A stretch of DNA of 64,000 nt from Scenedesmus sp. PABB004. Lineage: Eukaryota. The position numbers were made by a program, and so were the translations under genes. Numbering within the stretch: the first letter of the stretch is position 1; each line of letters starts with the position of its first letter. The stretch is from the NCBI GenBank assembly GCA_014905635.1, contig JABVCE010000025.1, forward strand, positions 434,001 to 498,000. The letters run 5' to 3'. Under the pieces are notes generated by a model. That model was given only the letters and a program-made list of their open reading frames with translations. It was not told where the DNA came from and did no database searches. Shown here in pieces: positions 1 through 64,000 of the stretch.

Positions 1-406
1 TACCGGCAGCAAACCTCGCACGCCGGCGACGCGCGGCTCGGCACTGTGCACATTAAGCGCAGCCTGACTCCGCCAGCCCAGCGCCCCGCGTCGCGCCAGC
101 AGCGGCCTGGGCCAGGCATCGTGCAGCGCGCGCCCACCCCCCGCGCGGCGTTCGCCGGCCTGGCAGCTGCGATTCGGAGCTTTCTAATTAGTGGCTGACG
201 CCTGGCCACACCCGCGGGGGCCGCGGCGGCGCGCAGCGCTGCCGAGGGGAGCAGCAGCGTGCCAGCCCACTGCCAGTCGGCGTGGGCGGCACGCAAGCTG
301 CCGGGCGGGCGGCCGGGGAGCTCTTATATGCTACTGCCGCGCTGAGTCGCGCGCGCGCGGAGCCTGAGCGCCTGCGCGCGCGCGCGCGCGTGGCGTGGCG
401 GGCAGC

Positions 407-3048
407 ATGGCGTTCGCCAAGGCTGCGCACGTCAGCGGCTTCCAGAGCTTGCGAGTGAGTCGAGAGACGACTGACGCGCGCCCTGGCATGCCCTGGAGCC
501 GGCCGTTGCAGCCCGCCCGCGCTCACCCGGGCGCCGCCGCCGCGCAGGAAACGATGGAGCGCTGCGCGCTCATCGTGTCCGAGGCCTACGCCAAGCCGCC
601 GGAGGAGCTCGAGATCTACGAGGGCGAGCTGCCACCGGGGCACCGCGCGAGCGACCGGCGCCAGCGGTGCGTGGCTGCCTGGCGCCGCGGCTGCCTGGCA
701 CCGCCGCCCGCAGCTGGTCGCCCCGCCCCTCCGCCGCCGCCGCCGCGGCTGCCGCTGCTCTCCCGCTCACACCGCCGCGCCCGCGCGCGCCCCCGCGCGC
801 CCGGCGGCGGCGGCGCGCCCACAGGTACTGGGTGACCGAGGCCGGCGGCGACATGGTCGTCGCGCTGCCCGGCACGACGCACCCGCTCGACTGGTCGTCC
901 AACATGCGCGTGCACTACGTGCCCATCGACCGCGCCGACGTGCCGCCGGAGCGGCTTGAGGAGGTGCCCTGCGCGCACGCTGGCTTCTACTTCCGCGCCG
1001 AGACGGTGCCCACGCTGGGCCTGCTCGCGCGCGCGGCGGCGCGCGGCTGCCGCCTCGTGCTCACGGGGCACAGCCTCGGCGGCGCGGTCGCCAACCTGTG
1101 CGCGCTCACGGCGCTGGAGGCGCAGAAGAAGGCGCTCGCCGCGGCCGAGGACGCGGCGGGCGCCGCGCTGCCGCCCGCCGCGGCGCGCGGCGCGGCGGCC
1201 GCGCGCGCGCGCGCCGCGGGGCGCTGCGCCTGCGCCGGCTACACCAGCGACGCAGCCAACCACAGCTGCTGCAGCAGCAACAGCGACATCATCGTCGGCC
1301 CCGCGGCCGCGCTCGTGGAGGTGCTGTGCGTGTCGTTCGCGTCGCCGATCTTTGCCAACGCCGCGCTCGCCGCGCACATCGACGACAACGGCTGGGTCGA
1401 AAACTTTGTCAACGTCGTGGTCCCGGGTGCGCCCCGCCCCGCCCCGCCTGCACGGCGCCGCAATGCCGGGGGGAACGGGCGGCGGGGTGCTCTGCGGCGC
1501 GCTCGCCGCGGCCCGCGGCCCGCTCACGCCGCGCGCCGCCGGGCGCGCCGCGCCGCCGTGCTCACAGAGGACTACTGCCTGAAGCTCTTCAACAACGTCC
1601 TCACCTCCGCAGAGCCGGCGGCCTCGTCGCGCAGCTCCAGCAGCGGCAGCCTGCGGGGCAGCAAGCTGGCGAGCGACTTTGCGGAGGGGCTGCCCGACGA
1701 ACCCGACGAACCGCCGCCGCCGCCGCCCGCGGCGGCGCCCGCGGCGTTCGGGCCTGCGGAGCGCGCCGCGGCGGCGCCGCCCTGCCCGGCGGCGCGCGCG
1801 AGCAGCAGCAGCTGCAGCGGCAGCGGCGACTGCGGCGACGGCGACCCGCCCGCGCCGCGCCACAGCTACAACGGCCAGGCGCCCGGCCAGCCCCTGGTCA
1901 GCGCGTTGGCGGGCAAGGGCGGCGCCCGTCGCGCGCGAGGCAAGCGCCAGCTCAGCTTCGCACAACCCGTGCGCGGCGCCCATGCCGACGGCGGCGGCGA
2001 CGACACCGCCGCGAGCGGCCCCGCCCGCGGCGACGCGGGCGCCGCGGACGCGCGCGCGCCGCGCGCGCTGGCGTGCGCCAAGGCGGCGGCCGCGGGCGCG
2101 GCGCCGGCGCCGGCGCCGGTCGCGGGCGTGCGCTGGGCGCACGAGCCCGGCTGCATGCCGAGCTCGCCCTCCAACTCCAGCCTGCTGTCCGAGGACTCCC
2201 TCAGCTCCACGCGCTCCTGGACGCTGCTGGCCTACCTGCCCGACGTGCTGACCAGCTCGTTCAGCGGCCGCCTCTCCTGGGGCAGCGGCGTCAGCGGCGG
2301 CGGCAGCGCCGGCGGCCGCGACAGCGCCGACGGCGGCGGGCTGTCGGGCCCCGCGGCGCAGGAGGCCGCGGCCGAGGCGTTCAGCGGCTGGGGCATGCGC
2401 CACGCGCGCAGCAGCGTGGACCTCGCGCACGGGCTCGGCCTGTGCGACGGCGGCAGCAGCAGCAGCGGCAGCAGCAACAGCCTGTGCGGCCTCGACGACG
2501 ACCTCGCCGCGCCCTTCGTGTCGACCGGCGGCGCCGACGCGGCGCCGCCGGCGCCCGCCCCGGCGCCGCACCGGCACGCGCACGGCCACGGCCACGCCGC
2601 GCCCGGCGGCGGCGGCGGCGGCCTGCGGCGCAGCCTCTCGTCGGCGAGCCTGCGCGCGACGACGCTGCTGCGGCCGCTCGCGTCGGTCGTCCGCGCCGAC
2701 AGCCTCAGCCTCGTCGCGGGGCTGCTGCCGAGCGTGCGCGGCGTCGTGAGCGCGGGGCGCAGCATCGCGAGCGCCGCGGGCGCGCTCGGCGGCGCCGCGT
2801 TCAACGTCCCGCTCAGCGTGCTCGAGGCGGGGCTCATCCGGGCGCTGCGCCCGCCGATGTACGTGCCCGCGGGGCAGCAGTGGGTGCTGAGCGCGCACGG
2901 GCTGGTCCCGCAGGCGCAGCCGATGGAGGCGTACCCGCGCCACGTGCACGACGTGTTCTGGCACAAGGACCTCATGCTCGTTGCCTTTCGGGAGCACTCC
3001 ATCGTGTTCTACAAGCAGCGCCTGCTCACGCAGGCCGCGCGGCGCTGA
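407..3048 (+). CDS. Class 3 (fungal-type) lipase domain protein, 4 exons
   Basis: Exons ~407-454, 548-666, 825-1426, 1568-3048 join in frame via GT-AG. Motifs: VVALPGT..LDW, HAGF, LVLTGHSLGGAVA (nucleophile elbow), CVSFASP, VNVVVPED, and C-terminal YVPAGQQW...EHSIVFY. TATA-like TTATAT at ~324; TGTAA at 3666-3670. Confidence 0.85.
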
Positions 3049-3877
3049 CCCGAGCGCGCGCCGCGCCGTGCCGCGCGCGGCGGCGGCGGCGGCGGCGGAC
3101 GGGCGGGCCGGAGCGCCCGGCGTGCGGCGCGGGAGCTTATCGATTCGGATCGTCAGCGCGGGACATCAGACCAGGCCTGCACCCCCTGCAACGGAAGGGG
3201 GAGGGGCAGGGGAGGGCGCGCCCGGGGCCACGCAGGGCGCGGCTGAGCTGGGGAGCTGAGGCGGCGCGGCCAGGCGTTGGTGAGCAACCGGAGCACAGCA
3301 AACGGAGCGCAGCAGCTCGCGGGCAGCGGGGGTGCGGACGGCGCCTGGCGGCTGGAGCGGCTGCCCTGACCGCAGCAGGACTTGGCTGTGCAGGTGTGAT
3401 GCCGACGGCATGTGCAGGCGCATGTGCAGGGCCTGAGCTTGTGTACACGTGGCGCGCGGCTCGCAGAAGGGGGGGGGGCGGCAGTGGGCAGCGGGGGTCG
3501 CTGCGCCGCCAGCATCGGACGTAGCGGCAGGTGAGCCAGTGCCATAGGAAGCAGCCTCCCCGCGCGCGCGCCCTGACTGCCCTGCATTAGGGCTGGGCGC
3601 CGTGCCCATTTGATCAAGCGCGGCAACCCTTGACCTTGCGTGTGTGATGCGGGCGGGACGCAGGCTGTAACCTCACCAACCGCGCCTCTCTCCCCACTCG
3701 CTCACCCCGCTCGCTTGCCCCGCTCCCCGTGCCCCTGCCCGCTCGCGCTCAAGTCAGTGCGACACGGCGCGCGGTCTCAGCACGCCGCGCTGGCCGCTCG
3801 GCGGCGCTGCGGGCGCGCTCAGTCGAACGCCCCGGGCGCGCGCGCCGGCAGCGCGCGTGAGGGCTCTGCGCTGCCGC

Positions 3878-5774
3878 TCACGTGCACTGGTAGCCGAGGC
3901 AGACTGAGAAGGGGTTGAAGCGCTTCACGCTGGCGCCGCCGCCCAGCGCCGCAGCGGCGTCCCAGGCATCTGCGCGGCTGCAGCTTGCGCTCACCGAACA
4001 CGCGACCGGCCCGCCCGCGCGCGCCGGCAGGTTGGCCTGCGCCGCGCGGTCCATGAAGGTGCGCGAGCACTCGCTGCACGCGACGTTGGCCAGCCGGGGG
4101 TCGGCCGCCGGGGAGCGACCCGTGGCGGCGACAAAGCCGCGCCGCCAGGCGTCCAGGTACGACCCCAGCCTGCGGCGGGCGCGGCGCAGCGCCAGGCGCA
4201 GGCGGACTCAGCCGCGCCGTGCCGCGCAGCTCGGGGCCGCCACGGCCGCCGCGGCTGCCGCCACACCCACCAGTGCGTGGTGACGCTGAGGTCTGGCAGG
4301 TCTGCCAGGATGCCGCAGCTGAGCGTCTCGGAGCCGCGCGGCGCGAGCGCCCAGTCGACCAGCCCCGAGCGCGGGTTGGGGCACAGCACCAGGCTGCGCC
4401 CCACGTGCCGAAAGCCAAACGTCGTGCCGTCCGCGTGCGTCAGCGGGCACGCCTGCGCCTGCGCCGGCAGCCTCGCCGCAAAGTCTGCGGGTGCGGCACG
4501 CGGGCGCGGGTGCGGCGGCGCGGTCGGGCACGCGCCGCGCGCAGCCCGCGCTGCGGCTGGCCCGCCAGCGGGCCAGCCCAGCGCTCCAGCACTGACCTGC
4601 ATAGTTGCTCATGCGCAGGGTCCGGCTGAGCAGGTGGGCGTCGTACTCACGCTGCCACCCGGCGTCGCCGACGCGGGGGCAGCCGAAGAGCCACACGCCG
4701 GCGACCTCCCCGGCGCCGCCGCGCTGCGCAAAGACGTGGCGCAGCCGCAGCGCGCCGATCGCGGCAAGGGCGCCGCCGAGGCTGTGACCAATGAGGTACA
4801 CGCGCTGTGCGGCGTCCACCTGCGTGGTGATGGTGTGTGTGTGGGGGGGGGGGCACCCCCGGTGCACCGAGCGTCAGGGGCGTCCGGGGTGTCAGTCGGC
4901 CGCGTGGCGCAGCGCGGCCGCGTGCCGCAGCGCGCCGCACCTGCGCGAGCTCCGCCGTCACCGCCGCCAGCACGTCCGCCTCGAGCGCTGCCCACGCGGC
5001 GGCAAAGCCGCCGTGCAGCCGCACCGCGGGCCCCGGCGCGTCGCTGAACAGGCGCCGCAGGTTTGGGGTGTGCGCGCAGTCGGCATCAACGAGCACGTCC
5101 CCCGGGTCTGCAAAGTCGGTGCCTCGGAACGCCACAAACACGCCGCGCGCGCCCGCGCGCGCCACGACGGCGCTCATGGTCCCCCCGTGCGGCGCGACGC
5201 GCGCGTTGATCACGCGCAGGCTGCCGACGTCGACGCCCGCCGCGCCGAGGCAGGCGCCCATGTCGCGCGCCGGGTCGTCCTGCCACGCCGTGTACGCGAG
5301 CTGGATGGCCAGCGCGTTGGCGGGGTGTGCTGCCTGCTGCGACGGCGGCAGGGATGCCCAGTCGGGCGGGAAGCCCGCCGCCTCGCTCGCGAGCAGCCCC
5401 GACGCCGGGCAGGCCGGCAGGCTGACACCCATCTGCCAGAACTGCGGCGCTGCTGCCCCCTGCGCCTCCTCCACCTGCGCCTCCGCCTCCGCCCACGCCT
5501 CTGTCGCAGCGTCGGCGGGAGAGGGCATCAGGACGGAAGAGCGGCTGTACAAGCCCGCCGCGACGACCTGCGCCGCGCCCTGGCCCGCCACGGTGGCCGG
5601 GCGGAGCAGCAGCAGGCACGCCAGCAGCGCCGCTGCGGTCGGCGCGCACGGCCCAGGCGTGTGAGGCGGCTGGTGGCGCTGAACCTGCAGCTTATCGGGG
5701 TCCTGATGAGCAGTTTTAGCACTCCCCAGAGCTGCCCCCGCCTCACCTACGAGGGGGCAGCTTCCGCGCGCCAT
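3878..5774 (-). CDS. Class 3 lipase, probably secreted, ~5 exons
   Basis: Exons ~5774-5746, 5684-4941, 4819-4597, 4484-4271, 4169-3878. Hydrophobic AAALLACLLLLRPATVAG segment; motifs VFVAFRGT, LHGGFAAAW, YLIGHSLGGALA, WLFGCPRVGD, NYADFAARLP, FRHVG, THWLGSY. Start and stop are less certain than the core. Confidence 0.8.
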
Positions 5775-6137
5775 TCCGGCCTGGCGCGCCCGCGCTCGCG
5801 CACTGCCGGCCGCACGCCCGCTCCCCCGACCACGTGGTAGCGTTTTGGGGTCGCCGTAGGCTGGGACGGGCTTGCGGAGCTCTGGGGCGGAAGCTGGTCG
5901 CGGGCGAGCGCGCGCGGCTCGCGAGCTGCAGACGAGCGGCCGCGCCCCTGCTCCGGCAGTCGCGTCGCGCGAGGCTCCACGGTCATCGTTCGTTCAGGGC
6001 ACCGGCAGCCGGGCGGCCGCGGTTCCGCCGCCGCGCCGCTCGGCCTCGCCCGGCCTGCCGCACGCCCCGCCGCGCGCCCCGCCGCTCAGCTCAGCGACCG
6101 CCCCCGCCGCCTGCAGCCCCTCGCGGCGCGCGCCCGC

Positions 6138-7822
6138 TCAGGCGGCCGGCAGCGCCGGCGGCGGCGGCTGCGCCGCGAGCGGCGAGCGGTCCTGGTCGAC
6201 CTCGATCACGAGCGTGCGCCCCGCCCGCGCGCCGGTCGGCCCGCGCGCGTACAGGCCCGGCAGGTAGGCCGTATAGGCGGGGATGTAGCGCGACACAAAG
6301 TCGGCGATGCCCTCGTCGCTCATGCCCGGCTTGCCCGCCGCGCGCATGCGCTGCTCCGCCTGCAGCCGCCAGCCAAACACCCACTGCGCGACCGGCCGCG
6401 GCGGCGGCGGCGGCGGCGGGTGCGGCGCGAGGACCCGTCAGCGCCGCGCCGCGTGCCCGCCTCCTGCACGACGAGCGCGCCGCGCAGCGCGCCCCGCGCC
6501 ACGTGGCCGCGCCTGGGGGTCGGCGATGCGGATGACCAGCCAGCTGTCCACGAGCGCGTCCCACGCGTCGCCGTACGCCGCGAGCGCCGCGTCGACCTCC
6601 GCGAGCGCCGGCTCCACCGCCGCCGCGGCGTCGGCGCCGACGGGGGCAAACCCGCTCATCCAGCCCTCAAAGAACACCAGCTCCAGCGGCCCCGCCACGC
6701 GCGGCCAGGTGGCCGGGTCGGCGCGGTCGCCGCGGCCGCCGTGCGCCGACTTGTCGTACCGCGGCACGGCCACGGCGTCGCCGGCGCGCGTGAGCGCGCG
6801 CAGCGCGCGCAGCGTCTCGCTGCCGAGCGCGAGGTCGTGGCTGCCCGCGTTGCCGCGCAGGGCGAGCAGTCGGTTGTCCGGGTGCGCCGCCGCGAGCGCG
6901 GCCTGGCCGGCGTGGGTGAGGTAAAAGTCGTCGATCGACACCGACGCCGCGGGCGTGCCGAGCCACGTGAACAGCGCCTCCAGCTGCTCCACCAGCGTCG
7001 ACTTGCCGCAGCCCTGCGGCGCGCTGATGCCGAGCTGCGCGCGCAAGGGCGTGCGGCGCGGCGGGCGCGCGGGGGCGGCGGGCGCGCGGGCGGGCGGCGG
7101 GCGGGCGGCGGGCGGGCGGCGGGCGGGCGTGGGCAGGCCGCGGGCGGGCGCGGCGGGCGCGGCTCGCCGTCCCCCCTGCCCACTGCGGCGCTGGCGCCAG
7201 CGCCGGACGCCGCGCGCGGCGCGCACCACGAGCGGCGGCGCGCCCGCGCCGCCGTGCGCGGCCTTGTGCTGCTCCAGCTGCTGCTGCACCCAGAAGAACA
7301 CGGGCAGGTAGTAGCGGTACACGCGGAGGCGCTGCACCGCGTCCATCGCGTCGTGCTCAAAGCCCAGCTGCGCCGCGAGCTGCCGCCCGAGCCGCTCCCA
7401 CGTCGGCAGCGCCTGCTGCACGCCGTCCGCGCTGATGCCCGCCGCCGCCAGCAGCGGCCCGCCGAGGATGTAGTCTGCGGCCGCGCAGCGGCGGGGCGCT
7501 CGGCGCGCGGCCGCGCGCGACGCGGCGCGCCGGCACCCGGCAGCAGCAGCGGCGGCACCAGCGGCGCGGCGCCGCCGCGGCCCGCACCCAGCAGGGGCTG
7601 CTGCACCGCCACATTGGGCTCCGCCGTCGAGGAGCAGGTCAGGCTCCGGCGCTGCCCGCGCCGGACCAGTGCGCTGCCCAGCGGCGCGCCGGGCCGGGGT
7701 GGAGCAGCAGCATGCGTTGGAGGTTGCCGCGCGCGCCCAGGCCGCGCGCCCAGGCCGCGGCAGCAGGCGCGGAGGGGTCCTGGTGCCGTTGCCGTCACAG
7801 AGCACCGCGCGTGGAGGCGCAT
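6138..7822 (-). CDS. GLYK: D-glycerate 3-kinase (plant GLYK type), plastid transit peptide
   Basis: Exons 7822-7588, 7474-7227, 7034-6513, 6383-6138. YRYYLPVFFW, P-loop GISAPQGCGKST, SIDDFYLT, RGNAGSHD, VPRYDKSA..GRGDRA, FEGWM, WRLQAE...DFVSRYIPAY. Intron 3 has a GC donor. Confidence 0.93.
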
Positions 7823-8189
7823 GGCGCCGGGATTTCGGGACAGCGCGCTCGCGGGCTGGCGCGGCAGCAGCAGCGCGCGGGGGCCGCAGCAGCGTGCTTG
7901 CGTGCGCGGAGGCGTGAGCAGTGCTGCAGTCGTAGTCACTGCGCGACCTGGCAGCCCAGCGCTGAACCGCGCGTCGCGGCCGCCGGCGTGCGCGGCGCGC
8001 ACTCCTGCCTGGCCGGTCCGTGCGCGCTCCACAGTCGCGCCCAGCCCGCCACGTCCACACCAGCAGCAAGCCAGACCAAAGGACCTCCTGTGACCGCAGC
8101 GGCTGCGGAAGCGGCGGCAGAGGCGGAAGCGGCGCAGCGGCAGCGGCCGGGCGGCACCAGCAGCGGACAGCGGCGGCAGCGGCGGCGGG

Positions 8190-9311
8190 ATGGCCCCGCC
8201 TGCGGTGCCGGCGGCGGCAGCGGGCGGCGTGCACCTGCTGGGGGCGGGAGCTATCGGTCTGCTGGTCGGCGCCGCGTTCGCGGAGGCCGGCGTGCCCTGC
8301 ACGCTGCTGCTGCGCAGCGCGGAGCGCCTCGCCGCCCTGCGCGCCGGCGGCGGCGCGGTGACGGTCGAGCGCCCCGGCGGCGCCGGCGCGACGACCGTCA
8401 CGCTCGAGGGCGAGCTGGCGGGTGGCGCCGGCGCGCCGCACATCGGCCGGCTCGTGGTCGCGACCAAGGCCAACCAGGCGGTCGACGCGCTCGCGGCGGT
8501 GCGGCACCGCCTCTCGCGCGGCAGCGTGGTGCTGCTGCTGCAGAACGGCGTGCTCGGCGTGTTCAGTGCCGCGGCGGCGCTGTGGCCGCGCCCGCACGAC
8601 CGCCCCGCGTTCCTGCTGGGCAGCACCACGCACGGCGCCTTCAGAAAACCGGGCGCGCCCTTCACGGTGGTGCACGCGAGCGCGGGCGTGGGCGCGTGCG
8701 TCTACGGCCCGCCGTCAACGGCCGCGCTGCAGGCCGCGGCGGCGGCGGCGGCGGCGGCGGCGGCCGGGCAGCACGCGCAGCGGCGGTCGGATGCGCAGCA
8801 GGAGCCGCCGGCGGACCAGCAGGATCAGGCGGTGGGGGAGATGCTGGCGCTGCTCGGCCGCGGCCTGCGGTCGCTGCACCCGCAGGCGCTCGACGCGGGG
8901 CCGCTGGAGCGCGAGCTGCTGCACAAGCTGATCGTCAACTGCTGCGCGAATCCGCTGACGGCGCTGCTGCACTGCCGCAACCGCGGCCTGGTCGGCAACG
9001 CACACGTCGCGGCGCTCTGGCGCGCCGTCGTCGGCGAGGCCAAGGCCGTGCTCGGCGAGCGGCTGCCGGGGAGCGAGGAGGAGCTGTTTGCGAAGGTCGA
9101 CCACGTGATGACGATCACGGGCAGCAACGTGAACAGCATGCTGCAGGACACCCTCGCGCGCGGCGGCACAGAGGTCAACGAGCTCAACGGCTGGCTCGCG
9201 GCCGAGGGCGCCGCGCGCGGCGTGCCCACGCCGGTCAACGACCTGCTCGTCACGCTCGTGCGCGCGCGCGAGGCGGTGCCGCACGGGCTGCTGACGACCG
9301 AGAGCATCTGA
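8190..9311 (+). CDS. panE: Ketopantoate (2-dehydropantoate) reductase, PanE/ApbA family, intronless
   Basis: Single ORF with GAGAIG Rossmann motif, VVATKA, LLLQNG, TTHGA, KLIVNCCANPLTAL, NVNSMLQD..RG..TEVNELNG, TPVN. These are hallmark ApbA/ApbA_C motifs. Confidence 0.9.
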   Translation: MAPPAVPAAAAGGVHLLGAGAIGLLVGAAFAEAGVPCTLLLRSAERLAALRAGGGAVTVERPGGAGATTVTLEGELAGGAGAPHIGRLVVATKANQAVDALAAVRHRLSRGSVVLLLQNGVLGVFSAAAALWPRPHDRPAFLLGSTTHGAFRKPGAPFTVVHASAGVGACVYGPPSTAALQAAAAAAAAAAAGQHAQRRSDAQQEPPADQQDQAVGEMLALLGRGLRSLHPQALDAGPLERELLHKLIVNCCANPLTALLHCRNRGLVGNAHVAALWRAVVGEAKAVLGERLPGSEEELFAKVDHVMTITGSNVNSMLQDTLARGGTEVNELNGWLAAEGAARGVPTPVNDLLVTLVRAREAVPHGLLTTESI

Positions 9312-9511
9312 GCGCGGCCGCGGGCCCGCGCGGGCGGCTGCGGCGTGGTGCAGGGCTCAGGCGCCGCCGCCGCGGCGCCGTGTGCTGCTGCGCGCCGCGC
9401 TGGGCTCGCACCACAGACTGTGACAGCGCCGCCGCGAGCCCCCCAGGCGCCCAGCCGCCGCCCGGCCGCCGCCCGCCGCTGCCACCACCGCCGTGCAGCC
9501 AGCGGCCAGCG

Positions 9512-10669
9512 ATGCTCGCGCAGCGCGTGCCCGCGGCTGGCGGTTCAGCCGTCTCCGCAACCGCTCACAGCCGCGGATGGCGGCGGCAGGCGTGCGCGGC
9601 GCGCGCCGCCGCCGCCTTCAACTTCAGCGAAGGCCCCCGCGTGAAGGCGACGCCTCCGGGCAGCAGGCGCAACCGCTCGGTCGAGAAGAGAGCTGGTGCG
9701 AGCTGGGGACGCAGTGCCAGCGGCAGCAGCGCGGTGGCGGCGGCGCGGCAGCGGCGGCTGCCGCTGCGCCGGCGCCGCCGCCGCTGCCACCGCCGCCCGC
9801 TCGCGAGCGGCGGCGCTGCGCGTGCGGCGCTCGTGCCGGGCCGGTGCTGAGCCCGTGTCCCCGGCGCAGAGAGCGAGCTGCGCACCATCGTGCGCGGCCT
9901 GTGCGGCTTCAACGCCAAGCAGCTCGCCGCCGTGTCGCACCTGCTGCCGGAGGAGCACCTCAAGCAGATCCGCATCGCCATGGACATCCCGCCCACCAAC
10001 CAGGGCCGCCGGCGGCAGGAGGGCCTGGTGGTCAAGCTCATGCGCGCCGACGCGGAGACCCTCGACCTGGCCAAGCTCGGCGAGGCCGTCGCCGTGGCGG
10101 AGCGCAACAACCTGCCCTTCACCGACGCCGCGGTCGAGCAGCAGCTCTCGTGGTGGATTGAGGGCCTCCTGGAGGACCGCCAGGTGCGGCGGTCATGGGC
10201 CCGCGGGGCTCCAGCCGCACGCGCGGCCGAGCCCGCCGCGCCGCCGCCCGCCCGCCCCCGGCGCCCCGCCGCCGCGCAGGAGGTGGTGGACGAGCTACAC
10301 CAGCTGCTGCAGGAGAGCGCGCAGGACTGGCAGCAGCTGCGCACGTGGGTGCGGCAGGTGCAGCAGCACCGGCAGCAGCAGGAGCAGCAGCAGCAGGCGC
10401 AGCAGGCGGCGGCAGCTGATGGCAGCAGCGGCTCCAGCGCCGCCGACGACGCTGTGGAGCTGCTGGGCCCTGACGTGGTCGCGGCGGCGGTGGACCCGGA
10501 GGTCGTGGCGCTGATGCAGGAGCTGGCGCAGCAGCGCCAGCAGCGGCCCGCATCGCGGGGCGGCAAGCGGCCCAAGAGCGAGAGCGCGGCCGCGGCGTCG
10601 GCGGCTCGGCGTTCGATCCGCAAGCTGCTGAAGCCCATGGCGGTTGCGCGCAGCGCCGGGGCGCCGTGA
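9512..10669 (+). CDS. DarP/YjgA (DUF615)-like ribosome-associated protein, probable organelle targeting
   Basis: Exons 9512-9695, 9870-10183, 10280-10669. Transit-like Ala/Arg/Ser-rich N-terminus, then RNRSVEKRAESEL and GRRRQEGLVVKLMR (cf. bacterial ARRRQLQYIGKLMR), DWQQLRTWVRQ, and ARRSIRKLLK. Confidence 0.72.
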
Positions 10670-10922
10670 CGCGGCGGCGTAACAGCGTGGCCACCGCCAG
10701 GCGACACGATAGCGCGCCGCCGCGGCACCCCTGCTGCGCCTCGCAGCGCGGCACACCGCAGGGCCACCCTCGGCCGACCCCGGAGCACGACCGCGCGCCG
10801 TCGGCGGCGGCGGTGGCCCAGCACGCGCTCTCACTCTCTCTCAGCACAGCGCAGCGCACGCGTCGCGTTGCCGGCTCAAACACAGAAAAACGCGGCCGCA
10901 ACGCGCCGCGGCGGCAACGCGG

Positions 10923-12313
10923 TCACGCCGCCGCGTCGACCGTCTGCGCCAGCTGCAGCTCCAGCTGCAGCCGCTCAAACAGCAGCAGCGCGTGCGCGAG
11001 CTCGCCGTCCTCGGGCTGCTGTCCGGCCGCCCGCTGCGCCTCGATCCAGGCGCCCAGCTCAATCCACGACTCCTCGTAGCAACCGGAGAAGTAGTGCAGC
11101 AGGCCGAGCTGCAGCTGCGCCTCCAGGGCGACAGCGCCGCGCGGCAGCAGCGCGACGCGCTTGGCCGCCGCTGCGACTGCGCGCTCGATGCTGCCGCCCT
11201 GCAGCTGCCGGACCCGCTGCCCCACAGCCGTTGCCGCCGTCAGCGGCACGGCGAGCAGCGGCGTCGCGCTGCAGCCAACGGCCGCGCACCAGTGCGCTCG
11301 CTGGAGCTCCGCCAGCAGCGCGGCGAGCAGCTCGCGCCGGGTGCTGCCGGCCAAAAGCTCCGACTCGCTCACTGCAAAGAGCTCGGCCGCCTGCGCGCGG
11401 CGGGCGCGGCTCACCGGGCGCGGCGCGGCGGCGGCGCCGCCGCCGAGAGCGCTCAGAGCGGCGCCGACCGTAGCCAGCGCGTGCGCGGCGCGGCGCGCAC
11501 CTCTTTGACCGTGATGAGCGCGCCGCCGCCGTAGGGGTCGACGAGGCAGGCCTCCCCGCCTGCGCTCAGAAGCGAGCCGCCGCCTGAGGTCTCGTCCCGC
11601 GGCCAGACCAGCGTGTAGCGGCCGCCGTCCAGCACCTTGAAGCCCATCGCCAGGCCCACCCGCGCGCACACCTGCGGGCGGCGGCGGCGCCCGTGGACCG
11701 AGGCGGGGCAGTGCTGCTCGCGCGCGCGCAGCACGCGCGGCGCGCGCCACACCTCCAAATGCAGGATCGGCAGCGCCGCGCAGCTTCCCCGCCCGCCCTC
11801 CAGCACCGACGAGAGCTGGCTGTCGAGCGGCGCGCCGTGCCGCGCACACGCGGCGTAGCCGTGGCGGGCGAGCACCGCATCGAGCGCGCTCAGGACGGCC
11901 GCGGGGAACCGAGCGCCGCGCACGGCGCGCGGGGCCGCGCCGCCGCCGCCGCCGCGCGGCGGCGGCGGCGCGAGCGCCTGCGGGTCGCGCGTGGCGAGTA
12001 GGTCCGCCACCTCAGCGGCCAGCGCATCCAGGCGTTCAAGGCTCCAGGTCGATGCAGTCGCCGACGTGCGGTCGCCGTCTGGCCGCGCCGCCGCCGCCTC
12101 CTCAAGGTCCAGCAGCAGCGCGGCGCGCGCCAGGCTCACGGCGGCGTCGGGCTTGGCGGTCTCGGCGCGGAACTCGCCCGCCGCCCACGCCGCGACCTCG
12201 CCCGCGGTGCGGGGCAGCGGCGCCGCGCGGCAGCGCCAGCGCGCCGCGCCGCGGGCCGGCGTTGCTGCCCCCAAGCAGGGTGCTCTGCTGCTGCTGCACC
12301 AAGAGCCAAGCAT
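10923..12313 (-). CDS. SirB1/transglutaminase-like (Transglut_core2) protein with C-terminal TPR-like helix
   Basis: Exons ~12313-11752, 11670-11501, 11389-10923. SLARAALLL, SQLSSVLEGGRGSCAALPILHLEVCARVGL, LVDPYGGG, LQLGLLHYFSGCYEES. Transit-peptide-like N-terminus. Confidence 0.7.
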
Positions 12314-12732
12314 GGGCGCGCTGGCGAGGGCAGCGCCGGTCGGCGCGGCGCGCTGGCAAGAGCAGCGGCAGCGGCGCCGCCGAGCGCGCAGCGCGCGCGG
12401 TCGCGGGTCGGCGCTGGGTCTGCCTGGTGAGAGAGCTCTGGCGCTGCTCCCCGAGCTCCGAGCTTGAACCACAACGCAAAACACGTGGTTTGGGGTGTGC
12501 CGCTTGCGCCGCGCATTTTGGCCAACACACCGCCGCCGGCGAGCCTCCCGCGACTTGCCCCTCTTCGTCATCCGACACGCACGCGCCGGCCCGCCCGCCC
12601 GGCGCCGCCGCGGCCCGCCACGGCCCGCCGCGCCGCAGCTGCTGCTGCTGCCGCGCCGCACGCGCCGTCCTGCCCGCCCGGCGCCGCGGCCTGCCGCGGC
12701 CCGCCGCTGTCGCCGCCGGCGCGGGAGCCAGG

Positions 12733-13648
12733 ATGCCGGGGCGCTGCAGCTTCGTGGTCACGGGATTCGGAGCCTTTGCTGGCGTGGCGCACAACCCCAC
12801 GCAGGCGCTCGCGGAGTGGCTCGCGGCGCGCGAGCACGCCGAGTCCGGGTACGACGTCGCCGGCGTGCACGTCCTCGAGGTCTCGGCCGGTGCCGTGACT
12901 GACTGGCTCGCCGAGCAGGCGGCCGCGCTCGAGGCGGCGTGCGCGCGCGGCGGCGGGCCGGTCGTGCTGCTCCACCTGGGCGTCGACGCGGCCCGCCACG
13001 GGTTCAACCTCGAGGAGTGCGCGGTCAACACCTGCACCTTCCGCTGCCCCGACCAGCGCGGCTACCAGCCGACGGGCGAGCCCATCGAGCGCGGCGCCGG
13101 CCCGCTGACGAGCGCGCGGCGCACGGGCCTGCCGCTGCCGCGCCTCGCCGCGGAGCTGCGCGCCGCCGGCTTCGACTGCCACGTCTCGCAGGACGCCGGC
13201 AGGTGCGCACGCGCGCCCCTCGCGCGTGCCCTCCCGCGCGCCCTTCCGCGCGCCGCACACCCGCCCCGCGCCGCGCCGTCGTCTGCCTGCCCGCCGGCCC
13301 CCAACTCCCCAACTGCTCAACAGGTTCGTGTGCAACTATGTGTATCACAAGTCGCTGCGCCTCGCGGAGGCGCTCAGCAGCAAGCAGCAGAGCGGCGCGC
13401 AGCCGAGCGCCGGCGGGGGCGGCGGCGGCGGCAGCAGCAGCAGCAGCAGCGACAGCTGGGTGGCGCCCGACGGCGGCGCGGCGGCGGCGCAGCAACAGCA
13501 GCAGCAGCCTGGCGGCGGCGCGCCGTGCGAGTGCGCGGCGGCGTGCCACTCGCTGTTTGTTCACGTTCCGTCGTTCACCAGCATCCCGGAGGACCGACAA
13601 AAGGCTTTCCTGGTGCACCTGCTCGCCGCAATCGCGGCGGCGGTGTGA
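12733..13648 (+). CDS. Pyroglutamyl-peptidase I (peptidase C15)
   Basis: Exons 12733-13202, 13325-13648. VTGFGAFAGVAHNPT, LHLGV, FNLEECAVN..FRCPD, SQDAGRFVCNYVY (catalytic Cys), LFVHVP (catalytic His). Confidence 0.92.
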
Positions 13649-13844
13649 CGGGGCGCGGTCGCACCGCCGACAACTCGGGTGACGCACGCCCCGCTCGTCG
13701 CCGCCGCTCGGCCGCCAGTCCCCGCGCCCTCTCCTGACACATGCTCACGGGATCCAGAGAGCCGCCCCAGCTTTGCCAGTCCGATTGCGGCGGCAGCACT
13801 TGGCAGCGGCAGCAGGGGCTGCGCAACAGCGGGCAGCGGCGGAG

Positions 13845-16229
13845 ATGCGCGCCGCTGGAGGGCCGTGGCTCGCGCCCAGCAGCTCGCGCGCGCCTTCGCC
13901 GTCGCAACGCCAGCCGGGCAGCACCGCCCGAGCAGCAGCAGCCCCCGACGGCGCGGAGCCAGCGCGGCGCGCGCTGCTCTCAGGTGCCGGCCGCCTGGCG
14001 CCGCCGCCGGGCCCTCACTCACCCCACCTGACTCACCCCACACACGCCCCCGGCCGTGCAGGCCTGCTGGGCGGCGCGCTGGCGCTGAGCCCGCCAGCGC
14101 CGTCGTCAGCCGCGGCGCCGCCGGCGCCAGCGACGCCAGCCGCGCCCGGCTGCGCCGCCGCGCCGGGCGGCAGCCGCGGCGCCGCGGCGGCGCGCGACCC
14201 CGCCATCAACAGCGGCTGCGCGACGCCGCCGGGCGTGCGGCGCGAGCGGGAGCTGCGCGGGCTGCTGCCGCCGCGCACGGTGGCACCGCAGGTCGAGGTC
14301 CTGCGCGCGCGCGCCGCGCTCGACGGCTGCTGCAGCGCGCTCGAGAAGCACCGCCTGCTCGTGGCGCTGCGTGAGACGAACGAGGCGGCGTACGTGGCGC
14401 TGCTGCGCTCCGACGTCGAGGGCCTCCTGCCACTGGTCTACACTCCCACCATTGGCGACGCCTGCTTGGCGTGGGGCAGCCTCGTGCCGCGCGCCACGGG
14501 GCTCTACATCACCCCCGCTGACCGCGGCCGCGTGCTCGACGTGCTGCGGCGCTGGCCGAGCGACGAGGTGCGAATAGCTGTCGTCACCGACGGCGAGCGC
14601 ATCCTCGGCCTGGGCGACCTCGGGGCACATGGCATGGGCATCCCGACCGGCAAGGCCGCCGTTTATGCTGCCGCGGGTGCGGCACACGTCGAGCGCCCGC
14701 CGCGCTGAGCGCCCGCCGCGCTGAGCGCCCGCCGCCACGGGCGTCAACCTGTCACGTGCCGCGCCGCGCAGGCGTGGACCCCGCCTGGCTGCTGCCCGTC
14801 ACGGTGGACGTCGGCACGAACAATGCCGTGCTGCGCGCCGACCCGCTGTGAGCGGCGGCGGCGGCGGAGGCAGCTGCGGCGCGGCAGCTGCTGGGGCTCG
14901 CCTCACGCCTCGCCGCGCGGCACGCGCCTCACGCTCCACGCGCCGCGGCGCAGTTACGTCGGCAACCCCGAGCCCCGCCAGCCGTGGGCGAGCACGCGGG
15001 AGCTGATGGAGGAGCTCGTCACCGCGCTGCACGTGCGCTTCCGGCGGCGCGTGCTGGTCCACTGGGAGGACCTGGCCGGCGCCAATGCCTCCGACCTGCT
15101 CGAGGTGCGTGCGCCGCCGCCGCTGCCCCCGCCGCCGCGCGGAGCCTGCGCGCTGTGCACGCGCCGCGCGAGAGCTGCGTGCGCCGCTGAGCCGCTGAGC
15201 CGCTGAGCCGCTGAGCCGCCGGCGCCGCAGCGCGTCGGCGGCGGCGGCCTGGCGCCGACGTTCAACGACGACATCCAGGCCACCGCCGCGGTCGCGCTCG
15301 CGGCGGCGCGCGGCGCGGCGCGCGTCCCCGGCGTGCCCCCGCTCGCGGCGCAGCGCTGGCTGCTGTTTGGCGCCGGCAGCGCTAACCTGGGCATCGCTCA
15401 AACGCTGGTCGCGGCGCTCGGGCAGGAGGGCGTGCCGCCAGCCGCCGCGCGGGCGCGCATCTGGCTCGTCGACAGCCGCGGCCTCGTCCTGCGCGGCCGC
15501 GAGGGCGGCCTCACGCCCGCCAAGGCCGAGTTTGCGCAGGACGCCGACGCGCTGCCCGGCGGCGCCGCGGCGGCGGCCGCGCTCGGCGGCGGCGCCGGCG
15601 GCGGCGCGGGGCGGCGGGCCCTCGCAGCGATCGTGGCGGCGGTGCGGCCGACGGCGCTCGTCGGCGCGGCGGCGGTGGCGGGCGCGTTCGACCGGCCCGT
15701 TGTCGAGGCGCTGTGCGCCGCGGCGGCCGCCGAGGGCGGGCCGGGCGCGCGGCCGCTCGTCATGGCGCTGTCAAACCCCACCAGCCGGGCGGAGGTGACG
15801 TTCGCGGACGCCCTGCGCTGGAGCTGCGGCCGCGCCGTCTACGCCAGCGGGTCGCCCATGGACGCCGCCACGAGCGCGGGCCGCGCGCTCGTGCCGGGGC
15901 AGGCGAACAACGCGCACGTGTTCGCGGGGCTGGGCCTGGGCGCCGTGCGCTGCGGCGCGGAGCGCGTGACCGACGCAATGCTCCTCGCGGCGGCGGCGGC
16001 GGTCGCGGGTGCGCTCGGCGCTGCGCGGCTGGGGCTCTGGCTGCGCTGGCCGGCGTGCTCGGCTGGGCGGCGGCGCGCCGAGCTGACCGCCGTGCTGCTC
16101 GCAGGCGCCGTGACGCCCGAGGAGCTGGCGGCGGAGACCGTGCTGCCGCGCATCGGGCGGCTGCCCGAGGTGACCGCCGCTGTGGCGGCCGCCGTGGAGC
16201 ACGCGGCCGGCGCACCAGCTGCAGCGTGA
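13845..16229 (+). CDS. NAD(P)-dependent malic enzyme
   Basis: Exons ~13845-13983, 14062-14676, 14772-14847, 14954-15104, 15231-16008, 16105-16229. LRGLLPP, LPLVYTPTIG, VTDGERILGLGDLGAHGMGIPTGK, VDVGTNN, WEDL, FNDDIQ, FGAGSA, LVDSRGL, ALSNPTSRAE, GQANN. Confidence 0.92.
15186..15218. repeat. Intronic 8-mer tandem repeat (GCTGAGCC)x~4
   Basis: ccgctgagccgctgagccgctgagccgctgagccgc just upstream of a malic enzyme 3' splice site. Confidence 0.8.
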
Positions 16230-16302
16230 CGCTGGTGGGCAACTGAGCCATTACACGCCACGCGTCTGAACAGCAAGCGGCTGCAGATGCGGCAGGCAGG
16301 GC

Positions 16303-19300
16303 TCAGATGTCGTGCACCCCAAAGGCCAGCTGCTCGAGCGCCGCCAGCGCGGCCTCGCCCTGCACGGGCACATCCAGCGCGAGCGAAGGGTCGGCCATCT
16401 CCATCAGCGCCTGCACCACGGCGTGCACGCTGGGCAGCGGCGCGTCCGCCCAGGCGCCCTGCGGCAGCGCCGCCGCCTCCAGAATCGCCTCCAGCACGGC
16501 CGCCGGCAGCGCGGCCAGCAGCTGCACGCCGCTGCCGCTCCCGCTTCCCCCGCCGTCGCCGGCGCCGTCGCCGCGCCCCGCCGCCGCCAGCAGCAGCAGG
16601 CGCACGGCGCGGCGGAAGGCAGCTGGGAAGCGCGCGTGCGTGGCGTGGCTCCAGCCGCGCACCAGGCGCCACTCGAGCAGCTCCGGCTGCGCGCGGCGCG
16701 GCGCGGGCGGCGGCGCGCAGCGCTCGCTCAGCGGGCGGCGGCGGGGCCCGGCAGCGCGCAGAGAGCGCTGGTGCCGCCGGCAGTGCGCGGCGCCCACCTT
16801 GCATGCCACGAACACGCGCCCCGCCGGCGTCACGGCCAGGCCGTTGACGCGCTGCGGCTCCGCCAGCTCGTCGGCGTAGGCCCCGCCCAGCTGCTCTGCC
16901 AGCTCCGCGGGACCCGCGCCCGGCTCGCCTGGCGGCGCCCCGGCGCCGTCGTCGGCCGCCCCGGCGGCACCGCGCGGCGGCTGCGCCAGCGGCAGCTTGA
17001 CGGCAGAGGCAATGCAGAAGCCCTGCGCGCTCCTGGGCGTCTCCTCGTTGCCGTCGGACGCCTCGGGCGGCGCGCGCTTGAACAGGCTGCGCCGCCCAGG
17101 CGAGCGGGCCGGGGCGGGGCGGGCGCCGGGTCAGGCGCGCCCGCGCGCGCGCACGGCGCCGCCTACCGGCGGCCAGCGCCCCGGCAGCGCGGCCAGCCAC
17201 GCCGCACCTGAGGTCGGCGACGTGCAGCGTGCCCGCCTCTTCGGCAAAGGCCAGCGTGCGGTCCCCCCAGCCGCCGGGGCCGCTGTCGCCGGTGCTGGAG
17301 CGGCTGATCGCCAGGGCCGCGGCCCAGCCCTCCAGCCCGGCAGGGCCCAGCAGCGCGTCGCACGCCGCGCCCGCCCCCACCGCTGCTGCTGACGCGCCCG
17401 CTGCCGCGGCCGCTGCGTCGCCGGCAGCGCCCGCGCCGCCCCCCGCGCCGTGCGCGCCCGCCGGCGCCGCGGGCGCGAACCGCACGGGCAGCACCGCGCG
17501 CTGTGAGAGGGTGAAGCTCGCGAGCGTTGCCCCCGAGGCGACCTCAAACACGGTGACGAGGCACAGCCGGTCGCAGCTCGCCGCGAGCAGGCTGCTGCTG
17601 CTGTTGAACGCCAGGTACTGGCAGCCCAGGCTGCCCTGCTGCTGCCAGCTCGTGTGCCGCGGCGGGAGCGGCTGGCAGAGGTCGAGCAGCGCCCCCGGGT
17701 GGTGCTGGTACCTGCGGCGGTGCGCGCCGACGTGGGCCGCGCGTCGCAGGGCCTGCAGCACGCGCGCCGGCCCGCGCGCGCCGGCCGCGGCGCACACGCC
17801 GCCGCCGCGCACCCCTTGCACGCCGGCAGCAGCGCGATGGCGGCCTGGTCCACGCCGACCGCGAGCCAGCGGCCGTCGGGCGAGGCCTCGGCAATGTTGA
17901 GCGGCAGGAGGAGCTGCGCCGTCGCAGCGAGCGCGGCGTCGTGCGCCGCGACCGCCGCCGCGCCGGCGGCGCCCGGCGGCGCGCCGGGCTCCGCCGCGGC
18001 CGCCGCGAGCGCCTGCGCCGTGCTCGCCGTCTGCGCCACCTGCAGCTGCGCGGCCACGTCGGGGGCGACGCCACTGATGGCGCACGTGGCCAGGCGCGGC
18101 GCGGCGCGCGCCTCGGACGTCTGCAGGCGCGCCGAGGGGTCGCAAGCCGGGCCGTGCCTGCGCACGAGTGGGCCGGGCGCGGCGGTGGGCCGCGGCGCGC
18201 GGGCGGCGTGGGCGGCGGCGCGGCGGCTGCCAGACCCCCCCCCCCCCCACACACACACACACACGCACGCCCAGGGACGGGGCTCACCGCAGCAGCAGCA
18301 CGCGCACAGCGGGCTGCATCGTGGGCACGCACGCCGGCGTGAGCAGGCGCAGCAGCAGCATCGCGTAGCACGCCCGCGCGACGGCGTCGGGCAGGTGCCC
18401 GCCGCTCCAGGCGGTGTCGCGCTGCTGGCGGCGCCACGCCGCCGCCTGGCGCTGCGGGCCCAGCAGGCCGGCGAGCGCGCGCTGGCCCGCCGCCACGCGG
18501 TGCAGCGCCTCCAGCGCCGGCGAGTAGCCTCGCATCGCGGCGACCATGCGCGTCGAGACGCTGGGGTCGCCGCAGAACTGCAGGCGCAGGCCCTGCGCCG
18601 CGCCCCAGGCCTGCATCGCCGCGTCGTCCTGCATGAGCGCCGCCAGGGCGCTCACGCGCACGCGCCAGGCCTGGGCGCCCGAGGCCGGGGGCGGGGGCGC
18701 GCTGAATGTGCTCGTGTCGGCCTCGGCCCAGCGGGCGAGGCCGCTGCTCCGCAGCTCGGTCAACATCACCACCAGCAAGCGCTCGGCCTCATCGATCGCG
18801 CGCCCAACCTCGTCCGCCGGGGCCAGCGGCTCCGGCTGCACGCGGCGCGGCGCCTGCTGCGCCGGCGTGCCCGGCCGCTGCGCCGCCGCGCCCGGCGGCT
18901 GCGCCGCATCAGCCTGCTGCGCGCCCGGCTGCGCTGCGGCGCCCGGCTGCGCCGCCGCGGCCGGCTGCTGCGCGTTCAGCAGCGCTCTGATCTGCTCGCA
19001 GAAGCGCCGGTTGAGCTGCGAACCCAGCGGCTCCCAGCTCGGCAGGCCCTGCACCATGAGCTCCGCCGCCGCGGCCGCCGCGGCCGCCGCGCCACCCGCC
19101 GCGCCGCTGGCCCCGCCACCGCTGCCGCCTGCTGCTGCTGCTGCTTTCGCCGGCTGCGCCTGCTGCGCGCTGCTGCTGCTGCTGCCGCTGCTGCTGCTGG
19201 GGAGGTTGAACAGATAAAGCCGGCCGTCCTGCGAGTGGCGCCGGGCGGCGTCGGCGGCCGCGCGCCAGCAGCAGCGACGGCGGCGCCGCCCCCCCCCCCC

Positions 19301-20411
19301 CCCCCCCCCCGCGCGCGCGCGCGCGCGCGGCGCCGCGCACCTGGTGGCTCACGAGCAGGCGCATCGCGCCGCCAAAGCGCCCGAAGCGCACGCTGTTGAC
19401 CATGTTGCTCGCGTCGCGCGACGCGGCGCACAGCAGCGTCGCCTCGTGCGCGAGCTGCCACGGCAGGCCGCCGCCCGCGCCGGCGCGCGCGCTGCCGCTG
19501 TCGTCGCTTGCGCCGCCGTGATCGCCGCCGCCGCCGCGCAGCACGCGGAAGAGCACGACGAAGCCCGAGTGGCCGCTCGCCGCCACGAAGCCGCCGCAGG
19601 GCGACGCCGCGATGGAGTAGTGGCTGAACGGCGTGGCCGCCGCCGCCAGCAGCGCCGCGGGCTGCGGCGGGCGGGCGGGCGGGCGGGCGGGTGGCGTGGG
19701 CGGGCGGGCGGCGTGGGCGGGCGGCAGCGCGAGGGCCTGCGAGGCGCCCGCGGCGCCCCCGAGCGCGGCCACACTGCCGCGCGCCGCCGCGCACCTGGCC
19801 GGGCGCGAGCTGCCACACGCTCAGCCGCGACCCCTGCGACAGCAGCACCTCCTCGGCGTCCGGCTCGCCCCCGGCCGCGCACGCACCGGCGCCGGCGCCG
19901 CCGCCCGCAGCGTCGGCGGCCGCGGGCGGGCGGGGCAGGAACGCGAGCGCGTCGGCGGTCTGGTGGTGGCAGGTGTCGGAGCCCACGCCGCCGTGGCGCG
20001 CCGGCGCGTCGGCGGTGAGCAGGCCGGCGTCGTGCGCGAGCACCGCGCTGTGCAGCGCGGCGCGCTGCCGCGGCGCGAGGAAGTCGTCCTCGTCGCCGAG
20101 CTCGTCGTCCAGCCACGAGTCGTCGTCGCTGCCCGCGCCCGCCTCCCACTCCTCCTCAAACTCCAGGTCCGAGTCCTGCCGCGGCGGCGGCGGCGGCGGC
20201 GGCGGCAGCAGCGCGTGGCGCGCCCGTCGGCAAGCCCGCGCTCGCGCACAGGGAGCAGCCCCGGGCGCACCTCCTCGACGAGCAGCTCTCCCTCGGCGTA
20301 GAAGTCGTCAGACTCGTCCGCATCGAGCGGGTAGCCAAACTCGTCGAGCTCCTCGTCCGCCACTGCTGCTCCGTCGCCCAGCTCGCCGGCACCGCCCTGC
20401 TCTGCATCCAT
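16303..20411 (-). CDS. WD40-like beta-propeller protein (DUF2415-like) with acidic N-terminus and C-terminal WSHATHARFPAAFRRAVRLLLL motif
   Basis: About 8-9 exons. Blade-like segments: YSIAASPCGGFVAASGHSGFVVLF, MVNSVRFG..LLVSHQDGRLYLF, LNIAEASPDGRWLAVGVD, CQYLAFNSSSSLLAASCD, LAFAEEAGTLHVADLR. TGTAA on the minus strand at 16251-16255. The exon chain is approximate and could represent two genes. Confidence 0.6.
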
Positions 20412-20883
20412 CGCGGATCCCGCGTGCGCGTGGGCGCGATGCTGCTGCCGGAGCGGGCGGCCCTGTCGCGCTGCTGGTGCGGCGCAGCAGCGGGCGGCGC
20501 GGCAGCAGCGGGCGGTGCGGCAGCACGGGCGGCGTGAGCGGGCGTGGCGGCACCCCGTGCGCTGTCTGTCCTGGCACCCCTGCCTGCGCGGTCAGGTGTG
20601 CCCAATCACGGCGCGGCGACGGGGTTCTGTTGCGGTTCAACGTCGCCGGCGGCGACTCGCCGCGCCAAAAAGGATCATCATCATCGCACAACACAAGCAT
20701 TGCGTTTGTTCGCAGGCGTGTGCGCCTGGCAAGTTCACACACACAGCACACACGCACGCGCACCCGCCGACCGCGCTGATGAGGGTTGAGGGCCACGCTG
20801 CGATTCCGTTTGTCGACGCACTCCCCCCGCGTTCGCCTGCACGCGCGCGCGATATCGCGCCGCGAGCACTTCAGTCATCGTTC

Positions 20884-23800
20884 TCACGCGCGGCGCGGCG
20901 GCGGCGCGGCAAAGCCGGGCACGGTGAGCACGCCCGCGACGGCGAGGCCGTAGGCGACGTTGAAGGCGGCGTAAAACGCAAACCCCGCGCCCGCGAGGCC
21001 GCGCCGCATCGCAAACCCGCACGCCGCGGGCAGCGCGAGCCACATGACCATGTTGGTCACGCCAAAGCCGAGCATCACGAGCAGCGGCGCGTCGAGCGGC
21101 ACCGACAGCACGCCGTGGTTGAGCACCACGCCCTGCGCCGGCGAGCAAGCGCGCGCGGCGGCGGCGGGTGAGCGCGCGCGCCGCGCGCGGCGGGCGAGCG
21201 CGCGCCCCGTGCGCCCCCGCGCGCCCCGCGCGCGCGCGCGCGCGGGCGGGCGCACGTATGCGAGCGCGCTGCCCATGCCCACGAGCAGCGTGAGCAGCGG
21301 GCTCGCAAAGCACGCGGCGACGGCCATGCTGGGGAAGCCGTCGCGCGCGAGCGCAAGGTTGTTGATGAGGTCGGGCAGCGCGTTGCCGTACGCGAGCACC
21401 GTCGCGCCGAGCAGCGCGGGCGACACGCCAAAGATGACGCCCGCCGCGACGCAGACCTGCACCAGCCACGCCGCGCTGATGTTGAGCCACACCACCGCCT
21501 GGCCAAACGCCATGACCGCAAACACGCCTGCGCACGGCGCGCGGGGCGCGCGCGGCGCGCGGTGGGCTGAGCGGGCGGGCGGCGGCGAGGCGCGCGCGCG
21601 CGTGCAAGAGCGAGCGAGGGAGGGGCGCGCGCGCCGCGGCGCGCCCACCCTTGAGCGTCCTGCGCGGCACGTTGCTGGCGGGGTAGGTCGTCCACACGAG
21701 CGCAGAGCCGATGCCCGCGCACGCGGCGGCGTAGGCCAGCCCGGGGCCGCCGACCGCGGGCGCGAGGCCGGGCGCGGCGACGAAGAGCGTCAGCGGCGCG
21801 GTGAAGGGCAGCAGCGCGGCGCGCCAGCGCTGGTAGTGGTGCCCCGGCCCCGTGCCCACGCGCGGCATGGTGCAGCTGAGCACGAGCATCAGCGGGTGCT
21901 GCAGGCGCTGCTTGAGCGTGCGCAGGGCGCTGCGCCGCGTGGCCGCCGCCTCCTCGTGCGCCGCGACGAGCGCCAGCTGCTCGTCCCACTGCTGCTCCAG
22001 CAGCTCCTGGTGCAGCTGCTCGTGCTTGTCCACCAGCTGCTGCACCAGGGGCAGCAGCTCCGGCGACTGCCGCAGCGACTCCAGCGCCGCGGCGTTCAGC
22101 GCGCGCGACGAGCTGCGCCGCAGCGGGGTCAGCTGGCCGTCCGAGACCGCGCGCGGGCTGAGCCTGTGCGGGGACAGCGCCTCCCAGCCCGGCAGGCCGC
22201 TGCCGGGGCCGTCCGCCTGCACGCCAATGTGGCCGAGGCTGCGGCGCTCGGTGAAGGTCTGATGCTTCTTCAGGACTCGCGCGCTCAGCTTCAACGCCGG
22301 CACCGCCGCGCCGTTGGCTGCCGCGCCGTTGGCCGCCGCGCCGTTGGCCGCTGCGCTGGCGCCGCGAGCCTCGCCGCCACCGTCCGGCTCGCCCGCGGCG
22401 CTGCCGCGCCGCCGCGGCGGCCCGGGCAGCGGCCCGTCGCTCGAGGGAGGGCTGCCGCCGGCGTCGTCGCTGGTCGTGGCACCGCGCACGCCCACGCCGA
22501 TCATGCCGCTGTCGTCGCTGCCGCACGACGCAAAGACGTGCCGCCGCAGCGACTCAAAGCTCACGTGCCGCTGCCCCGGTGCCTCGTCGGCGCCGTCGTC
22601 GCCGGGAGCGAGGCCGCCGACGCCGCCCCTGAACGAGAACTCGTCCACCGGCGTCAGCAGCGGCTCCTTCAGCGGGTGGCGCCGCCACGGCTGCTGCCCG
22701 CCGGCGACGCGCGGGCCGGGGCTGATCGGCCGCGCGCCGCACGCCGCCTCGCACGCCCCCGCCGCCAGCGTGGGCGTGCCGGGGCCGGACGCGCGGGACG
22801 ACGCGAACGAGCCGCCCTGCGCGGCGGCCGCCGCGACCGCCGCCGCGACAGCGGGACCGAGCGCGGACTCGAGGTCGGGCCCGATGCTGGTGGCAATGTC
22901 CATCATGCACGGCGCCTCGGACGCCTCGCTGGCGCAGCAGCTGGCCGGCATGTCTGCGGCGCGGGCAGCCGCCTGTCAGCGGACCGCGGGACCGCGCGCC
23001 GCGCCCGCCGCGGCCGCCGCGCGCATTCCGCGCGCGCACCCACGCCCTCCTCCTGCGGCACTTCGTGCAGCGCCGCGTCGGCGTGGACGGGCTCATCGCC
23101 TCGGCTAACCCAGAGCGTGACGGCCACGTACACGGCGTAAAAGCCGCACATCACGCCCGCCTCCCACAGCACCACCTGGCGCGCGGCGCGGCGGCGCCGC
23201 GGCGGCGGCGTGCAGCGTGGGCGCCGCGCCGCGGCCGCGCCACCGCGACAGGAGCCACCGCCGCCGCGGCCGTCGCTGCTGCGCGCGCCGCGCCTTGTGG
23301 TCAAAGAGCAGCGCCGCCATGATGAGCAGGGCGGCGAGGTAGAAGGCGACGTCCTTCACAAACGGGGCGCGCTGGATGCGCAGCTGCACCTGCGCGGCAC
23401 GCACGCGCGGGCGCGCCGGGCGTCGGCGGGCTGGCGCGGGGCGCAGCGTGCGCCGCGGCCGCCGCCGCCGCGTCGCGCCGGGCGGCGCCGCCGCGGGCGT
23501 GGCTCGCGCGTGCCTGGCTGGCGCGCGTCGCGACGAGCATGACGAGGCCGAACACGACGTTGCTCGCAAACAGCCCGCCGCCGAGCGGCTCCGCGAGCGC
23601 CATGCCCACCGACGCGCTGCCGCCCTGCGCGGGCGCGGCGGCGGGCGCGGCGGCGGGCGCGGCGGCGCGCTCGGGCGGGCCGCCCCGCCGGGGGCGCCCC
23701 GGCGGCGCGCGCGCGCGCGCGCGCGCCGCGGCCCGCGCCCCTCGCCGGCGCACCTGGCCGACCGCCGCGACCTGGGTGAAGATGTCGGGCGCGCCGTTGC

Positions 23801-24266
23801 CGAACGACAGCAGCGTCGCGCCCGCGACCGCGGGCGGCAGGCGCAGGTACTCTGAGATGAGCTCCAGCGCGGGGCAGAAGAAGCGCTCCGACACAGTCAG
23901 CAGCATGCCGAAGCACAGCAGCCCGCCGGCGAGCAGGATCGACAGCGACACCCACGGCCAGTGCTCAAACGTGCAGTAGTGCACGCGCAGGTAGCGCTGG
24001 AAGCCGCCCTCGGGGTAGCACTCGGCCGCGTGCGCGACCACGTACGCGCAGCGCTCCTCCGGCGCGACCGTCCACGGCGCGCACGGCGCCGCCTCCTGCA
24101 GCCGCAGCAGCCGCGCCGTGGCTCCGAGGCCGCCGGCGTGCGCGGCGCCGGCCGGCGCCGCCGCGGCCAGCGCCGCCGCGAGCAGCAGCAGCGGCGCTGC
24201 CGCCTGCGCCGCGCCGCGCCGCCGCGCCGCCGGGCCCGGGCGGACGGCCGGGTGTGCGCCCGCCAT
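20884..24266 (-). CDS. Cation/calcium exchanger (CCX/NCLX family)
   Basis: About 7 exons. Alpha-1 repeat FFCPAL..VAGATLLSFGNGAPDIF; FVKDVAFYL; long cytosolic loop; alpha-2 repeat LLGATVLAYGNALPDL..ARDGFPSMAVAACFASP; many TM helices. Two GC-AG introns. Confidence 0.92.
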
Positions 24267-24859
24267 GCTCAGCGCCTACACGCCATGCCCCTCCACGCCG
24301 CGAGCCCACGAGCGGGCACGGCGCCGCGGGAATCTGCTGCACACGTGCTGCTGCTCCGCGGCGCGGAGCAGCGCCGCGGGCACGGCGAGGCCAGCCCCTG
24401 GTGCCACGCACGCAGGCTGCGATCGCGGGCAGGCAGCAGCACGGGCGGGCAGGAGCTGCCCGCCGAGTACCAGCTGCTAGGTCAGGGAGAGGCCGAGGAC
24501 GCCGCGCGGGCGACGGGTGTGCGGGATGCGGTGGAAGGAGCGCAGAGCGGCCGCGCACCGCGTTCCGCCCCAACTGCAGCGCCGCCGCATGACGGCCCCG
24601 GCGGCGGCGCGGTCGGCCAATCCTCCGGTGCGAGTTACTCATTTCCAAGTCCGCCCTCACTCCCCCGGTCCGCGCCGCAGGCCGGCACGGCAGCCGCCCA
24701 GGCGCGCCGCGCGCGGCGGCGGCGCGCGCGGCACCCGCGCCCACGCGCCCGACGCGTCCCTCCCTCAACACGACGACGACGACGACGACGACCACACAGA
24801 CCGAGAGCAGCTCAGCTCACACGACATAGTGTACAGCGACGCGCGCCCGCGCAGCTCAG

Positions 24860-26500
24860 CTAGGGCGCGCCCGCGCCGGCGGCGCCGTCGTGCTGCGCGG
24901 CCGCGACGAGCGCGCGCTTGGCCGTGCGGGGCTGCCTCTGCAGCAGCAGCGGCCCCGGCTGCCGCGCCACCAGGCCCTGGCCGGCGTGGCCGCCGGCGGC
25001 CGGCAGCTTGAGCGCACCCCGCTGCGAGTCCTGCAGCGGCTGCAGGCGCTCCGGCTGCTCCTGCTGCGGCTGCGGCGGCCGCAGCTGCGGCTGCACCTCC
25101 GGCGGCTGCAGCTGCGGGCCCAGCTGCGCCCCTGGCGCCTGCCGCGCCGGCGCCGGCGCCGCGCGCCAGAGCGCCTCGGGCTGGACCTCCGGCCGCCACG
25201 GCGCCAGCTGCCAGGGCTGCTGCGGCTCGCAGCGCATGAGGTGCAGCACAGTCACGCGCACAAAGCGCCGCGCGCCGTCGTCGCCGTCGTCGGGCTCCTC
25301 GGCCGCCGGCGGCGGCGGCAACGGCTGGCCGTCGCGGCGCGCGAGGCCGTCGGCGTCGTCGTACTCCGTCATCGGCACGACGGCGAGGTCGAGGCCGCAG
25401 CCCAGCAGCTTGCGCCGCGCGTGCGCAGCCGCGGCGAGCGCGACCGCGACCGCGTCGGGCCCCGCCGCGCGCACGGCGGTGAAGCCCTGCCGGCACACGC
25501 GCGCAAACGCGGCGCGCGCGAGCGCCGGCGCGCTGCCGTAGCGCGCGGCAACGAGCGGGCGGCGCTCAAAGCGCCGCAGCTGTGCCTCCGGCACTCGCGA
25601 CACAAACATCATGATGCCGCTGCTGCTGCCGCCGCCGCCGTCGGCGGGCGCCGCCGCCGCCGCCGCTGCTAGCACGTTGGCGAAGCTGGGCTGGAAGGCC
25701 AGGCCGTGGGCGCCGCTCGCGCTGAGCATCAGTGCGCGCGCGCTGGACAGCGCCGCGACGCCGCGCACGAGCTGCATGCCGCCCCCCGCAGGCAGCAGCA
25801 CGTGGCGCCCCTGCGCCAGGTGCTTGCTGATGGCGGTCGCGTGGTTCAGCTCGCCGCGCCGCCGGCAGGGCCCAAACTTGACCGGCGGCTGCACGTGGAC
25901 GCGCCTGCGCAGCAGTGCGGGCTGCGGCGCCGCCCCAGCCGGCTGCTCCTGCTGCTGCTGCTCCTGCTGCTGCTGCTCCTGCTGCTGGTGCCGCTGCCCC
26001 TGCTGCTGCTGCTGTGCCGCGGCGGGCGCGGGCGCGCGCGGGCTGAGCGCCGCGCCGCCGTCGTGGCGCAGCGCCGGCGGCTGCTGCGCGTGCGCGAGGT
26101 GCGGCGCGCGGCCGCTCGCCGGCCGCGCCGCCTCCGCCTGCTGGGCCGGGTGCGCGATGGGAACGGGCAGCACGTCCGCCAGCGGCGCCGCGATCTCGGC
26201 CGCGCGGCGCGGCGGCGGTCGCAGCGGCCTGCGGTGTGTGGCGGGGGCGGCGCGCGGCGTGAGCGCGCCCGCGCCTCGGGCCGCCGCAGCGCCACGGCGC
26301 GAGAGATCGGGCGGCGTGGGGCGCGGGGAGGCCCCCGGGCGGCGCGCCGGCGGCGGCCGCGCCCCGGCGGCGCGTCCGCGCCACAAGGCTCGTGTGGTGC
26401 GTGCGGGCGGCGGCGCGCACCTCGCCGCGCCGCAGGGCGCATCCCGCAGCGCCGGGCCGGCGGCGCGGCCGGCGACGCCCCGGCCGGCGCAGGGCCGCAT
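24860..26500 (-). CDS. Protein with two SpoVS-like (Alba-fold) domains and a Gln/Pro-rich tail
   Basis: Exons ~26500-26421, 26228-24860. Repeat 2, LVAARYGSAPALARAAFARVCRQGFTAVRAAGPDAVAVALAAAAHARRKLLGCGLDLAVVP, aligns by eye with SpoVS (…AIGAGALNQAVKAVAIARGF…GIDL.CIP). Repeat 1 is ATAISKHLAQG..LPAGGGMQLVRGVAALSSAR..LAFQPSF. Confidence 0.62.
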   Translation of the reverse strand: MRPCAGRGVAGRAAGPALRDAPCGAARCAPPPARTTRALWRGRAAGARPPPARRPGASPRPTPPDLSRRGAAAARGAGALTPRAAPATHRRPLRPPPRRAAEIAAPLADVLPVPIAHPAQQAEAARPASGRAPHLAHAQQPPALRHDGGAALSPRAPAPAAAQQQQQGQRHQQQEQQQQEQQQQEQPAGAAPQPALLRRRVHVQPPVKFGPCRRRGELNHATAISKHLAQGRHVLLPAGGGMQLVRGVAALSSARALMLSASGAHGLAFQPSFANVLAAAAAAAPADGGGGSSSGIMMFVSRVPEAQLRRFERRPLVAARYGSAPALARAAFARVCRQGFTAVRAAGPDAVAVALAAAAHARRKLLGCGLDLAVVPMTEYDDADGLARRDGQPLPPPPAAEEPDDGDDGARRFVRVTVLHLMRCEPQQPWQLAPWRPEVQPEALWRAAPAPARQAPGAQLGPQLQPPEVQPQLRPPQPQQEQPERLQPLQDSQRGALKLPAAGGHAGQGLVARQPGPLLLQRQPRTAKRALVAAAQHDGAAGAGAP

Positions 26501-26809
26501 GGCGAGGGGCTCGCGGCCTCAGGCCTGGGACGCCATCACCAGGCTGTGGGCGTCGCGGCCAACGCTGCGCGAGCGGGGGTGGAGGCCCGTGGCGGGCCCT
26601 GTGGCGTCGCGAGGGAGAGGAGCAGCGCGCGCTGCTGCCGAGCTGCTGCTGCCGACTGCTGCTGCGCGGCGAGCAAGATCTTGCGCCTGCGTGGCCGAGC
26701 GGCGCGCCGGTGTGCTCGTTGGCGCGGAGTCTGCCGGCCGTGCGCGGTCGGGCGGGCGCGCCCTGCCGAGGTCGCAATGCCCTGGTGCCAGGCCCTGCTG
26801 CAACACGCC

Positions 26810-26897
26810 GCCTCAAGCGGCGTCGGCGTCGGCCTCACGCAGCGTCGGCCTCACGCAACGTCGGCCTCAAGCGGCGTCGGCCTCACGCGGCGTCGGC
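26810..26897. repeat. 16-bp tandem repeat (minus-strand GCCGACGYYGCKTGAG) x~5 spanning the GST stop codon
   Basis: Minus-strand reading: GCCGACGCCGCGTGAG GCCGACGCCGCTTGAG GCCGACGTTGCGTGAG GCCGACGCTGCGTGAG GCCGAC GCCGACGCCGCTTGAG. Confidence 0.85.
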
Positions 26898-28289
26898 GCG
26901 GAAGCCCGCCACCCGGATGTCGTCGCTCTCCTTGGCGTAGAACGCGGCGACCTCTGGCAGGCTCGCGACCGACTGGCGGAACGCCTGCGCGACACCCGCG
27001 GCGGCGGCGGCGGCCGGCCGGCGTCAGCGCGCGCGGGGGGGGGGGGGGGGGGGCACGCAGCGGCTGCGGCGCGGCCGGCCGGCCGCGGTCAGCGCGGGCG
27101 GCAGCGGCACGCAGCGGCTGCGCGGGGCGGGCGCGCGCACCTTGAGCGCGGGCCAGCGCGAGAGCACGTCCTTGGGGATGCCGTCCAGCCAGCCGCTCTG
27201 CAGCGTGGAGAGGTTGCAAAACAGCGCGAGGTCGCCGTGCGACAGCGCGTCGCCGGCGACGAACTTGCCGGGCCGTCCCTCCTGCGGCGGCGCCGCGCGG
27301 CGCGTGTCGGGCCCGGGCGCTGCGGCCGGCGCGACGCCGCGGGCGCGCAGCACAGCGGCGCGGCGCGGCGCGCACGATGTGCTTCGACAGCAGGTTGAGC
27401 TTGGTCGTGAGCGCGCCGTCCGGCGCGAGCAGCTCGGCGCGGGCCTTGGCCTTCTCCTCGGCGTCCTTGATCTTGAACGTAGGGTAGAGCGTCTGCGCCC
27501 GCGCGGTCATGGCGGCGTGTGAGCGGCGCGGGGCTCGCGCGCGGCCCTGCCGGAGCCGCCCAGCCCCCCGGCTCGGCGGCGCCGGCCACGCGGGGGGCCG
27601 GGGCGCGCCCCTACCTGCCAAACGTCCTCACAAAAGAAATAGGTCTCGTCGGCCTTGGCTGCCGCCCACGGGTCGGCGGGCAGGAGCCCAGCCTTGGCCG
27701 CGCAGAAGCGGTCTGCGTCGGCGGCGGCGGCGGCGGGAGGGAGCGCGGCGGTGCCCCGTGGGCGGCCCTCGCGGCCGCGCCCATGAGGGGCGCCGGGCCG
27801 CAGCCGCGCCGCCGCGCCGCCGCGCCGTGCCGCCGTGGTGCGCGCACCGATCGCGGCCGACTGCGCCAGCATCTTGCCGTCCACCTCGAGGCAGGGCAGC
27901 TGGCCAAAGGGCGCAGTCGGCTTCAGGGGCCCCCACTCGTCAAACGTGACCCGCTTGTCCTGCGCAGGGGTCCCAGCCGTCGAACGCACGCACGGCGGGC
28001 GGCGCGCCGGCAGCGGCGCAAGCGCTCGCGCCGTCTGCGGTGCCGCCGCACCTCGTGCTCCACCTTGCCGATGGCCAGCAGCAGGCGCGCCACCTCTGCG
28101 CGTCCTGCGAGTCGCGGCGGAGAGCGGAGAGCGAAGGTGCGGCTGTCGGAGCACCTTCGAGATGCGCGATCGCGCCGCCTCCTCCGCGCGCCGATCGCCC
28201 GGGCCTCTCGGCGCGCGTGCCCCACGACGGGCGAATCGGCGGCATCACGCACCTGGCAGCCCAAAGTAAATGAGCTTCAGAGGGGCCAT
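26883..28289 (-). CDS. Glutathione S-transferase (sigma-like), 7 exons
   Basis: MAPLKLIYFGLPGRAEVARLLL, EDKRVTFDEW..LKPTAPFGQLPCLEVDGKMLAQSAAI, GLLPADPWAAAKADE, FVAGDALSHGDLALF, WPALKAFRQSVASLPEVAAFY. All introns are GT-AG. Confidence 0.93.
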
Positions 28290-28687
28290 TGCGTGGCGGC
28301 GGATGCGGCGCTGCTGCGGCGGCGGTGGCTGGCGTGGTGTCGGGGGCGGGCGGCGCTGGCGGGCGACAGTGTCTGGAGCGGGAGGGGCAGCGAGCGGGTG
28401 AAGGGCGCCGGGTTCGTTCGTTACGTCGCCGACGAGTTGACGCCTGCGTGACGCCCCGTCCGCACTTTCTCGCGGTGTCAAAAAAAACCCACGCAATGGC
28501 TGAACAAAACTCGCCACGCACGGTGTGGGGAGGGGTGAACGTGCGGGCACATAAATGGCGCGACACCACGGCTGCCGCGGCAATACAATCTGACCACCAA
28601 TCCCTTCCCATGATGTCCCCCCTCGTTCGCCGCCCGCACGCGCTCACCCGCCGCCAGAGGTCAGCCTCGTCCCCCTGCCCCTGACGC

Positions 28688-31600
28688 TCACCCGCACTTG
28701 GCAAAGCCGCGCCGCGCCGTGGCGGGCGTGGTCTTGCCGGCGGGGCACTTGCGGCAGGCAGCCGCGCCGCGCCGGTTGGAAAAGCGCCCGCCGTTGCAGG
28801 GCTCGGGGTCGGCCGTCGCGCCGCCCTTCTTCGCGTCGGCGCCCTTGCAGGCAAAGCCCTTGGGGCAGGCCTCGCACTGCGCGGTCGCCCGGTCCACGTA
28901 CTCGCCGGCCTTGCACGGCCCCACGCACTTGCCCGCGCAGCCGTCGCACTGGTCAGGGACGCACGTGGCGTTGTTGGGGCAGCGCATGGCCGAGCAAAAG
29001 TCGGCGTTCTTGGGGCAGCCCTTGCGCTTGAGGCCGTTGGCGCAGGGCGCCTTGGGCACGCAGGTCGCGGTGCACGCGCCGCAGTAGCTGCGCGGCGGGC
29101 GGCAGGGACGGGCGGCAGGGGCGGGCGGGGGCGGGCGGGCGGTGGCGGGTCAGGGGCGGCCCTGGGCGCCTCGGCTCGCTGCCGCCGCGTGCGGCGGCCG
29201 CGCGCGCGTTCCGGCGCGCGGCGGCGCAGCCGCGGCGCTGCGCTGCGCGCCGCCGCTCACTCTACGACGCATCGGCTGCTCTTGCCGCACTTGGCCGCGC
29301 GGCAGGGGTTCTTCTTGCCCTTGCACGTGGCAGGCCGCACGGCCTTGCCCCGCGCGCAGCCGCGGTTGGCGACCGCCTCGGGCCGGCCGCCACCGGCCTT
29401 GCCGTCGGCCATGCCGCCCCAGCCGACGGGCGCACCCGGCACCGGCATCGGGTAGGGCCCGCCGTTGTAGCGCCAGTTCGGCGCGCAGTACGCCTCGCAC
29501 GCCCCGTCGCACGAGCCGGCGCGGCACGCCGTGCCGTCGGGGCAGAGCCGGCCGTCGGCGGTGGCGGCGTCGCAGAGCTTGGCCTGGTCGCACTCGACAG
29601 ACGCGTTCTCGCCGGGGCACAGCGGGTTGACCGGCGCGGGCAGCTCCGGCGGCAGCTCCGTGCACAGCGCGGTGCACGTACCGCCGCACGCGAGGTCCGT
29701 GCACGTGGCGCCGTCGCCGCACAGGCCGGGGTCGGCCGCGGCGCAGGGCGAGGCGGTGGCCGAGCCGTCGGTGGTGGCCGAGCCGTCCTGGGCGCAGGGC
29801 TGCGGCGCCGTGCCGTCGGGGCACGTCGGCAGCTTTGCCGGCGGCCGCATGACCGGCGCGCCGGTGAACGACCACCACCACACCGGCCCGCGGTGCACGC
29901 ACTGCACGGCGCATGTGCCGTTGCAGTCCGCCACGGCGCAGCGCTGCTCCTCGGTGCAGGCCAGGCCGGCTGCGGCGCACGCGGCCGCGTCGTCGCCGAC
30001 GCCCGCGAGGGTGCAGGCCTTGGCCACGAAGCCGCCGTCGTTGTGGCACACGCTGGGGGGCGGGACGTATCCTGTGTCCACCACGCAGCGCTGCTTGCAC
30101 TCGCCGTCGCACTCCCATGTTCCGCAGAACTCGCCCTCCGCGCACGAGGCACAGACGTCGGGCGCGCTGTCCTTGCCGCCCGGCTCGCCGCTCGCGCCCG
30201 GCGGCGCAACGCCGGAGCCAGCCGAGCCGTCGCCGCTCGCGTCGGAGCCGTCGTCGAGCGCGCACGAGTGCGCGGTCGTGTTGGGCGCCTTGGCGTCGCC
30301 CGGCAGGCACTGCGGGCGCGTGCGGGGCGGGCGCGTCAGGCGCGTCAAGCGGCGGCGCGCGAGCACACGCGTACGCGAGCGCGACCGCCCAGCTGTGTGG
30401 GCGGCGCTGCGGCGGCTACACCCACCAGGATGGGTCTGTACCAGGGGTTTACGACGCAGCGCACTGAGCACTGCCCGTCCTTGGCGCAGGCGAGCTCGGC
30501 GCAGACCTCGTTGTCCTTGCAGGTGCTGCAGACGTCCCAGTCGGAGCTGGGGCGGTTCCAGACGCTGCAGAACCACGCCGTCGCGCCGCCCTCGGTGCAC
30601 GAGTAGGGGCTCTCGGACGGCTCCGGCGGGAGCCACCACGGGTCCGTCACGCACGTAGGCCCGCACGCGCCGCCGCCGCAGCGAGCATAGATGCAAAAGG
30701 TGCCTGGCGTGGTGCACGCCGACTGGTCGCACGCCCACGTGCCGTCGTCGGGGCCGTCGCAAAACTCGGCGACCTCGCCGCTGCCGGCGCAGGTCTGGGG
30801 CTTGTAGTCGGGGTCTGCCGCGCAGAAGACGCTGCACGTCTCGGCGTCGCCGGTGCCGCACGCCCACGCGCCGCACGCGGTGCCCGCGGCGCAACGCATG
30901 GTCTTGCAGCTGCCCTTGCCCGCGCCGGCGGCCTTGCAGGCCCGCACGCGCGTCACGCCGTCGGGGCAGACGTAGGGCAGCGGGGCGTCCGGTGCGATCG
31001 GGTCAACCGGGTCGACGCCTATGGGGTCTGGGGGCTGCCACCAGGGGTTGGTCACGCACGTGGGCGCGCAGCCCGCGCCGCAGTCCATGGGCGCGCAGAA
31101 GGCGTTGGGCGCGTCGCAGCCCGCGCCACACGCCGACGGGTCAAAGCCGGCGTCGCTCGGGCTGCCGCACTTTTTGGCGATCGTCGTGTTGTCAGGGCAG
31201 ATGTAGCCCGCGATTGGCGGCGGCGACGGCGTCGCGTCGGCGGGCACGCAGCGCGCCTGGCAGCCGGCGTCGCCTGCGTCCGCGGCCGCCGTGGCGCAGA
31301 GGTACTCCCGGCAGACGTGGCCGGGCTTGCAGTCCACCTGCGGCGGCCGCGGCACGCCTGCGGTCGGGGCCCGGGAGCGCCAGGGCGCCCGCGCGACCGG
31401 CGCTGCTGCAGCAGCGGCGCTGCGGGCCACGCCTGCACGCCGCAGCTCACCAGCTCGCACCGCCGCCCGGGCGGCTCGCTGCTCAGGGCGTCGCAGGTCG
31501 TCGCCAGCGCGCCGTCGGAGCACGTGTAGAGCGGGGACTGCAGCGCTTGACTCGTGGAGTCGTCCACGCAAACGGCCTCGCAGCTGCGGGCGCGCGCGGG

Positions 31601-31950
31601 CGGGCGGGCGCGGGGCGTCGGCGGCAGCAGCGCGACTTCCTCGCCGCCGGGTGCCGCCGCCGCCGGGCGCCGCAGCGCCGCTGCAGCGTGTCGTGCGGCC
31701 TCGCCGGATCGGACTGGGCCTGCCGAGCGTGCGGGCGCGGACACGGGCCCTGCCGCCGCGCCGCGCCGCGGGCGCACCCGCAGTCGATGCACCGCTGCCC
31801 GTCGCCGCTGCAGGGCGCCGGCGTCGCCTTGCAGGGCGGCACGCTGCACTCGGGGGTGGGGCCGGTCCAGGGCGTGCACTCGCGGGCGGCCTGGGCGAGC
31901 ACGGCGCTCGCCGCGATGCAGACCGCGAGGACCAATCGGGCCGCCGCCAT
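28688..31950 (-). CDS. Secreted cysteine-rich repeat protein with C-terminal GCC2/GCC3 (ephrin-receptor-like) Cys repeat
   Basis: Exons ~31950-31778, 31583-31451, 31337-30426, 30310-29261, 29087-28688. Signal peptide MAAARLVLAVCIAASAVLAQA; ~10-12 Cys-rich modules; C-terminal CKAGEY....CEACPKG and CNGGRFSNRRGAAACRKCPAG. Confidence 0.8.
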
Positions 31951-32155
31951 GGCGCCCGCTCACGAGCGACGCAGGGGGCCCGGTGGACGCGCTGGCGCGG
32001 GCCGGGCGGCGCAGGGCGGTGGTCGGCGAGAGGGGCGCGCAGAGGTCGTATTCTGCTGCCGGGGATCGCAGGCTGCAGGTTCGGGGAGTCTCCGCTACAC
32101 GCACACTGGCGACGCCGACGGCCGGACGGGGCTTCAGGCCGTCGCCGCCGCGCCG

Positions 32156-33023
32156 CGCCGGCAGTGACGACGCCGGAACCCACGCCGCCGCGGGCGGGCC
32201 GTCGGGCTGCGCGCCCGATCAGCGGCGTGGGGACCTCCCGCAGTCCCTCAGGGCGTCGCGTGCGCGCAGCGGCCGTCACCGGCGCCGCCGCCGCGCTGCT
32301 TGCGCAGGCGCCTGCCCGCGCGCGCGCGCCACGTGCGCCGCGGGTTGAGAGGGCGCGGCAGGCCGCCCTGGGCGCCCCTGCACCCTTCACCGTGCTGCCG
32401 GTGTTCCGCAGCCCCCTCGGCCCGCCCGGCGTTTGACTGGGCGCAGGCGCCCACGCGCACGGCCGCGCCGGGGCCGCCGTGCCGGCGCGCTCGCGGCGGG
32501 CCAGAGCGCCTCGGGCCGCCAGCGCTGCGCAGCATCATGCTGCGGCACGCTCGCTGTCCAGCTCCGGCGACAGCGCAGGGCAGCTCCGCGCCAGCGCTCC
32601 GCTCACGGCGCGCGCCGGCGGCGGCGGGCGCGCACCGATGCCGCCGTCGCGCGCCGTGCGCCGCAGAGGCGGCAGACGCCCGCTGCGAGCGTGTTGGCGC
32701 GAGGGCTTTGCGCCCCGCCGCCCGCTCGGCGGCCTGCCCGCCCGCTCGGCGCTGCGGAGTGCCCAGATCGGCGCGCGCGCACAGGAGCCGTCCCCGATCA
32801 GCCAGGCGGGCGCTCGCGAGCCAGCCGGCCCGCGCACTCCATCGGCGCGGTCAAACATCGCCGCGCGCCCCCGGATGCCCCGCGGAGCGTCTGCGGCCCG
32901 CCGACGCGTCGCCCGGCACCGCCCGCACCCGCTCGGCCGGCACGCGGCGCGCCCCCGCCCCGCGCGACGCGCCGGGGCCGTCGGGCAAGGTGTCGCCCCG
33001 CACGCGCGCCATGCCGGCCAGCA
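32156..33023 (+). repeat. Left arm of ~870-bp inverted duplication (copy of MYB upstream region + first 4 codons)
   Basis: Reverse complement of 36450-37319. I counted ~6 substitutions and one 2-bp indel. The identical 107-aa ORFs at 32535-32858(-) and 36615-36938(+) confirm it. Confidence 0.97.
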
Positions 33024-34294
33024 ACGGGGGTGCGCCGGTCAGCGTGCGGCGGCGGGAGCGCCGCCGTGGCGCCGCGGCGAACCTGTTACATCTGCGCCGC
33101 GGGGCATCGTCGTCGTCGGGGGCATGTCACATGATGTGGGTCGTCCGCGCGCGTGCTGTTCACAGACCAAGTACAGGGGGGGTCGTCGTCGGGCCAAGTT
33201 CTGGTCCTGCGTCGGGTCACCATATCATCATCGCCGTCGTGCACGCCGCCGCCGCTGGGGGCACACAGGGAACAGGGGGAGAGACAGCTGCGGGCGCGCC
33301 GATCGTGGCGCGCCAAACTCCTGGACACGTGTGGGCCCTCCTCCGCGTGCAGCGCGTATGTGCAGGCTGCCTGCAACAGTCAACACACCACACCACAGCG
33401 GAGCCGGCGGGGCGCCCGCGCGCCCCGCCGCGCTGTGCAAGGCACAGGCACATCGCGGGCGCGCCGCCCGGCGGGCGCCTGCTGCTGCCGGGCCGGGGGC
33501 TGCGCGCCCGGGTCAGCTGCGGTCATAGGCAAGCATGCTCGTGCACGCGCGTCAACACCGACAGCCCAGGCCCCGCCCGCGCCGCGCCTTGCACGCAGGC
33601 GCAGCACGCAGGGGGGAAAGCGAGGGAGAGAACGGAGAGAAAGCGAGAGGCGCGTGCTCGCCCAGCGGCGCGCGTGGCAATCGTCCGGCCGCGCCGCGCG
33701 TGGGGCAGTCCGAGCTGCCGCGCCCTCCCGGCCCTGGCCCCGCCGACTGTCCGGTCAGCCGCCCGCCTCCAAGCTGCTGCCGCGCGCCCCGGGCGCGTCG
33801 GCCCCACGGGGCGCGCGGTCAGGCTCCTAGGAGCTACGGCGGCACCTGCAATCACGTCAGGTTGGGCGTGGCGGGCGCGCGCGTGCGCATGGATGGCGCA
33901 GCAGCAGGAGAGCGGGCCGCCGCGCCGCCAGTCAGGGGGTCTGTCGTGCGTGCCTACAGCAGAGAATAAGAAGCAGCAGCAAACCATGCACGCGCCGAGG
34001 GTCGTGCCCCGCGCTGCCGGCGGCAGGCGGGCGCGCGCTGGTAGGGAGCGCCGCGCCCGCCGCCACCGCCAGGCAGCCAGGGCGCTCGCGCCGCGCCGCG
34101 CCGCACCCGCCGCGGAGTTTAGGAAAGGGACCGTTCAAGGACGGAAGTGCACGCACAAGCACAAGCCTCGCTCAGCACCCACACGCAACGCCGCGCGGTG
34201 CCTGCGCGGCCAGGGCCCTGCCGCCCCGACCCCTCCCCGAGCACACGCATGCCCCCCCCCCCCCCCCCCACCGGGCGCCACGCCCACGCTGCGC

Positions 34295-36462
34295 CTAGCA
34301 CTCGCAGCCCGCCGCGGCGGCCGGCTGCTGCACGTTCGTGAGGAACAGCCGCGCCGCCTCCATCAGGCACTCGCGCTGCCGGCCCGGCAGCGCGTGCAGC
34401 ATGGTCAGGCTGGGCGTGTCGGGCTCCCGCAGCAGGTCCCCGATCTGCCACGTCTGCCCGCAGGGGCTGCACAGCGTGAAGCCGCCGCCGCCGCCCAGCT
34501 GGTCGGCGCCCTGCGACGCGCGCGGGCGGCCGGGAGCGGCGCACCGGGGTCGGCGCGGCAGGCGCCCGCCGCAGCGCGCGGGCCGCCAGCGCCGCGAGCC
34601 TGCGCTGCTGCCCGACGGCCCGCCGCGCGCGCGCACCTCGGGCAGCACGCTCCACATGCCGAGCTCGCCCGCCGGCAGCGACGCCGGCAGCGCGGGCAGC
34701 ATGTCGCTGCCCGGCAGGCGCGGGCTGATGCCACACGCGATCGCCTGGTTCACGTCGACCACGAGCTGCGGCGGCTGCGAGCTCAGCGAGTTGCTGCGAA
34801 CGCGCTTCAGGCTGCGCCCGCTGTCGCCGCAGTCCTCCGCGCTCGGCTGCGCGGCGCGCTTGGCGCCCTGCGCGCGCGCGCGGGGGCGGGGGCGGGGGGA
34901 GCGGCAGCGTGAGCAGGGGCGGCGCGGCGCGGGGCGCCCCCGGCCCGCCGGGCGCCCGCCGCCCCCCGCGCGCGTGTGGCACCTTGGGGACCATCGGGCT
35001 CTCCGACTGCAGCGCCGAGTCGCTGGAGCTGCTGCCCGCCTTGGCGGCGGGCGCCGTCGCGGCGCCAAGCTCCTCGCTGCTGCCCCAGATGAGCTGCGTC
35101 GACTCGTGCAGCTCCTCGCCTCCGCCGCTGAGGTCGTGCAGCAGGTGCTGGAAGTCGTCGTGCGGGTCCTCCTGCGCGCAGATCGGGCCCAGCGCGTCGC
35201 CGCCCTTGCCGCCCGCGACGTCGTCCGCGCCGTCGTCCGAGCCGTCGCTCGCGGAGGGGCTGTCGGCGTCGCCGGCGGGCGCGGCGCCGCCGTCGCTGCG
35301 GCGGTCGTCGTCGCCGGCCACGTCCTCGGAGCCGCTGTCGCACGGCCCGGGCGCGTCGTCCTCCTGCTTGAACTCCGTGAGCAGCCGCTCCAGCGAGATG
35401 TTCTTGGACAGGAACTTGCTGCGCGGGGCGGCGCGCGCGGCGCGCGCGTGTGAGCAGCCAGCCCCGCCCACGCCGCGCGCCGGCACCCCCAGCGGCCGGC
35501 GCCGCGCGCGTCGCGCAGCGCGCGCGCAAGCTCACTTGGCGCGCATGCCCGCGGTGCCGGCCTTGCGCTTGAGCGTCGAGTTCCAGCGGTTCTTGACCGC
35601 GTTGTCGGTGCGGCCCGGCAGCAGCTTGGCGATCACTGCGGCGCGGCGGCGCGCGGCGGTCAGAAGACTGGCGACACGGACGACGCCGAGCTGCCGCACG
35701 CGCTGTCCCCCCCCCCCTTCCCCCGGCCGCAGGAGCGGCGCCGCCCTCACCCGACCACTTGTTGCCGTTGAAGTCGTGCGCCTGGCAGCGGCGGCGCGGC
35801 GTGTGGCGTCGGCGCGGCGCTCGCCCTGGCGCGCCGCGGGGTGCTGCCGGGGCGACCACCGGCCGCCCGGCCCGCCGCGAGCGCGCCGCGCGCGGGCCCG
35901 CCTCCGGCGCGCTCAAACGAGCTGCCGCTCGCCGTGCGGGCCCGCGCCGCGCCCGGGGCGCACCTTGATGATCACGGCGTCCTCCCAGTCACTGAACGTG
36001 CCCTTCTTGACCTCGGGATTGAGGTGGTTCCACCACCTGCGCGCGGGCGCGGCATGCCGGGCGCGTCGGGCGCCCGCCCCGCGCCGCACGCCGCCGCCCG
36101 GTCCTGCGCGCCGCCCCGGGCCCCACCTGAGGCGGCAGCTCTTGCCGGAGCGGCCCTGCGGCGCCAGGCGGGGCGGGGTGAGGCGGGGGCGGGGCAAGAG
36201 CTGCGCTCCGGCAGCCCCCGCGCGCGTGCGCGGCCGCACCTTGATCTTCTCCGCCACGACGCTCCACTTCTGGGCGCCGTTCATCATGACCAGGCGCCGC
36301 AGCTGCTCATCCTGCGCGGCGCGCGGCGCCGGGCGGGGCCTCGGCATGCGGGCCCGCCCCCCGCGCCCGCCCGGCCCCGCGGCGCGCCGCCTGCCCAGCC
36401 CCCACCTCCTCGGGCGTCCAGGCGCCCTTTTTGAGGAAGGGCTCCTCGCTGCTGGCCGGCAT
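34295..36462 (-). CDS. R2R3-MYB transcription factor, 9 exons
   Basis: Spliced: [112 protein letters not shown], followed by an acidic low-complexity C-terminus. Confidence 0.95.
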
Positions 36463-37319
36463 GGCGCGCGTGCGGGGCGACACCTTGCCCGACGGCCCCG
36501 GCGCGTCGCGCGGGGCGGGGGCGCGCCGCGCGCCGGCCGAGCGGGTGCGGGCGGCGCCGGGCGACGCGTCGGCGGGCCGCAGACGCTCCGCGGGGCAGCC
36601 GGGGGCGCGCGGCGATGTTTGACCGCGCCGATGGAGTGCGCGGGCCGGCTGGCTCGCGAGCGCCCGCCTGGCTGATCGGGGACGGCTCCTGTGCGCGCGC
36701 GCCGATCTGGGCACTCCGCAGCGCCGAGCGGGCGGGCAGGCCGCCGAGCGGGCGGCGGGGCGCAAAGCCCTCGCGCCAACACGCTCGCAGCGGGCGTCTG
36801 CCGCCTCTGCGGCGCACGGCGCGCGACGGCGGCATCGGTGCGCGCCCGCCGCCGCCGGCGCGCGCCGTGAGCGGAGCGCTGGCGCGGAGCTGCCCTGCGC
36901 TGTCGCCGGAGCTGGACAGCGAGCGTGCCGCAGCATGATGCTGCGCAGCGCTGGCGGCCCGAGGCGCTCCGGCCCGCCGCGAGCGCGCCGGCACGGCGGC
37001 CCCGGCGCGGCCGTGCGCGTGGGCGCCTGCGCCCAGTCAAACGCCGGGCGGGCCGAGGGGGCTGCGGCACACCGGCAGCACGGTGAAGGGTGCAGGGGCG
37101 CCCAGGGCGGCCTGCCGCGCCCTCTCAACCCGCGGCGCACGTGGCGCGCGCGCGCGGGCAGGCGCCTGCGCAAGCAGCGCGGCGGCGGCGCCGGTGACGG
37201 CCGCTGCGCGCGCACGCGACGCCCTGAGGGACTGCGGGAGGTCCCCACGCCGCTGATCGGGCGCGCAGCCCGACGGCCCGCCCGCGGCGGCGTGGGTTCC
37301 GGCGGCGTCACTGCCGGCG
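36450..37319 (-). repeat. Right arm of inverted duplication = native MYB upstream/5' region
   Basis: Contains the MYB ATG (36462) and ~857 bp upstream; matches 32156-33023 in reverse complement. Confidence 0.97.
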
Positions 37320-37477
37320 AAAGGATTGCAGACCGCCGCGCGCTCCGGCGACCGATGACGAGCGCAGGGGGCGGCCCCGCGACAGCAGCAACCAACCAAG
37401 GTGCAATGCGAACGGCGGCAAAAAATTGGTCGCACGGCGGCGGCACACGCGCGCGCGCGAGTCGCAGGCCCCCCCGA

Positions 37478-40400
37478 TCAGGCCCCGCGCTCGCCGCCGC
37501 CGCCGCCGCCGCGCGCGCGCAGCTCGTGCAGCTCGGCCGCGCGCGCCACGCGCGGCGGCGGCCGGTACCGCCGCAGCAGCAGCGACGACAGCACGACGCT
37601 GACGCTGCTGAAGACCATGCACCCGCCCGCAACCCAGGGCGGCATCTGCACGTGGAAGCGCGGGTACGCGAGCCCCGCGGCGAGGGGGATCATGACCACG
37701 TTGTAGCCCATCGCCCACACAAAGTTCCACTGGATGCGGCGGAAGGTGCGGCGCGAGAGGTCGAGCCCGACCAGCACGCCCTCGAGGTCGTCGCGCATGA
37801 GCACATAGTCGGCCGCCTCGACCGCGATGTCGGTGCCGCTGCCGAGCGCAACGCCGACGTCGGCCGCCGCGAGCGCGGGCGAGTCGTTGACGCCGTCGCC
37901 GACCATCGCGACGACGCGGCCGGCGCGCTGCAGCTCGCCCACGACGCCCGCCTTGCCCGCGGGCAGCACCTCGGCCGACACGTGCGCGGGCGGGATGCAC
38001 AGCTGCTTCGCGATCGCGCGCGCGGTGCGCCAGTTGTCGCCGGTCAGCAGGTGGCACTGCACGCCCGCCGCCTGCAGCGCGCCGACCACGCCCGCGGCCT
38101 CGGGCTTGAGCGGGTCGGCCACCGCCAGCGCCGCCACGGCCGCGCCGTTGATGCCGAGCAGCACCACCGTCTGGCCCAGCGCCTCGCGGCGCTGCATGTA
38201 CTCCTCCACGCCACCCGTCAGCGCGACGCCCTGCTCCTGCATCAGCAGACGGTTGCCCAGCGCGACGCGCAGCCCCGGCGCGGCGGTGCCCTGCTGCTGC
38301 TGCTGCAGCTGCGCCACGCGGCCGTGCTCGGCCGCCGCCTTGCCCGGCGCGCCGCCGGCGGCGCCGCCCGCGGCGACGGCGAGCGAGGCCTCCGGCAGCA
38401 GCACGGTCACGCCCTTGCCGGGGTGGTTCTGCGCGGGCGGGCGGGCGGGCGGGCGGGCGGGCGGGCGGGCGGGCGGCGGGCGGGCGGGCGGGCGGGCGGG
38501 CGGGCGGACCGCTGGCGTCGGCGGCGCGCCGACGGCGGGCCAGCCGCCGCGCGCGGCTGGCGGCCGGCGCCGCGCGCCGCCTGCCCCGGGCCCCGGCCCC
38601 GCGCGGCGCGCACCTCCACGTCCGGCACCTTGAGCACGCCGCGGCTCAGCATGCCGCGCAGCCGCCGCGGCGTGCCGGCGGGCGAGGCCGGCTCCACGGC
38701 GAGGCCCTCCATGCTGCGCCGCCGCGCGAGCGCGCGCGGGCTGCCGCTGGCCCAGCACGCCGCGTCCTCGACGCCGCTGCCGCTGCTGCCGGTGCGCGCG
38801 ACCGCGCGCAGCTGCGCGCCCCGCCGCCGCTCCGCCGCCTCGGCCTCGGCAAACGCCTGCCCCAGCGCCGGCGCGCCGCCCCGGCCGCCGCTGCTGCCGG
38901 GGTCGTCTTCGAGGCTGAACGCGGCCACAAACGGCTCGGCCGCGCCTTCCGCCGCGCTGGGCGGCCGGCTGAGCACGCCCTGCGCGTACTCCAGCACCGC
39001 GCGCGCGAGCGGGTGCTCGCTCGCCGCCTCGGCCGCCGCGGCGAGCGCGCAGACCTGGCGCAGCGTGTAGCCCGGGCGCAGCAGCACCGCGTCCGTCACG
39101 CTCGGCCGCCCCAGCGTGAGCGTGCCGGTCTTGTCAAACACGACCGTGTTGACGTGGTGCGCGCGCTCCAGCGCGTCGCCGCCTGCGGCGGGGCCGGCGC
39201 GGCGACAGGCGGCGTCGGCGGCGTCCGGAGGCGGCGACGCCGCGGCGGCGCTGCCCACGCGCGGGGCAGGGCGGGGCGGGGCGGGGCGGGCCGCCTGGAA
39301 AGGAGGGGGGGGGGGGGCGGCACGGCACACGCGCCCTTGATGAGGATGCCCAGCTGCGCGCCGACGCCGGTGCCGACCATGACGGCGGTCGGCGTGGCCA
39401 GCCCCAGCGCGCAGGGGCAGGCAATGACGAGCACGCTGATGCCAAAGAGCAGCGCAAACAGAAAGTGCGTGTGCCCCAGCGGCAGCCACGAGTCCGGGAA
39501 CGCGCCCGCGCTGCCGGCGACAAACCTGGCGGCGGCGGCGCGGCGCGCGAGGCGGCGGGCGTGGCGTGGGCATGGGCGCGCGTCGTTGGGCGGCGCGCGG
39601 CGCCGCCGGGCGCGGCCCCGCGCGGGCGCGCGCGCACCAGCCGGCCCAGGTGAGCAGCGCGAGCGCGACCACGACCGGCACAAAGATGCTGGCCACGTGG
39701 TCGGCGTACGCCTGGATGGGCGCCTTGCTCATCTGCGCGCGCTGCACCAGGCGCACGATCTGGGCCAGCACCGTGTCGGCGCCCACGCGCGTCGCCTGCG
39801 CGCCGGCGGCGATGGCGGGGGTGAGCGGCGCCGCGGCCGCGTCGTCCGGGCCGCGGCGCGCGGGCCGCGGCGCCGCGCGGTGCGGCGCGGGGCGCGCGGC
39901 GCCGCGCCTGCATGATCAGAGCGTTGCCGGTGTTGATGGTGCCGCCGATGAGCGCGTCGCCCTCGCGCCGCAGCACGGGCTCGCTCTCGCCGCTGATCAT
40001 GCTCTCGTTGACGTAGCTGCTCCCCGCGACGAGCACGCCGTCGGCGGGGATGCGCCCGCCCGGCAGCACCTGCGCGGTCGGCGGCGGGTGCGGCGCGGGC
40101 GCTCGGCCGCCGCGGGCTGCCGGCGGGGGGCGCGCTGCTGCGTGCGGCGCGCGCGCGGCGCTGACGCCAGGCGCCCGCGCGGCGGGCCCCCGCGCGCCTT
40201 GAGGTGGTCGCCCTGGTGAATGAGCGCGCTGGCCACGAGCTCCTCGTCCGCCACGGCGCCGGCGGCGTCGAGCGTGACGAGCGTGGCGGTGTCGGGCGCG
40301 AGCGCGAGCAGGGCCTGGATCGCCGCGCTCGTCTTGCCCTTGGCCGCGCACTCCAGGTACTTGCCCAGGATGACCACGCTGATGAGCATCGCGCACGTCT

Positions 40401-42295
40401 CAAAAAAGTCCTGGCACGCGGCGGCGCGCGCGGCGGCGCGTCGTGGGGCGGCGCGTCGCAGGACGGCGCGCGCGAGGCGGCGCAGCGCAGGGCGGCGCGC
40501 GCCGCGCGGCGCAGCGCAGCGCAGCGCAGCGCAGCGCAGGGCTCGCCGCGGGCCGCGCGCGCCGCGCCGCACGCCAACGCACCGTGGGCGTGTAGTGCAT
40601 CGCGTCGTGGCGCACGAAGCGGTGGTGCAGGATTGAGATGAGGCTGTAGGCGTAGCTCGCGCCCGTGCCCAGCACGACGAGCACATCCATGTTGGCCACG
40701 CCGCGGCGCAGCGCCTTGAACGCGGCCCGGTGGAAGCGCCAGCCGATCCAAAACTGCACCGGCGTCGCGAGCGCCCACTTGAGCAGCTCGTCGGCGCGGA
40801 AGCCAAACACCGGCGCCGACAGCACCGCCTCGGTGCCTGGCGCGCGCGGCCGGCGCGGCCGCGGCGGGACGGCGGTCGGCGGGTGGCGCGGCGGCGGCGC
40901 TAGGCGGGGGCGGGGCCGGGGTGCAGCCGCGCGCGCGCGCGGCGCCGCCGCCGCCGCGCACCCGGCAGCATGGGCAGGACCATGGCGATGATGAACACGG
41001 GCAGCGTGAACACGAGCGCGAGCGTGAGCAGGTGGCGCCACTCGTCGAGCTCCGCGCTGTGGTCGGCCCCGCGGCCCTCGTCGGCGCCGCCGAGCAGGCG
41101 CGCCTCAAAGCCCGCGCCGTCGACCGCCGCGAGCAGCGCGCGCGGCCCCGTCGCGCCGGGCTGGAACCACACCTCGGCGCGCCCCCCGACCGCGCACACG
41201 GCCGCCGACGACACGCCGGGCAGCGCCGTCAGCGCGGCCTCGACCGCGGCCGCGCACGCGGCGCACGTCATGCCCCGCACGCCCAGCGCGGCGCGCTCGA
41301 GCCCCGCGTTGCTCAGCAGGCGCGCATCAAAGCCCAGGTCCTCCACCGCCGCGAGCAGCGCGGCCGGCGTGGTGGCCGTGGGGCAGTACGTCACCTCCGC
41401 CTCGCCGCCCGTCAGCGACACCGCCGAGCGGCTCACGCCCGGCAGCGCCGCGAGGCCGCGCTCGACCGCGCCGGAGCACGCGGCGCAGGTCATGCCGCCC
41501 ACCGCGATGCGCGCGACCTGCAAGCGCGGCGCGCCGGGCGGCGCGCGGGCGGGCGGGCGGCCCGTCAGCGCCGCGGGCGGCCGCACGCTCGGGGGCACCA
41601 CGCCGCCGCCGCCGCCGCCGCTGGCGCCGCCGCCACATGCCGCCCCAGTCGCCCGCGCGCGGCGCACCTGCGGGCGCGCCGCGGACGCGTCGCCGTCGTC
41701 GAGCTCGTGCACCGAGAGCAGCTTGCAGTCAAAGCCCGCGCCGTCCACCGCGGCGACGAGGTCGTCGCTGCACGCGACGCCGCCGTCGTACGTCACCTCC
41801 GCCGAGTGCTGCAGCAGCGCCACCGACGCCAGGCTCACGCCCGGCACCGCCCTGCGCGCGCGCGTGCGCAGGGAGGCGGCAGCGCGGCGGGCGCGGTCGG
41901 CCAGCGCCGCGCGCGGCGGCGGCGAATGCGCGGCGCGCACGCGTGCTGTTGCGGTGTGACCAGCACCCAACCCCCCCCCCCTCCCGCACCTCAGCGCCGC
42001 CTCCACGGCGGAGGAGCAAGCGGAGCAGGTCATGCCCTTGACCGACAGCTGCGGCGGTGCGGCCGGCGCGGCGTGGGCGCGTGCGCGCGGCGGGGCGTGC
42101 GCGCGGCGGGCGCCCGCTGCTGCCGCGCCCGCCGCGCCCGCCGCCGGCGCCGCGCCGCCGCACCAGCGCGACGCTGTGCAGCGAGTGGGCCTTCGACGGC
42201 GCGACGGCCGCCATCTCCGTGTCCGCCACGCGCTCGTAGGGCGTCGCGGGGCCCCGCCCCAGCCCCAGCGCCTGCCGCAGCCTCCCCAGCGCCAT
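37478..42295 (-). CDS. Copper-transporting P1B-1 type ATPase (HMA5/RAN1/ATP7-like)
   Basis: About 11 exons. Three HMA domains (GMTCSAC, GMTCAAC x2), [60 protein letters not shown]...MVFSS Cu-type TM motifs. Confidence 0.96.
38433..38506. repeat. Intronic (GGGC)n microsatellite
   Basis: Long gcgggcgggcggg... run directly upstream of an ATPase acceptor; it reads (CCCG)n in the transcript. Confidence 0.85.
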
Positions 42296-42594
42296 GGCGC
42301 CCCGCTGCGCCTCCCAGCGCGCTGGCTAGTTTTGCCACATCCTCCACGCGCCTCGCCGAGGCTGTTGGTGCGCTACGCGCGGGCCCGCTGCTGCTTGCTG
42401 CCCAAGAACGCGAGCGGGCCACGGCGCACGCGGGCGGAGCTGGGATCGAGGGCAACGAGCTCTGCGAGTCTCCGGAGGCGAGCTGGGCGCTGGAACTCGG
42501 CAGCTCGGTCCCTCGCGCGCGCGGTTCTCGAGCGTAGCTGGTCGCGTTCTCGTGCTCGTCAGGCGCTGCGTCACACTGGTGGCAGAGCTGCTGC

Positions 42595-45500
42595 TCATGA
42601 GGCAGCGGCGCGGCCGCGGCGGCGCGACCTTCCCGCCGCCGCGCCCGGCCGGCAGCTGCCCGCCGCGCGCCCGGCGGCCCGGCTCTCGCGCCCAGCTCGC
42701 CCAGGCCTCCCGCGTCAGCTGCTGCCGCCCCCGGCGGCTCGCCGGCGGCGGCGCTCGCGGCGGCGCGGTCGGCCTCGAGCGCCGCGGCCGCGGCCTGGCG
42801 CGCCTGCTCGGCGCTGATGTCCTCCTCGACGCGCAGCCCCTCCGCCAGCAGCCGGCGGCGCTCCTCGTCGGCCGCGTGCGCGGCCGCGCGGCGCGCAAAG
42901 CCCTCCTCGAGCGCCGGCCAGTCGGCCCACGCGGCCGGCGGCGCGCCCGCGGCGCCGCCGCCGCGCGGCGGCCGCGCGCCGCCGGCCGCGCCGAGGCCCT
43001 CGAGCGCCATGAGCGTCGCCGCGGGCACGGCGTTGAGCCGCGCGGCGAGCGTCTTGAACGCGCTCGACTGCGGGAGCAGCATGAGCAGGCCGTACAGCGC
43101 GCGCAGCAGGTCGGGGTGCGCCGACGGCGCGAGCAGCTGCAGGCGCAGGAAGGCGTACGCCGGCGTCTCCAGCAGCTGCACGAGCCGGTCCACCTGCACC
43201 AGCACCTCCGCGCCCAGCGGCAGCGTCGCGAGCCGCGCGATGAGCGCCGCGGCGTGGCCGTACGCCTGCGCGAGCAGGCACAGCGACAGCAGCGCGCCTG
43301 CGCGCCGCGCCGCGCCCGCGGCGGCGGCGCCGGCGTCAGGGGCCGCGGCGAGGGGGCGCCGCGCCCGGGGGCGGCAGCGGCAGCGGCAGCGGCGGCGGCG
43401 GCGTGGCCGCGCGGCACACGGACGCACCCGCGCTGTGGCTCCAGCAGCTGTAGAGCGCCGCAAAGTGCGACGCGCCGTGTGGGCTGGCCGCGGCGTCGCG
43501 CAGCGCGTCGCGCAGCACGCGGACCTCGCCCGCGGTCAGCAGGATGAGGTTCAGCGCCTGGGCCCAGTGGGGGGGAGGGGCGTGCGGGGGAGGTGCGGAG
43601 GGGCCGTGTTGGCGGGCGGGCCGGCGGGGAGCGCGCGGGCCGGGCGCCGGCGAGCGCCGCGCAGGTGCTGTTCAGCTACGTGCGCCGGCGCCGCCGCACC
43701 TGCACCATCGTGCTCGCAAAGCACAGGTCCGGCTCGTCGTCCAGGATCGTCGCAAACTCCCGGAACACCACGGCCGGGCCCATCGCGGCGCAGAGGCGGC
43801 GGATGACGAGCGGGCCGCCCTTCTGCAGCAGCACCAGCCCCGCGTCGCCACGGAACCTGCAGCGGCGCGGCGGCGGCCGCGGCTCGGCGCGGGCGCGGGC
43901 GCGCGGGCGGCGGCGGCGGCTCGCGGCGGCGCGCGCGCGCGTCGGCGCCCCGCGCGCGCGTCGGTGCCGCGCGCCTGTCCAGCAGGCTCTTGAGCACGCG
44001 GCGGAAGTGCTGTGCGTGGCCGGCGATGCTGCCGAGCACGCTGAGCGCCTGCAGCACGACGCGCTCGCTGTCGCTGCCGAGCGCGTCGAGCAGCGCCGCG
44101 AGCAGCGCGTCGAGCTGGCCGAAGACCTCGTCCTCGTTGCGCACGAGCAGGAAGTGCACCCAGCGCAGCGCCTCGAGCCGCGTCGGCTCCTGCTCGCTGC
44201 GCAGCTCGCGCGAGATGATGGCGAGCACGGGCGGGACCTCGACCTTGACCGGCAGCTCCGCGACGGGCTGGAGGTTGAGCAGCGCCGCGTTGGCCTCCTT
44301 GGACACCTGGCAGAGGGCGCGCGGCGCAGGGCGGGTGCGGCGCGGGCGGCGCGTGTGAGGAGGGGCGGAGCCGCCGCGGCGTGGCGCCGCGCCGCGCCGC
44401 GCCGCGCCGCGCAGCGCAGCGCGCCGTGTGCGGGTGCGCCGCGAGTCGCGTCGCGCCTGCTGTATGTCGCGGTTGGGGTGGCTGATGTTGGGCAGCACCG
44501 CGCCGAGCAGGTCGGCGTACACGCCCACCAGCTGCCCGCTCGCCTGCTCCACAAACTCCTGCGGCAGCGGCGGCGGCGCGGCGGCGCGGCGCGGCGCGGT
44601 GGGCGCGTGGGCGCGCGCGCGGCCGTGCGGGCGCGGGCGCTGTCTGCCCGCCGCCTTGAACAAGACCGCGTGCCGGCGGGTCTCGCCTTGATCCACTTGA
44701 TCGCGGTAATGCGCGTGAACTCGTCCGCGCTGGAGGCCTTGTCCACCAGGATGGTCGCGAGGGCGACCCAGTCCACGCTCGGCGTCGCCTGCGCGCGGCG
44801 GCGGCGTGGTGCCGGCGCGCAGCGGGGGCGTGCGCAGCGGGGGCGCGCGCGCAGGCCCGCACACACACGCACACGCACGCACACACGGGCCGCGCCTGTA
44901 TCTCAACGAGGAACTCCATGAGGCACTTGTGCGCGGCGACGCGGATCTCGCGGTTTGGGTCGCTCAGCAGGTTGAGCAGGCCGTCGAGCAGCGCCGGCAG
45001 GTGCGCGAGCATGTCGAGGTCGGGCACGCTGTCCAGCACGCACACCTGCGGGTGATCCGCGCGCGCGCGCGCGCGCGCGCGGGCGCCGGCGGCGGCGGCG
45101 GGTCGGCGGCCCGCGCGCCGCCCGCCAGGCAGCGACGCCCGCCCCGTCCCGCCGAGCCTCCCCCCGCGGGGCGGCCGCGCAGCCGATCGCCGCGCAGCGC
45201 GCCGCCCACCCATGAGATGAGGAACTGGCGCTTGTAGGGGTTTGTCACGCGCAGGTAGTCGCGCAGGCGGGGGATGAAGCCCTCCACCGAAAAGTGGGGC
45301 GACGCCGTCACGATGTCCTGCCGGGGCGGGGCCGGGCCGCCACGCGGCGCGGCGGCGCGGGCGCAGGCGTGGGCCGGGCGCCGCGCCGCCGCGCGGCCGT
45401 GCGTGCGAGGCGCGCCCCCGCGCAGCGCGACGCGCGGCACGCAGCGCGGCGCGCCGGCGCTGGCGCGCCTTGACCAGGTTGTCCAGGAACTGCACCGCGT

Positions 45501-46217
45501 TCTGCACGTTGGTCTCGCTGTCGGCGCAGAGGCGGAACATCGCGTCAAAGACCTCGCTGAAAAACACGATAAACCCCTCGCGCGACACCTGGGCCAGCCG
45601 GCGCGGCAGCAGGGGCGGCGGGCTCGCGCGCGGCCCGCTGGCTCACGCCGCTGGCACGCCACGCGCTGCCCCGCTGCCGCGCCGCGCACGCGTGCCCCGC
45701 TGCCGCGCGGCGCCGCCCGCCCCGCTCTGCGGCCAGGTGCGGGCGCGGTGCCGCGCCTTTGCGATGTTGTAGAGCGCCTCGCACGCGTAGTAGCGCACGC
45801 GGCTGTCCTGGTCAGTGAAGCTCGCGAGCACGGGCGGCACGATCTGGCGCAGGTTGGCCTCGCTCGGCTCGCCCAGGCCCACCGTCGCCGCGGCGAGGCA
45901 CAGCAGCGCGCCCTGCGCGGCCGCGGCGCGCGGTGGGCGGTCGTGCGAGCGGCCGACGGGCGCGCGGCGCCGGCGCGCGCCCCGGCGGCGCAGCGCGGGG
46001 GCGCGGCGCGCGCCTTGCGGTGGTTGGCCTGCGGCGAGAAGGCGTACTCGGCGATGAGCTTGTCGATGATGGCCGACACCTTGCCCGCGTCGCCCGCGGC
46101 CGCGAGGCGCTTCACGATCTGCTCCACCTCCAGCGCCGCGGCCTTGCGCTTCTCATACAGCTTGTCCCCGATCTGCCGCAGCACCGCCTGCGGCAGCAGC
46201 TCCTCCACCGCCACCAT
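42595..46217 (-). CDS. VAC14: VAC14 (PIKfyve/Fab1 complex scaffold)
   Basis: At least 11 exons. LRQIGDKLYEKRKAAALEVE, ANHRKGALLCLAA, DQDSRVRYYACEALYNIAK, LDNLVKDIVT, RQFLISW, ALYSCWSHS, QVDRLVQLLETPAYAFLRLQLL, LLRALYGLLMLLPQSSAF. The 3' end is uncertain (a possible further intron). Confidence 0.93.
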
Positions 46218-46699
46218 CGCGCCGGCGCGCGCGCGGCGCGGCCGGGGGCCCGGCCGTTGCCGCCCCGCCGCCGCGCACGCGGCGCTGCGGTTGCGGTTGC
46301 GCGGCGCCCGCCGCCGGGGCGCACGCCCGGCGACGATCGCGCCGCGGCGCCGCCCCGCGGCCGGGGCCCGGCGGCGAGCGCCGGCCGGCGCGGCTGCCGG
46401 CGGCCGGCGGCCGGCGCGGGGCGCCCGGGGCGCCGCGCTGGCGGCGGCGCGCCGCGCGCGGCGCGTGGACCGCGGCGCCGCTGCTCCGCTGCTCCGGCGG
46501 GCTGCTGCCCTCCGCGCGGCGCCGGCACGGCCGCCTCTCAGCGTCGCAGCGGGCCAGGCGAGAGCGGGAGCGAGCGCAGGAGGTGGAGCGCGAGGCCAGC
46601 TGCTGCTGCCGGGCCTGCCTGCGCGTGGTCCTCGAGTCGATGATCCCGTCTTTCTGCTTCCTCGCCCCAGGGTCGTTTTCGGCTCCCTTGAGCCGAGCG

Positions 46700-46876
46700 G
46701 GGTTTAAGGCATCGGCCTGCGCCGCGCTGCTCGCGGGGGCCACCCCCGCGCCCGCGCACCGCCTCTCCCCTTTCCGCGGAGGCCCCGCCGGTTCCTGAGA
46801 GGTGCGGGCGCGCTCCGGGGCCGGCGCAGCGCGGCGCGCCGGCCGCCGGCGCGAGCGCCCCCGGGCCGCGCCGCAG
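46700..46876 (+). promoter_or_regulatory. RPL23 promoter / 5'-TOP-like pyrimidine tract and 5'UTR intron
   Basis: TTTAAG at ~46703, CCTCTCCCCTTTCC at ~46762-46775, and a GT(46802)...AG(46876) intron just upstream of the ATG, as is typical of ribosomal protein genes. Confidence 0.5.
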
Positions 46877-46885
46877 GTCGCCACC

Positions 46886-47755
46886 ATGAGCAAACGGGGG
46901 CGCGGCGGCACGTCCGGCAACAAGTTCTCCATGTCCCTGGGTCTGCCCGTGGCCGCGGTGATGAACTGCGCCGACAACACGGGCGCCAAGAACCTGTACA
47001 TTATCAGCGTCTGCGGCTGGGGCAGCAGGCTCAACCGCCTGCCCGCCGGCGGCCCGGGCGACATGGTGATGGCCACGGTCAAGAAGGGCAAGCCCGACCT
47101 GCGCAAGAAGGGTGCGCGCCGCCGGGCGCGGGGGATCTCCGCGCCGGCCGCCGCGCCGCCGCCGGCGCGCACGGGGCACGCGCGGGCCCCGCGGCGCGCG
47201 CGGCGCACGGGCACGGCTTCGGGGCGGCCGTGGGCCGCCGTACAGCCGCGGGGGCGGCCCGCGCCGCCGCCGCGCGGCCGCCGCGCGACGCCGCTGCTGC
47301 CGCGGCCGCCGCCGCGCCGCAGTGACCCCCGCGGTCATCGTGCGCCAGCGCAAGCCCTGGAGGAGGAAGGAGGGCACCTACATCTACTTCGAGGACAACG
47401 CGGGCGTCATCGTCAACCCCAAGGGCGAGATGAAGGGTGCGCAGTGGCGGCGGCGGCGGCGGCAGCGGCGGCGACGGGGGTGGCGACGGGGGCGGCAGTG
47501 GCGGCGGCGAAAACGGTGGTGGCAGTGGCAGTGGCAGCAGCGGCAGCAATTGCGGCAGCGGCAGCGCCAGCAGCGGTCAGCGCGGCCGCGGCGTCGTGGC
47601 CAGCAGCGCTGCGCGCGCGCCGGCTGCGCTCGCCTCACCCCCCCCCCCCCTCGCCCGCGCGTGCCACGCCAGGCTCTGCCATCACCGGCCCGGTGGCCAA
47701 GGAGTGCGCCGACCTGTGGCCGCGCATTGCCAGCGCCGCCAACAGCATCGTGTAG
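46886..47755 (+). CDS. RPL23: 60S ribosomal protein L23 (uL14)
   Basis: Exons 46886-47111, 47323-47436, 47673-47755. [38 protein letters not shown]...[42 protein letters not shown] at 47973-47977. Confidence 0.98.
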
Positions 47756-48188
47756 AGAGGTGCGCGGCGGCGGCCACGGCAGGGGCTGCGACGCGGCGCG
47801 CGCACGCCGCGCTGCGCCTCGCCGCGCCCCGCCGCCTGCGCCCTGACGCCCGCCATCCGGCGCCGCCGCCGCCCGCAGCCCACCACCAGCGGGCAGATGC
47901 GCTGCAGCAGCAGTCGCAGGCGATGCGGACGGCTTGGGTTGCCTCTGCCCGGGCCGACACGTGCCGCCCACGTGTAACCGGCTCGGGCGCTCTGTGTCCC
48001 CGGCTGTTTCGCGCGCACGCATGCAGCAGCGATGCTGGCAGCGAGGACTGGCCGCGGCAGCGCCTGCGGCTGACCGCCGCCGCCAGCAGCAGCGAGGCGC
48101 GGCGCAGACCAGGCGGCGAGTGGCGGCCGAGCAAGGATTACCGGCATCGCCGCCGCTTCCGCTCGCGCGGCCCGCGCGCCGCCCCCGG

Positions 48189-49519
48189 TCAGTGCTTGGG
48201 CCGGCGCTTGGCGGGCGTCTTGCGCGGCAGCTCGGTCTTGCGCTTCTTGTGCTTGACCCAGCGCTGCGCCTCCTCCTGCAGCGCGCCGTAGCGCTTCTTG
48301 CGCGTCGCGTTGAGCTCCTGGTCCGCGAGCAGCTGCTCGGTCAGCGTCGCCTTGCGCTGCCCCGCCGTGAGGCGACCGCCGTAAAAGTCGAGCGGGTCGT
48401 CCACCACCGTGCCGACCTGGCGCGCACGCAGCGGCGCAGCGCGGGGTGACGACCCGGGCGGCGCCAGGGGCGGCCGCAACACCGTCGCGCGCGCCGCCGC
48501 GCCCCCTCTCCCCGGCGAGCCCCCCGTGCGCGCCCCCGCGCACGCGGTTCAGCCGGCCGCACCGCAAAGTGCTTGGGGAACTTGGTGTCGTCAAAGGAGC
48601 GGTAGAAGCGCTTGGGGTCGTAGGCGCCGCGCAGGCGCAGCAGGCGCAGGTCGCGCTTCACGTCGTCGGTGATCGCCACCGCCGGCAGCCCGTACCACGC
48701 CGGCCCCGCGCTCGCCGGCGCGGCGCCGCGCGCGGCCTTGGCCGCGGCCCGCGGGTCCAGCGTCGGCGCGCGCACGTGCTTGGCCAGGCCGGCGGCGGGC
48801 GGCGCCGCGACCGCGACCGCGGGCGGCGCGGCGCCGCCGGGCGGCGGGAGCACCGTGGGCCCCGCGACGGGCTGCCGCTTGCGCTGCGCCGGCCGCGCCG
48901 CCGCCGCGGACGCCAGCACCGCGCCAGCACGTGGCGGCAGCGGCAGCCCCGTGTCGGGCCGCCAGCGCAGCCGCGCCAGCGCCTCGTCGTCGTCGCTGCC
49001 CGCGCCGGCGGCCAAGGCGGGCGCGTCGCGGCGCCGCGCGCCGCCCTGCGCGCCCGCGCCGCCCAGCGCGGAGCGCATGGCGGCCGCAAGGCTCTGCAGC
49101 ATGTCGGGGCTGTCAAAGTCCCAGCCCTCGTCGCTGCCGTCGCTGTCGCTGCCGGCGGGCGGCGCCCGCGCTGGCGCGCGCGGCGCCGCCGGCCGCCGCC
49201 GCTGCTGCGGCTGGCTCGCGGCCGGCTGCGACGCCGCCGCCCGCTGCTGCTGCTCGTCCTGCTGCTCCTGACCCTGCTGTGCAGCAGCCGGCGCCGCCGG
49301 CGGCTCCTGCTGCGGGCTGGCCGCGCGCTCGGCCGCCGGCGCCGCCGCTGCCGGCTGCCCCCGCCGCGGCTGCTCCTCGGCTATAGCCGCCAGTCCCGCC
49401 GCGTTCGACGCCCTGGGCCGCCGGCTGGACACCTCCGCCTGCCCGGCGGGCTCGCCCGCGTCGTCGTGGGAGCTCGTGGCCGCCCCGGCCATCGACCGGC
49501 TGCGCCGCGTGGACACCAT
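48189..49519 (-). CDS. FCF2: Fcf2/DNTTIP2 pre-rRNA processing protein
   Basis: Exons ~49519-48563, 48416-48189. AGPAWYGLP..ITDDVKRDLRLLRLRGAYDPKRFY...FPKHFAVGTVVDDPLDFYGGRL...RKATLTEQLLAD. Confidence 0.9.
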
Positions 49520-49819
49520 GGCGCCCCGCCGCGTGCGCGGTCGCGCTGGCTCGCCGTCACCGTGGGCCGCGCCCGGGCGCGGCCGGCGGCGCTCTGGCGG
49601 CAGCGGCAGCAGCGGCGGCTGCTGTCGCGGGCGGCAGCGGCTTCGCGCGGCTGTGTGTGCCTGTGATTCGCCTGGGCACGGGTGCTCACTGACTTGGAGG
49701 GCGGCGGCGGAGTGAGCGGGCCACTGCCCGCGGCGGCAGGGCGCAGGGCGCAGGGCTCAGAGGAGCGAGCGGAGCGCTGCCACGCGTGCGACAGGTTGCC
49801 TCGCCCGCCGCGCCCCGCG

Positions 49820-51216
49820 TCAGCTGCGCCCCAGGCCCACGAGGGAGGTGAGCTTGATGTAGACGACCATCGCGCTGAAGATGACCGCGACGGCGAGCAG
49901 GATGAGCAGGGACTGGCAGAAGCTCACGCTGCCGGTCTTGTACTGCTCCTTCGCCTTGGCCGCGACCGACTGCGCGTTGGCGGTGCTCGACACCAGATGC
50001 GTCTCCGCGTCGTCCAGCAGCTTGCCCCGGTACCTGCGCGCGCGGCGCGACGGCGGCGGCGTGGGCGGCGCGCACACGGCGCTCGCCCGGAGCAGCCGCA
50101 AGCGGCGCGGCGGCGCGCACCGGATGGCGCTCTGCATCGCCAGCGTGCTGGCCTTGAGCTCCTGCCCCATGTCCAGCAGCTCCTCCGCCAGCTCCTCCTG
50201 CAGCCGCTGCTGCGTGCGCACGCGCTCCTGCGCGGCGCTGCTCAGGTTGAACCCCGGCGCCGCGCCGTCCGCGGCGCTGCCAGGGGCGGGCCTGCCGCCC
50301 CCAGCTGGGGCGGCACCGCCGCCGGGCGCCCTGCTGCTGCTGCTGCGGCCGCCGCCGCTGCCCCCCGCGTCCCGGCCGGCCGCCTGCTGCGCTAGCCTGC
50401 GCGTCAGCGGTGGCCCGCGCGGCGCGTGTGGCTCTCTCAGCCCGCCGCGGCCGCGCGGCCGCGCGCGTCGCCGCCGCGCGCAACGCTGCTGCGCACAGCG
50501 CTGCCGCGCGCAGCGCCACCGCGCGTGCCGCCGCTCACCGTGCGGCCGCGGAGGGCCCCCGCGCACCGCCCCCGCGTCGGCCGGCCCCGCGTCCGCCGCC
50601 GCGGCGCGGTCCGCTGCGCTGACGTGGCGGCAGAACGCGGGCAGCTCCGGCAGGCGCAGCTCGCCGGCCAGCGCGCGCACGTGCGTGGCGTATCGCGCGA
50701 GCACGTCCGGGGGCGGCCTGTGCGCGTGGGGTCGGCCGCGTCGGCGGTTGGCGGGCGGGGCGCGCGTGTGCCGGACGCCGAGGGGCGCCTGCGCGCGCAG
50801 GGCCGCTGGCTGGCGCCCGGCGCGGCGGCTCGCCTGTCTGCCGCGGCGCCGCTGTGCTCCAGGTCGTACAGGCGCTCCTGCAGCGCCTCCACCAGCTGCA
50901 GCGCGGGCGCGGGGGCGGGGGGAGGGTCGTGTGTGGTGGGAGCGAGGGCGCATGTGCGCGCGCCGCGACCGTCTGCGCCGCGAGCGCCGCCGCCGCGCAC
51001 CGCGGCGAAGCGCGGGTCGGCGCGCCAGTCGCCGTCGCCGGCGGGCTGCTGCGGGGGCGCCGCCGCGCGCGCCTCGCAGCGCGCGAGCATGCGGCGGAAC
51101 AGCACCTCCGCCGCGCCCGCGCCCGGCGGCGGCAGCGGCGGCCCCCGCGCGGCGCCGCCGTCGGCGCCGCCGTCGGCCCCCGGCACCGCCGCCGGCGGCA
51201 GGGCGTCCACCGCCAT
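49820..51216 (-). CDS. USE1: ER SNARE USE1-like protein
   Basis: About 5 exons. EVLFRRMLARCE N-terminus, SNARE helix QQRLQEELAEELLDMGQELKASTLAMQSAI, and C-terminal TM LLILLAVAVIFSAMVVYIKL. Confidence 0.8.
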
Positions 51217-51547
51217 GCGCGGCAGCGCGGACGCGGGTCGCGGCGCAGCAGCAGCGGCGGGCCGGCAGCGGCGGCGAGCGGCGCGCGGGCGTGCGCTCTT
51301 GATCGCCGGGCCGCTGAGTGGGAGCGTGGGGCAGGACTGCGGGATTGGGGCGCTGCGCGTGGGCGCTTGTTACGGGCGCCTTTCGGCAAACCGCGGGCTC
51401 TGCTGTTCTCGCCCCTTCCCACGCTCGCCTCGCAGCGCCCGAGACACAGCCACCGCGCCCGGCACGCCCCGGCGCCCGGCGCTGCCCCGCGCAACGCAGC
51501 GTGCTACCTCAACGAGCCGAGCGACGCGTCCAGGCTCCCCCAGTGCC

Positions 51548-52521
51548 ATGGCTTGCGCCACCGCCACCCAGCGCTGCCTCTGTCGCCCCTGCGCCGCGCC
51601 CGCCCTCGCGGCGCGGCCAGCGGCGCTGCGGCGGGCCCGCTGCGCCGGGGCCCGCCCCGCGCCCGCCACGGCGGCAGCGAGGATGCCCCACCTGACGCTG
51701 GACGGAGCGCCCCGCGGCTCGCTCGACCCGGAGGCGGCCTCGCGGGCGAAGCAGCAGGCCGCGGGCGGCGGCGGCTGGGCGGCGGGCGTGGTGCTCACGG
51801 TCACAAGGTGCGCCGCCGCCACCGCTGGCCGGTCCGCGCCGGCAGCAGCAGCAGCCGCGGGCAGCGGCATCCCTCACAGCAGCGGCGGCGGCGGCGGCGG
51901 TGCCAGCCGCCGAGCAGCGGCGCTGCTGCCGGCCTCCTCAGCCTCACGCGCGCCCCGCCGCCCCCGCCGCCGCCGCCGCAGCCCGGAGCACTTTGACGGC
52001 GTGCTCGCGGCGCACCCCGACCGCCTGGCCGTGCTGATGTGCAAGAGCCACAGCTGCCGGCCGTGCAAGATGTTCACGCGCAAGTACCTGGCCGTGGTGC
52101 GCGGCGCCGCGGCGCGGCGGGACGCGCAGCGGGGCAGGACCCGCAGCGGGGCGGGGCGCGCCCGCCCGCAGCCGACACCCCCCCCCCCTCCGGTCCCCTC
52201 GCGCAGGCGGAGAAGTTCCCCGAGGTTGTGGTGGCGGAGGTGTTTGGCGACGACTCGCCGGAGCTGCGCAAGATGATGATCGGCCTGGGCGTCAAGGTCA
52301 CGCCCACGTTCCGGCTCTACCGCGGCGGCGAGTGCGTCGACGTCGTGACGGGGACGAACGACAAGAAGCTCGTCGCCGCGCTGCTCGCGCGCCTCGCGCC
52401 CGCGGAGCTCGCCAACCACGCGGCCGAGGTCGCGGAGGCCGCCGCAGCCGCGGCGGAGGAGGCCGCCGCCGCCGCCGCCGCCGCGGCCGCCGAGGCCGCG
52501 GCCGAGGCCGCGGCTGCGTGA
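51548..52521 (+). CDS. Plastid thioredoxin-like protein (SCRPC active site)
   Basis: Exons ~51548-51808, 51981-52096, 52207-52521. Transit-like N-terminus; LAVLMCKSHSCRPCKMF, LGVKVTPTFRLYRGGECVDVVTG. Confidence 0.85.
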
Positions 52522-53451
52522 GCCCGCAGCCGCGGCGCGCGGCGTGCGTGCGTGCGACGCGCCCACGCGCGGCGGCCCGCCCTGAGCGCGGCGCGGCCGC
52601 GCGCAGACGCTGCTAGTTTGCATGAAGCGGCGGCCCCTCCCCCGCAGCTGGGCGGCGGGCGCGCTTCGCCATACACACACACACACACACACGTGCGCAC
52701 ACGCACTCGCGCGCAGGCAGCGTGACCGCAGACACTTGTCTTTGGCCGGCGGGCACCTGAGATACGGTGCCCGCCCCTCACTTTGCAGCTGGGAGCCCCG
52801 GCGGCTCCCGAATCAAACGCAGCCGCGCTGTCTGCAGGGAAAGGCGCGCGGCCTGGCGTGTCGTTGGTGGCGGCGCTGCCCGGGCCATGCAGCCATGGCA
52901 GCTCGCAGGGAGACGGACGGGGCAGCGGTCGGGGCGGGTCGGGGCGCGCGGGCGCGCCGCAGCGTTTTTTTGCCTCGGACGGCGGCGGCGGCGCGGGCCG
53001 ATTGGCGCCCGCGCGCGTCCCGCGGCGCACTCCGCGCTCGCCGCCCGCGCGCGCTGCCGCGCCGGCGCGGCGCTGCTGCGCTGCACGCCGGCTGCGCGCG
53101 TGTACACCATGGGGCGGCGGCGGCGGCCGCACTGCACTGCGTAGGTGAACAGCACACTGTGGAGGGGGGAGGGGGAGGGGAAAGGGCACTGGCGATTGCG
53201 CGCAGCCGCACAACAGTCGAGTCGAGCGGCTCGTGCGTGGCGCGGAGGGGGGAGGAAGGCAGGGAGGGTCCTGGGCGCGAGCGGCGGGGGGGGCGGCGGT
53301 GTCGCGGCACAGTGGTCGCGTTGTGCGGCCGGCGTTTGTGTGGCTGGCCAAATCCCGTTTTACCTTTCTTGCCCTTTTTCGTGTGTGCGCGCGCCGCCCG
53401 CGCGCGTGGCGCGGCTTGCCGGGGTGCTGACGGCGGGCGGCCGAGGCAGCG

Positions 53452-55739
53452 TTAACCTTGCTCCGACGGCCGCGCCTGCCCCTCGTCCGCAGCACCGCCG
53501 CTGTCGTCGTGCAGCACCGCCGCCTCTGCGCCCGCCTCTGCGCCCGCCTCGCCCACGAGCGCTGCGATGGCTGCCGCGAGCTCCTCGCGCTGCCGCAGGC
53601 GCCGCTGCTGCACCGCCTCGCCCGGCGGCGCCTGCAGCCCTGCCACCTCCGCGGCGGGCAGCGACTCCTGCTCCGCCGCCAGCAGCTGCCGGTGGCGCGC
53701 GATGCGCGGCGCCAGCGCCGCCATGCGCGCCTGCGGCGCGCGCGGACGTGGTCAGCCGCCGCCGCGCTGGGCCGCGCTGGGCCGCGCGCGCAGCCCCGCG
53801 CCGGGCGCACCTGGTGCAGCTGCATGAAGCCGTCGGCAAAGGCGCCGGGCATCCAGGCCGCCAGGATGCGCAGGCAGGCGGGCGCGTGCTGCGCCGCGTA
53901 GAAGCGCGCCCACGCCTCCTCGCCCTCCTCGCCGGTGCGGCCGCGCGCGTGCGCGAGCGCCGCACCGCGCGCGAGCGTGTCGATGGCTGCCAGGTCAGCG
54001 GGGTCCTGAAAGTACGCCGCCAGCTGCGCGGGGCGCGGGCCGGGCGGCGCGGCGCGGTGAGCGGGGCGCGCGCCGGCGGCGGCGGGGCGAGCCGGCTCCG
54101 CGGCTCGCGGCCGCACCTGCTCGTGCGCCCGCGCGGGGTCGGGGTGCGCCGGGTGCAGCGTCGCGGCAACGAGCAGCGGCAGCGGCGGCACGCCGCCGCC
54201 GCCCGGCGCGCGCCAGCTCGCTGCCAGCGCCTCGGCGACGCGCACCGCCTGCTCGTGCCCCGTGCCGGCGAGCCAGGGAAAGAGGTGTGGCAGCAAGCCG
54301 AGGTGGAACGCCAGCTTGAGCGCGCGCGGCCACGCGCCCGGCGCGCTGCCGTCCGCCTCGGCGCGATGCAGCTTGCGCAGCTCCAGCCAGATGCGGCGCG
54401 GCGGCTGGCCTGCGGCGCGGCGCGGGGGCTGCGGTCGGGCCCGCGGCGCACGGCGCACCGCCACAGCGTGCAGCGCACCGCCGCGGCGCCCCACCGCCGC
54501 CACTGCCTCACCGTGCGCCACCGAGCACAGGTGGGCGTGCTCGCGCAGCGCCGCCGCCGTCTCCGGCGCGAGGCGCAGCCCGCAGACCGTGACGATGCGC
54601 ACCGCGCGCAGCGCGCGCAGCGGGTCCTCCCTGCGGCGGCGGCGGTGGCAAGCGAGGGGGCGGCGGGCCCGCTCGCTCACGGACTGCGCCGTGCGGCTGC
54701 CGCGGGACGCGGGCACGCGCCGCGCACGCGCGCTCGCCTGAGGCGCCCCGCGCCGTCTGGCGGCGTGAGGCGCAGCACGCGGCGCCGCGCGTCGTCGACG
54801 CCGCCCACAAAGTCCAGCACGCTGCCGGCGAGGGGGTCGTAGTAGATGGCGTTGATTGTGAAGTCGCGCCGCCCTGGGGGTGGGCGGCGGCGCGGGCGGG
54901 CGCGGGTGGGCGGGCGGGCGCGGGTGGGCGCGCGCGGGACCCACCCAGGGCGCGCGAGCGGCGGCACGCGCGAGCGGCGAGCGCCGCCCGCCGCGGCGCA
55001 CGTGCGTCGCTGGCGACGCTGAAGAGGCTGGGCGCGCGGGAGATGCCGCGGAAGGTGCTCAGCTCCAGCACCTCGCCCTTGTGCGCCACCTTGACCGTGC
55101 TGCGCGGCAGCTCAATCACATGCCGGAACACAGCCTTGAGCTGCGCGCACGCGCCGCGGCGGCGGCGGCGGCGGCGTCACGCGCCGCGGCGGGCGCGGCG
55201 GGCGCGGCCGGCGCGGCGGCGGGCTCGCACCTGCGCGGGGTGCGCGTTGGTGGCGATGTCGATGTCGCTCGCGCGGCGCCCCAGGAACTTGTCGCGCACC
55301 CAGCCGCCGGCAATGAGGGCCTTGAAGCCACGCCCAGTCAGCCTGCGCCAGCGAGGGCCGGGCGGGCGCTGAGAGGGGCGCGCGCGCTTGTTTGCGCCGC
55401 GGCGCCGCTGCGTGGCGCGCTGCCGCCGGCCGTGGCAGCTCGCAGGGCTCACGTGCGGATGACCTCCTCCGCCTTGCCCAGCGCCTCCCGCTCCTCCTCG
55501 TCGGCGGCGTAGGCCGGCAGCGCGTGCCTGGTCACCGCGACCTCCGCGCCAGGCAGCCCGCCGCCGGGCGCGGCCGCGCCGTCGGCCGCGCCGCCGCTGC
55601 CGCTGGCCGCTGCGGTCGCGGCGCGCCGCGCGCGCCCGGGCGGCCAGCCGCCGCCGCTGCGCCAGGGGTTGGCAAGGCCCAGCGCCGCTGCCAGCTCGCA
55701 GCGGCTGCACAGCGGCGCCGCCGCTGCCTGCAGGCGCAT
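53452..55739 (-). CDS. Class II tRNA nucleotidyltransferase / poly(A) polymerase family protein
   Basis: About 9 exons. Motif A GFKALIAGGWVRD...DIDIAT, ELSTFR, motif B DARRRDFTINAIYYD, motif C DFVGGVDD, motif D REDPLRALRAVR, motif E RIWLELRKL. Confidence 0.9.
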
Positions 55740-56082
55740 CGCCGGCCGCCGCCGCCGCTGCCGCCCGCGCGGCGTCCCTGATCGTGCGTGCTGCGCAGCC
55801 GCCAGCACGGTGGGCCACGACAGCGAGGGTGGTGCACAGTGGGTGGCGCCTGGAGGGGCGCGAGAGCTTGGTCGCGCGCGGCGGCGCAGGCGCAGCAACG
55901 GCTCGTCGTGACGGCGGCCGCCGGGCTGCCCGGGGCTCCGCAGCGCCCGGGGGGCCGCCCTGTCGGCGCGCACACCCACCAGGACCCAGGCATCGCCACG
56001 CGCGCTGCGCCTCAGCCTTCCTCGCGGCTCCTCGCTGCTGCCTCCGCGAGCCAACCCGCCTAGCTCGGGGCGACGCGGCGCC

Positions 56083-58523
56083 ATGGCGGACGGCTGGGCG
56101 TCCGCCACGCCGCTGCGCAACAGCGACTTCAAGGCCCTGCTCGCCACGCCGCGGCCGGCGCACCTCGCGCCGCTGCAGCCGCGCGAGCGCCGCCCCAAGC
56201 CGGCGCGCGGCGAGGGCGGCGATGGCGAGAAGAAGGGCAAGTTCAAGAAGCCCGGGCCCCGCGGCCGGCCGGGCAAGCCGGGCAAGGAGGGCGACGCGGA
56301 GAAGGACGAGGGCCCGACGTACAGGTGTGGCAGCAGCGGCGCCGCGCGCCCATGCGGTGGCACGGCAGGACAACACAGCGCCTGTCGTCGGCGGCACGGG
56401 CGGCAGGCAGTGCCAGTGTTGGTGCAGCAGCAGTGGCGGCAGCGCCAGCGGCCGGCGGCGGCGGCAGCAGCAGCAGCAGCAGCAGCAGCAGCGGCGGCGC
56501 CGCCCCCGGCCGACGCCGCCACGCCGCGCCGCGCAGGGACCGCGCCAAGGAGCGGCGCGAGGGCGTGGACTTTGCGGAGCCCGAGGTGGAGCTGGCGGCG
56601 CGCGGCGTCGCGCCCGTGGCGCTGGCGAGCCTGAGCATCGAGCAGTCAAAGTTCCTCGGCGGCGACATCGAGCACACGCACCTCGTGAAGGGCCTGGACT
56701 ACGCGCTGCTCCACCACGTGCGCGCGCACGCCCGCGCGCGGCGCCTGCGGCGCGGCAGGCCGGCGGCCAGCCGCGGCGGCGGCGGCGGCAGCGGCAGGCG
56801 CTCCGCGGCGCGACGGCCCGCCCGCCCGCCCTGCCCCGCAGGAGCGCGCCAAGCTCGAGGCCGACAAGGCCAAGGCGGCCGAGGCGGCGGCGGCGGCCAA
56901 GGCGGCCGCGCTGCTGCCGCGCGGCGTCGCGGCCGAGGCGGCGCGCTTCACCACCGCGGCGGGGCGGGCGGTGTACGACGCACTCTTCCGCCCGCCGCCC
57001 GCCAACCGCGCGCTGCTGCGCGAGATGTTCCAGCCGCGGCGCACCGCGTTTGTGTTTGAGTTTGGCGACCTCGCGAGCGACGTGCCCACCACGCTGCGCC
57101 GCTCCAAGGCCGACTGCCCGCCGGTGCAGGTGCGGCGGCGGGCGCGGACGGCGGGCGCCGTCGCTGCGCCGCGCCTTGTTGGCGCCGGCGCCGCGCCGCC
57201 GCGCGCGCGCGATAAACGCCGCGCCCGCCGCGCTGCCCGCGCGGCAGGACCTGGTGTGCGCGGCGGACGACGGCGCTGTGCTTGAGCGCATCACCAAGAT
57301 CATGGCCTACCTCTCCGCCTCGGGCGCGGGGCGCCCGGGCAAGGCGGCGGCGCGCGACGCCGAGTACATCCGCGCGCTGCTCTCGGGCGCGACGCCGGGC
57401 GCGCCGGGCGACGCGCAGGTGCGCGCGCGCGCGCGCATGCCAGGTGGGGGGCGCGTGCGCGGCGGTGCGTGACGGTGCTGCTGCTGCTCACCGCGGCGAC
57501 GGCGCGCGCAGGTGCACGGGCAGCTGGTGATGAAGGGCCAGGCCGCCATCGCGCCCAGCGGCGGCAGCGGCGGCAGCGGCGGCGGCGCAGCGGGCGCTGC
57601 GGCGGCGGGCGCGGCGGCAGCGGGCGCGGCGGCGGCTGGCGCGGCGGACGGCGCGGCGGCCGGCGCAGCAGCGGCGGCGGCGGGGCCCAAGCCGGCCCCT
57701 GAGGACGACGACGACATCTTTGGCGAGGCGGGCACCGACTACGCGCCAGCGCTGCCCGCCAAGAAGGGCGACGCGGCGGCGCAGCAGCGGTGGGCCTGCG
57801 TCGCGGGGGCCCGCGCGCGCCGCTGCGGACGCGGCTCGCCGACCGCCCGCCCGCCGCCCGCGCCCCCCTGACCGCCCGCCCGCCCACCGCCCGCGCGCGC
57901 GCAGGCGGCCCGAGGGCGGGCTGTTTGCCAGCAACGAGCACGTCGCTGACCTGCGCGCGCCGCCGCCGGCACTGCCGGCCGACGTGCGCGGCGGCGAGGG
58001 CGAGGTGGACATGGACGTGGAGGAGGGCCAGCTGCCCGGCGCGCGGCGCACCACGGCGGCGGACGCGGCGGCCGCGGCGGCGGCCGCCGCGGCGGGCGTC
58101 TGGCAGCGGCCGGCCGAGGTGCCCAAGTGGCGCGTCGCGGCCAAGCCCGGCGCGGGCGGCGGCGGCGGCGCGGGCTTTGCGGACGAGGCGTACGCGGAGT
58201 GCTTCCCCAGCATGGCCGAGATGGCGGAGGACGACGAGGAGGGCGCGCCCGAGAAGCCCGGCGCGCCGGGCGCGGAGGGCGCGGACGGCGCGGACGGCGC
58301 CGCCGCCGGCGCGCTGGCCAAGGGCGGCAAGGGCAAGGCCAAGGCCAAGGCGGGCGGCATGGACGACGCGGAGCGCAAGCTCAACCAGAAGCTCAGCCGC
58401 GAGGTGCACCAGATGCAGGGCATCTTCAAGGAGAAGGGCTGGGGCAGCGAGGCAGCGTTCCGCAAGCCCGACAAGCTCGACGCCGTCACCGCGACGCCCG
58501 CGCGCAAGCGCCTGCGCCTCTGA
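56083..58523 (+). CDS. SMU2: RED/IK (SMU2) spliceosomal B-complex protein
   Basis: About 6 exons. NSDFKALLATPR, YRDRAKERREG, IEQSKFLGGDIEHTHLVKGLDYALL, EMFQPRRTAFVF, DVPTTLRRSKADCP, DDDIFGEAG.DY, YAECFP. TGTAA at 58580-58584. Confidence 0.92.
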
Positions 58524-58747
58524 GCTGGCGGCGGCGGCGGCGCGGCAGCCGCGGCGGCGCGCGCGCGCGGGCGCGTGCCTGTAAAGTAGCTGTACAGTTG
58601 GCTGGCGGGCGGGCCGGGGCTGCGATTTGGCGCGCCGCTGCCGCGGCACGCAGGAAACGCTGCGAGCCGCCGCGATCGCCGCGCTCCCTTGCCGCGACGC
58701 AATTGCCCTCGCGCGACGCCCGCGCAGCCTGTCTCAGCTGCGCCCGC

Positions 58748-61700
58748 TCACTTCGGCAGCATTTGCTTGAAGTCGGCGTTGCTCTTGGGCTTGTCGTCGC
58801 CGCCGCCGCCGTCGCCGCCCGGCTGCTGCCCCGCCGCGTGCTTCGCCAGCAGCGCGCGCGGCACGAGGGCGGGCGCGCGGGCGGGCTTGTCGTCCTCCAG
58901 CTGCAGGTGGTGCCGCATGTGCCCGTCGCCGTGCGCGTCGTCGTGCTGGTGGGCGTCCCGCCCGCGCCCGCGCCCGCCAAAGCCGCGCCCGCGGCCGCCG
59001 TGGTGGTCAAAGCCGTCGCCGCGCCCGCCGCGCCCGCGGCCGCCAAAGCCCTCGCCGCGCCCGCCGCGCCCGCCGAAGCCCTCGCCGCGCCCGCCGCGCC
59101 CGCCGAAGCCCTCGCCGCGCCCGCCGCGCCCGCGGCCGCGCCCGCCGGCGCCGGGCGGCTCCGACTTTGCGATGAAGAGGCGGCGGCCGTTGAGGACCTG
59201 GCCGTCCTTCTCGCTCGCCTTGGCCACGCCGTCGTCGCTCTCAAACTCAACGTACGCAAAGCCCTGCGGCGGCCGCGGCGACCGGCAGCGTGGGCGGGCG
59301 CCGCGCCGCCGCGGGGCAGTGCCGCGTGCGCGCGCGCGCGTGCGTTGCGTTGTGTGCCTGCGTCGTGCGCGGCGCGGCGCACCCGCGCTGCGCCAGTGAA
59401 CTTGTCCTTGCCGATGCGCACGCTCTTCACGCCCAGGCCCTCGAACAGGCGGCGCAGGTCGTCCTCGGCCACGTCAAAGCCCATGCCCTTGACAAACACG
59501 GTGTGCTCGTCGGTGTAGACTGGACGCTCAGGCGGCAGCACGCCGCCGCGGCCCGCGTCAGCCATGTCGGCGTCGCCGCCGCCGGCGCCGCGGCTGCGCT
59601 TGCCCGCGGGCGCAGCGGCGCCGCCGTCGGCGGGCGGCGGCGCGACGGGCTCGCCGCCGTGGTCGCGCTTCGTGCCGGGCTTGCCTGCGCGCGCGTGGCA
59701 CGGCGCGGCGCGGCGGGCGCGTGGGCGCGGCCGCGGCGGCCAGGGGGGGGGGCAGCGGGCGCGGCGAGCGCCCCGGCGCGTCGGCTGCGCGGCGCGGGGC
59801 TTACGTTCTTTGTAGTTTGGGTCGTTGGCGCGCCGCATCGCGCGCACCTCCTCGCGCGTCAGCTGCTTGCCCGCCGCGGCGGCCTGCGCGGGCGCGGGGC
59901 GGGCGGGCCGTGGGGAGGAGGCAGCGAGCCTGCCAGCACCGGGAGGAAGGGGGCGCCGTGGGCCTTCCGCGGACGGCGCCCAGGCGCCTGCGGCGGCGCC
60001 GCCGCCGCCGCACCCGGGACTGCGCCGCCGCGGGCTGGTGCGCCGCCGCCGCCGCCGCGGCGCGCGCCTCCTCGATGATGGGGTCGACCTTGAGGCTCGC
60101 GGCAAACAGCTCCTCCGCGCTGCACGCAGCGGGCGGGCGCGGGCGCGGGCGTGGGCGGTGAGGCGCGGCGGGCGGTGAGGCGCGGCGGCAGCACGCGGCG
60201 CGGGCGTGGGCGCGCACGGGCGCGCGCCGCGTGTGCGGGGGCCCGGCCCGGCGGCGCGTGGTGGGCGCACCTGCCCTCCTCGCGCTCAAACTTCATCCAC
60301 TCGTACGCGAGCGCCACCTGGCCGCCCGCCTCGTACTTGCGGCTGTACGCGCGCTTGAACAGCGACCGCGCGGCGCCAAGCTCGCGCAGCGAGCGCTCCA
60401 TGGCCGCCCACGCAAGCCACGTCTCCGCGTACCTGCGGCCCGCGGCGGCGGCGGCGGCGGCGCGCTCGGCTGCGCGGGCCGCACGCCGGGGGCCGCGTGG
60501 CGCGGCGCGGCGCGGCCCCACCCCCGGCGCCGCGGCGAGACTCACCGCCCCAGCGGGCCCTTGACCGTGTCCTCCCACACCGCCCGCATCGCGCCGCGGT
60601 CCCCCAGCAGCGCGCCCTCGCAGTGCGCCCAGTAGCCAGGCAGGCGCAGCGCGCGGTCGGGCGCATCGGGCGCGGCCGCGGCCATGGTGTCGCGCGCGCG
60701 GCCAAACCAGGCGCGCAGCCGCGCCGCCGCCTCGCTGCCCGCCGCGCCGGGCCCCGGCGCCGGCAGCGCGCGGCGCAGCGCGTCGGCGCGGGCGAGCAGC
60801 ACTGCGATGTAGTCCTCGGGGCCCTGCAGGCCCGCCGCGAGCGCGCGCTCCGCCATGGCCTCGTGCTCAGCGTCCGGCCCGTCCAGCCGCTCGTGTGCGC
60901 GCAGCGCGCTTGACCACAGCGACCCCACCCAGGGGCAGTTGCGCACGGCGCGCGCATACGCCTGCGCGCGGCGGGCGGCGGCGCCAGCGGTCGGCGGTCG
61001 GCGGCAGGCGCGCGGCGCGCCGCCGGGGCCGCCCTGGTGGCGCCGCGCCGCTGCCGCGCCGCGCCGCCGCCTCGCTCTCAACGGCAGCCCCCCGCGCCCT
61101 CGGCGCGCGCTTGCCTTGTTGATGAGGCGCGGGACCTTGAGCTCCGCCTCCAGGTAGCGCCCGTACTGCGCCCACAGCTCCGCGGTCACCGGGAAGGCCG
61201 CCAGCGCGCGCTCGTACAGCAGCACCACGCGGCTGGGGTCCTTCTGGGCCTTCTCAAGCTGCGCAGCGGCGGCGCGGTGAGCGGCGGCAAGCGCGCCGTG
61301 AGCGGCGGCGGCGGCGGCGGCTGGCGGGCAGCGACAGCTGGCGGGCAGCGGCGGCTGGCGGCAGCGGCGGCTGGCGGGCGGCAGCGGCTGGCGGGCGGGC
61401 GGCAGCGGCTGGCGTGGCGCGCCTGAATGTAGGCCATGTACGCCGCCAGCAGCGCCGCGTCGGCGGGCTTGTCCGACGCCACCGACGCCTCGTGCACCGC
61501 GCGCAGCTCCGCCGCGGCCGCGGAGCGCTGCGCGGCGGCGCGGATGTGCTCCGGCACGGACCCCTGCCGGCGGCGGGCGCGGCGGCGGCGGTCAGCGCGG
61601 CGAGCGCGGCGATGCGGCGCTCGCCGCCGGCTGCGCCGCGGCCCGGGCGCCGCGCGGCGCCGCGCCACCTTGCCGTGCTCCGCCTCCCAGGCCTCGTACT

Positions 61701-62854
61701 CAGCCAGCAGCTCCGCCGCCTTGAGCTGCGGCAGCTGCAGCTGGCGGTGCCACAGCGCGCGCACGCGCTCCACCTGCTTCTCGTCCGCCGGCGCCGCCTC
61801 GGCCAGGCCCTGCTCAAACGCCCTGCGAGCGACGCACGGCGCCGGCAGCGGAGCGCGGCCGCGTCGGCTGCTGCCGCATCGGCTGCTGCCGCGGGGGCGA
61901 GCGAGCACGCAACCGCACTGTCGCGCCCGACGCCGGTACGGCCGTCGGCCCAGTCCGGTCAGCGGGGCGTCGGCTCTGCAGCCCGGCGCACCTGAAGAGC
62001 TTCCACAGCTCCGGGCCCTCCGACAGGTGCAGCCCCGCCGCCGTGATCGCGGCCTCGGCGGCCTCCCGGAACGCCGCCAGCCCCGCCGGCGTCTTGCCCG
62101 ACACCTCCGGGTCCACGCCCTGCAGAAACCTGGTGGCGGCGGGCGGCGGCGGGCGGCGGCGGCGGCGGCGGGCGGCGGTTGGCCGCCGCCGGCTGGCGAG
62201 CGCGCGCGCCGCCCGCGCGCGAGCGGGCGCCTGCGGCGCCCCGGCGCTGCCGCCAGCGCCGCCACTGCCCTCCCCAGGCGCCCCGCTGCGCGGGCCTCAC
62301 TCCAGGTAGGACTCCCAGATGGCCACCGAGACGTAGTCCTCGACCGCGGCGGCGAACAGCGCCTTGACGCGGCCGACGTCCTCCGCGCTCGCCAGGGCGT
62401 CCATCTCGTCGTTGATCCAGTCCATCCACTGGCCCTCATTGAAGGGAAAGAGGTCGTGCATGCGCTGCCGCGCCTGGCGCAGCCGCTCGCGCAGGCGGGC
62501 CTTGCGCAGCAGGGCGATCAGCTGCGACGCGCGCCGCGGCGCGGGCACGGTCGCGGGCGGCGGGGGCGGGGCGGGATGCGGTGCGTCGGCCTGGGATCGA
62601 GCGCCCGCACCCCGCGCCGCGGCGCCAGCGCCCGCCCGCGCGGCGCCAGCGCCTGCCGAAGCGCGGCCCATCTGTCGCGGCCCGCCCACCTGCACGTGGC
62701 TGTCGTAGACCGTCGGCGCCGCGGCGAGGGCCGCCTCCAGGCCCATGATCGCCTGCTCCTCGGCGGGCGTCAGCTCCACCTCCTCCTCCTCGCTGCTGGA
62801 GCCGTCGCTGCTGTCGCCCATCGCAACGTCGGCAGCGGCGACCGGCTCCGCCAT
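58748..62854 (-). CDS. SART3: SART3/Prp24 U4/U6 recycling factor (HAT repeats + RRM + Lsm-interaction motif)
   Basis: About 14 exons. HAT repeats (WMDWINDE, LFAAAVEDY.SV.IW, LYERALAAFP...LWAQY, YARAVRNCPW), RRM (TVFVKGM...RGFAYVEF...LNGRRLFI), RGG repeats, terminal KPKSNADFKQML. Confidence 0.92.
58975..59145 (-). repeat. Coding 27-bp repeat encoding (GGRGGRGEGF)-type RGG motifs
   Basis: Near-perfect 27-nt units ccgccgaagccctcgccgcgcccgccgcg in the SART3 last exon. Confidence 0.85.
61300..61415. repeat. Intronic degenerate tandem repeat (GGCGGGCAGCGGCT-like)
   Basis: Repeated ggcggcagcggctggcgg units in a SART3 intron. Confidence 0.7.
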
Positions 62855-63317
62855 GGCGAGGCCGGGGGCTGCCGCAGGGGCGCTGCGGCGGCCGCCGCGG
62901 CGCGCGCGCCGGCGTGCGCTGCGCGGGCGGCGGGCGGCGCTGTGTGCGGGCGGGGGCGCGCGGCGTGCGAGCGCGGCCAGCGGCGCCGGATGTGCTGCAG
63001 GTGCTGCTCTGGCGACGGCGGCGTGGGCGCTGCACATAGCGGCGTGCACGCGCCGCGGTGGGCTTTATCGACGTCGCCCCGCCGCTGCGCCCTGCGCCGC
63101 CGTCGTCGCGCGCGCCGCCGCCGGGGGGAGGCCGTCTGCCCGCTGCGCTGCCCGGTCACTGTGACGGCAGGAGCGCGCGTCAGGAAGCCGCGACGCGGAC
63201 GCGCGGCAGCCCGGCACACACCAGTCGATCCCCCTCGAGCAGCAGCGCGGCGCCAAGGGCGGGCAGGCCGGGCGGGGCGCGGCGGACCAGGCGGGCGGGG
63301 CGTGGCGGACCAGCCCC

Positions 63318-64000
63318 ATGATGCAGGGCGGCCCGCCCGGGGGCGCACCGCCCCCGGGCGCGCCTGGCGCGGCGCCGCAGCAGCTCGACCCGGAGCAGGC
63401 GGCGGCCATGCTGGAGGAGAAGGTGCGTCCCGGACGCCCCGATCGGCGCTCGCGCGCGGTCGGCCGGGCGCGGGGGGCGCGCGGCGCCGGCAGCAGCAGC
63501 CTCCCGCATGATGCCGGGCCGTGCGGGCGCCCCGCGGCGCGCCTGCGCCGGCGGGCGCGCCCCCTGGTGGCGCCGCGCCCGGGGCGCATGGGAGAGGCGC
63601 GAGCACGGCGCGGCGGCGGGCGCGCGGCGGCGCAGCGCGCGCCGACCGCGCGGCAGCAGCGGCGGCGGCGGCGGCGGCCGCGCGCCCTGCGCGCGCGGCT
63701 CCGCGCCGCGCCGCCGCGCGCGCGCACGCGGCAGTGCCGTCCTGCAGCGGGGCGGGGCGGGGCGAGCGCCGGCGGGCGCGGGCGGGCGCGCCGCGCCGGC
63801 GCCGCCGGCGTGTGGCAGCGCCGCCGCCCGCTCACCGCCGCGCGCCGCCGCCGCGCGCCGCGCCGCTGCTGCAGGTGCGCAAGTGGCAGACGCTCAACGG
63901 CAAGCGCTACGCGGAGAAGCGCAAGTATGGCTACACGCAGGCGCAGAAGGAGGAGATGCCGCCGGAGCACGTGCGCAAGGTCATCCGCGACCACGGCGAC
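63318..64000 (+). CDS. PRP8: Pre-mRNA splicing factor PRP8, 5' part (truncated by window edge)
   Basis: Exons 63318-63422 and 63875-64000+. [47 protein letters not shown] matches the conserved Prp8 N-terminus. Confidence 0.95.

What the first reader, a model, noticed from the sequence alone, without database searches (positions are those of the whole stretch)
32156..37319. MYB gene bracketed by a ~870-bp inverted duplication of its own promoter/5' end
Seen: 32156-33023 is the reverse complement of 36450-37319 (~6 substitutions plus a 2-bp indel). The match stops exactly after ATGCCGGCCAGCA (MYB codons 1-4). A minus-strand TGTAA at 33086-33090 suggests the MYB transcript ends just inside the left arm, so the whole unit lies between the arms. 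Inference, four possible readings: (a) the footprint of a recent staggered-break inversion that flipped the MYB gene and left the original promoter beside the Cys-rich gene; (b) a recombinationally invertible cassette, where crossover between the arms would flip the MYB body from one promoter copy to the other and keep it intact either way; (c) a foldback/Pack-MULE-like element, although I see no TSD or transposase; (d) an assembly artefact, made less likely by the scattered differences between arms.
Basis: partly seen in the sequence, partly recalled or inferred. Interest (0 to 1): 0.85.

Follow-up and report, generated by a model that had tools for sequence, protein, structure and literature searches.

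The report
Inverted promoter copy flanking MYB gene
A MYB transcription-factor gene in a very GC-rich green alga sits between two mirror-image, 99%-identical copies of its own upstream region, which looks like the scar of a recent small rearrangement of a known kind and not a new genetic device.

Summary
Window 32156-33023 is the reverse complement of 36450-37319, with 6 substitutions and one 2-bp indel. It is the only long repeat in the 64-kb window.

The arms bracket a clean 9-exon, 414-codon R2R3-MYB gene on the minus strand. The repeat ends 13 nt into its coding sequence. Both neighbours are also on the minus strand: a copper P-type ATPase upstream and a secreted Cys-rich protein gene downstream. 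The arms show no coding signal, no RNA-family match, no target-site duplication and no transposase.

All six substitutions put A/T in the left arm and G/C in the right arm. This suggests the left copy is the one that is decaying.

Best reading: a real, recent, unprogrammed rearrangement scar. An inversion of the MYB gene with one staggered break (about 45%) fits the break positions best. An inverted duplicative insertion with no inversion (about 30%) is not excluded.

I could not test orientation, copy number in the genome or synteny. No genome is held, the one run that holds the stretch gave only short contigs, and no syntenic relative was found. An assembly artefact (about 8%) is therefore not excluded.

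This is a new member of a known kind, of modest interest.

The parts
32156..33023 (+). Left arm: an inverted copy of the MYB upstream region plus the first 13 nt of the MYB coding sequence (ATG copy at 33011). It points rightwards into the 3' end of MYB. Its outer end lies 205 nt upstream of the ATG of the Cys-rich gene.
   Evidence: No coding-like periodicity. No Rfam match. It carries the A/T allele at all 6 substitutions.
36450..37319 (-). Right arm: the upstream region attached to the working MYB gene (promoter and 5'UTR inferred) plus codons 1-4 and one further base. It fills almost the whole gap between the Cu-ATPase 3' end and the MYB ATG.
   Evidence: No coding-like periodicity except a weak signal in the last ~150 nt before the ATG.
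34295..36462 (-). R2R3-MYB coding region: 9 exons, 414 codons plus stop. Exons are 36462-36406, 36311-36240, 36155-36127, 36036-35964, 35781-35751, 35635-35536, 35418-34983, 34867-34637 and 34510-34295.
   Evidence: My own gene model; all 8 introns are GT..AG and the frame is open. Pfam Myb_DNA-binding matches the frame that holds exon 2 (E=1.1e-6). Strong GC3 periodicity in the exons.
33024..34294 (-). Non-coding stretch between the MYB stop codon and the left arm, presumed to be the MYB 3'UTR. It holds a TGTAA at 33090-33086.
   Evidence: No coding periodicity. No residual inverted copy of the MYB body: best hit 38.3 bits, against 33.7-53.6 bits in 20 controls. TGTAA.
37478..42298 (-). Upstream neighbour: a copper-transporting P1B-type ATPase gene. 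Its stop codon TGA is at 37480-37478. A TGCAA at 37330-37326 lies 6 nt outside the right arm.
   Evidence: Pfam HMA, E1-E2_ATPase and Hydrolase on minus-strand frames. Sequence, translation, relatives.
28691..31950 (-). Downstream neighbour: a secreted Cys-rich repeat protein gene. Its ATG is at 31950-31948 and is followed by a stretch that looks like a signal peptide (my reading of the sequence; no predictor was run).
   Evidence: Sequence. Pfam Ephrin_rec_like on 28691-29149, minus strand. Minus-strand coding segments.

Best explanation
This is a real, recent and unprogrammed rearrangement scar. One event copied about 870 bp, namely the MYB upstream region plus the first 13 nt of its coding sequence, in inverted orientation to the other end of the MYB gene.

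The most likely single mechanism is a small inversion, of about 4.3 kb and one gene, with a staggered break at one breakpoint. In this scenario MYB once pointed away from the Cys-rich gene and shared the intergenic region with it. Two offset cuts fell at 32155/32156 and 33023/33024. A third cut fell in the narrow gap between the convergent 3' ends of MYB and the Cu-ATPase gene. Fill-in and end-joining then flipped MYB and left a copy of the staggered stretch at both ends.

MYB kept a full upstream region (the right arm). The left arm stayed beside the Cys-rich gene and is now decaying where it no longer serves MYB.

Shown here: the repeat, its sharp ends, the gene models, and the absence of coding, transposon and RNA-family signals. 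Inferred: the inversion itself, its direction, and that the arm is a promoter.
For: (1) The repeat is 868/870 nt at 99% identity with sharp ends. The flanks outside the arms are unrelated (best 38.3 bits, background level). The repeat is unique in the window.

(2) The arms abut an intact 9-exon MYB gene exactly. The gene would stay intact in either orientation.

(3) All three break positions lie where a viable inversion must have them. One is 205 nt upstream of the Cys-rich ATG. One is 13 nt into the MYB coding sequence, where the duplication rescues the gene. One lies 62 nt past the MYB TGTAA and 6 nt past a TGCAA on the Cu-ATPase sense strand, 158 nt after that gene's stop. If the copy had simply been inserted, its outer donor boundary would fall at the end of the Cu-ATPase gene only by coincidence.

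(4) All 5 TGTAA in the window lie downstream of a coding-like segment on the same strand. The one at 33090-33086 is therefore a credible end signal for MYB.

(5) There is no target-site duplication for k=2-12, no transposase, no coding periodicity in the arms, and no Rfam or tRNA hit.

(6) The left arm has A/T and the right arm G/C at 6 of 6 substitutions. If A/T is the derived state, the two-sided binomial p is 0.03 (my own arithmetic). This fits a constrained working copy on the right and a relaxed copy on the left.

(7) The size fits the known kind. Ranz et al. 2007 (PMC1885836; abstract and passages read) report inverted duplications of 46 bp to about 1.9 kb at 17 of 29 Drosophila inversions. 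[quoted passage not shown]

(8) The window has no N, and the arm differences are substitutions, not homopolymer indels. That speaks for two true copies.
Against: No outgroup shows the ancestral orientation. Relatives with synteny were sought and not found, so the inversion is inferred from anatomy alone.

An inverted duplicative insertion gives the same final structure. The tandem ancestral order it implies is also plausible: the Vac14-to-Cu-ATPase coding gap is only about 430 bp, so short tandem intergenic regions do occur here.

TGTAA is not enriched overall: 5 seen against about 6.4 expected from base composition (frequencies, my arithmetic). TGCAA is common (35 in the window). The gene-end arguments are therefore soft.

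The 6:0 asymmetry rests on six sites and on an assumed direction of mutation.

No read or contig spans an arm, and the number of copies in the rest of the genome is unknown.
Confidence: 0.45

Rival explanations
1. Inverted duplicative insertion without inversion. The present tandem order (Cu-ATPase, MYB, Cys-rich, all on the minus strand) is ancestral. A replication template switch or break repair copied the 870 bp upstream of MYB codon 5. The copy was inserted in reverse between the MYB 3' end and the Cys-rich gene, at 32155|33024.
For: It yields the same final structure. MYB now lies in a run of minus-strand coding segments from about 16.3 to 46.3 kb. The implied ancestral gap from the MYB stop to the Cys-rich ATG, about 1.47 kb, is ordinary for this window. 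The decaying left arm (6 of 6 A/T alleles) is what a functionless new copy would show.
Against: The donor's outer boundary would coincide with the end of the Cu-ATPase gene only by chance: it lies 6 nt past a TGCAA and 158 nt past the stop. It would also put an 868-bp insertion only 205 nt upstream of the Cys-rich ATG, which risks that gene's promoter. Apart from four scattered matching bases in the six positions beyond the inner ends, I saw no microhomology at the junctions.
Confidence: 0.3
2. Assembly artefact. Only one copy of the 870-bp stretch exists, and the second was created by a misjoin, for example of divergent haplotypes or chimeric reads.
For: No independent read or contig bridges either arm. 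The one run that holds part of the stretch gave contigs of 166-338 nt among the 8 pieces shown. At 79% G+C the region is hard to sequence.
Against: The structure is not a simple palindrome. It has a 3.4-kb unique spacer, sharp ends at biologically sensible places, and intact genes on all sides. The arm differences are substitutions plus one dinucleotide slip. The window is gap-free. That long reads would span such a repeat is my inference; the sequencing platform is not known.
Confidence: 0.08
3. Two-step origin. The whole MYB gene was first duplicated tail-to-tail, and almost all of the left copy, from codon 5 onward, was later deleted.
For: Palindromic gene duplicates are common (my own knowledge). 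The left arm keeps the promoter and the start codon.
Against: No remnant of a second MYB body lies in 33024-34294: the best hit is 38.3 bits, within the control range of 33.7-53.6. It needs two events, and at 99% arm identity there has been little time for both.
Confidence: 0.05
4. Mobile element. A foldback or Pack-MULE-like transposon has 870-bp terminal inverted repeats and has captured the MYB gene.
For: Long terminal inverted repeats around host sequence resemble such elements superficially.
Against: There is no target-site duplication for k=2-12. No transposase or other coding signal lies inside apart from the MYB gene. The window holds no other copy. The arms consist of the gene's own upstream region and start codon, and they end inside the coding sequence.
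Confidence: 0.04
5. The structure has a function. This could add to any origin above. Either the left promoter copy drives a co-regulated antisense transcript, or read-through RNA forms a long hairpin that dampens MYB, or recombination between the arms flips MYB between two neighbourhoods as a population-level switch.
For: Anatomy only. The left copy faces the MYB 3' end with the same upstream sequence. The arms are long and similar enough for homologous recombination. MYB stays intact in both orientations.
Against: The left arm carries all six A/T alleles, as if unconstrained. A likely end signal lies 62 nt before the arm, which would limit read-through. No recombinase was found among the 66 frames sent to Pfam, of 170 listed. 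No RNA data are at hand.
Confidence: 0.08

Closest known systems
Inversions flanked by inverted duplications of breakpoint sequence (staggered-break model; Ranz et al. 2007, PMC1885836; abstract and passages read)
   Same: Two inverted copies of sequence that was unique before sit exactly at the ends of the segment. The size is within the reported range of 46 bp to 1.9 kb. Only one breakpoint is duplicated, as in 12 of the inversions with duplications in that paper. One copy is decaying. No transposon is involved.
   Different: The segment here is one gene of about 4.3 kb, not a multi-gene chromosomal inversion. The duplicated stretch is a gene's upstream region and start codon. The inversion itself has not been shown by an outgroup. 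The organism is a green alga, not Drosophila.
Inverted segmental duplications that mediate recurrent inversion by non-allelic homologous recombination, such as the human Xq28 emerin/filamin repeats (recalled, not looked up here)
   Same: Highly similar inverted arms bracket intact genes, so that a crossover flips the segment without breaking anything.
   Different: The arms here are much shorter (0.87 kb against about 11 kb). No polymorphism in orientation has been shown.
Programmed invertible promoter switches of bacteria, such as fimS and hin (recalled)
   Same: A segment lies between inverted repeats, and its orientation would change what lies next to what.
   Different: Those have repeats of tens of bp, a dedicated site-specific recombinase, and an on/off outcome. 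Here the arms are 870 bp, no recombinase was found, and the gene keeps a promoter copy in both orientations, so there is no on/off logic.
Pack-MULE and foldback transposons (recalled)
   Same: Long inverted termini lie around host-derived sequence.
   Different: There is no target-site duplication, no other copy in the window, and no element-specific termini. The interior is a complete working gene, not a captured fragment.
Inverted-duplication origin of small-RNA loci (search listing only: PMC3237417 and bioRxiv 10.1101/682591; not read)
   Same: An inverted copy of part of a gene lies close to that gene and could give double-stranded RNA.
   Different: Those hairpins have short spacers and lie in one transcript. 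Here the spacer is the whole gene and no small-RNA data exist.

Membership tests
Inversion with inverted breakpoint duplication (staggered breaks) | Two inverted copies of otherwise unique, non-repetitive sequence | tested here: met
   Only two copies in the 64-kb window. The rest of the genome could not be searched.
Inversion with inverted breakpoint duplication (staggered breaks) | The enclosed segment is inverted relative to an outgroup or ancestor | not testable with these tools
   No genome is held. The metagenome scans gave no syntenic relative.
Inversion with inverted breakpoint duplication (staggered breaks) | Sharp repeat ends, with no similarity beyond them and no transposon hallmarks | tested here: met
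   (flanks at background level, no target-site duplication). (no transposase, no coding signal in the arms).
Inversion with inverted breakpoint duplication (staggered breaks) | Duplication size within the described range | tested here: met
   868/870 bp here, against 46 bp to about 1.9 kb in PMC1885836.
Foldback / Pack-MULE-type transposon | Target-site duplication flanking the terminal inverted repeats | tested here: not met
   No direct repeat for k=2-12 at 32155 / 37320.
Foldback / Pack-MULE-type transposon | Several copies in the genome, or a transposase | tested here: inconclusive
   No other copy in the window and no transposase domain among the 66 frames scanned. A genome-wide count is not possible.
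Programmed invertible DNA switch | A site-specific recombinase gene nearby and short recombinase sites | tested here: not met
   No recombinase family among the 66 frames of 26.8-43.8 kb sent to Pfam, of 170 listed for 24-46 kb. The arms are 870 bp.
Programmed invertible DNA switch | Both orientations present in a population of cells | not testable with these tools
   The single run gave contigs of 166-338 nt among those shown; none spans an arm.
R2R3-MYB transcription factor (the enclosed gene) | Two adjacent Myb repeats with regularly spaced tryptophans near the N-terminus | tested here: met
   The spliced model shows the R2 and R3 repeats. Pfam Myb_DNA-binding and Myb_DNA-bind_6 match the frame that holds exon 2. 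The full-length spliced protein could not be sent to Pfam.

The most novel reading that the evidence does not exclude
The inverted copy is not a dead scar. It still works as a promoter that responds to the same inputs as MYB and fires into the gene's 3' end. Every activation of MYB would then also launch a convergent antisense or hairpin-forming RNA that limits it. This would be a self-limiting circuit made in one step by duplicating a gene's own promoter. In addition, recombination between the arms could flip MYB between a divergent pairing with the Cys-rich gene and a tandem position behind the Cu-ATPase gene.
Probability: 0.07. Interest if true: 0.65.

Novelty: new member of a known kind. 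Interest (0 to 1): 0.3.

Why it matters
If the inversion reading is right, this is a very clean and young example of a rearrangement that cuts through a regulatory region yet survives, because the staggered break leaves a copy of that region on both sides. It involves a single gene, the scar is 99% intact, and the host is a green alga with no close sequenced relative. Such cases help to date and count micro-inversions, which comparative maps usually miss. The locus also offers a natural test of whether a duplicated promoter that faces its own gene has regulatory consequences. In itself it is an ordinary kind of scar.

Tried and rejected
Whole genome: none is held, so I could not count copies of the arm genome-wide.

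Sequencing runs: one freshwater metagenome (X1) holds 0.11 of the sampled words, and no RNA holder is listed. Laying X1 gave 105 laid contigs. The 8 pieces shown are 166-338 nt long and 97-100% alike. None bridges an arm or a junction. The joints listed have sides of 20-28 letters and look like cross-matches from other organisms or repeats. This gives no evidence on structure, orientation or expression.

Relatives:
- MYB exon 9 as query in metagenome contigs: 599 pattern matches, none a relative.
- Last exon of the Cu-ATPase gene as query: 80 loci kept. Of these, 79 have a best segment at 39-51% identity and look bacterial. One (L079) is a eukaryote-like contig at 70% identity and 51% G+C. It shows no credible MYB match (best tblastn E=3.2) and no other shared gene.

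Rfam at E up to 1 on 31000-38500: 0 matches. tRNA scan: 1 gene, far from the locus.

The bacterial promoter/terminator scan of the left arm found nothing and is not suited to a eukaryote.

An upstream in-frame ATG would add about 158 residues to MYB. I rejected it because the translation is low-complexity Arg/Ala/Pro and lacks clear periodicity.

The earlier-findings index has nothing on this genome or on this arm sequence.

Literature search for green-algal nuclear micro-inversions with inverted repeats: the 12 papers listed, of 28 matching, are on organelle genomes, an assembly and other topics. Going by titles and abstract starts, none describes such a case.

A homology search with the full spliced MYB protein was not run (see steps_to_tell), so MYB orthologues were not examined.
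Full report
OBSERVATION

The inverted repeat is real and lies at the stated coordinates. The repeat finder on 30000-40000 gives two adjoining inverted pairs, 32257-33029 / 36444-37216 (773 nt, 99%) and 32156-32267 / 37208-37319 (112 nt, 99%). They are one repeat, split by a 2-bp indel.

The alignment and a position-by-position script give six substitutions: left 32170, 32405, 32503, 32875, 32918 and 32942. There is also one GC-dinucleotide slip, at left 32261 | right 37213-37212.

Identity stops after ATGCCGGCCAGCA, at 33023 / 36450. Beyond both ends the sequences are unrelated.

The next-longest inverted pair in those 10 kb has 50-nt arms at 72%. blastn of the arm against the whole window finds only the two copies; everything else scores 61 bits or less. 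Window-wide megablast shows no other long repeat except a short tandem at 58953-59152. The repeat is far beyond chance.

WHAT LIES THERE

The window is 78.8% G+C with no N.

I built a gene model between the arms on the minus strand. It has nine exons, from 36462 down to 34295, all eight introns are GT..AG, and the frame is open for 414 codons. The N-terminus shows the two Myb repeats of an R2R3-MYB. Pfam matches Myb_DNA-binding on the frame that holds exon 2.

Third-position G+C is 0.93-1.0 in the exons. That periodicity is absent from both arms and from 33024-34294. The arms and the 1.27 kb behind the stop codon therefore look non-coding. Rfam found nothing in 31000-38500, and the only tRNA is at 14069-14158.

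Both neighbours are on the same (minus) strand as MYB.
- Upstream is a copper P-type ATPase, with Pfam HMA, E1-E2_ATPase and Hydrolase hits. Its stop codon is at 37480-37478, 158 nt from the outer end of the right arm. A TGCAA at 37330-37326 lies 6 nt from that end.
- Downstream is a Cys-rich repeat protein gene. Its ATG at 31950 is followed by a stretch that looks like a signal peptide (my reading, no predictor run). It has a Pfam Ephrin_rec_like hit further on. The ATG lies 205 nt from the outer end of the left arm.

Read on the minus strand, the order is: Cu-ATPase, right arm (almost the entire intergenic region plus 13 nt of MYB coding sequence), MYB, a TGTAA at 33090-33086, 62 nt, the left arm in reverse, 205 nt, the Cys-rich gene.

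TGTAA occurs only five times in the window. That is no more than base composition predicts (about 6.4; my arithmetic from the frequencies). All five, however, lie downstream of a coding-like segment on the same strand.

WHAT IT IS NOT

- It is not a recognisable transposon. There is no target-site duplication for k=2-12, nothing but the MYB gene inside, and no further copy in the window.
- It is not the remnant of a palindromic whole-gene duplication. The stretch 33024-34294 shows no inverted similarity to the MYB body above background: best 38.3 bits, against 33.7-53.6 in 20 control segments.
- Nothing suggests a programmed switch. Pfam found no recombinase among the 66 frames I sent, out of 170 frames listed for 24-46 kb. 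The arms are 870 bp long, not short recombinase sites. And because each arm carries the upstream region and the start codon, MYB is intact in both orientations, so flipping has no on/off logic.

HOW IT MOST LIKELY AROSE

Two one-step histories give exactly this structure.

(H1) A small inversion with one staggered break. MYB formerly diverged from the Cys-rich gene. Offset cuts at 32155/6 and 33023/4, plus a cut between the convergent ends of MYB and the Cu-ATPase gene, were filled in and rejoined. MYB was flipped and the staggered stretch was left at both ends. This is the model of Ranz et al. 2007 (PMC1885836; abstract and passages read). [quoted passage not shown]

(H2) The present tandem order is ancestral, and an inverted copy of the upstream region was inserted behind MYB by template switching or break repair.

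I favour H1 moderately (0.45 against 0.30) because of where the breaks lie. Under H1 the second breakpoint must fall in the narrow gap between two convergent gene ends. It does: it lies 62 nt past the MYB TGTAA and 6 nt past a TGCAA on the Cu-ATPase sense strand. Under H2 that same point is merely the edge of the copied piece, and it would sit at a gene end only by coincidence.

The argument is soft. TGCAA is common (35 in the window), and no transcript ends are known. H2's implied ancestral spacing is unremarkable, since the Vac14-to-Cu-ATPase coding gap is only about 430 bp.

A NEW DETAIL

At all six substitutions the left arm has A or T and the right arm has G or C. In a genome this G+C-rich, new mutations are expected to be mostly G/C to A/T (general knowledge; the polarity was not tested here). 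The pattern then suggests that all six changes happened in the left arm (6:0, two-sided binomial p = 0.03, my arithmetic). The copy attached to MYB would be constrained, and the other would be drifting. Three of the six lie within 69-136 nt of the orphan ATG copy.

The arms differ at 0.7% of sites, so the event is recent, unless gene conversion has kept the arms alike.

WHAT COULD NOT BE TESTED

- No genome is held.
- The single public run that holds part of the stretch is a freshwater metagenome with 0.11 of the sampled words. Its contigs are 166-338 nt among the 8 pieces shown, of 105 laid. They match at 97-100% but bridge no arm. They show that the organism or a close relative occurs there, and nothing about this structure.
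- Two scans of metagenome contigs gave no syntenic relative.
- The Cu-ATPase exon has its best named relatives in Chlamydomonadales at 65-67% identity and in Coccomyxa at 62-64%, and one unnamed relative at 83%. No close sequenced relative was visible, and none of the 120 listed names is from Selenastraceae.
- The full spliced MYB protein could not be submitted to the search tools, so MYB orthologues were not examined.

An assembly artefact therefore remains possible (about 8%). Against it stand the unique 3.4-kb spacer, the sensible break positions, the intact genes on every side, and arm differences that are substitutions.

COMPARISON AND VERDICT

Earlier notes of this scan (unchecked AI notes, used only as leads) list similar structures in two red-algal loci and in several bacteria and phages, where gene-flanking inverted copies were read as inversion scars. 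This agrees with the view that the kind is recurrent and known.

The finding is a new member of a known kind: a young, very clean rearrangement scar that duplicated a gene's upstream region and start codon.

The boldest reading not excluded is that the orphan promoter copy still fires into the 3' end of MYB and gives a co-regulated antisense or hairpin RNA, or that the arms let the gene flip between two neighbourhoods. I put this at about 7%. The decaying left arm speaks against it.

Noticed in passing
window 1-64000: The window is 78.8% G+C (A 0.108, T 0.104), and exon third positions are 93-100% G+C. The most similar named Cu-ATPase relatives reach only 62-67% identity (Chlamydomonadales, Coccomyxa), and one unnamed relative reaches 83%. 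This appears to be a green-algal lineage without a close sequenced relative.
   Followed up: partly
window 3666(+), 16251(-), 33086(-), 47973(+), 58580(+): TGTAA occurs only 5 times on both strands, no more than composition predicts. All 5 nevertheless lie downstream of a coding-like segment on the same strand. Some genes here probably use it as an end signal and most use something else.
   Followed up: partly
window ~16300-46300: A run of about 30 kb holds coding-like segments almost only on the minus strand. It includes the Cys-rich, MYB, Cu-ATPase and Vac14-like genes.
   Followed up: no
window 16211-16324: A plus-strand and a minus-strand coding segment end only about 110 bp apart, so these convergent genes may overlap in their 3' ends.
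   Followed up: no
window 34251-34269 and 39300-39318: There are long homopolymer runs: a run of about 18-19 G on the minus strand just after the MYB stop codon, and a G run inside the Cu-ATPase gene region.
   Followed up: no
window 38434-38526: A (CGGG)n-type microsatellite of about 90 bp lies within the Cu-ATPase gene region, probably in an intron (families D1 and D2).
   Followed up: no
window 58953-59152: A short tandem duplication: about 140 nt at 82% identity, offset by 68 nt.
   Followed up: no
window 14069-14158 (-): tRNA-Ser (GCT), 90 nt. It is the only tRNA in the window.
   Followed up: no
window 33011 onward (+): The orphan ATG copy in the left arm opens a frame that stays open for at least 200 codons, the length I translated, through the antisense of the MYB 3'UTR. 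It has no coding periodicity, so it is most likely just an effect of the high G+C content.
   Followed up: partly
L079:312-1081: A metagenome contig of 8.3 kb and 51% G+C carries a split Cu-ATPase match at 70% identity that looks interrupted by an intron. It is probably another alga. Beyond that gene it shares nothing with this window.
   Followed up: partly

Follow-up and report, generated by a model that had tools for sequence, protein, structure and literature searches.

An R2R3-MYB gene of Scenedesmus sp. PABB004 lies between inverted copies of its own upstream DNA, a probable trace of a recent single-gene inversion

Genes at the MYB locus

The window analyzed here, a stretch of 64,000 nt from Scenedesmus sp. 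PABB004 (GenBank assembly GCA_014905635.1, contig JABVCE010000025.1, positions 434,001 to 498,000) with a GC content of ∼79%, carries in order a Cys-rich gene on the minus strand, a repeat arm, a reversed MYB gene, an inverted copy of the arm, and the 3′ end of a copper-type P-ATPase gene. The MYB coding region (34295 to 36462, minus strand) comprises nine exons separated by eight GT-AG introns and encodes 414 amino acids between an ATG at 36462 and a stop codon at 34295. This start was confirmed by orthologue N termini, which begin at the same place, and the protein is 71% identical overall to an R2R3-MYB protein of Tetradesmus obliquus. Two adjacent N-terminal Myb repeats are present, as the orthologue contains two PF00249 stretches and two of the three domain exons tested here matched PF00249. 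By database names the protein is MYB44-like, and its DNA-binding domain is 65% identical to that of a Brassica MYB44; the protein shares the two Myb repeats with R2R3-MYB proteins of this type but differs in its C-terminal motif, which was found only in Scenedesmaceae-type algae. The sole match in the genome to the C-terminal part was its own locus, and the intact gene is therefore single copy.

Downstream of the stop codon lies a TG-rich putative 3′ UTR of about 1.2 kb (33024 to 34294, minus strand), delimited from sequence. A TGTAAC signal (33090 to 33085, minus strand) is located 62 nt before the left arm, and the signal-to-cleavage position rule given in PMC1868727 places the predicted MYB 3′ end near 33070, the position also proposed in an earlier note on this DNA. 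The chlorophyte signal TGTAA occurred 83 times in 864 kb of sampled sequence (44 to 61 expected), or about once per 10 kb counting both strands, and half of these cases were TGTAAC downstream of TG-rich DNA. Given this scarcity, most genes in the genome must end without TGTAA, and the signal marks a minority of genes. TGCAA was considered as the signal of the ATPase gene but was not enriched (441 seen versus 667 to 745 expected) and was not used.

The left neighbor, the Cys-rich gene (28689 to 31951, minus strand), has a signal-peptide-like start, as read by eye, and its ATG lies 204 nt from the left arm in a head-to-head arrangement with it. The encoded protein appears to be secreted and has repeated Cys and Trp-Trp motifs; the one exon tested gave no Pfam match, and a DNA search of the genome identified no paralogue. 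Related-strain contigs covering window positions 33166 to 33396 and 33787 to 34001 carried no substitutions across 445 nt of the MYB 3′ UTR, compared with 24 across 1,315 nt of the Cys-rich gene, a contrast that could stem from constraint on the UTR, rapid evolution of a surface protein, or errors at low depth. To the right, the 3′ part of the copper-type P-ATPase gene (37478 to 41900, minus strand; the gene runs on beyond 41900) ends in a stop codon that lies 158 nt from the right arm. The T. obliquus orthologues of MYB and the ATPase gene carry consecutive locus tags in both haplotypes (OEZ85_007007/007008, proteins WIA13427.1 and WIA13428.1, and OEZ86_006701/006702); thus, the neighborhood is an old one, and any change would concern just its local orientation. 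Strand was not listed for the two T. obliquus genes in 16 of 17 supplement files of PMC7955037, nor did file 4 of PMC12638912 have a column for it. Searches for an outgroup locus returned seven weak matches in a metagenome scan (E values, 1e−4 to 4e−4; 16 to 27 residues), which were treated as chance, and none among 34 viral contigs.

Structure of the inverted arms

The left arm (32156 to 33023, plus strand; 868 nt) consists of 855 nt of MYB upstream DNA, the ATG (33011), and 10 further coding bases. The right arm (36450 to 37319, minus strand; 870 nt) comprises the region upstream of the intact MYB gene together with 13 bases from the start of its coding sequence. The arms are reverse complements of each other, and alignment identified six substitutions and one 2-nt indel (0.7% divergence; ∼99% identity). 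They form by far the longest inverted repeat of the window, with the next, unrelated pair measuring 86 nt at 78% identity. When the arm was used to search the genome, only 2 of the 22 matches were full length, and these were the two arms themselves; the other 20 were short GC-rich pieces of 51 to 174 nt at 70 to 85% identity. The 3.4-kb spacer between the arms is unique in the genome. The alignment therefore bears out what had been noticed earlier from the letters alone, that the left arm is a plus-strand duplicate of MYB upstream DNA which retains the ATG and faces the MYB 3′ end. That the duplicated DNA is the MYB promoter, as the same note had it, stands as a duplication of upstream DNA at 99% identity, while its identity as a promoter is only inferred; part of the arm may be 5′ UTR.

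At all six substitutions the A/T letter is on the left arm (P = 0.03, two-sided, post hoc). One of these, at 32875 (plus strand), gives the left arm an additional out-of-frame upstream ATG. Two further upstream ATGs are common to both arms, at 36936 and 36835 (minus strand), equivalent to 32537 and 32638 (plus strand). The ATG at 36936 is in frame with MYB with no intervening stop codon, so the 5′ end of the MYB mRNA probably lies downstream of 36936, or that ATG is bypassed. A CpG-decay signature was considered and dropped, as all three transitions between the arms fall at CpG but half of the G/C in the arms sits in CpG, and the count is not significant. AT-rich patches were uninformative for locating a promoter, as the arms contain none (maximum of 30% AT in 50 nt) and patches in this region mostly mark 3′ UTRs and exons. 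An Rfam search of positions 31000 to 38000 gave no matches.

An open frame reading from the duplicated ATG

An open frame of 633 codons (33011 to 34912, plus strand) begins at the left-arm ATG and runs antisense to the MYB 3′ UTR and exons 9 and 8. It has no coding signature: its third-position GC was 0.76, compared with 0.93 to 0.98 in three real coding stretches, no Pfam match was found, and a search of 1.84 billion proteins produced a single match, confined to the stretch that lies opposite MYB exon 9. A real plus-strand gene starting at 33011 was therefore rejected, the protein match being an antisense shadow of exon 9, in agreement with the earlier reading of the frame as noncoding. The frame is nevertheless longer than composition predicts, a length reached in 10 of 2,000 dinucleotide shuffles and by 218 of 7,221 ATGs in sampled DNA, and open frames of similar length are common elsewhere in the window. 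One low-depth related-strain contig lacks a base at 33176, which would cut the frame to 272 codons, although this may be an error.

Inverted pairs elsewhere in the genome

A self-comparison survey was made of 1,014,000 bases, consisting of 95 stretches of 10 kb from four contigs (C1, C2, C19, and C76) together with the window and amounting to 2.5% of the genome, for local inverted pairs of at least 400 nt with at least 89% identity lying within 20 kb. Eight such pairs were found, six on the contig of the window (C19) and two on C1; the C76 sample contained none, and the C2 sample yielded nothing beyond a dispersed repeat of 85 to 88% identity. The pairs were clumped, as six of the eight lay in C19:235-471 kb and none in C19:84-234 kb.

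The clearest counterpart of the MYB locus is found at C19:248294-254462 (L023:4294-10000 and L024:1-462). Here, as read at C19:248353-254462, the order is MAT1 (minus strand), segment a, segment b reversed, a tandem-CCCH zinc-finger gene (minus strand), segment a reversed, segment b, and ALG6 (plus strand). Segment a is upstream DNA of the CCCH gene, and segment b is upstream DNA of ALG6 with its first exon. These nested inverted duplications are in the order of a two-sided staggered-break inversion, and the leftover copy of the CCCH upstream DNA also faces the 3′ end of that same gene. Segment a starts 58 nt above the MAT1 ATG, making it very likely that its left copy is native. The copies of a share 94% identity and those of b 99%, and this unequal divergence suggests that the locus may represent two events or may be partly converted. 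A further inverted copy of 980 nt (95.6% identity; C19:235488-236467 and 256457-257443, corresponding to L022:1488-2467 and L024:2457-3443) contains the 3′ end of ALG6 and the start of a DJ-1/PfpI gene and lies 20 kb to the left; it may record an earlier inversion, larger in extent, around the CCCH locus.

Other arrangements were also seen in the sampled stretches. In L034 (1211 to 1833 and 3766 to 4389), the last codons and TGTAA-containing 3′ UTR of a gene are present as an inverted copy (98% identity) directly behind the stop codon of a convergent neighbor, and a 1-kb direct duplicate of the 5′ part of the same gene lies between the arms. L028 (436 to 7386) contains a head-to-head inverted duplication of a whole gene, with arms of ∼2.9 kb at 97 to 99% identity and a 1-kb spacer. 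An 8.5-kb tandem array of a 172-nt unit (∼99% identity) is located at C1:2003777-2012272 (L042:3777-10000 and L043:1-2272).

Origin of the MYB locus

On balance, we favor with moderate confidence the view that a recent inversion of a single gene, with a staggered break at one of its two ends, left its scar at the MYB locus, a history read from the present sequence and short of proof. In the ancestor, the Cys-rich gene and MYB would have stood head-to-head around a shared upstream region, with MYB and the Cu-ATPase gene tail-to-tail. A staggered break would have spanned the DNA upstream of MYB and reached 13 nt into its coding sequence; a second, blunt break would have fallen between the facing 3′ ends of MYB and the Cu-ATPase gene, after which MYB was presumably turned round. 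Fill-in would have copied the upstream region to both sides: MYB would have retained one complete copy (the right arm), and the original, now aimed at the MYB tail, would have remained next to the Cys-rich gene as the left arm. Under such a history the left arm is probably the original MYB upstream region; its persistence would reflect the youth of the event and perhaps also a role in serving the Cys-rich gene, and any plus-strand RNA arising from it would be a by-product without a function of its own.

The layout A-x-[gene reversed]-x′-D, in which x is otherwise single copy and shorter than 1.9 kb, fits the one-sided case as described by Ranz et al. (PMC1885836) and so supports an inversion, as does the presence of the two-sided order at the CCCH locus on the same contig, ∼215 kb away; by analogy, the MYB locus looks like the one-sided form of the signature seen there. 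The coding ends of MYB and of both outer neighbors have been kept, with margins of 62 nt (MYB TGTAA to left arm) and 158 nt (ATPase stop codon to right arm), as expected of 3′ ends that formerly faced each other. The eight pairs in the sampled bases indicate that the structure is not special to MYB, although they come from 2.5% of the genome and are clumped; the excess length of the 633-codon frame over the shuffles also weighs against the favored history. That all six A/T letters and the out-of-frame ATG are on the left fits a left arm relaxed as a MYB leader, but this is weak evidence, because polarity is mixed or reversed at other pairs: A/T letters were split 3 left and 9 right in segment a and 1 and 1 in segment b of the CCCH locus, and 16:7, 13:11, 5:3, and 3:8 at four other pairs. 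With regard to age, 24 of 1,760 letters (1.4%) differed between the window and the seven longest related-strain contig pieces (low depth; 8 of 79 pieces shown). Set against this, the 0.7% divergence of the arms suggests an event on the order of within-species variation.

The same final sequence would result from an inverted insertion into a tandem array. In that case the ATPase, MYB, and Cys-rich genes would all have been on the minus strand from the outset, and a template switch would have placed an inverted copy of the MYB upstream DNA between the MYB 3′ end and the Cys-rich gene, making the left arm a new, decaying copy. The nearby genes are mostly on the minus strand, the A/T letters at all six substitutions are on the left arm, and removal of that arm would leave ∼270 nt from the MYB TGTAA to the Cys-rich ATG (62 + 5 + 204), in the range of the 397-nt Cys-rich/GST coding gap. 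The copied piece would, however, have had to begin by chance at the 3′ end of the ATPase gene, no target-site duplication is present, and the precedent within this genome, the CCCH locus, is of the inversion type; we therefore regard an insertion as unlikely. The four junctions showed no microhomology and no second duplicate under either history. A DNA transposon with long terminal inverted repeats (Pack-MULE-like) was rejected, as the arms are present in two full copies in the genome rather than many and the outer flanks share no direct repeat. An assembly artefact, whether from chimeric or fold-back reads or from merged haplotypes, is in our judgment very improbable. The sequencing runs found to carry this DNA comprised one freshwater metagenome with a small related-strain share and no RNA run. 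Independent reads or contigs spanning the junctions were not recovered, and the comparison of positions 28500 to 36440 with this metagenome, in which no joint was recovered and none of the 8 of 79 pieces shown spans a junction, neither confirms nor refutes the assembly. Nonetheless, clean substitutions separate the arms, the 3.4-kb spacer occurs once in the genome, each of the three genes reads coherently, and the other pairs range from 89 to 99% identity, as expected of real events of different ages.

Potential for antisense and hairpin RNA

If the left arm is the native upstream region, it may well still be active, and we put the chance of plus-strand RNA from it at about even. In T. obliquus, low methylation is a feature of promoters (10.1101/2022.11.30.518549). 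The earlier note had proposed two RNA routes, an antisense transcript from the left arm and a fold-back formed by MYB read-through, and the geometry permits both. Judged from signal positions, the plus-strand transcript is the likelier route to a hairpin, given that no TGTAA occurs on the plus strand before the right arm (though TGTAA marks a minority of genes), whereas read-through is the weaker one, because it must first pass the TGTAAC located 62 nt before the arm.

That such RNA constitutes a selected circuit, in which joint firing of the left arm and the MYB promoter yields antisense or fold-back RNA that lowers MYB output by way of transcriptional collision or small RNAs, appears distinctly improbable. 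Arms with 99% identity have probably kept their promoter elements, and under the best-supported history the native copy would be the left one. With no TGTAA on the plus strand from 28000 to 44000, transcription could extend into the right arm and give an RNA whose folded stem has perfect runs of up to 371 bp, and the genome encodes Piwi (six of seven matches over the cutoff) and RNase III (four of four) domains. Both loci of this layout hold regulators, although this may merely reflect long flanks. Against a circuit, the TGTAAC of MYB itself precedes the arm, all six differences would be mismatches in a plus-strand fold-back and three of six in a minus-strand one, the 0.7% divergence points to a young event, and pairs of this sort are also found around unrelated genes. 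A selected autoregulatory function, as suggested in the earlier note, gains no support. A simpler origin recurs in the genome, at the CCCH locus and among the eight pairs.

A broader proposal is that single-gene inversions in this genome repeatedly leave the native promoter of a regulator aimed at its own tail, with the orphan MYB promoter transcribing the whole gene into the second arm to give a self-targeting antisense or hairpin RNA together with a 633-codon de novo frame, and with the CCCH gene as a second case; we consider this improbable also. Another alternative is a flip-flop switch, in which arm-to-arm recombination would flip the 3.4-kb MYB body and leave an intact gene next to one arm or the other, with the extra ATG of the left arm and its different neighbor providing a second expression state. 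Because the arm ends inside codon 5, the reading frame would be rebuilt in both orientations; in addition, the ATG unique to the left arm (32875) is out of frame, and yeast analogues are described in PMC4238957 and PMC9731477. Yet frame restoration would be automatic for any such duplication, and no recombinase or silencing neighbor was seen. The six one-directional differences also suggest little exchange between the arms, though these are 99% alike. A switch of this kind seems scarcely credible.

Significance and comparison with known systems

On present evidence, the MYB locus is an ordinary young rearrangement, a real structure with a known kind of origin. If it is a scar, it would extend an inversion mechanism described in flies to a green alga. 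It would also suggest a filter, in that flipping one gene of a head-to-head pair would require duplication of the upstream DNA that the two share. Should the left arm prove active, the locus would offer a natural SNP-tagged test of the effect of an orphan promoter on its own gene, and if the orphan-promoter reading were true, one repair accident would have created a feedback circuit on a transcription factor. Targeted searches of open-licence papers listed no report of such inversions in green algae, and PMC13315243, where it treats the good collinearity within the family, does not mention them.

The closest parallel is provided by Drosophila, in which Ranz et al. (2007; PMC1885836) showed that inversions arising from staggered breaks carry inverted duplicates of single-copy DNA at their ends. 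In that account the duplication was more commonly one sided (12 of 18), the copies ranged from 46 bp to 1.9 kb, and their identity averaged 88%. The MYB locus likewise has inverted single-copy DNA from a gene edge at both ends of the segment, of a size within this range and with no transposon. It differs in that the segment holds one gene (3.4 kb), the copies are 99% rather than 88% identical, and the inversion is a proposed one. In maize Mu killer, as described in PMC3440606, a rearrangement has likewise produced an incomplete inverted duplicate, from which read-through transcription could generate a long hairpin. Mu killer, however, is transposon derived and its silencing has been shown, whereas at the MYB locus, known from sequence alone, a host gene would be its own target and the loop would contain the whole gene. 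Near-identical inverted repeats also flank invertible segments in the flip/flop region of Saccharomyces chromosome XIV (PMC9731477) and in the mating-type inversion of Ogataea (PMC4238957). According to these reports, both orientations occur in the yeasts and the Saccharomyces repeats are old and homogenized, while the MYB locus has a young repeat with one-sided differences and a single assembled orientation.

Follow-up and report, generated by a model that had tools for sequence, protein, structure and literature searches.

VAC14 gene and intron inventory

The window (the whole stretch of DNA analysed, 64 kb from Scenedesmus sp. PABB004) carries a VAC14 gene, identified by full-length similarity and by HEAT, Vac14_Fab1_bd and C-terminal Vac14_Fig4_bd domains, with Pfam matches falling on single exons (PF12755, E 3e-18; PF11916, E 1e-33; and HEAT). 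VAC14 is an ordinary housekeeping gene. Its reading frame is interrupted by ten introns, seven of which begin with GC (Table 1); at the 3′ end, the nearest downstream TGA is out of frame and starts at 42717. The spliced protein matches Tetradesmus obliquus P0003 at 592 of 724 aligned columns (82% identity), and the alignment is free of gaps within 14 residues of each of the ten junctions.

Table 1. The VAC14 gene and its introns (slash, exon-intron boundary; L numbers, other VAC14 loci with an intron at the same position)
Feature	Coordinates	Strand	Ends	Donor	Phase and place	Remarks
VAC14 gene	42717..46217	-				ATG at 46217; 11 coding exons
Intron 1	45913..46013	-	GC-AG	AAG/GCGCGC	0, after residue 68	AAG/GT in L111
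Intron 2	45589..45756	-	GC-AG	AAG/GCGCGG	0, after residue 120	AAG/GT in L111
Intron 3	45318..45468	-	GC-AG	AAG/GCGCGC	0, after residue 160	AAG/GT in L046, L088, L095, L118
Intron 4	45046..45209	-	GT-AG	TGG/GTGGGC	0	
Intron 5	44789..44895	-	GC-AG	CAG/GCGCGG	0, after residue 246	
Intron 6	44559..44686	-	GC-AG	AAG/GCGAGA	0, after residue 280	
Intron 7	44307..44456	-	GC-AG	CAG/GCGCGA	0, after residue 314	CAG/GT in L046, L088, L095, L118
Intron 8	43857..43974	-	GC-AG	CAG/GCGCGC	2, codon 425	GCG/GT in L095, CCG/GT in L118
Intron 9	43558..43699	-	GT-AG	CAG/GTGCGG	0	GT in L047, L111
Intron 10	43298..43427	-	GT-AG	CGG/GTGCGT	1	GT in L047, L111

Validation of the GC-AG junctions

A preliminary description of this DNA had assigned GC donors in an AG/GCG context to seven of the ten VAC14 introns and had held that nearby GT sites are not the explanation. 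Using a spliced aligner in which a 3′ AG was the sole requirement and the donor dinucleotide was free, we obtained the identical ten introns, seven of them AG/GCG, and the seven sets of coordinates were reproduced exactly on the minus strand, each intron starting at AAG/GCG or CAG/GCG and ending in CAG. This alignment scored 2672, compared with 2409 for a GT-only alignment in which two introns were missed and five misplaced. Ab initio prediction, its donor matrices built from GT sites only and its GC prior set at 1%, likewise recovered 10/10 introns, and removal of the GC..AG segments restores the conserved reading frame in 7/7 cases. Retention of intron 2 would introduce a stop.

Protein-to-genome alignment upheld the GC junctions as well. 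In an exhaustive local search scored as the mean BLOSUM score over five orthologues, the best in-frame GT-AG alternative was worse at all seven introns, with margins of 73, 43, 21, 7, 35, 79 and 47 in order. At intron 3, use of the GT 6 nt upstream would cost a conserved VK, and around the intron 7 donor no GT was found within 40 nt on either side. The narrowest margin is that of intron 5 (GC 206.6, GT alternative 199.8), where the GC donor was picked by both the any-donor aligner and the ab initio model.

In favour of an artefact, whether the true donors are GT sites close by or the consensus carries a systematic T>C error following AG, stands this one alternative, just 7 score units lower. 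However, the GT alternatives disrupt conserved sequence, the GC share follows the bases at -3, +3 and +4 and the class of gene (see below), and, in Ala-or-Val columns, exonic GCG following AG stands against Val in 9/78 cases and other GCG in 79/522 (p=0.49), making an artefact very improbable. Judged by the conserved protein they restore, the seven VAC14 GC-AG introns are confirmed as real, and these sites would be the ones used in RNA.

GC donors across the genome

The PABB004 genome spans 40 Mb and is ~79% GC in the stretches read; regional GC was 0.75-0.80, and GC donors were present, in 21/21 regions. Any-donor alignment of eight dynein heavy chain genes (three of 11, D17b, D23 and D1b, were left out as having the lowest tblastn scores to available homologues) called 512 introns with the first reference, of which 334 passed a relaxed filter and 213 a strict one. 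The strict junctions comprised 157 GT, 55 GC and one other donor, with GA at 0 of 213, and GC accounted for 95/334 in the relaxed GT/GC set. A joint GT/GC/GA/GG ab initio model applied to the window together with 400 kb of arbitrarily picked stretches predicted 944 introns: 704 GT, 179 AG/GC, 38 other GC, and 20 GA and 3 GG decoys, with two AG/GA and two AG/GG among decoy donors after AG. Held-out junctions were exact in 102 of 103 cases. These counts give a floor of 19% and an upper ab initio figure of 23%, the non-AG GC class being inflated by false calls; with free matrices it grew to 111-139, including one false call in HSP70A. A substitute-decoy control was uninformative, the decoy rising to 19-24% by absorbing GC introns while 0/30 held-out GC introns were recovered. 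For distant HSP70 and LHC paralogues the alignments were too poor to call junctions, and the EF-Tu-family loci lie outside the junction counts. About one-fifth of the introns of this GC-rich genome (19-28%) start with GC before a canonical acceptor, and the trait is genome-wide, in VAC14 and elsewhere.

The preliminary description had also called VAC14 extreme against a baseline of 1%. Its GC share is indeed far above 1%, but that baseline is wrong for this genome, by whose own rate VAC14 is not exceptional. GC follows seven of the eight AG-ending exons (p=0.009 at a 40% rate, p~0.07 at the context-matched rate of 55%), intron 9 being the only one to keep GT. This is the top share among 21 predicted genes with at least six AG ends, two others of which reach 6/8, and the remainder of the window has GC at 10/50 AG ends. 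The interpretation in the preliminary description is thus partly supported. VAC14 sits at the high end of a trait shared across the genome: eight of its ten exon ends offer the permissive AG context, which accounts for the seven GC donors.

The prominence of VAC14 over the rest of its window, together with the enrichment of GC donors in alternatively spliced genes elsewhere (PMC2490688), could suggest selection for GC donors as weak splice sites through which alternative splicing or the retention of introns is regulated, in VAC14 specifically or genome-wide. However, GC donors show no overdispersion among 83 genes (chi2 81, 82 df, p=0.51), by which regulation specific to VAC14 was rejected; orthologous VAC14 introns have GT in relatives, and first introns are poorer in GC donors rather than richer (16/62 vs 163/386, p=0.017). 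We consider regulatory selection very unlikely.

Sequence context and spliceosomal RNAs

GC donors are strongly dependent on context. Exonic AG precedes 54 of the 55 strict dynein GC donors, and the 95 relaxed ones have A at -2 in 94%, G at -1 in 98% and G at +5 in 99%. Among 636 AG exon ends, GC was found in 248/537 with C/A at -3 vs 20/99 otherwise, in 25/31 with A at +3 vs 243/605, in 252/531 with A/C at +4 vs 16/105, and in 257/592 with G at +5 vs 11/44; the best context, MAG/GYRMG, has GC at 228/412 and the remaining AG ends at 40/224. The remaining donor positions are closer than those of GT introns to this genome's own consensus but not to GTAAGT, +6 T being unenriched (p=0.41). Local intron GC predicts the donor weakly (p=0.07). 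The motif MAG/GCRMG also occurs unused in 123 exonic and 41 intronic copies and is therefore insufficient on its own to define a donor site; depletion of exonic look-alikes was not detected (87:33 vs 340:140, p=0.82).

The major snRNAs U1, U2, U4, U5 and U6 are all present. U1 occurs as two identical copies with the canonical 5′ end AUACUUACCUG, the only ones returned by Rfam, DNA and degenerate-pattern searches for a variant U1 in an assembly that may be incomplete, and the U6 ACAGAGA box, U5 loop 1 and U2 GUAGUA are standard. Introns of the minor, U12-dependent type are marked by an RTATCCTT donor and a TCCTTAAC branch site. The VAC14 GC donors read GCGCG or GCGAG and do not match the U12 type, and the lack of a compensating change at the 5′ end of the two U1 copies found speaks against donors read by a variant U1 of the Eurytemora type. 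The seven introns are best explained, on the evidence of their sequence, as ordinary U2-type introns that would be removed by the major spliceosome.

Age of the introns

Comparison with orthologous donors in other algae, for which six green-algal-like loci among 80 metagenome VAC14 loci could be used (many others being intron-poor or distant), revealed that five of the seven GC positions are shared as GT introns, pointing to in-place conversion of GT to GC at old introns; GT to GC would be the direction of change. Likewise, GT and GC alternate at intron positions shared across dynein paralogues.

A recent origin of the GC introns from introner-type transposons co-opting AG/G targets, as in pelagophytes, where introners use both GT and GC donors (10.1101/2021.10.25.465678), would fit the AG/G found at both ends of all seven VAC14 GC introns. 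It conflicts with the five positions common to distant green algae and with the absence of high-identity copies and terminal inverted repeats (10.99 vs 10.98 matches in mixed pairs): VAC14 introns searched against 864 kb of the genome's own DNA returned low-complexity matches only, with full-length identity of at most ~72%, and 26 intron-intron matches among 344 introns mix GT with GC, those listed having 71-79% identity. An introner origin is largely refuted within the DNA read, ~97% of the genome being unread, and we regard it as extremely improbable.

Substitution bias, selection and the spliceosome

In intron bodies, C outnumbers T by 6.2 to 1, and GC donors fall short of this ratio to a degree that varies with context. 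Expressed by hand arithmetic as ln(6.2/observed GC:GT odds), the shortfall is ~1.6 for the best context and 3.3 for the remaining AG ends, against 3.4 in presumed highly expressed genes and ~5 where the exon does not end in AG, which suggests weak, graded selection. The presumed highly expressed set, chosen by gene name and including near-identical paralogues (L126, L128), consists of 14 HSP70, LHC and tubulin genes with GC at 9/60 AG ends vs 179/448 (p=1e-4); restricted to the best context, the counts are 8/47 vs 147/285 (p=7e-6). Codon bias as a stand-in for expression lent no support among 155 predicted genes, mostly below the high-expression range: the trend was slightly opposite, GC donors lying in genes with a higher index (p=0.004).

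We propose that GC-biased substitution offset by weak selection explains the GC donors, a reading to which we assign a probability of roughly two in three. Strong G+C pressure, probably from mutation bias and/or GC-biased gene conversion, would turn T at +2 into C at the cost of one U1 base pair. The change would be tolerated at strong sites (C/A at -3, A at -2, G at -1, R at +3, C/A at +4, G at +5), where about half of the donors would have drifted to GC, and mostly purged at non-AG exon ends and in presumed highly expressed genes, so that mutation and selection would hold the GC share in balance while the snRNA set stays unchanged. GC pressure has also been proposed as the cause in Emiliania huxleyi (PMC4028052) and pelagophytes (10.1101/2024.10.30.620910), and neutral fixation of GC donors in strong contexts has been proposed in mammals (PMC2490688).

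Alternatively, tolerance itself may have changed: the spliceosomal proteins of this lineage would be relaxed or adapted so as to read C at +2 nearly as well as U, with recognition leaning on exonic AG and intron definition and GC pressure supplying the variants. Candidate proteins for such an adaptation include U1-C, Luc7, Prp8 and SNRNP27K. In its favour, GC donors form only 4-5 Watson-Crick pairs with U1, the intron side reads GCGCG rather than GCAAGT, acceptors lack a T-rich tract and many look-alike sites go unused. Moreover, VAC14 loci of five relatives have GC at 0/29 AG ends, whereas ~2.8 would be expected under equal selection from an intron C/T of 0.57-1.44 (hand calculation, P~0.06), leaving room for lineage-specific relaxation. 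However, every snRNA recognition element examined is canonical, GT exceeds neutral composition in every context, strongly so in presumed highly expressed genes, and composition alone covers most of the rise. We consider an adapted spliceosome possible but doubtful. With similar reserve, PABB004 may combine the highest GC-donor share so far in the green lineage with protein-level tolerance of +2 C and unchanged snRNAs, introns being recognized through exonic AG and composition, with neither a polypyrimidine tract nor a strong branch motif.

The often stated but little tested proposition that high GC causes GC donors becomes quantitatively testable here: thousands of +2 T/C sites in one genome are graded by context and apparently by expression, and relatives span 50-72% GC, so how much selection penalizes loss of the U1-+2 pair should be measurable in nature. 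In practical terms, GT-only gene finders and aligners would misplace about one-fifth of the introns, placing most multi-exon gene models of PABB004, and perhaps those of other GC-rich Sphaeropleales, at risk.

Comparison with known systems

Other algal lineages were already known to include genomes with many GC donors; what is notable in PABB004 concerns the genome as a whole rather than VAC14, and adds the Chlorophyceae to the groups with abundant GC-AG splicing. U2-type GC-AG introns make up ~1% of human introns, and the 'major non-canonical' class, which comprises GC-AG plus AT-AC, averages 1.2% across 121 plants (PMC6310983). The PABB004 introns share with this U2-type class GC at +1/+2, the AG acceptor, a stronger site and GT to GC change at old introns (PMC2490688), but are about 20-fold more frequent and have the donor MAG/GCGCG, where +4 is C and +6 seldom T, in place of a near-perfect U1 complement. 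In Eurytemora affinis (PMC7072748), the departure at +2 is likewise genome-wide, but the donors are GA-AG and a variant U1 was proposed, whereas here the donors are GC and no such variant was found.

With GC donors above 10% genome-wide in a GC-rich genome, PABB004 falls in with other such algae. In Emiliania (Gephyrocapsa) huxleyi, GC donors reach 56-65%, some verified by RT-PCR (PMC4028052), or ~55% (PMC7779022), with a canonical AG acceptor, genome GC as the proposed cause and GT-only gene finders misled, as here. However, that haptophyte has 65% GC, a majority of GC donors and some GA donors, whereas PABB004 is a chlorophyte of ~79% GC in which GC donors are a minority, lie mostly at AG exon ends and are unaccompanied by GA among the strict junctions. 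The pelagophytes Aureococcus and Pelagomonas have a similar share (14-17% GC-AG, against 0.32% in a low-GC relative), for which high GC was held responsible (10.1101/2024.10.30.620910), but they are intron-poor with introner elements, whereas PABB004 is intron-rich with old, non-repetitive introns.

For the Sphaeropleales, no high GC-donor rate was found in the literature covered, which excluded subscription journals, and passages of two genome papers on the order (PMC5966456, PMC12571836) are silent on donors. Monoraphidium neglectum, the sole Sphaeropleales species in the 121-plant table, has 19/67,746 annotated introns in the major non-canonical class, for which low validation was reported in this species (PMC6310983). 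Other green algae of the same phylum depart in the same direction but less far, with 173/2044 annotated introns of that class in Ostreococcus tauri, 8057/114347 in Micractinium conductrix and 7090/124435 in Chlorella sorokiniana (PMC6310983, supplementary file 8), that is, 6-8.5%; the share in PABB004 is about three times the table's maximum of 8.5%.

Results

VAC14 lies in a window of 75-82% GC, within an assembly of 39.97 Mb in 80 contigs, and is identified by its Pfam domains and by 592 identities over 724 aligned columns with the protein of Tetradesmus obliquus, its nearest named full-length homologue, which marks the organism as a Scenedesmaceae-like green alga. A purpose-written spliced aligner, constrained only by a 3' AG and permitting any donor, returned 11 coding exons separated by seven GC and three GT introns. 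This is the count in the preliminary description, whose coordinates for the GC introns were all correct (Table; each AG/GCG...CAG/G, slashes marking splice junctions). All 10 junctions are gap-free against the T. obliquus protein, and flanking peptides agree with the 15 orthologues compared. Use of nearby GT donors instead finds no support, the best stop-free GT-AG option scoring lower at all seven sites, most narrowly at intron 5 (206.6 versus 199.8), while a GT-only alignment lost 263 score units, missed two introns and misplaced five. A gene finder with donor matrices from GT sites only recovered all 10 introns. The seven GC-AG introns, members of the U2-type GC-AG class, are confirmed at the level of genomic sequence, and protein conservation indicates that they are probably excised as such.

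Features of the window and genome. G000 is the assembly; L046, L088, L095, L111 and L118 are green-algal-like metagenome VAC14 loci
Feature	Coordinates	Strand	Observation
VAC14 intron, residue 68	45913-46013	-	AAG/GT in L111
VAC14 intron, residue 120	45589-45756	-	AAG/GT in L111
VAC14 intron, residue 160	45318-45468	-	AAG/GT in L046, L088, L095, L118
VAC14 intron 5, residue 246	44789-44895	-	No counterpart in six mapped loci
VAC14 intron, residue 280	44559-44686	-	No counterpart in six mapped loci
VAC14 intron, residue 314	44307-44456	-	CAG/GT in L046, L088, L095, L118
VAC14 intron, codon 425	43857-43974	-	GCG/GT in L095, CCG/GT in L118
Presumably Myb-like gene	34295-36462		0/6 AG ends GC
Predicted 1143-aa protein with GMTCSAC motif, presumably a heavy-metal P-type ATPase	37478-42295	-	3/10 predicted introns GC-start
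uL14/RPL23 (ribosomal protein)	46886-47755	+	PF00238; coding introns both AGG/GT
Probable uL14/RPL23 5' UTR intron	46802-46876		GAG/GT...CAG (read by eye)
METTL16-like methyltransferase gene	G000:C21:378061-379114		PF05971
HSP70 paralogue (L043)	G000:C10:728001-738000		First three AG-ending junctions GC, next nine GT

The uL14/RPL23 gene is head-to-head with VAC14, 670 bp away. At its 3' end (42033-42760, minus strand), the VAC14 reading frame has no stop down to 42033 and continues into the next gene. Homologous proteins terminate, and codon bias is lost, near 42740-42710, yet the closest TGA, at 42717, lies in another frame; the explanation is either a single-base error in the consensus or a last intron that escaped recognition.

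Of 11 dynein heavy-chain genes identified in the genome, eight were aligned with two homologues each. The strict set (any-donor junctions agreed by both references, with clean flanks; n=213) held 157 GT, 55 GC and 1 CC donors (GC 26%, 95% interval 20-32%), and the relaxed set 95/334 GC. For an independent sample, a two-strand gene model was run on 20 arbitrarily picked 20-kb stretches and the window, with GC, GA and GG competing under equal low priors and identical matrices. Its 944 introns comprised 704 GT, 179 AG/GC, 38 other GC (part of them noise), 20 GA and 3 GG, with AG/GC donors in all 21 regions. It placed 102 of 103 held-out dynein junctions exactly; given the similarity between held-out and training genes, accuracy is lower outside the dyneins. 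An artefactual source of the GC donors is very improbable, T-to-C assembly error being ruled out by a codon test. Genome-wide, GC donors make up about 19-23% of introns in the ab initio sample and 26-28% in the dynein genes. The earlier view of VAC14 as extreme is partly supported: its excess is far above the ~1% baseline, but GC donors reach ~19-28% genome-wide here.

Exonic AG precedes 54 of the 55 strict dynein GC donors. At exons ending in AG (AG ends), GC is favoured by C/A at -3, A at +3, A/C at +4 and G at +5, while T at +6 does not favour GC over GT; GC takes 228/412 donors in the best context, MAG/GYRMG, versus 40/224 at other AG ends. All eight VAC14 AG ends are in this context and seven are GC (p=0.066 context-matched; p=0.009 under a cruder 40% rate). 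GC donors are not overdispersed among 83 genes (p=0.51), and among 21 genes with at least six AG ends two besides VAC14 reach 6/8 GC, placing VAC14 in the tail of the genome's distribution.

Elsewhere in the window, GC occurs at only 10 of 50 other predicted AG ends, about half the genome rate. Four dynein loci (L027, L036, L039, L033) share an intron position where the exon ends in ATG, two of the paralogues having a GC donor there and the other two GT; a few GC donors therefore occur without exonic AG. Donor +4 is mostly C (GYGCG) rather than A, despite the METTL16-like gene.

Of 80 VAC14 loci recovered by scanning metagenomes, six were placed on common numbering. Five of the seven GC positions hold GT introns in other green algae, and these are therefore old GT introns; the other two lack a counterpart in the six loci. 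Common intron positions in dynein paralogues likewise switch between GT and GC. Descent of the GC introns from introners, which use both GT and GC donors in pelagophytes (10.1101/2021.10.25.465678), is scarcely conceivable because the VAC14 introns are neither repetitive nor bounded by terminal inverted repeats.

Discussion

We propose, with a probability of roughly two in three, that the GC share reflects a balance in which GC-ward substitution would push +2 T to C, against weak selection favouring the base pair between U1 and +2. C:T is 6.2 in intron bodies, so +2 C would reach ~86% if neutral; observed values are 55% in the best context, 18% at other AG ends and ~4-8% at non-AG ends, and a hand calculation puts the scaled cost of +2 C at ~1.6 to 5. 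In 14 HSP70, LHC and tubulin genes, which we take to be highly expressed, GC occurs at 9/60 AG ends versus 179/448 (p=1e-4), or 8/47 versus 147/285 in the best context only; all 13 anchored introns of the two cytosolic HSP70 genes are GT. GC is likewise less frequent in first introns (16/62 versus 163/386). These context, presumed-expression and first-intron patterns are predicted by such a balance; regulation as the reason for GC donors appears remote. Against the balance count five relatives with 0/29 GC at AG ends (~2.8 expected), a codon-bias proxy running slightly opposite in ordinary genes, weak prediction of the donor by local intron GC, and exonic look-alikes of the GC donor that are not depleted.

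The two U1 copies are identical with a standard 5' end, three genome searches found no variant U1, and the U6 ACAGAGA box, U5 loop 1 and U2 branch-recognition sequence are standard. Watson-Crick pairing with U1 amounts to 4-5 base pairs for the seven VAC14 GC donors and 4-6 for its three GT donors. An added tolerance, through adaptation of the spliceosome at the protein level, is possible but unlikely.

Contig G000:C46 houses both U1 copies, inverted and separated by ~5.5 kb, a second inverted pair for U2 with ~45 kb between its members, and neighbouring genes for U4 and U5 (L001, L002, L005, L176, L177). Introns are ~86% GC, with a median of ~120 nt. Almost every acceptor is CAG, usually as GCAG; a T-rich tract is absent (T ~7% throughout), and A is depleted over the final 20 nt. 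CTRAY occurs in only 289/1824 introns, peaking 25-55 nt upstream of the acceptor.

VAC14 itself is unremarkable; the useful result is a genome-wide rule of context, presumed expression and in-place conversion with standard snRNAs. Across 121 plants the mean share of GC-AG introns is 1.2%, and the highest 'major non-canonical' site ratios in the table of that survey are 8.5% in Ostreococcus tauri, 7.0% in Micractinium conductrix and 5.7% in Chlorella sorokiniana (PMC6310983). GC-AG introns reach 14-17% in pelagophytes, ascribed to GC content (10.1101/2024.10.30.620910), and GC donors 56-65% in E. huxleyi (PMC4028052; PMC7779022); splice-site GC correlates weakly with genome GC, and a U1 variant is proposed for Eurytemora (PMC7072748); GT-to-GC conversion occurs in strong contexts in mammals (PMC2490688), and human GC sites carry compensatory signals (PMC3167603). 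The available parts of PMC5966456, PMC12571836, PMC10639083, PMC13298755, PMC10487979 and 10.1101/283549 contain nothing on Sphaeropleales donors, and literature outside subscription journals yielded no report of a high GC-donor rate in this group. The genome is a new addition to the GC-rich genomes already known for their abundance of GC donors, and its share is apparently the highest among the green plants and algae compared.
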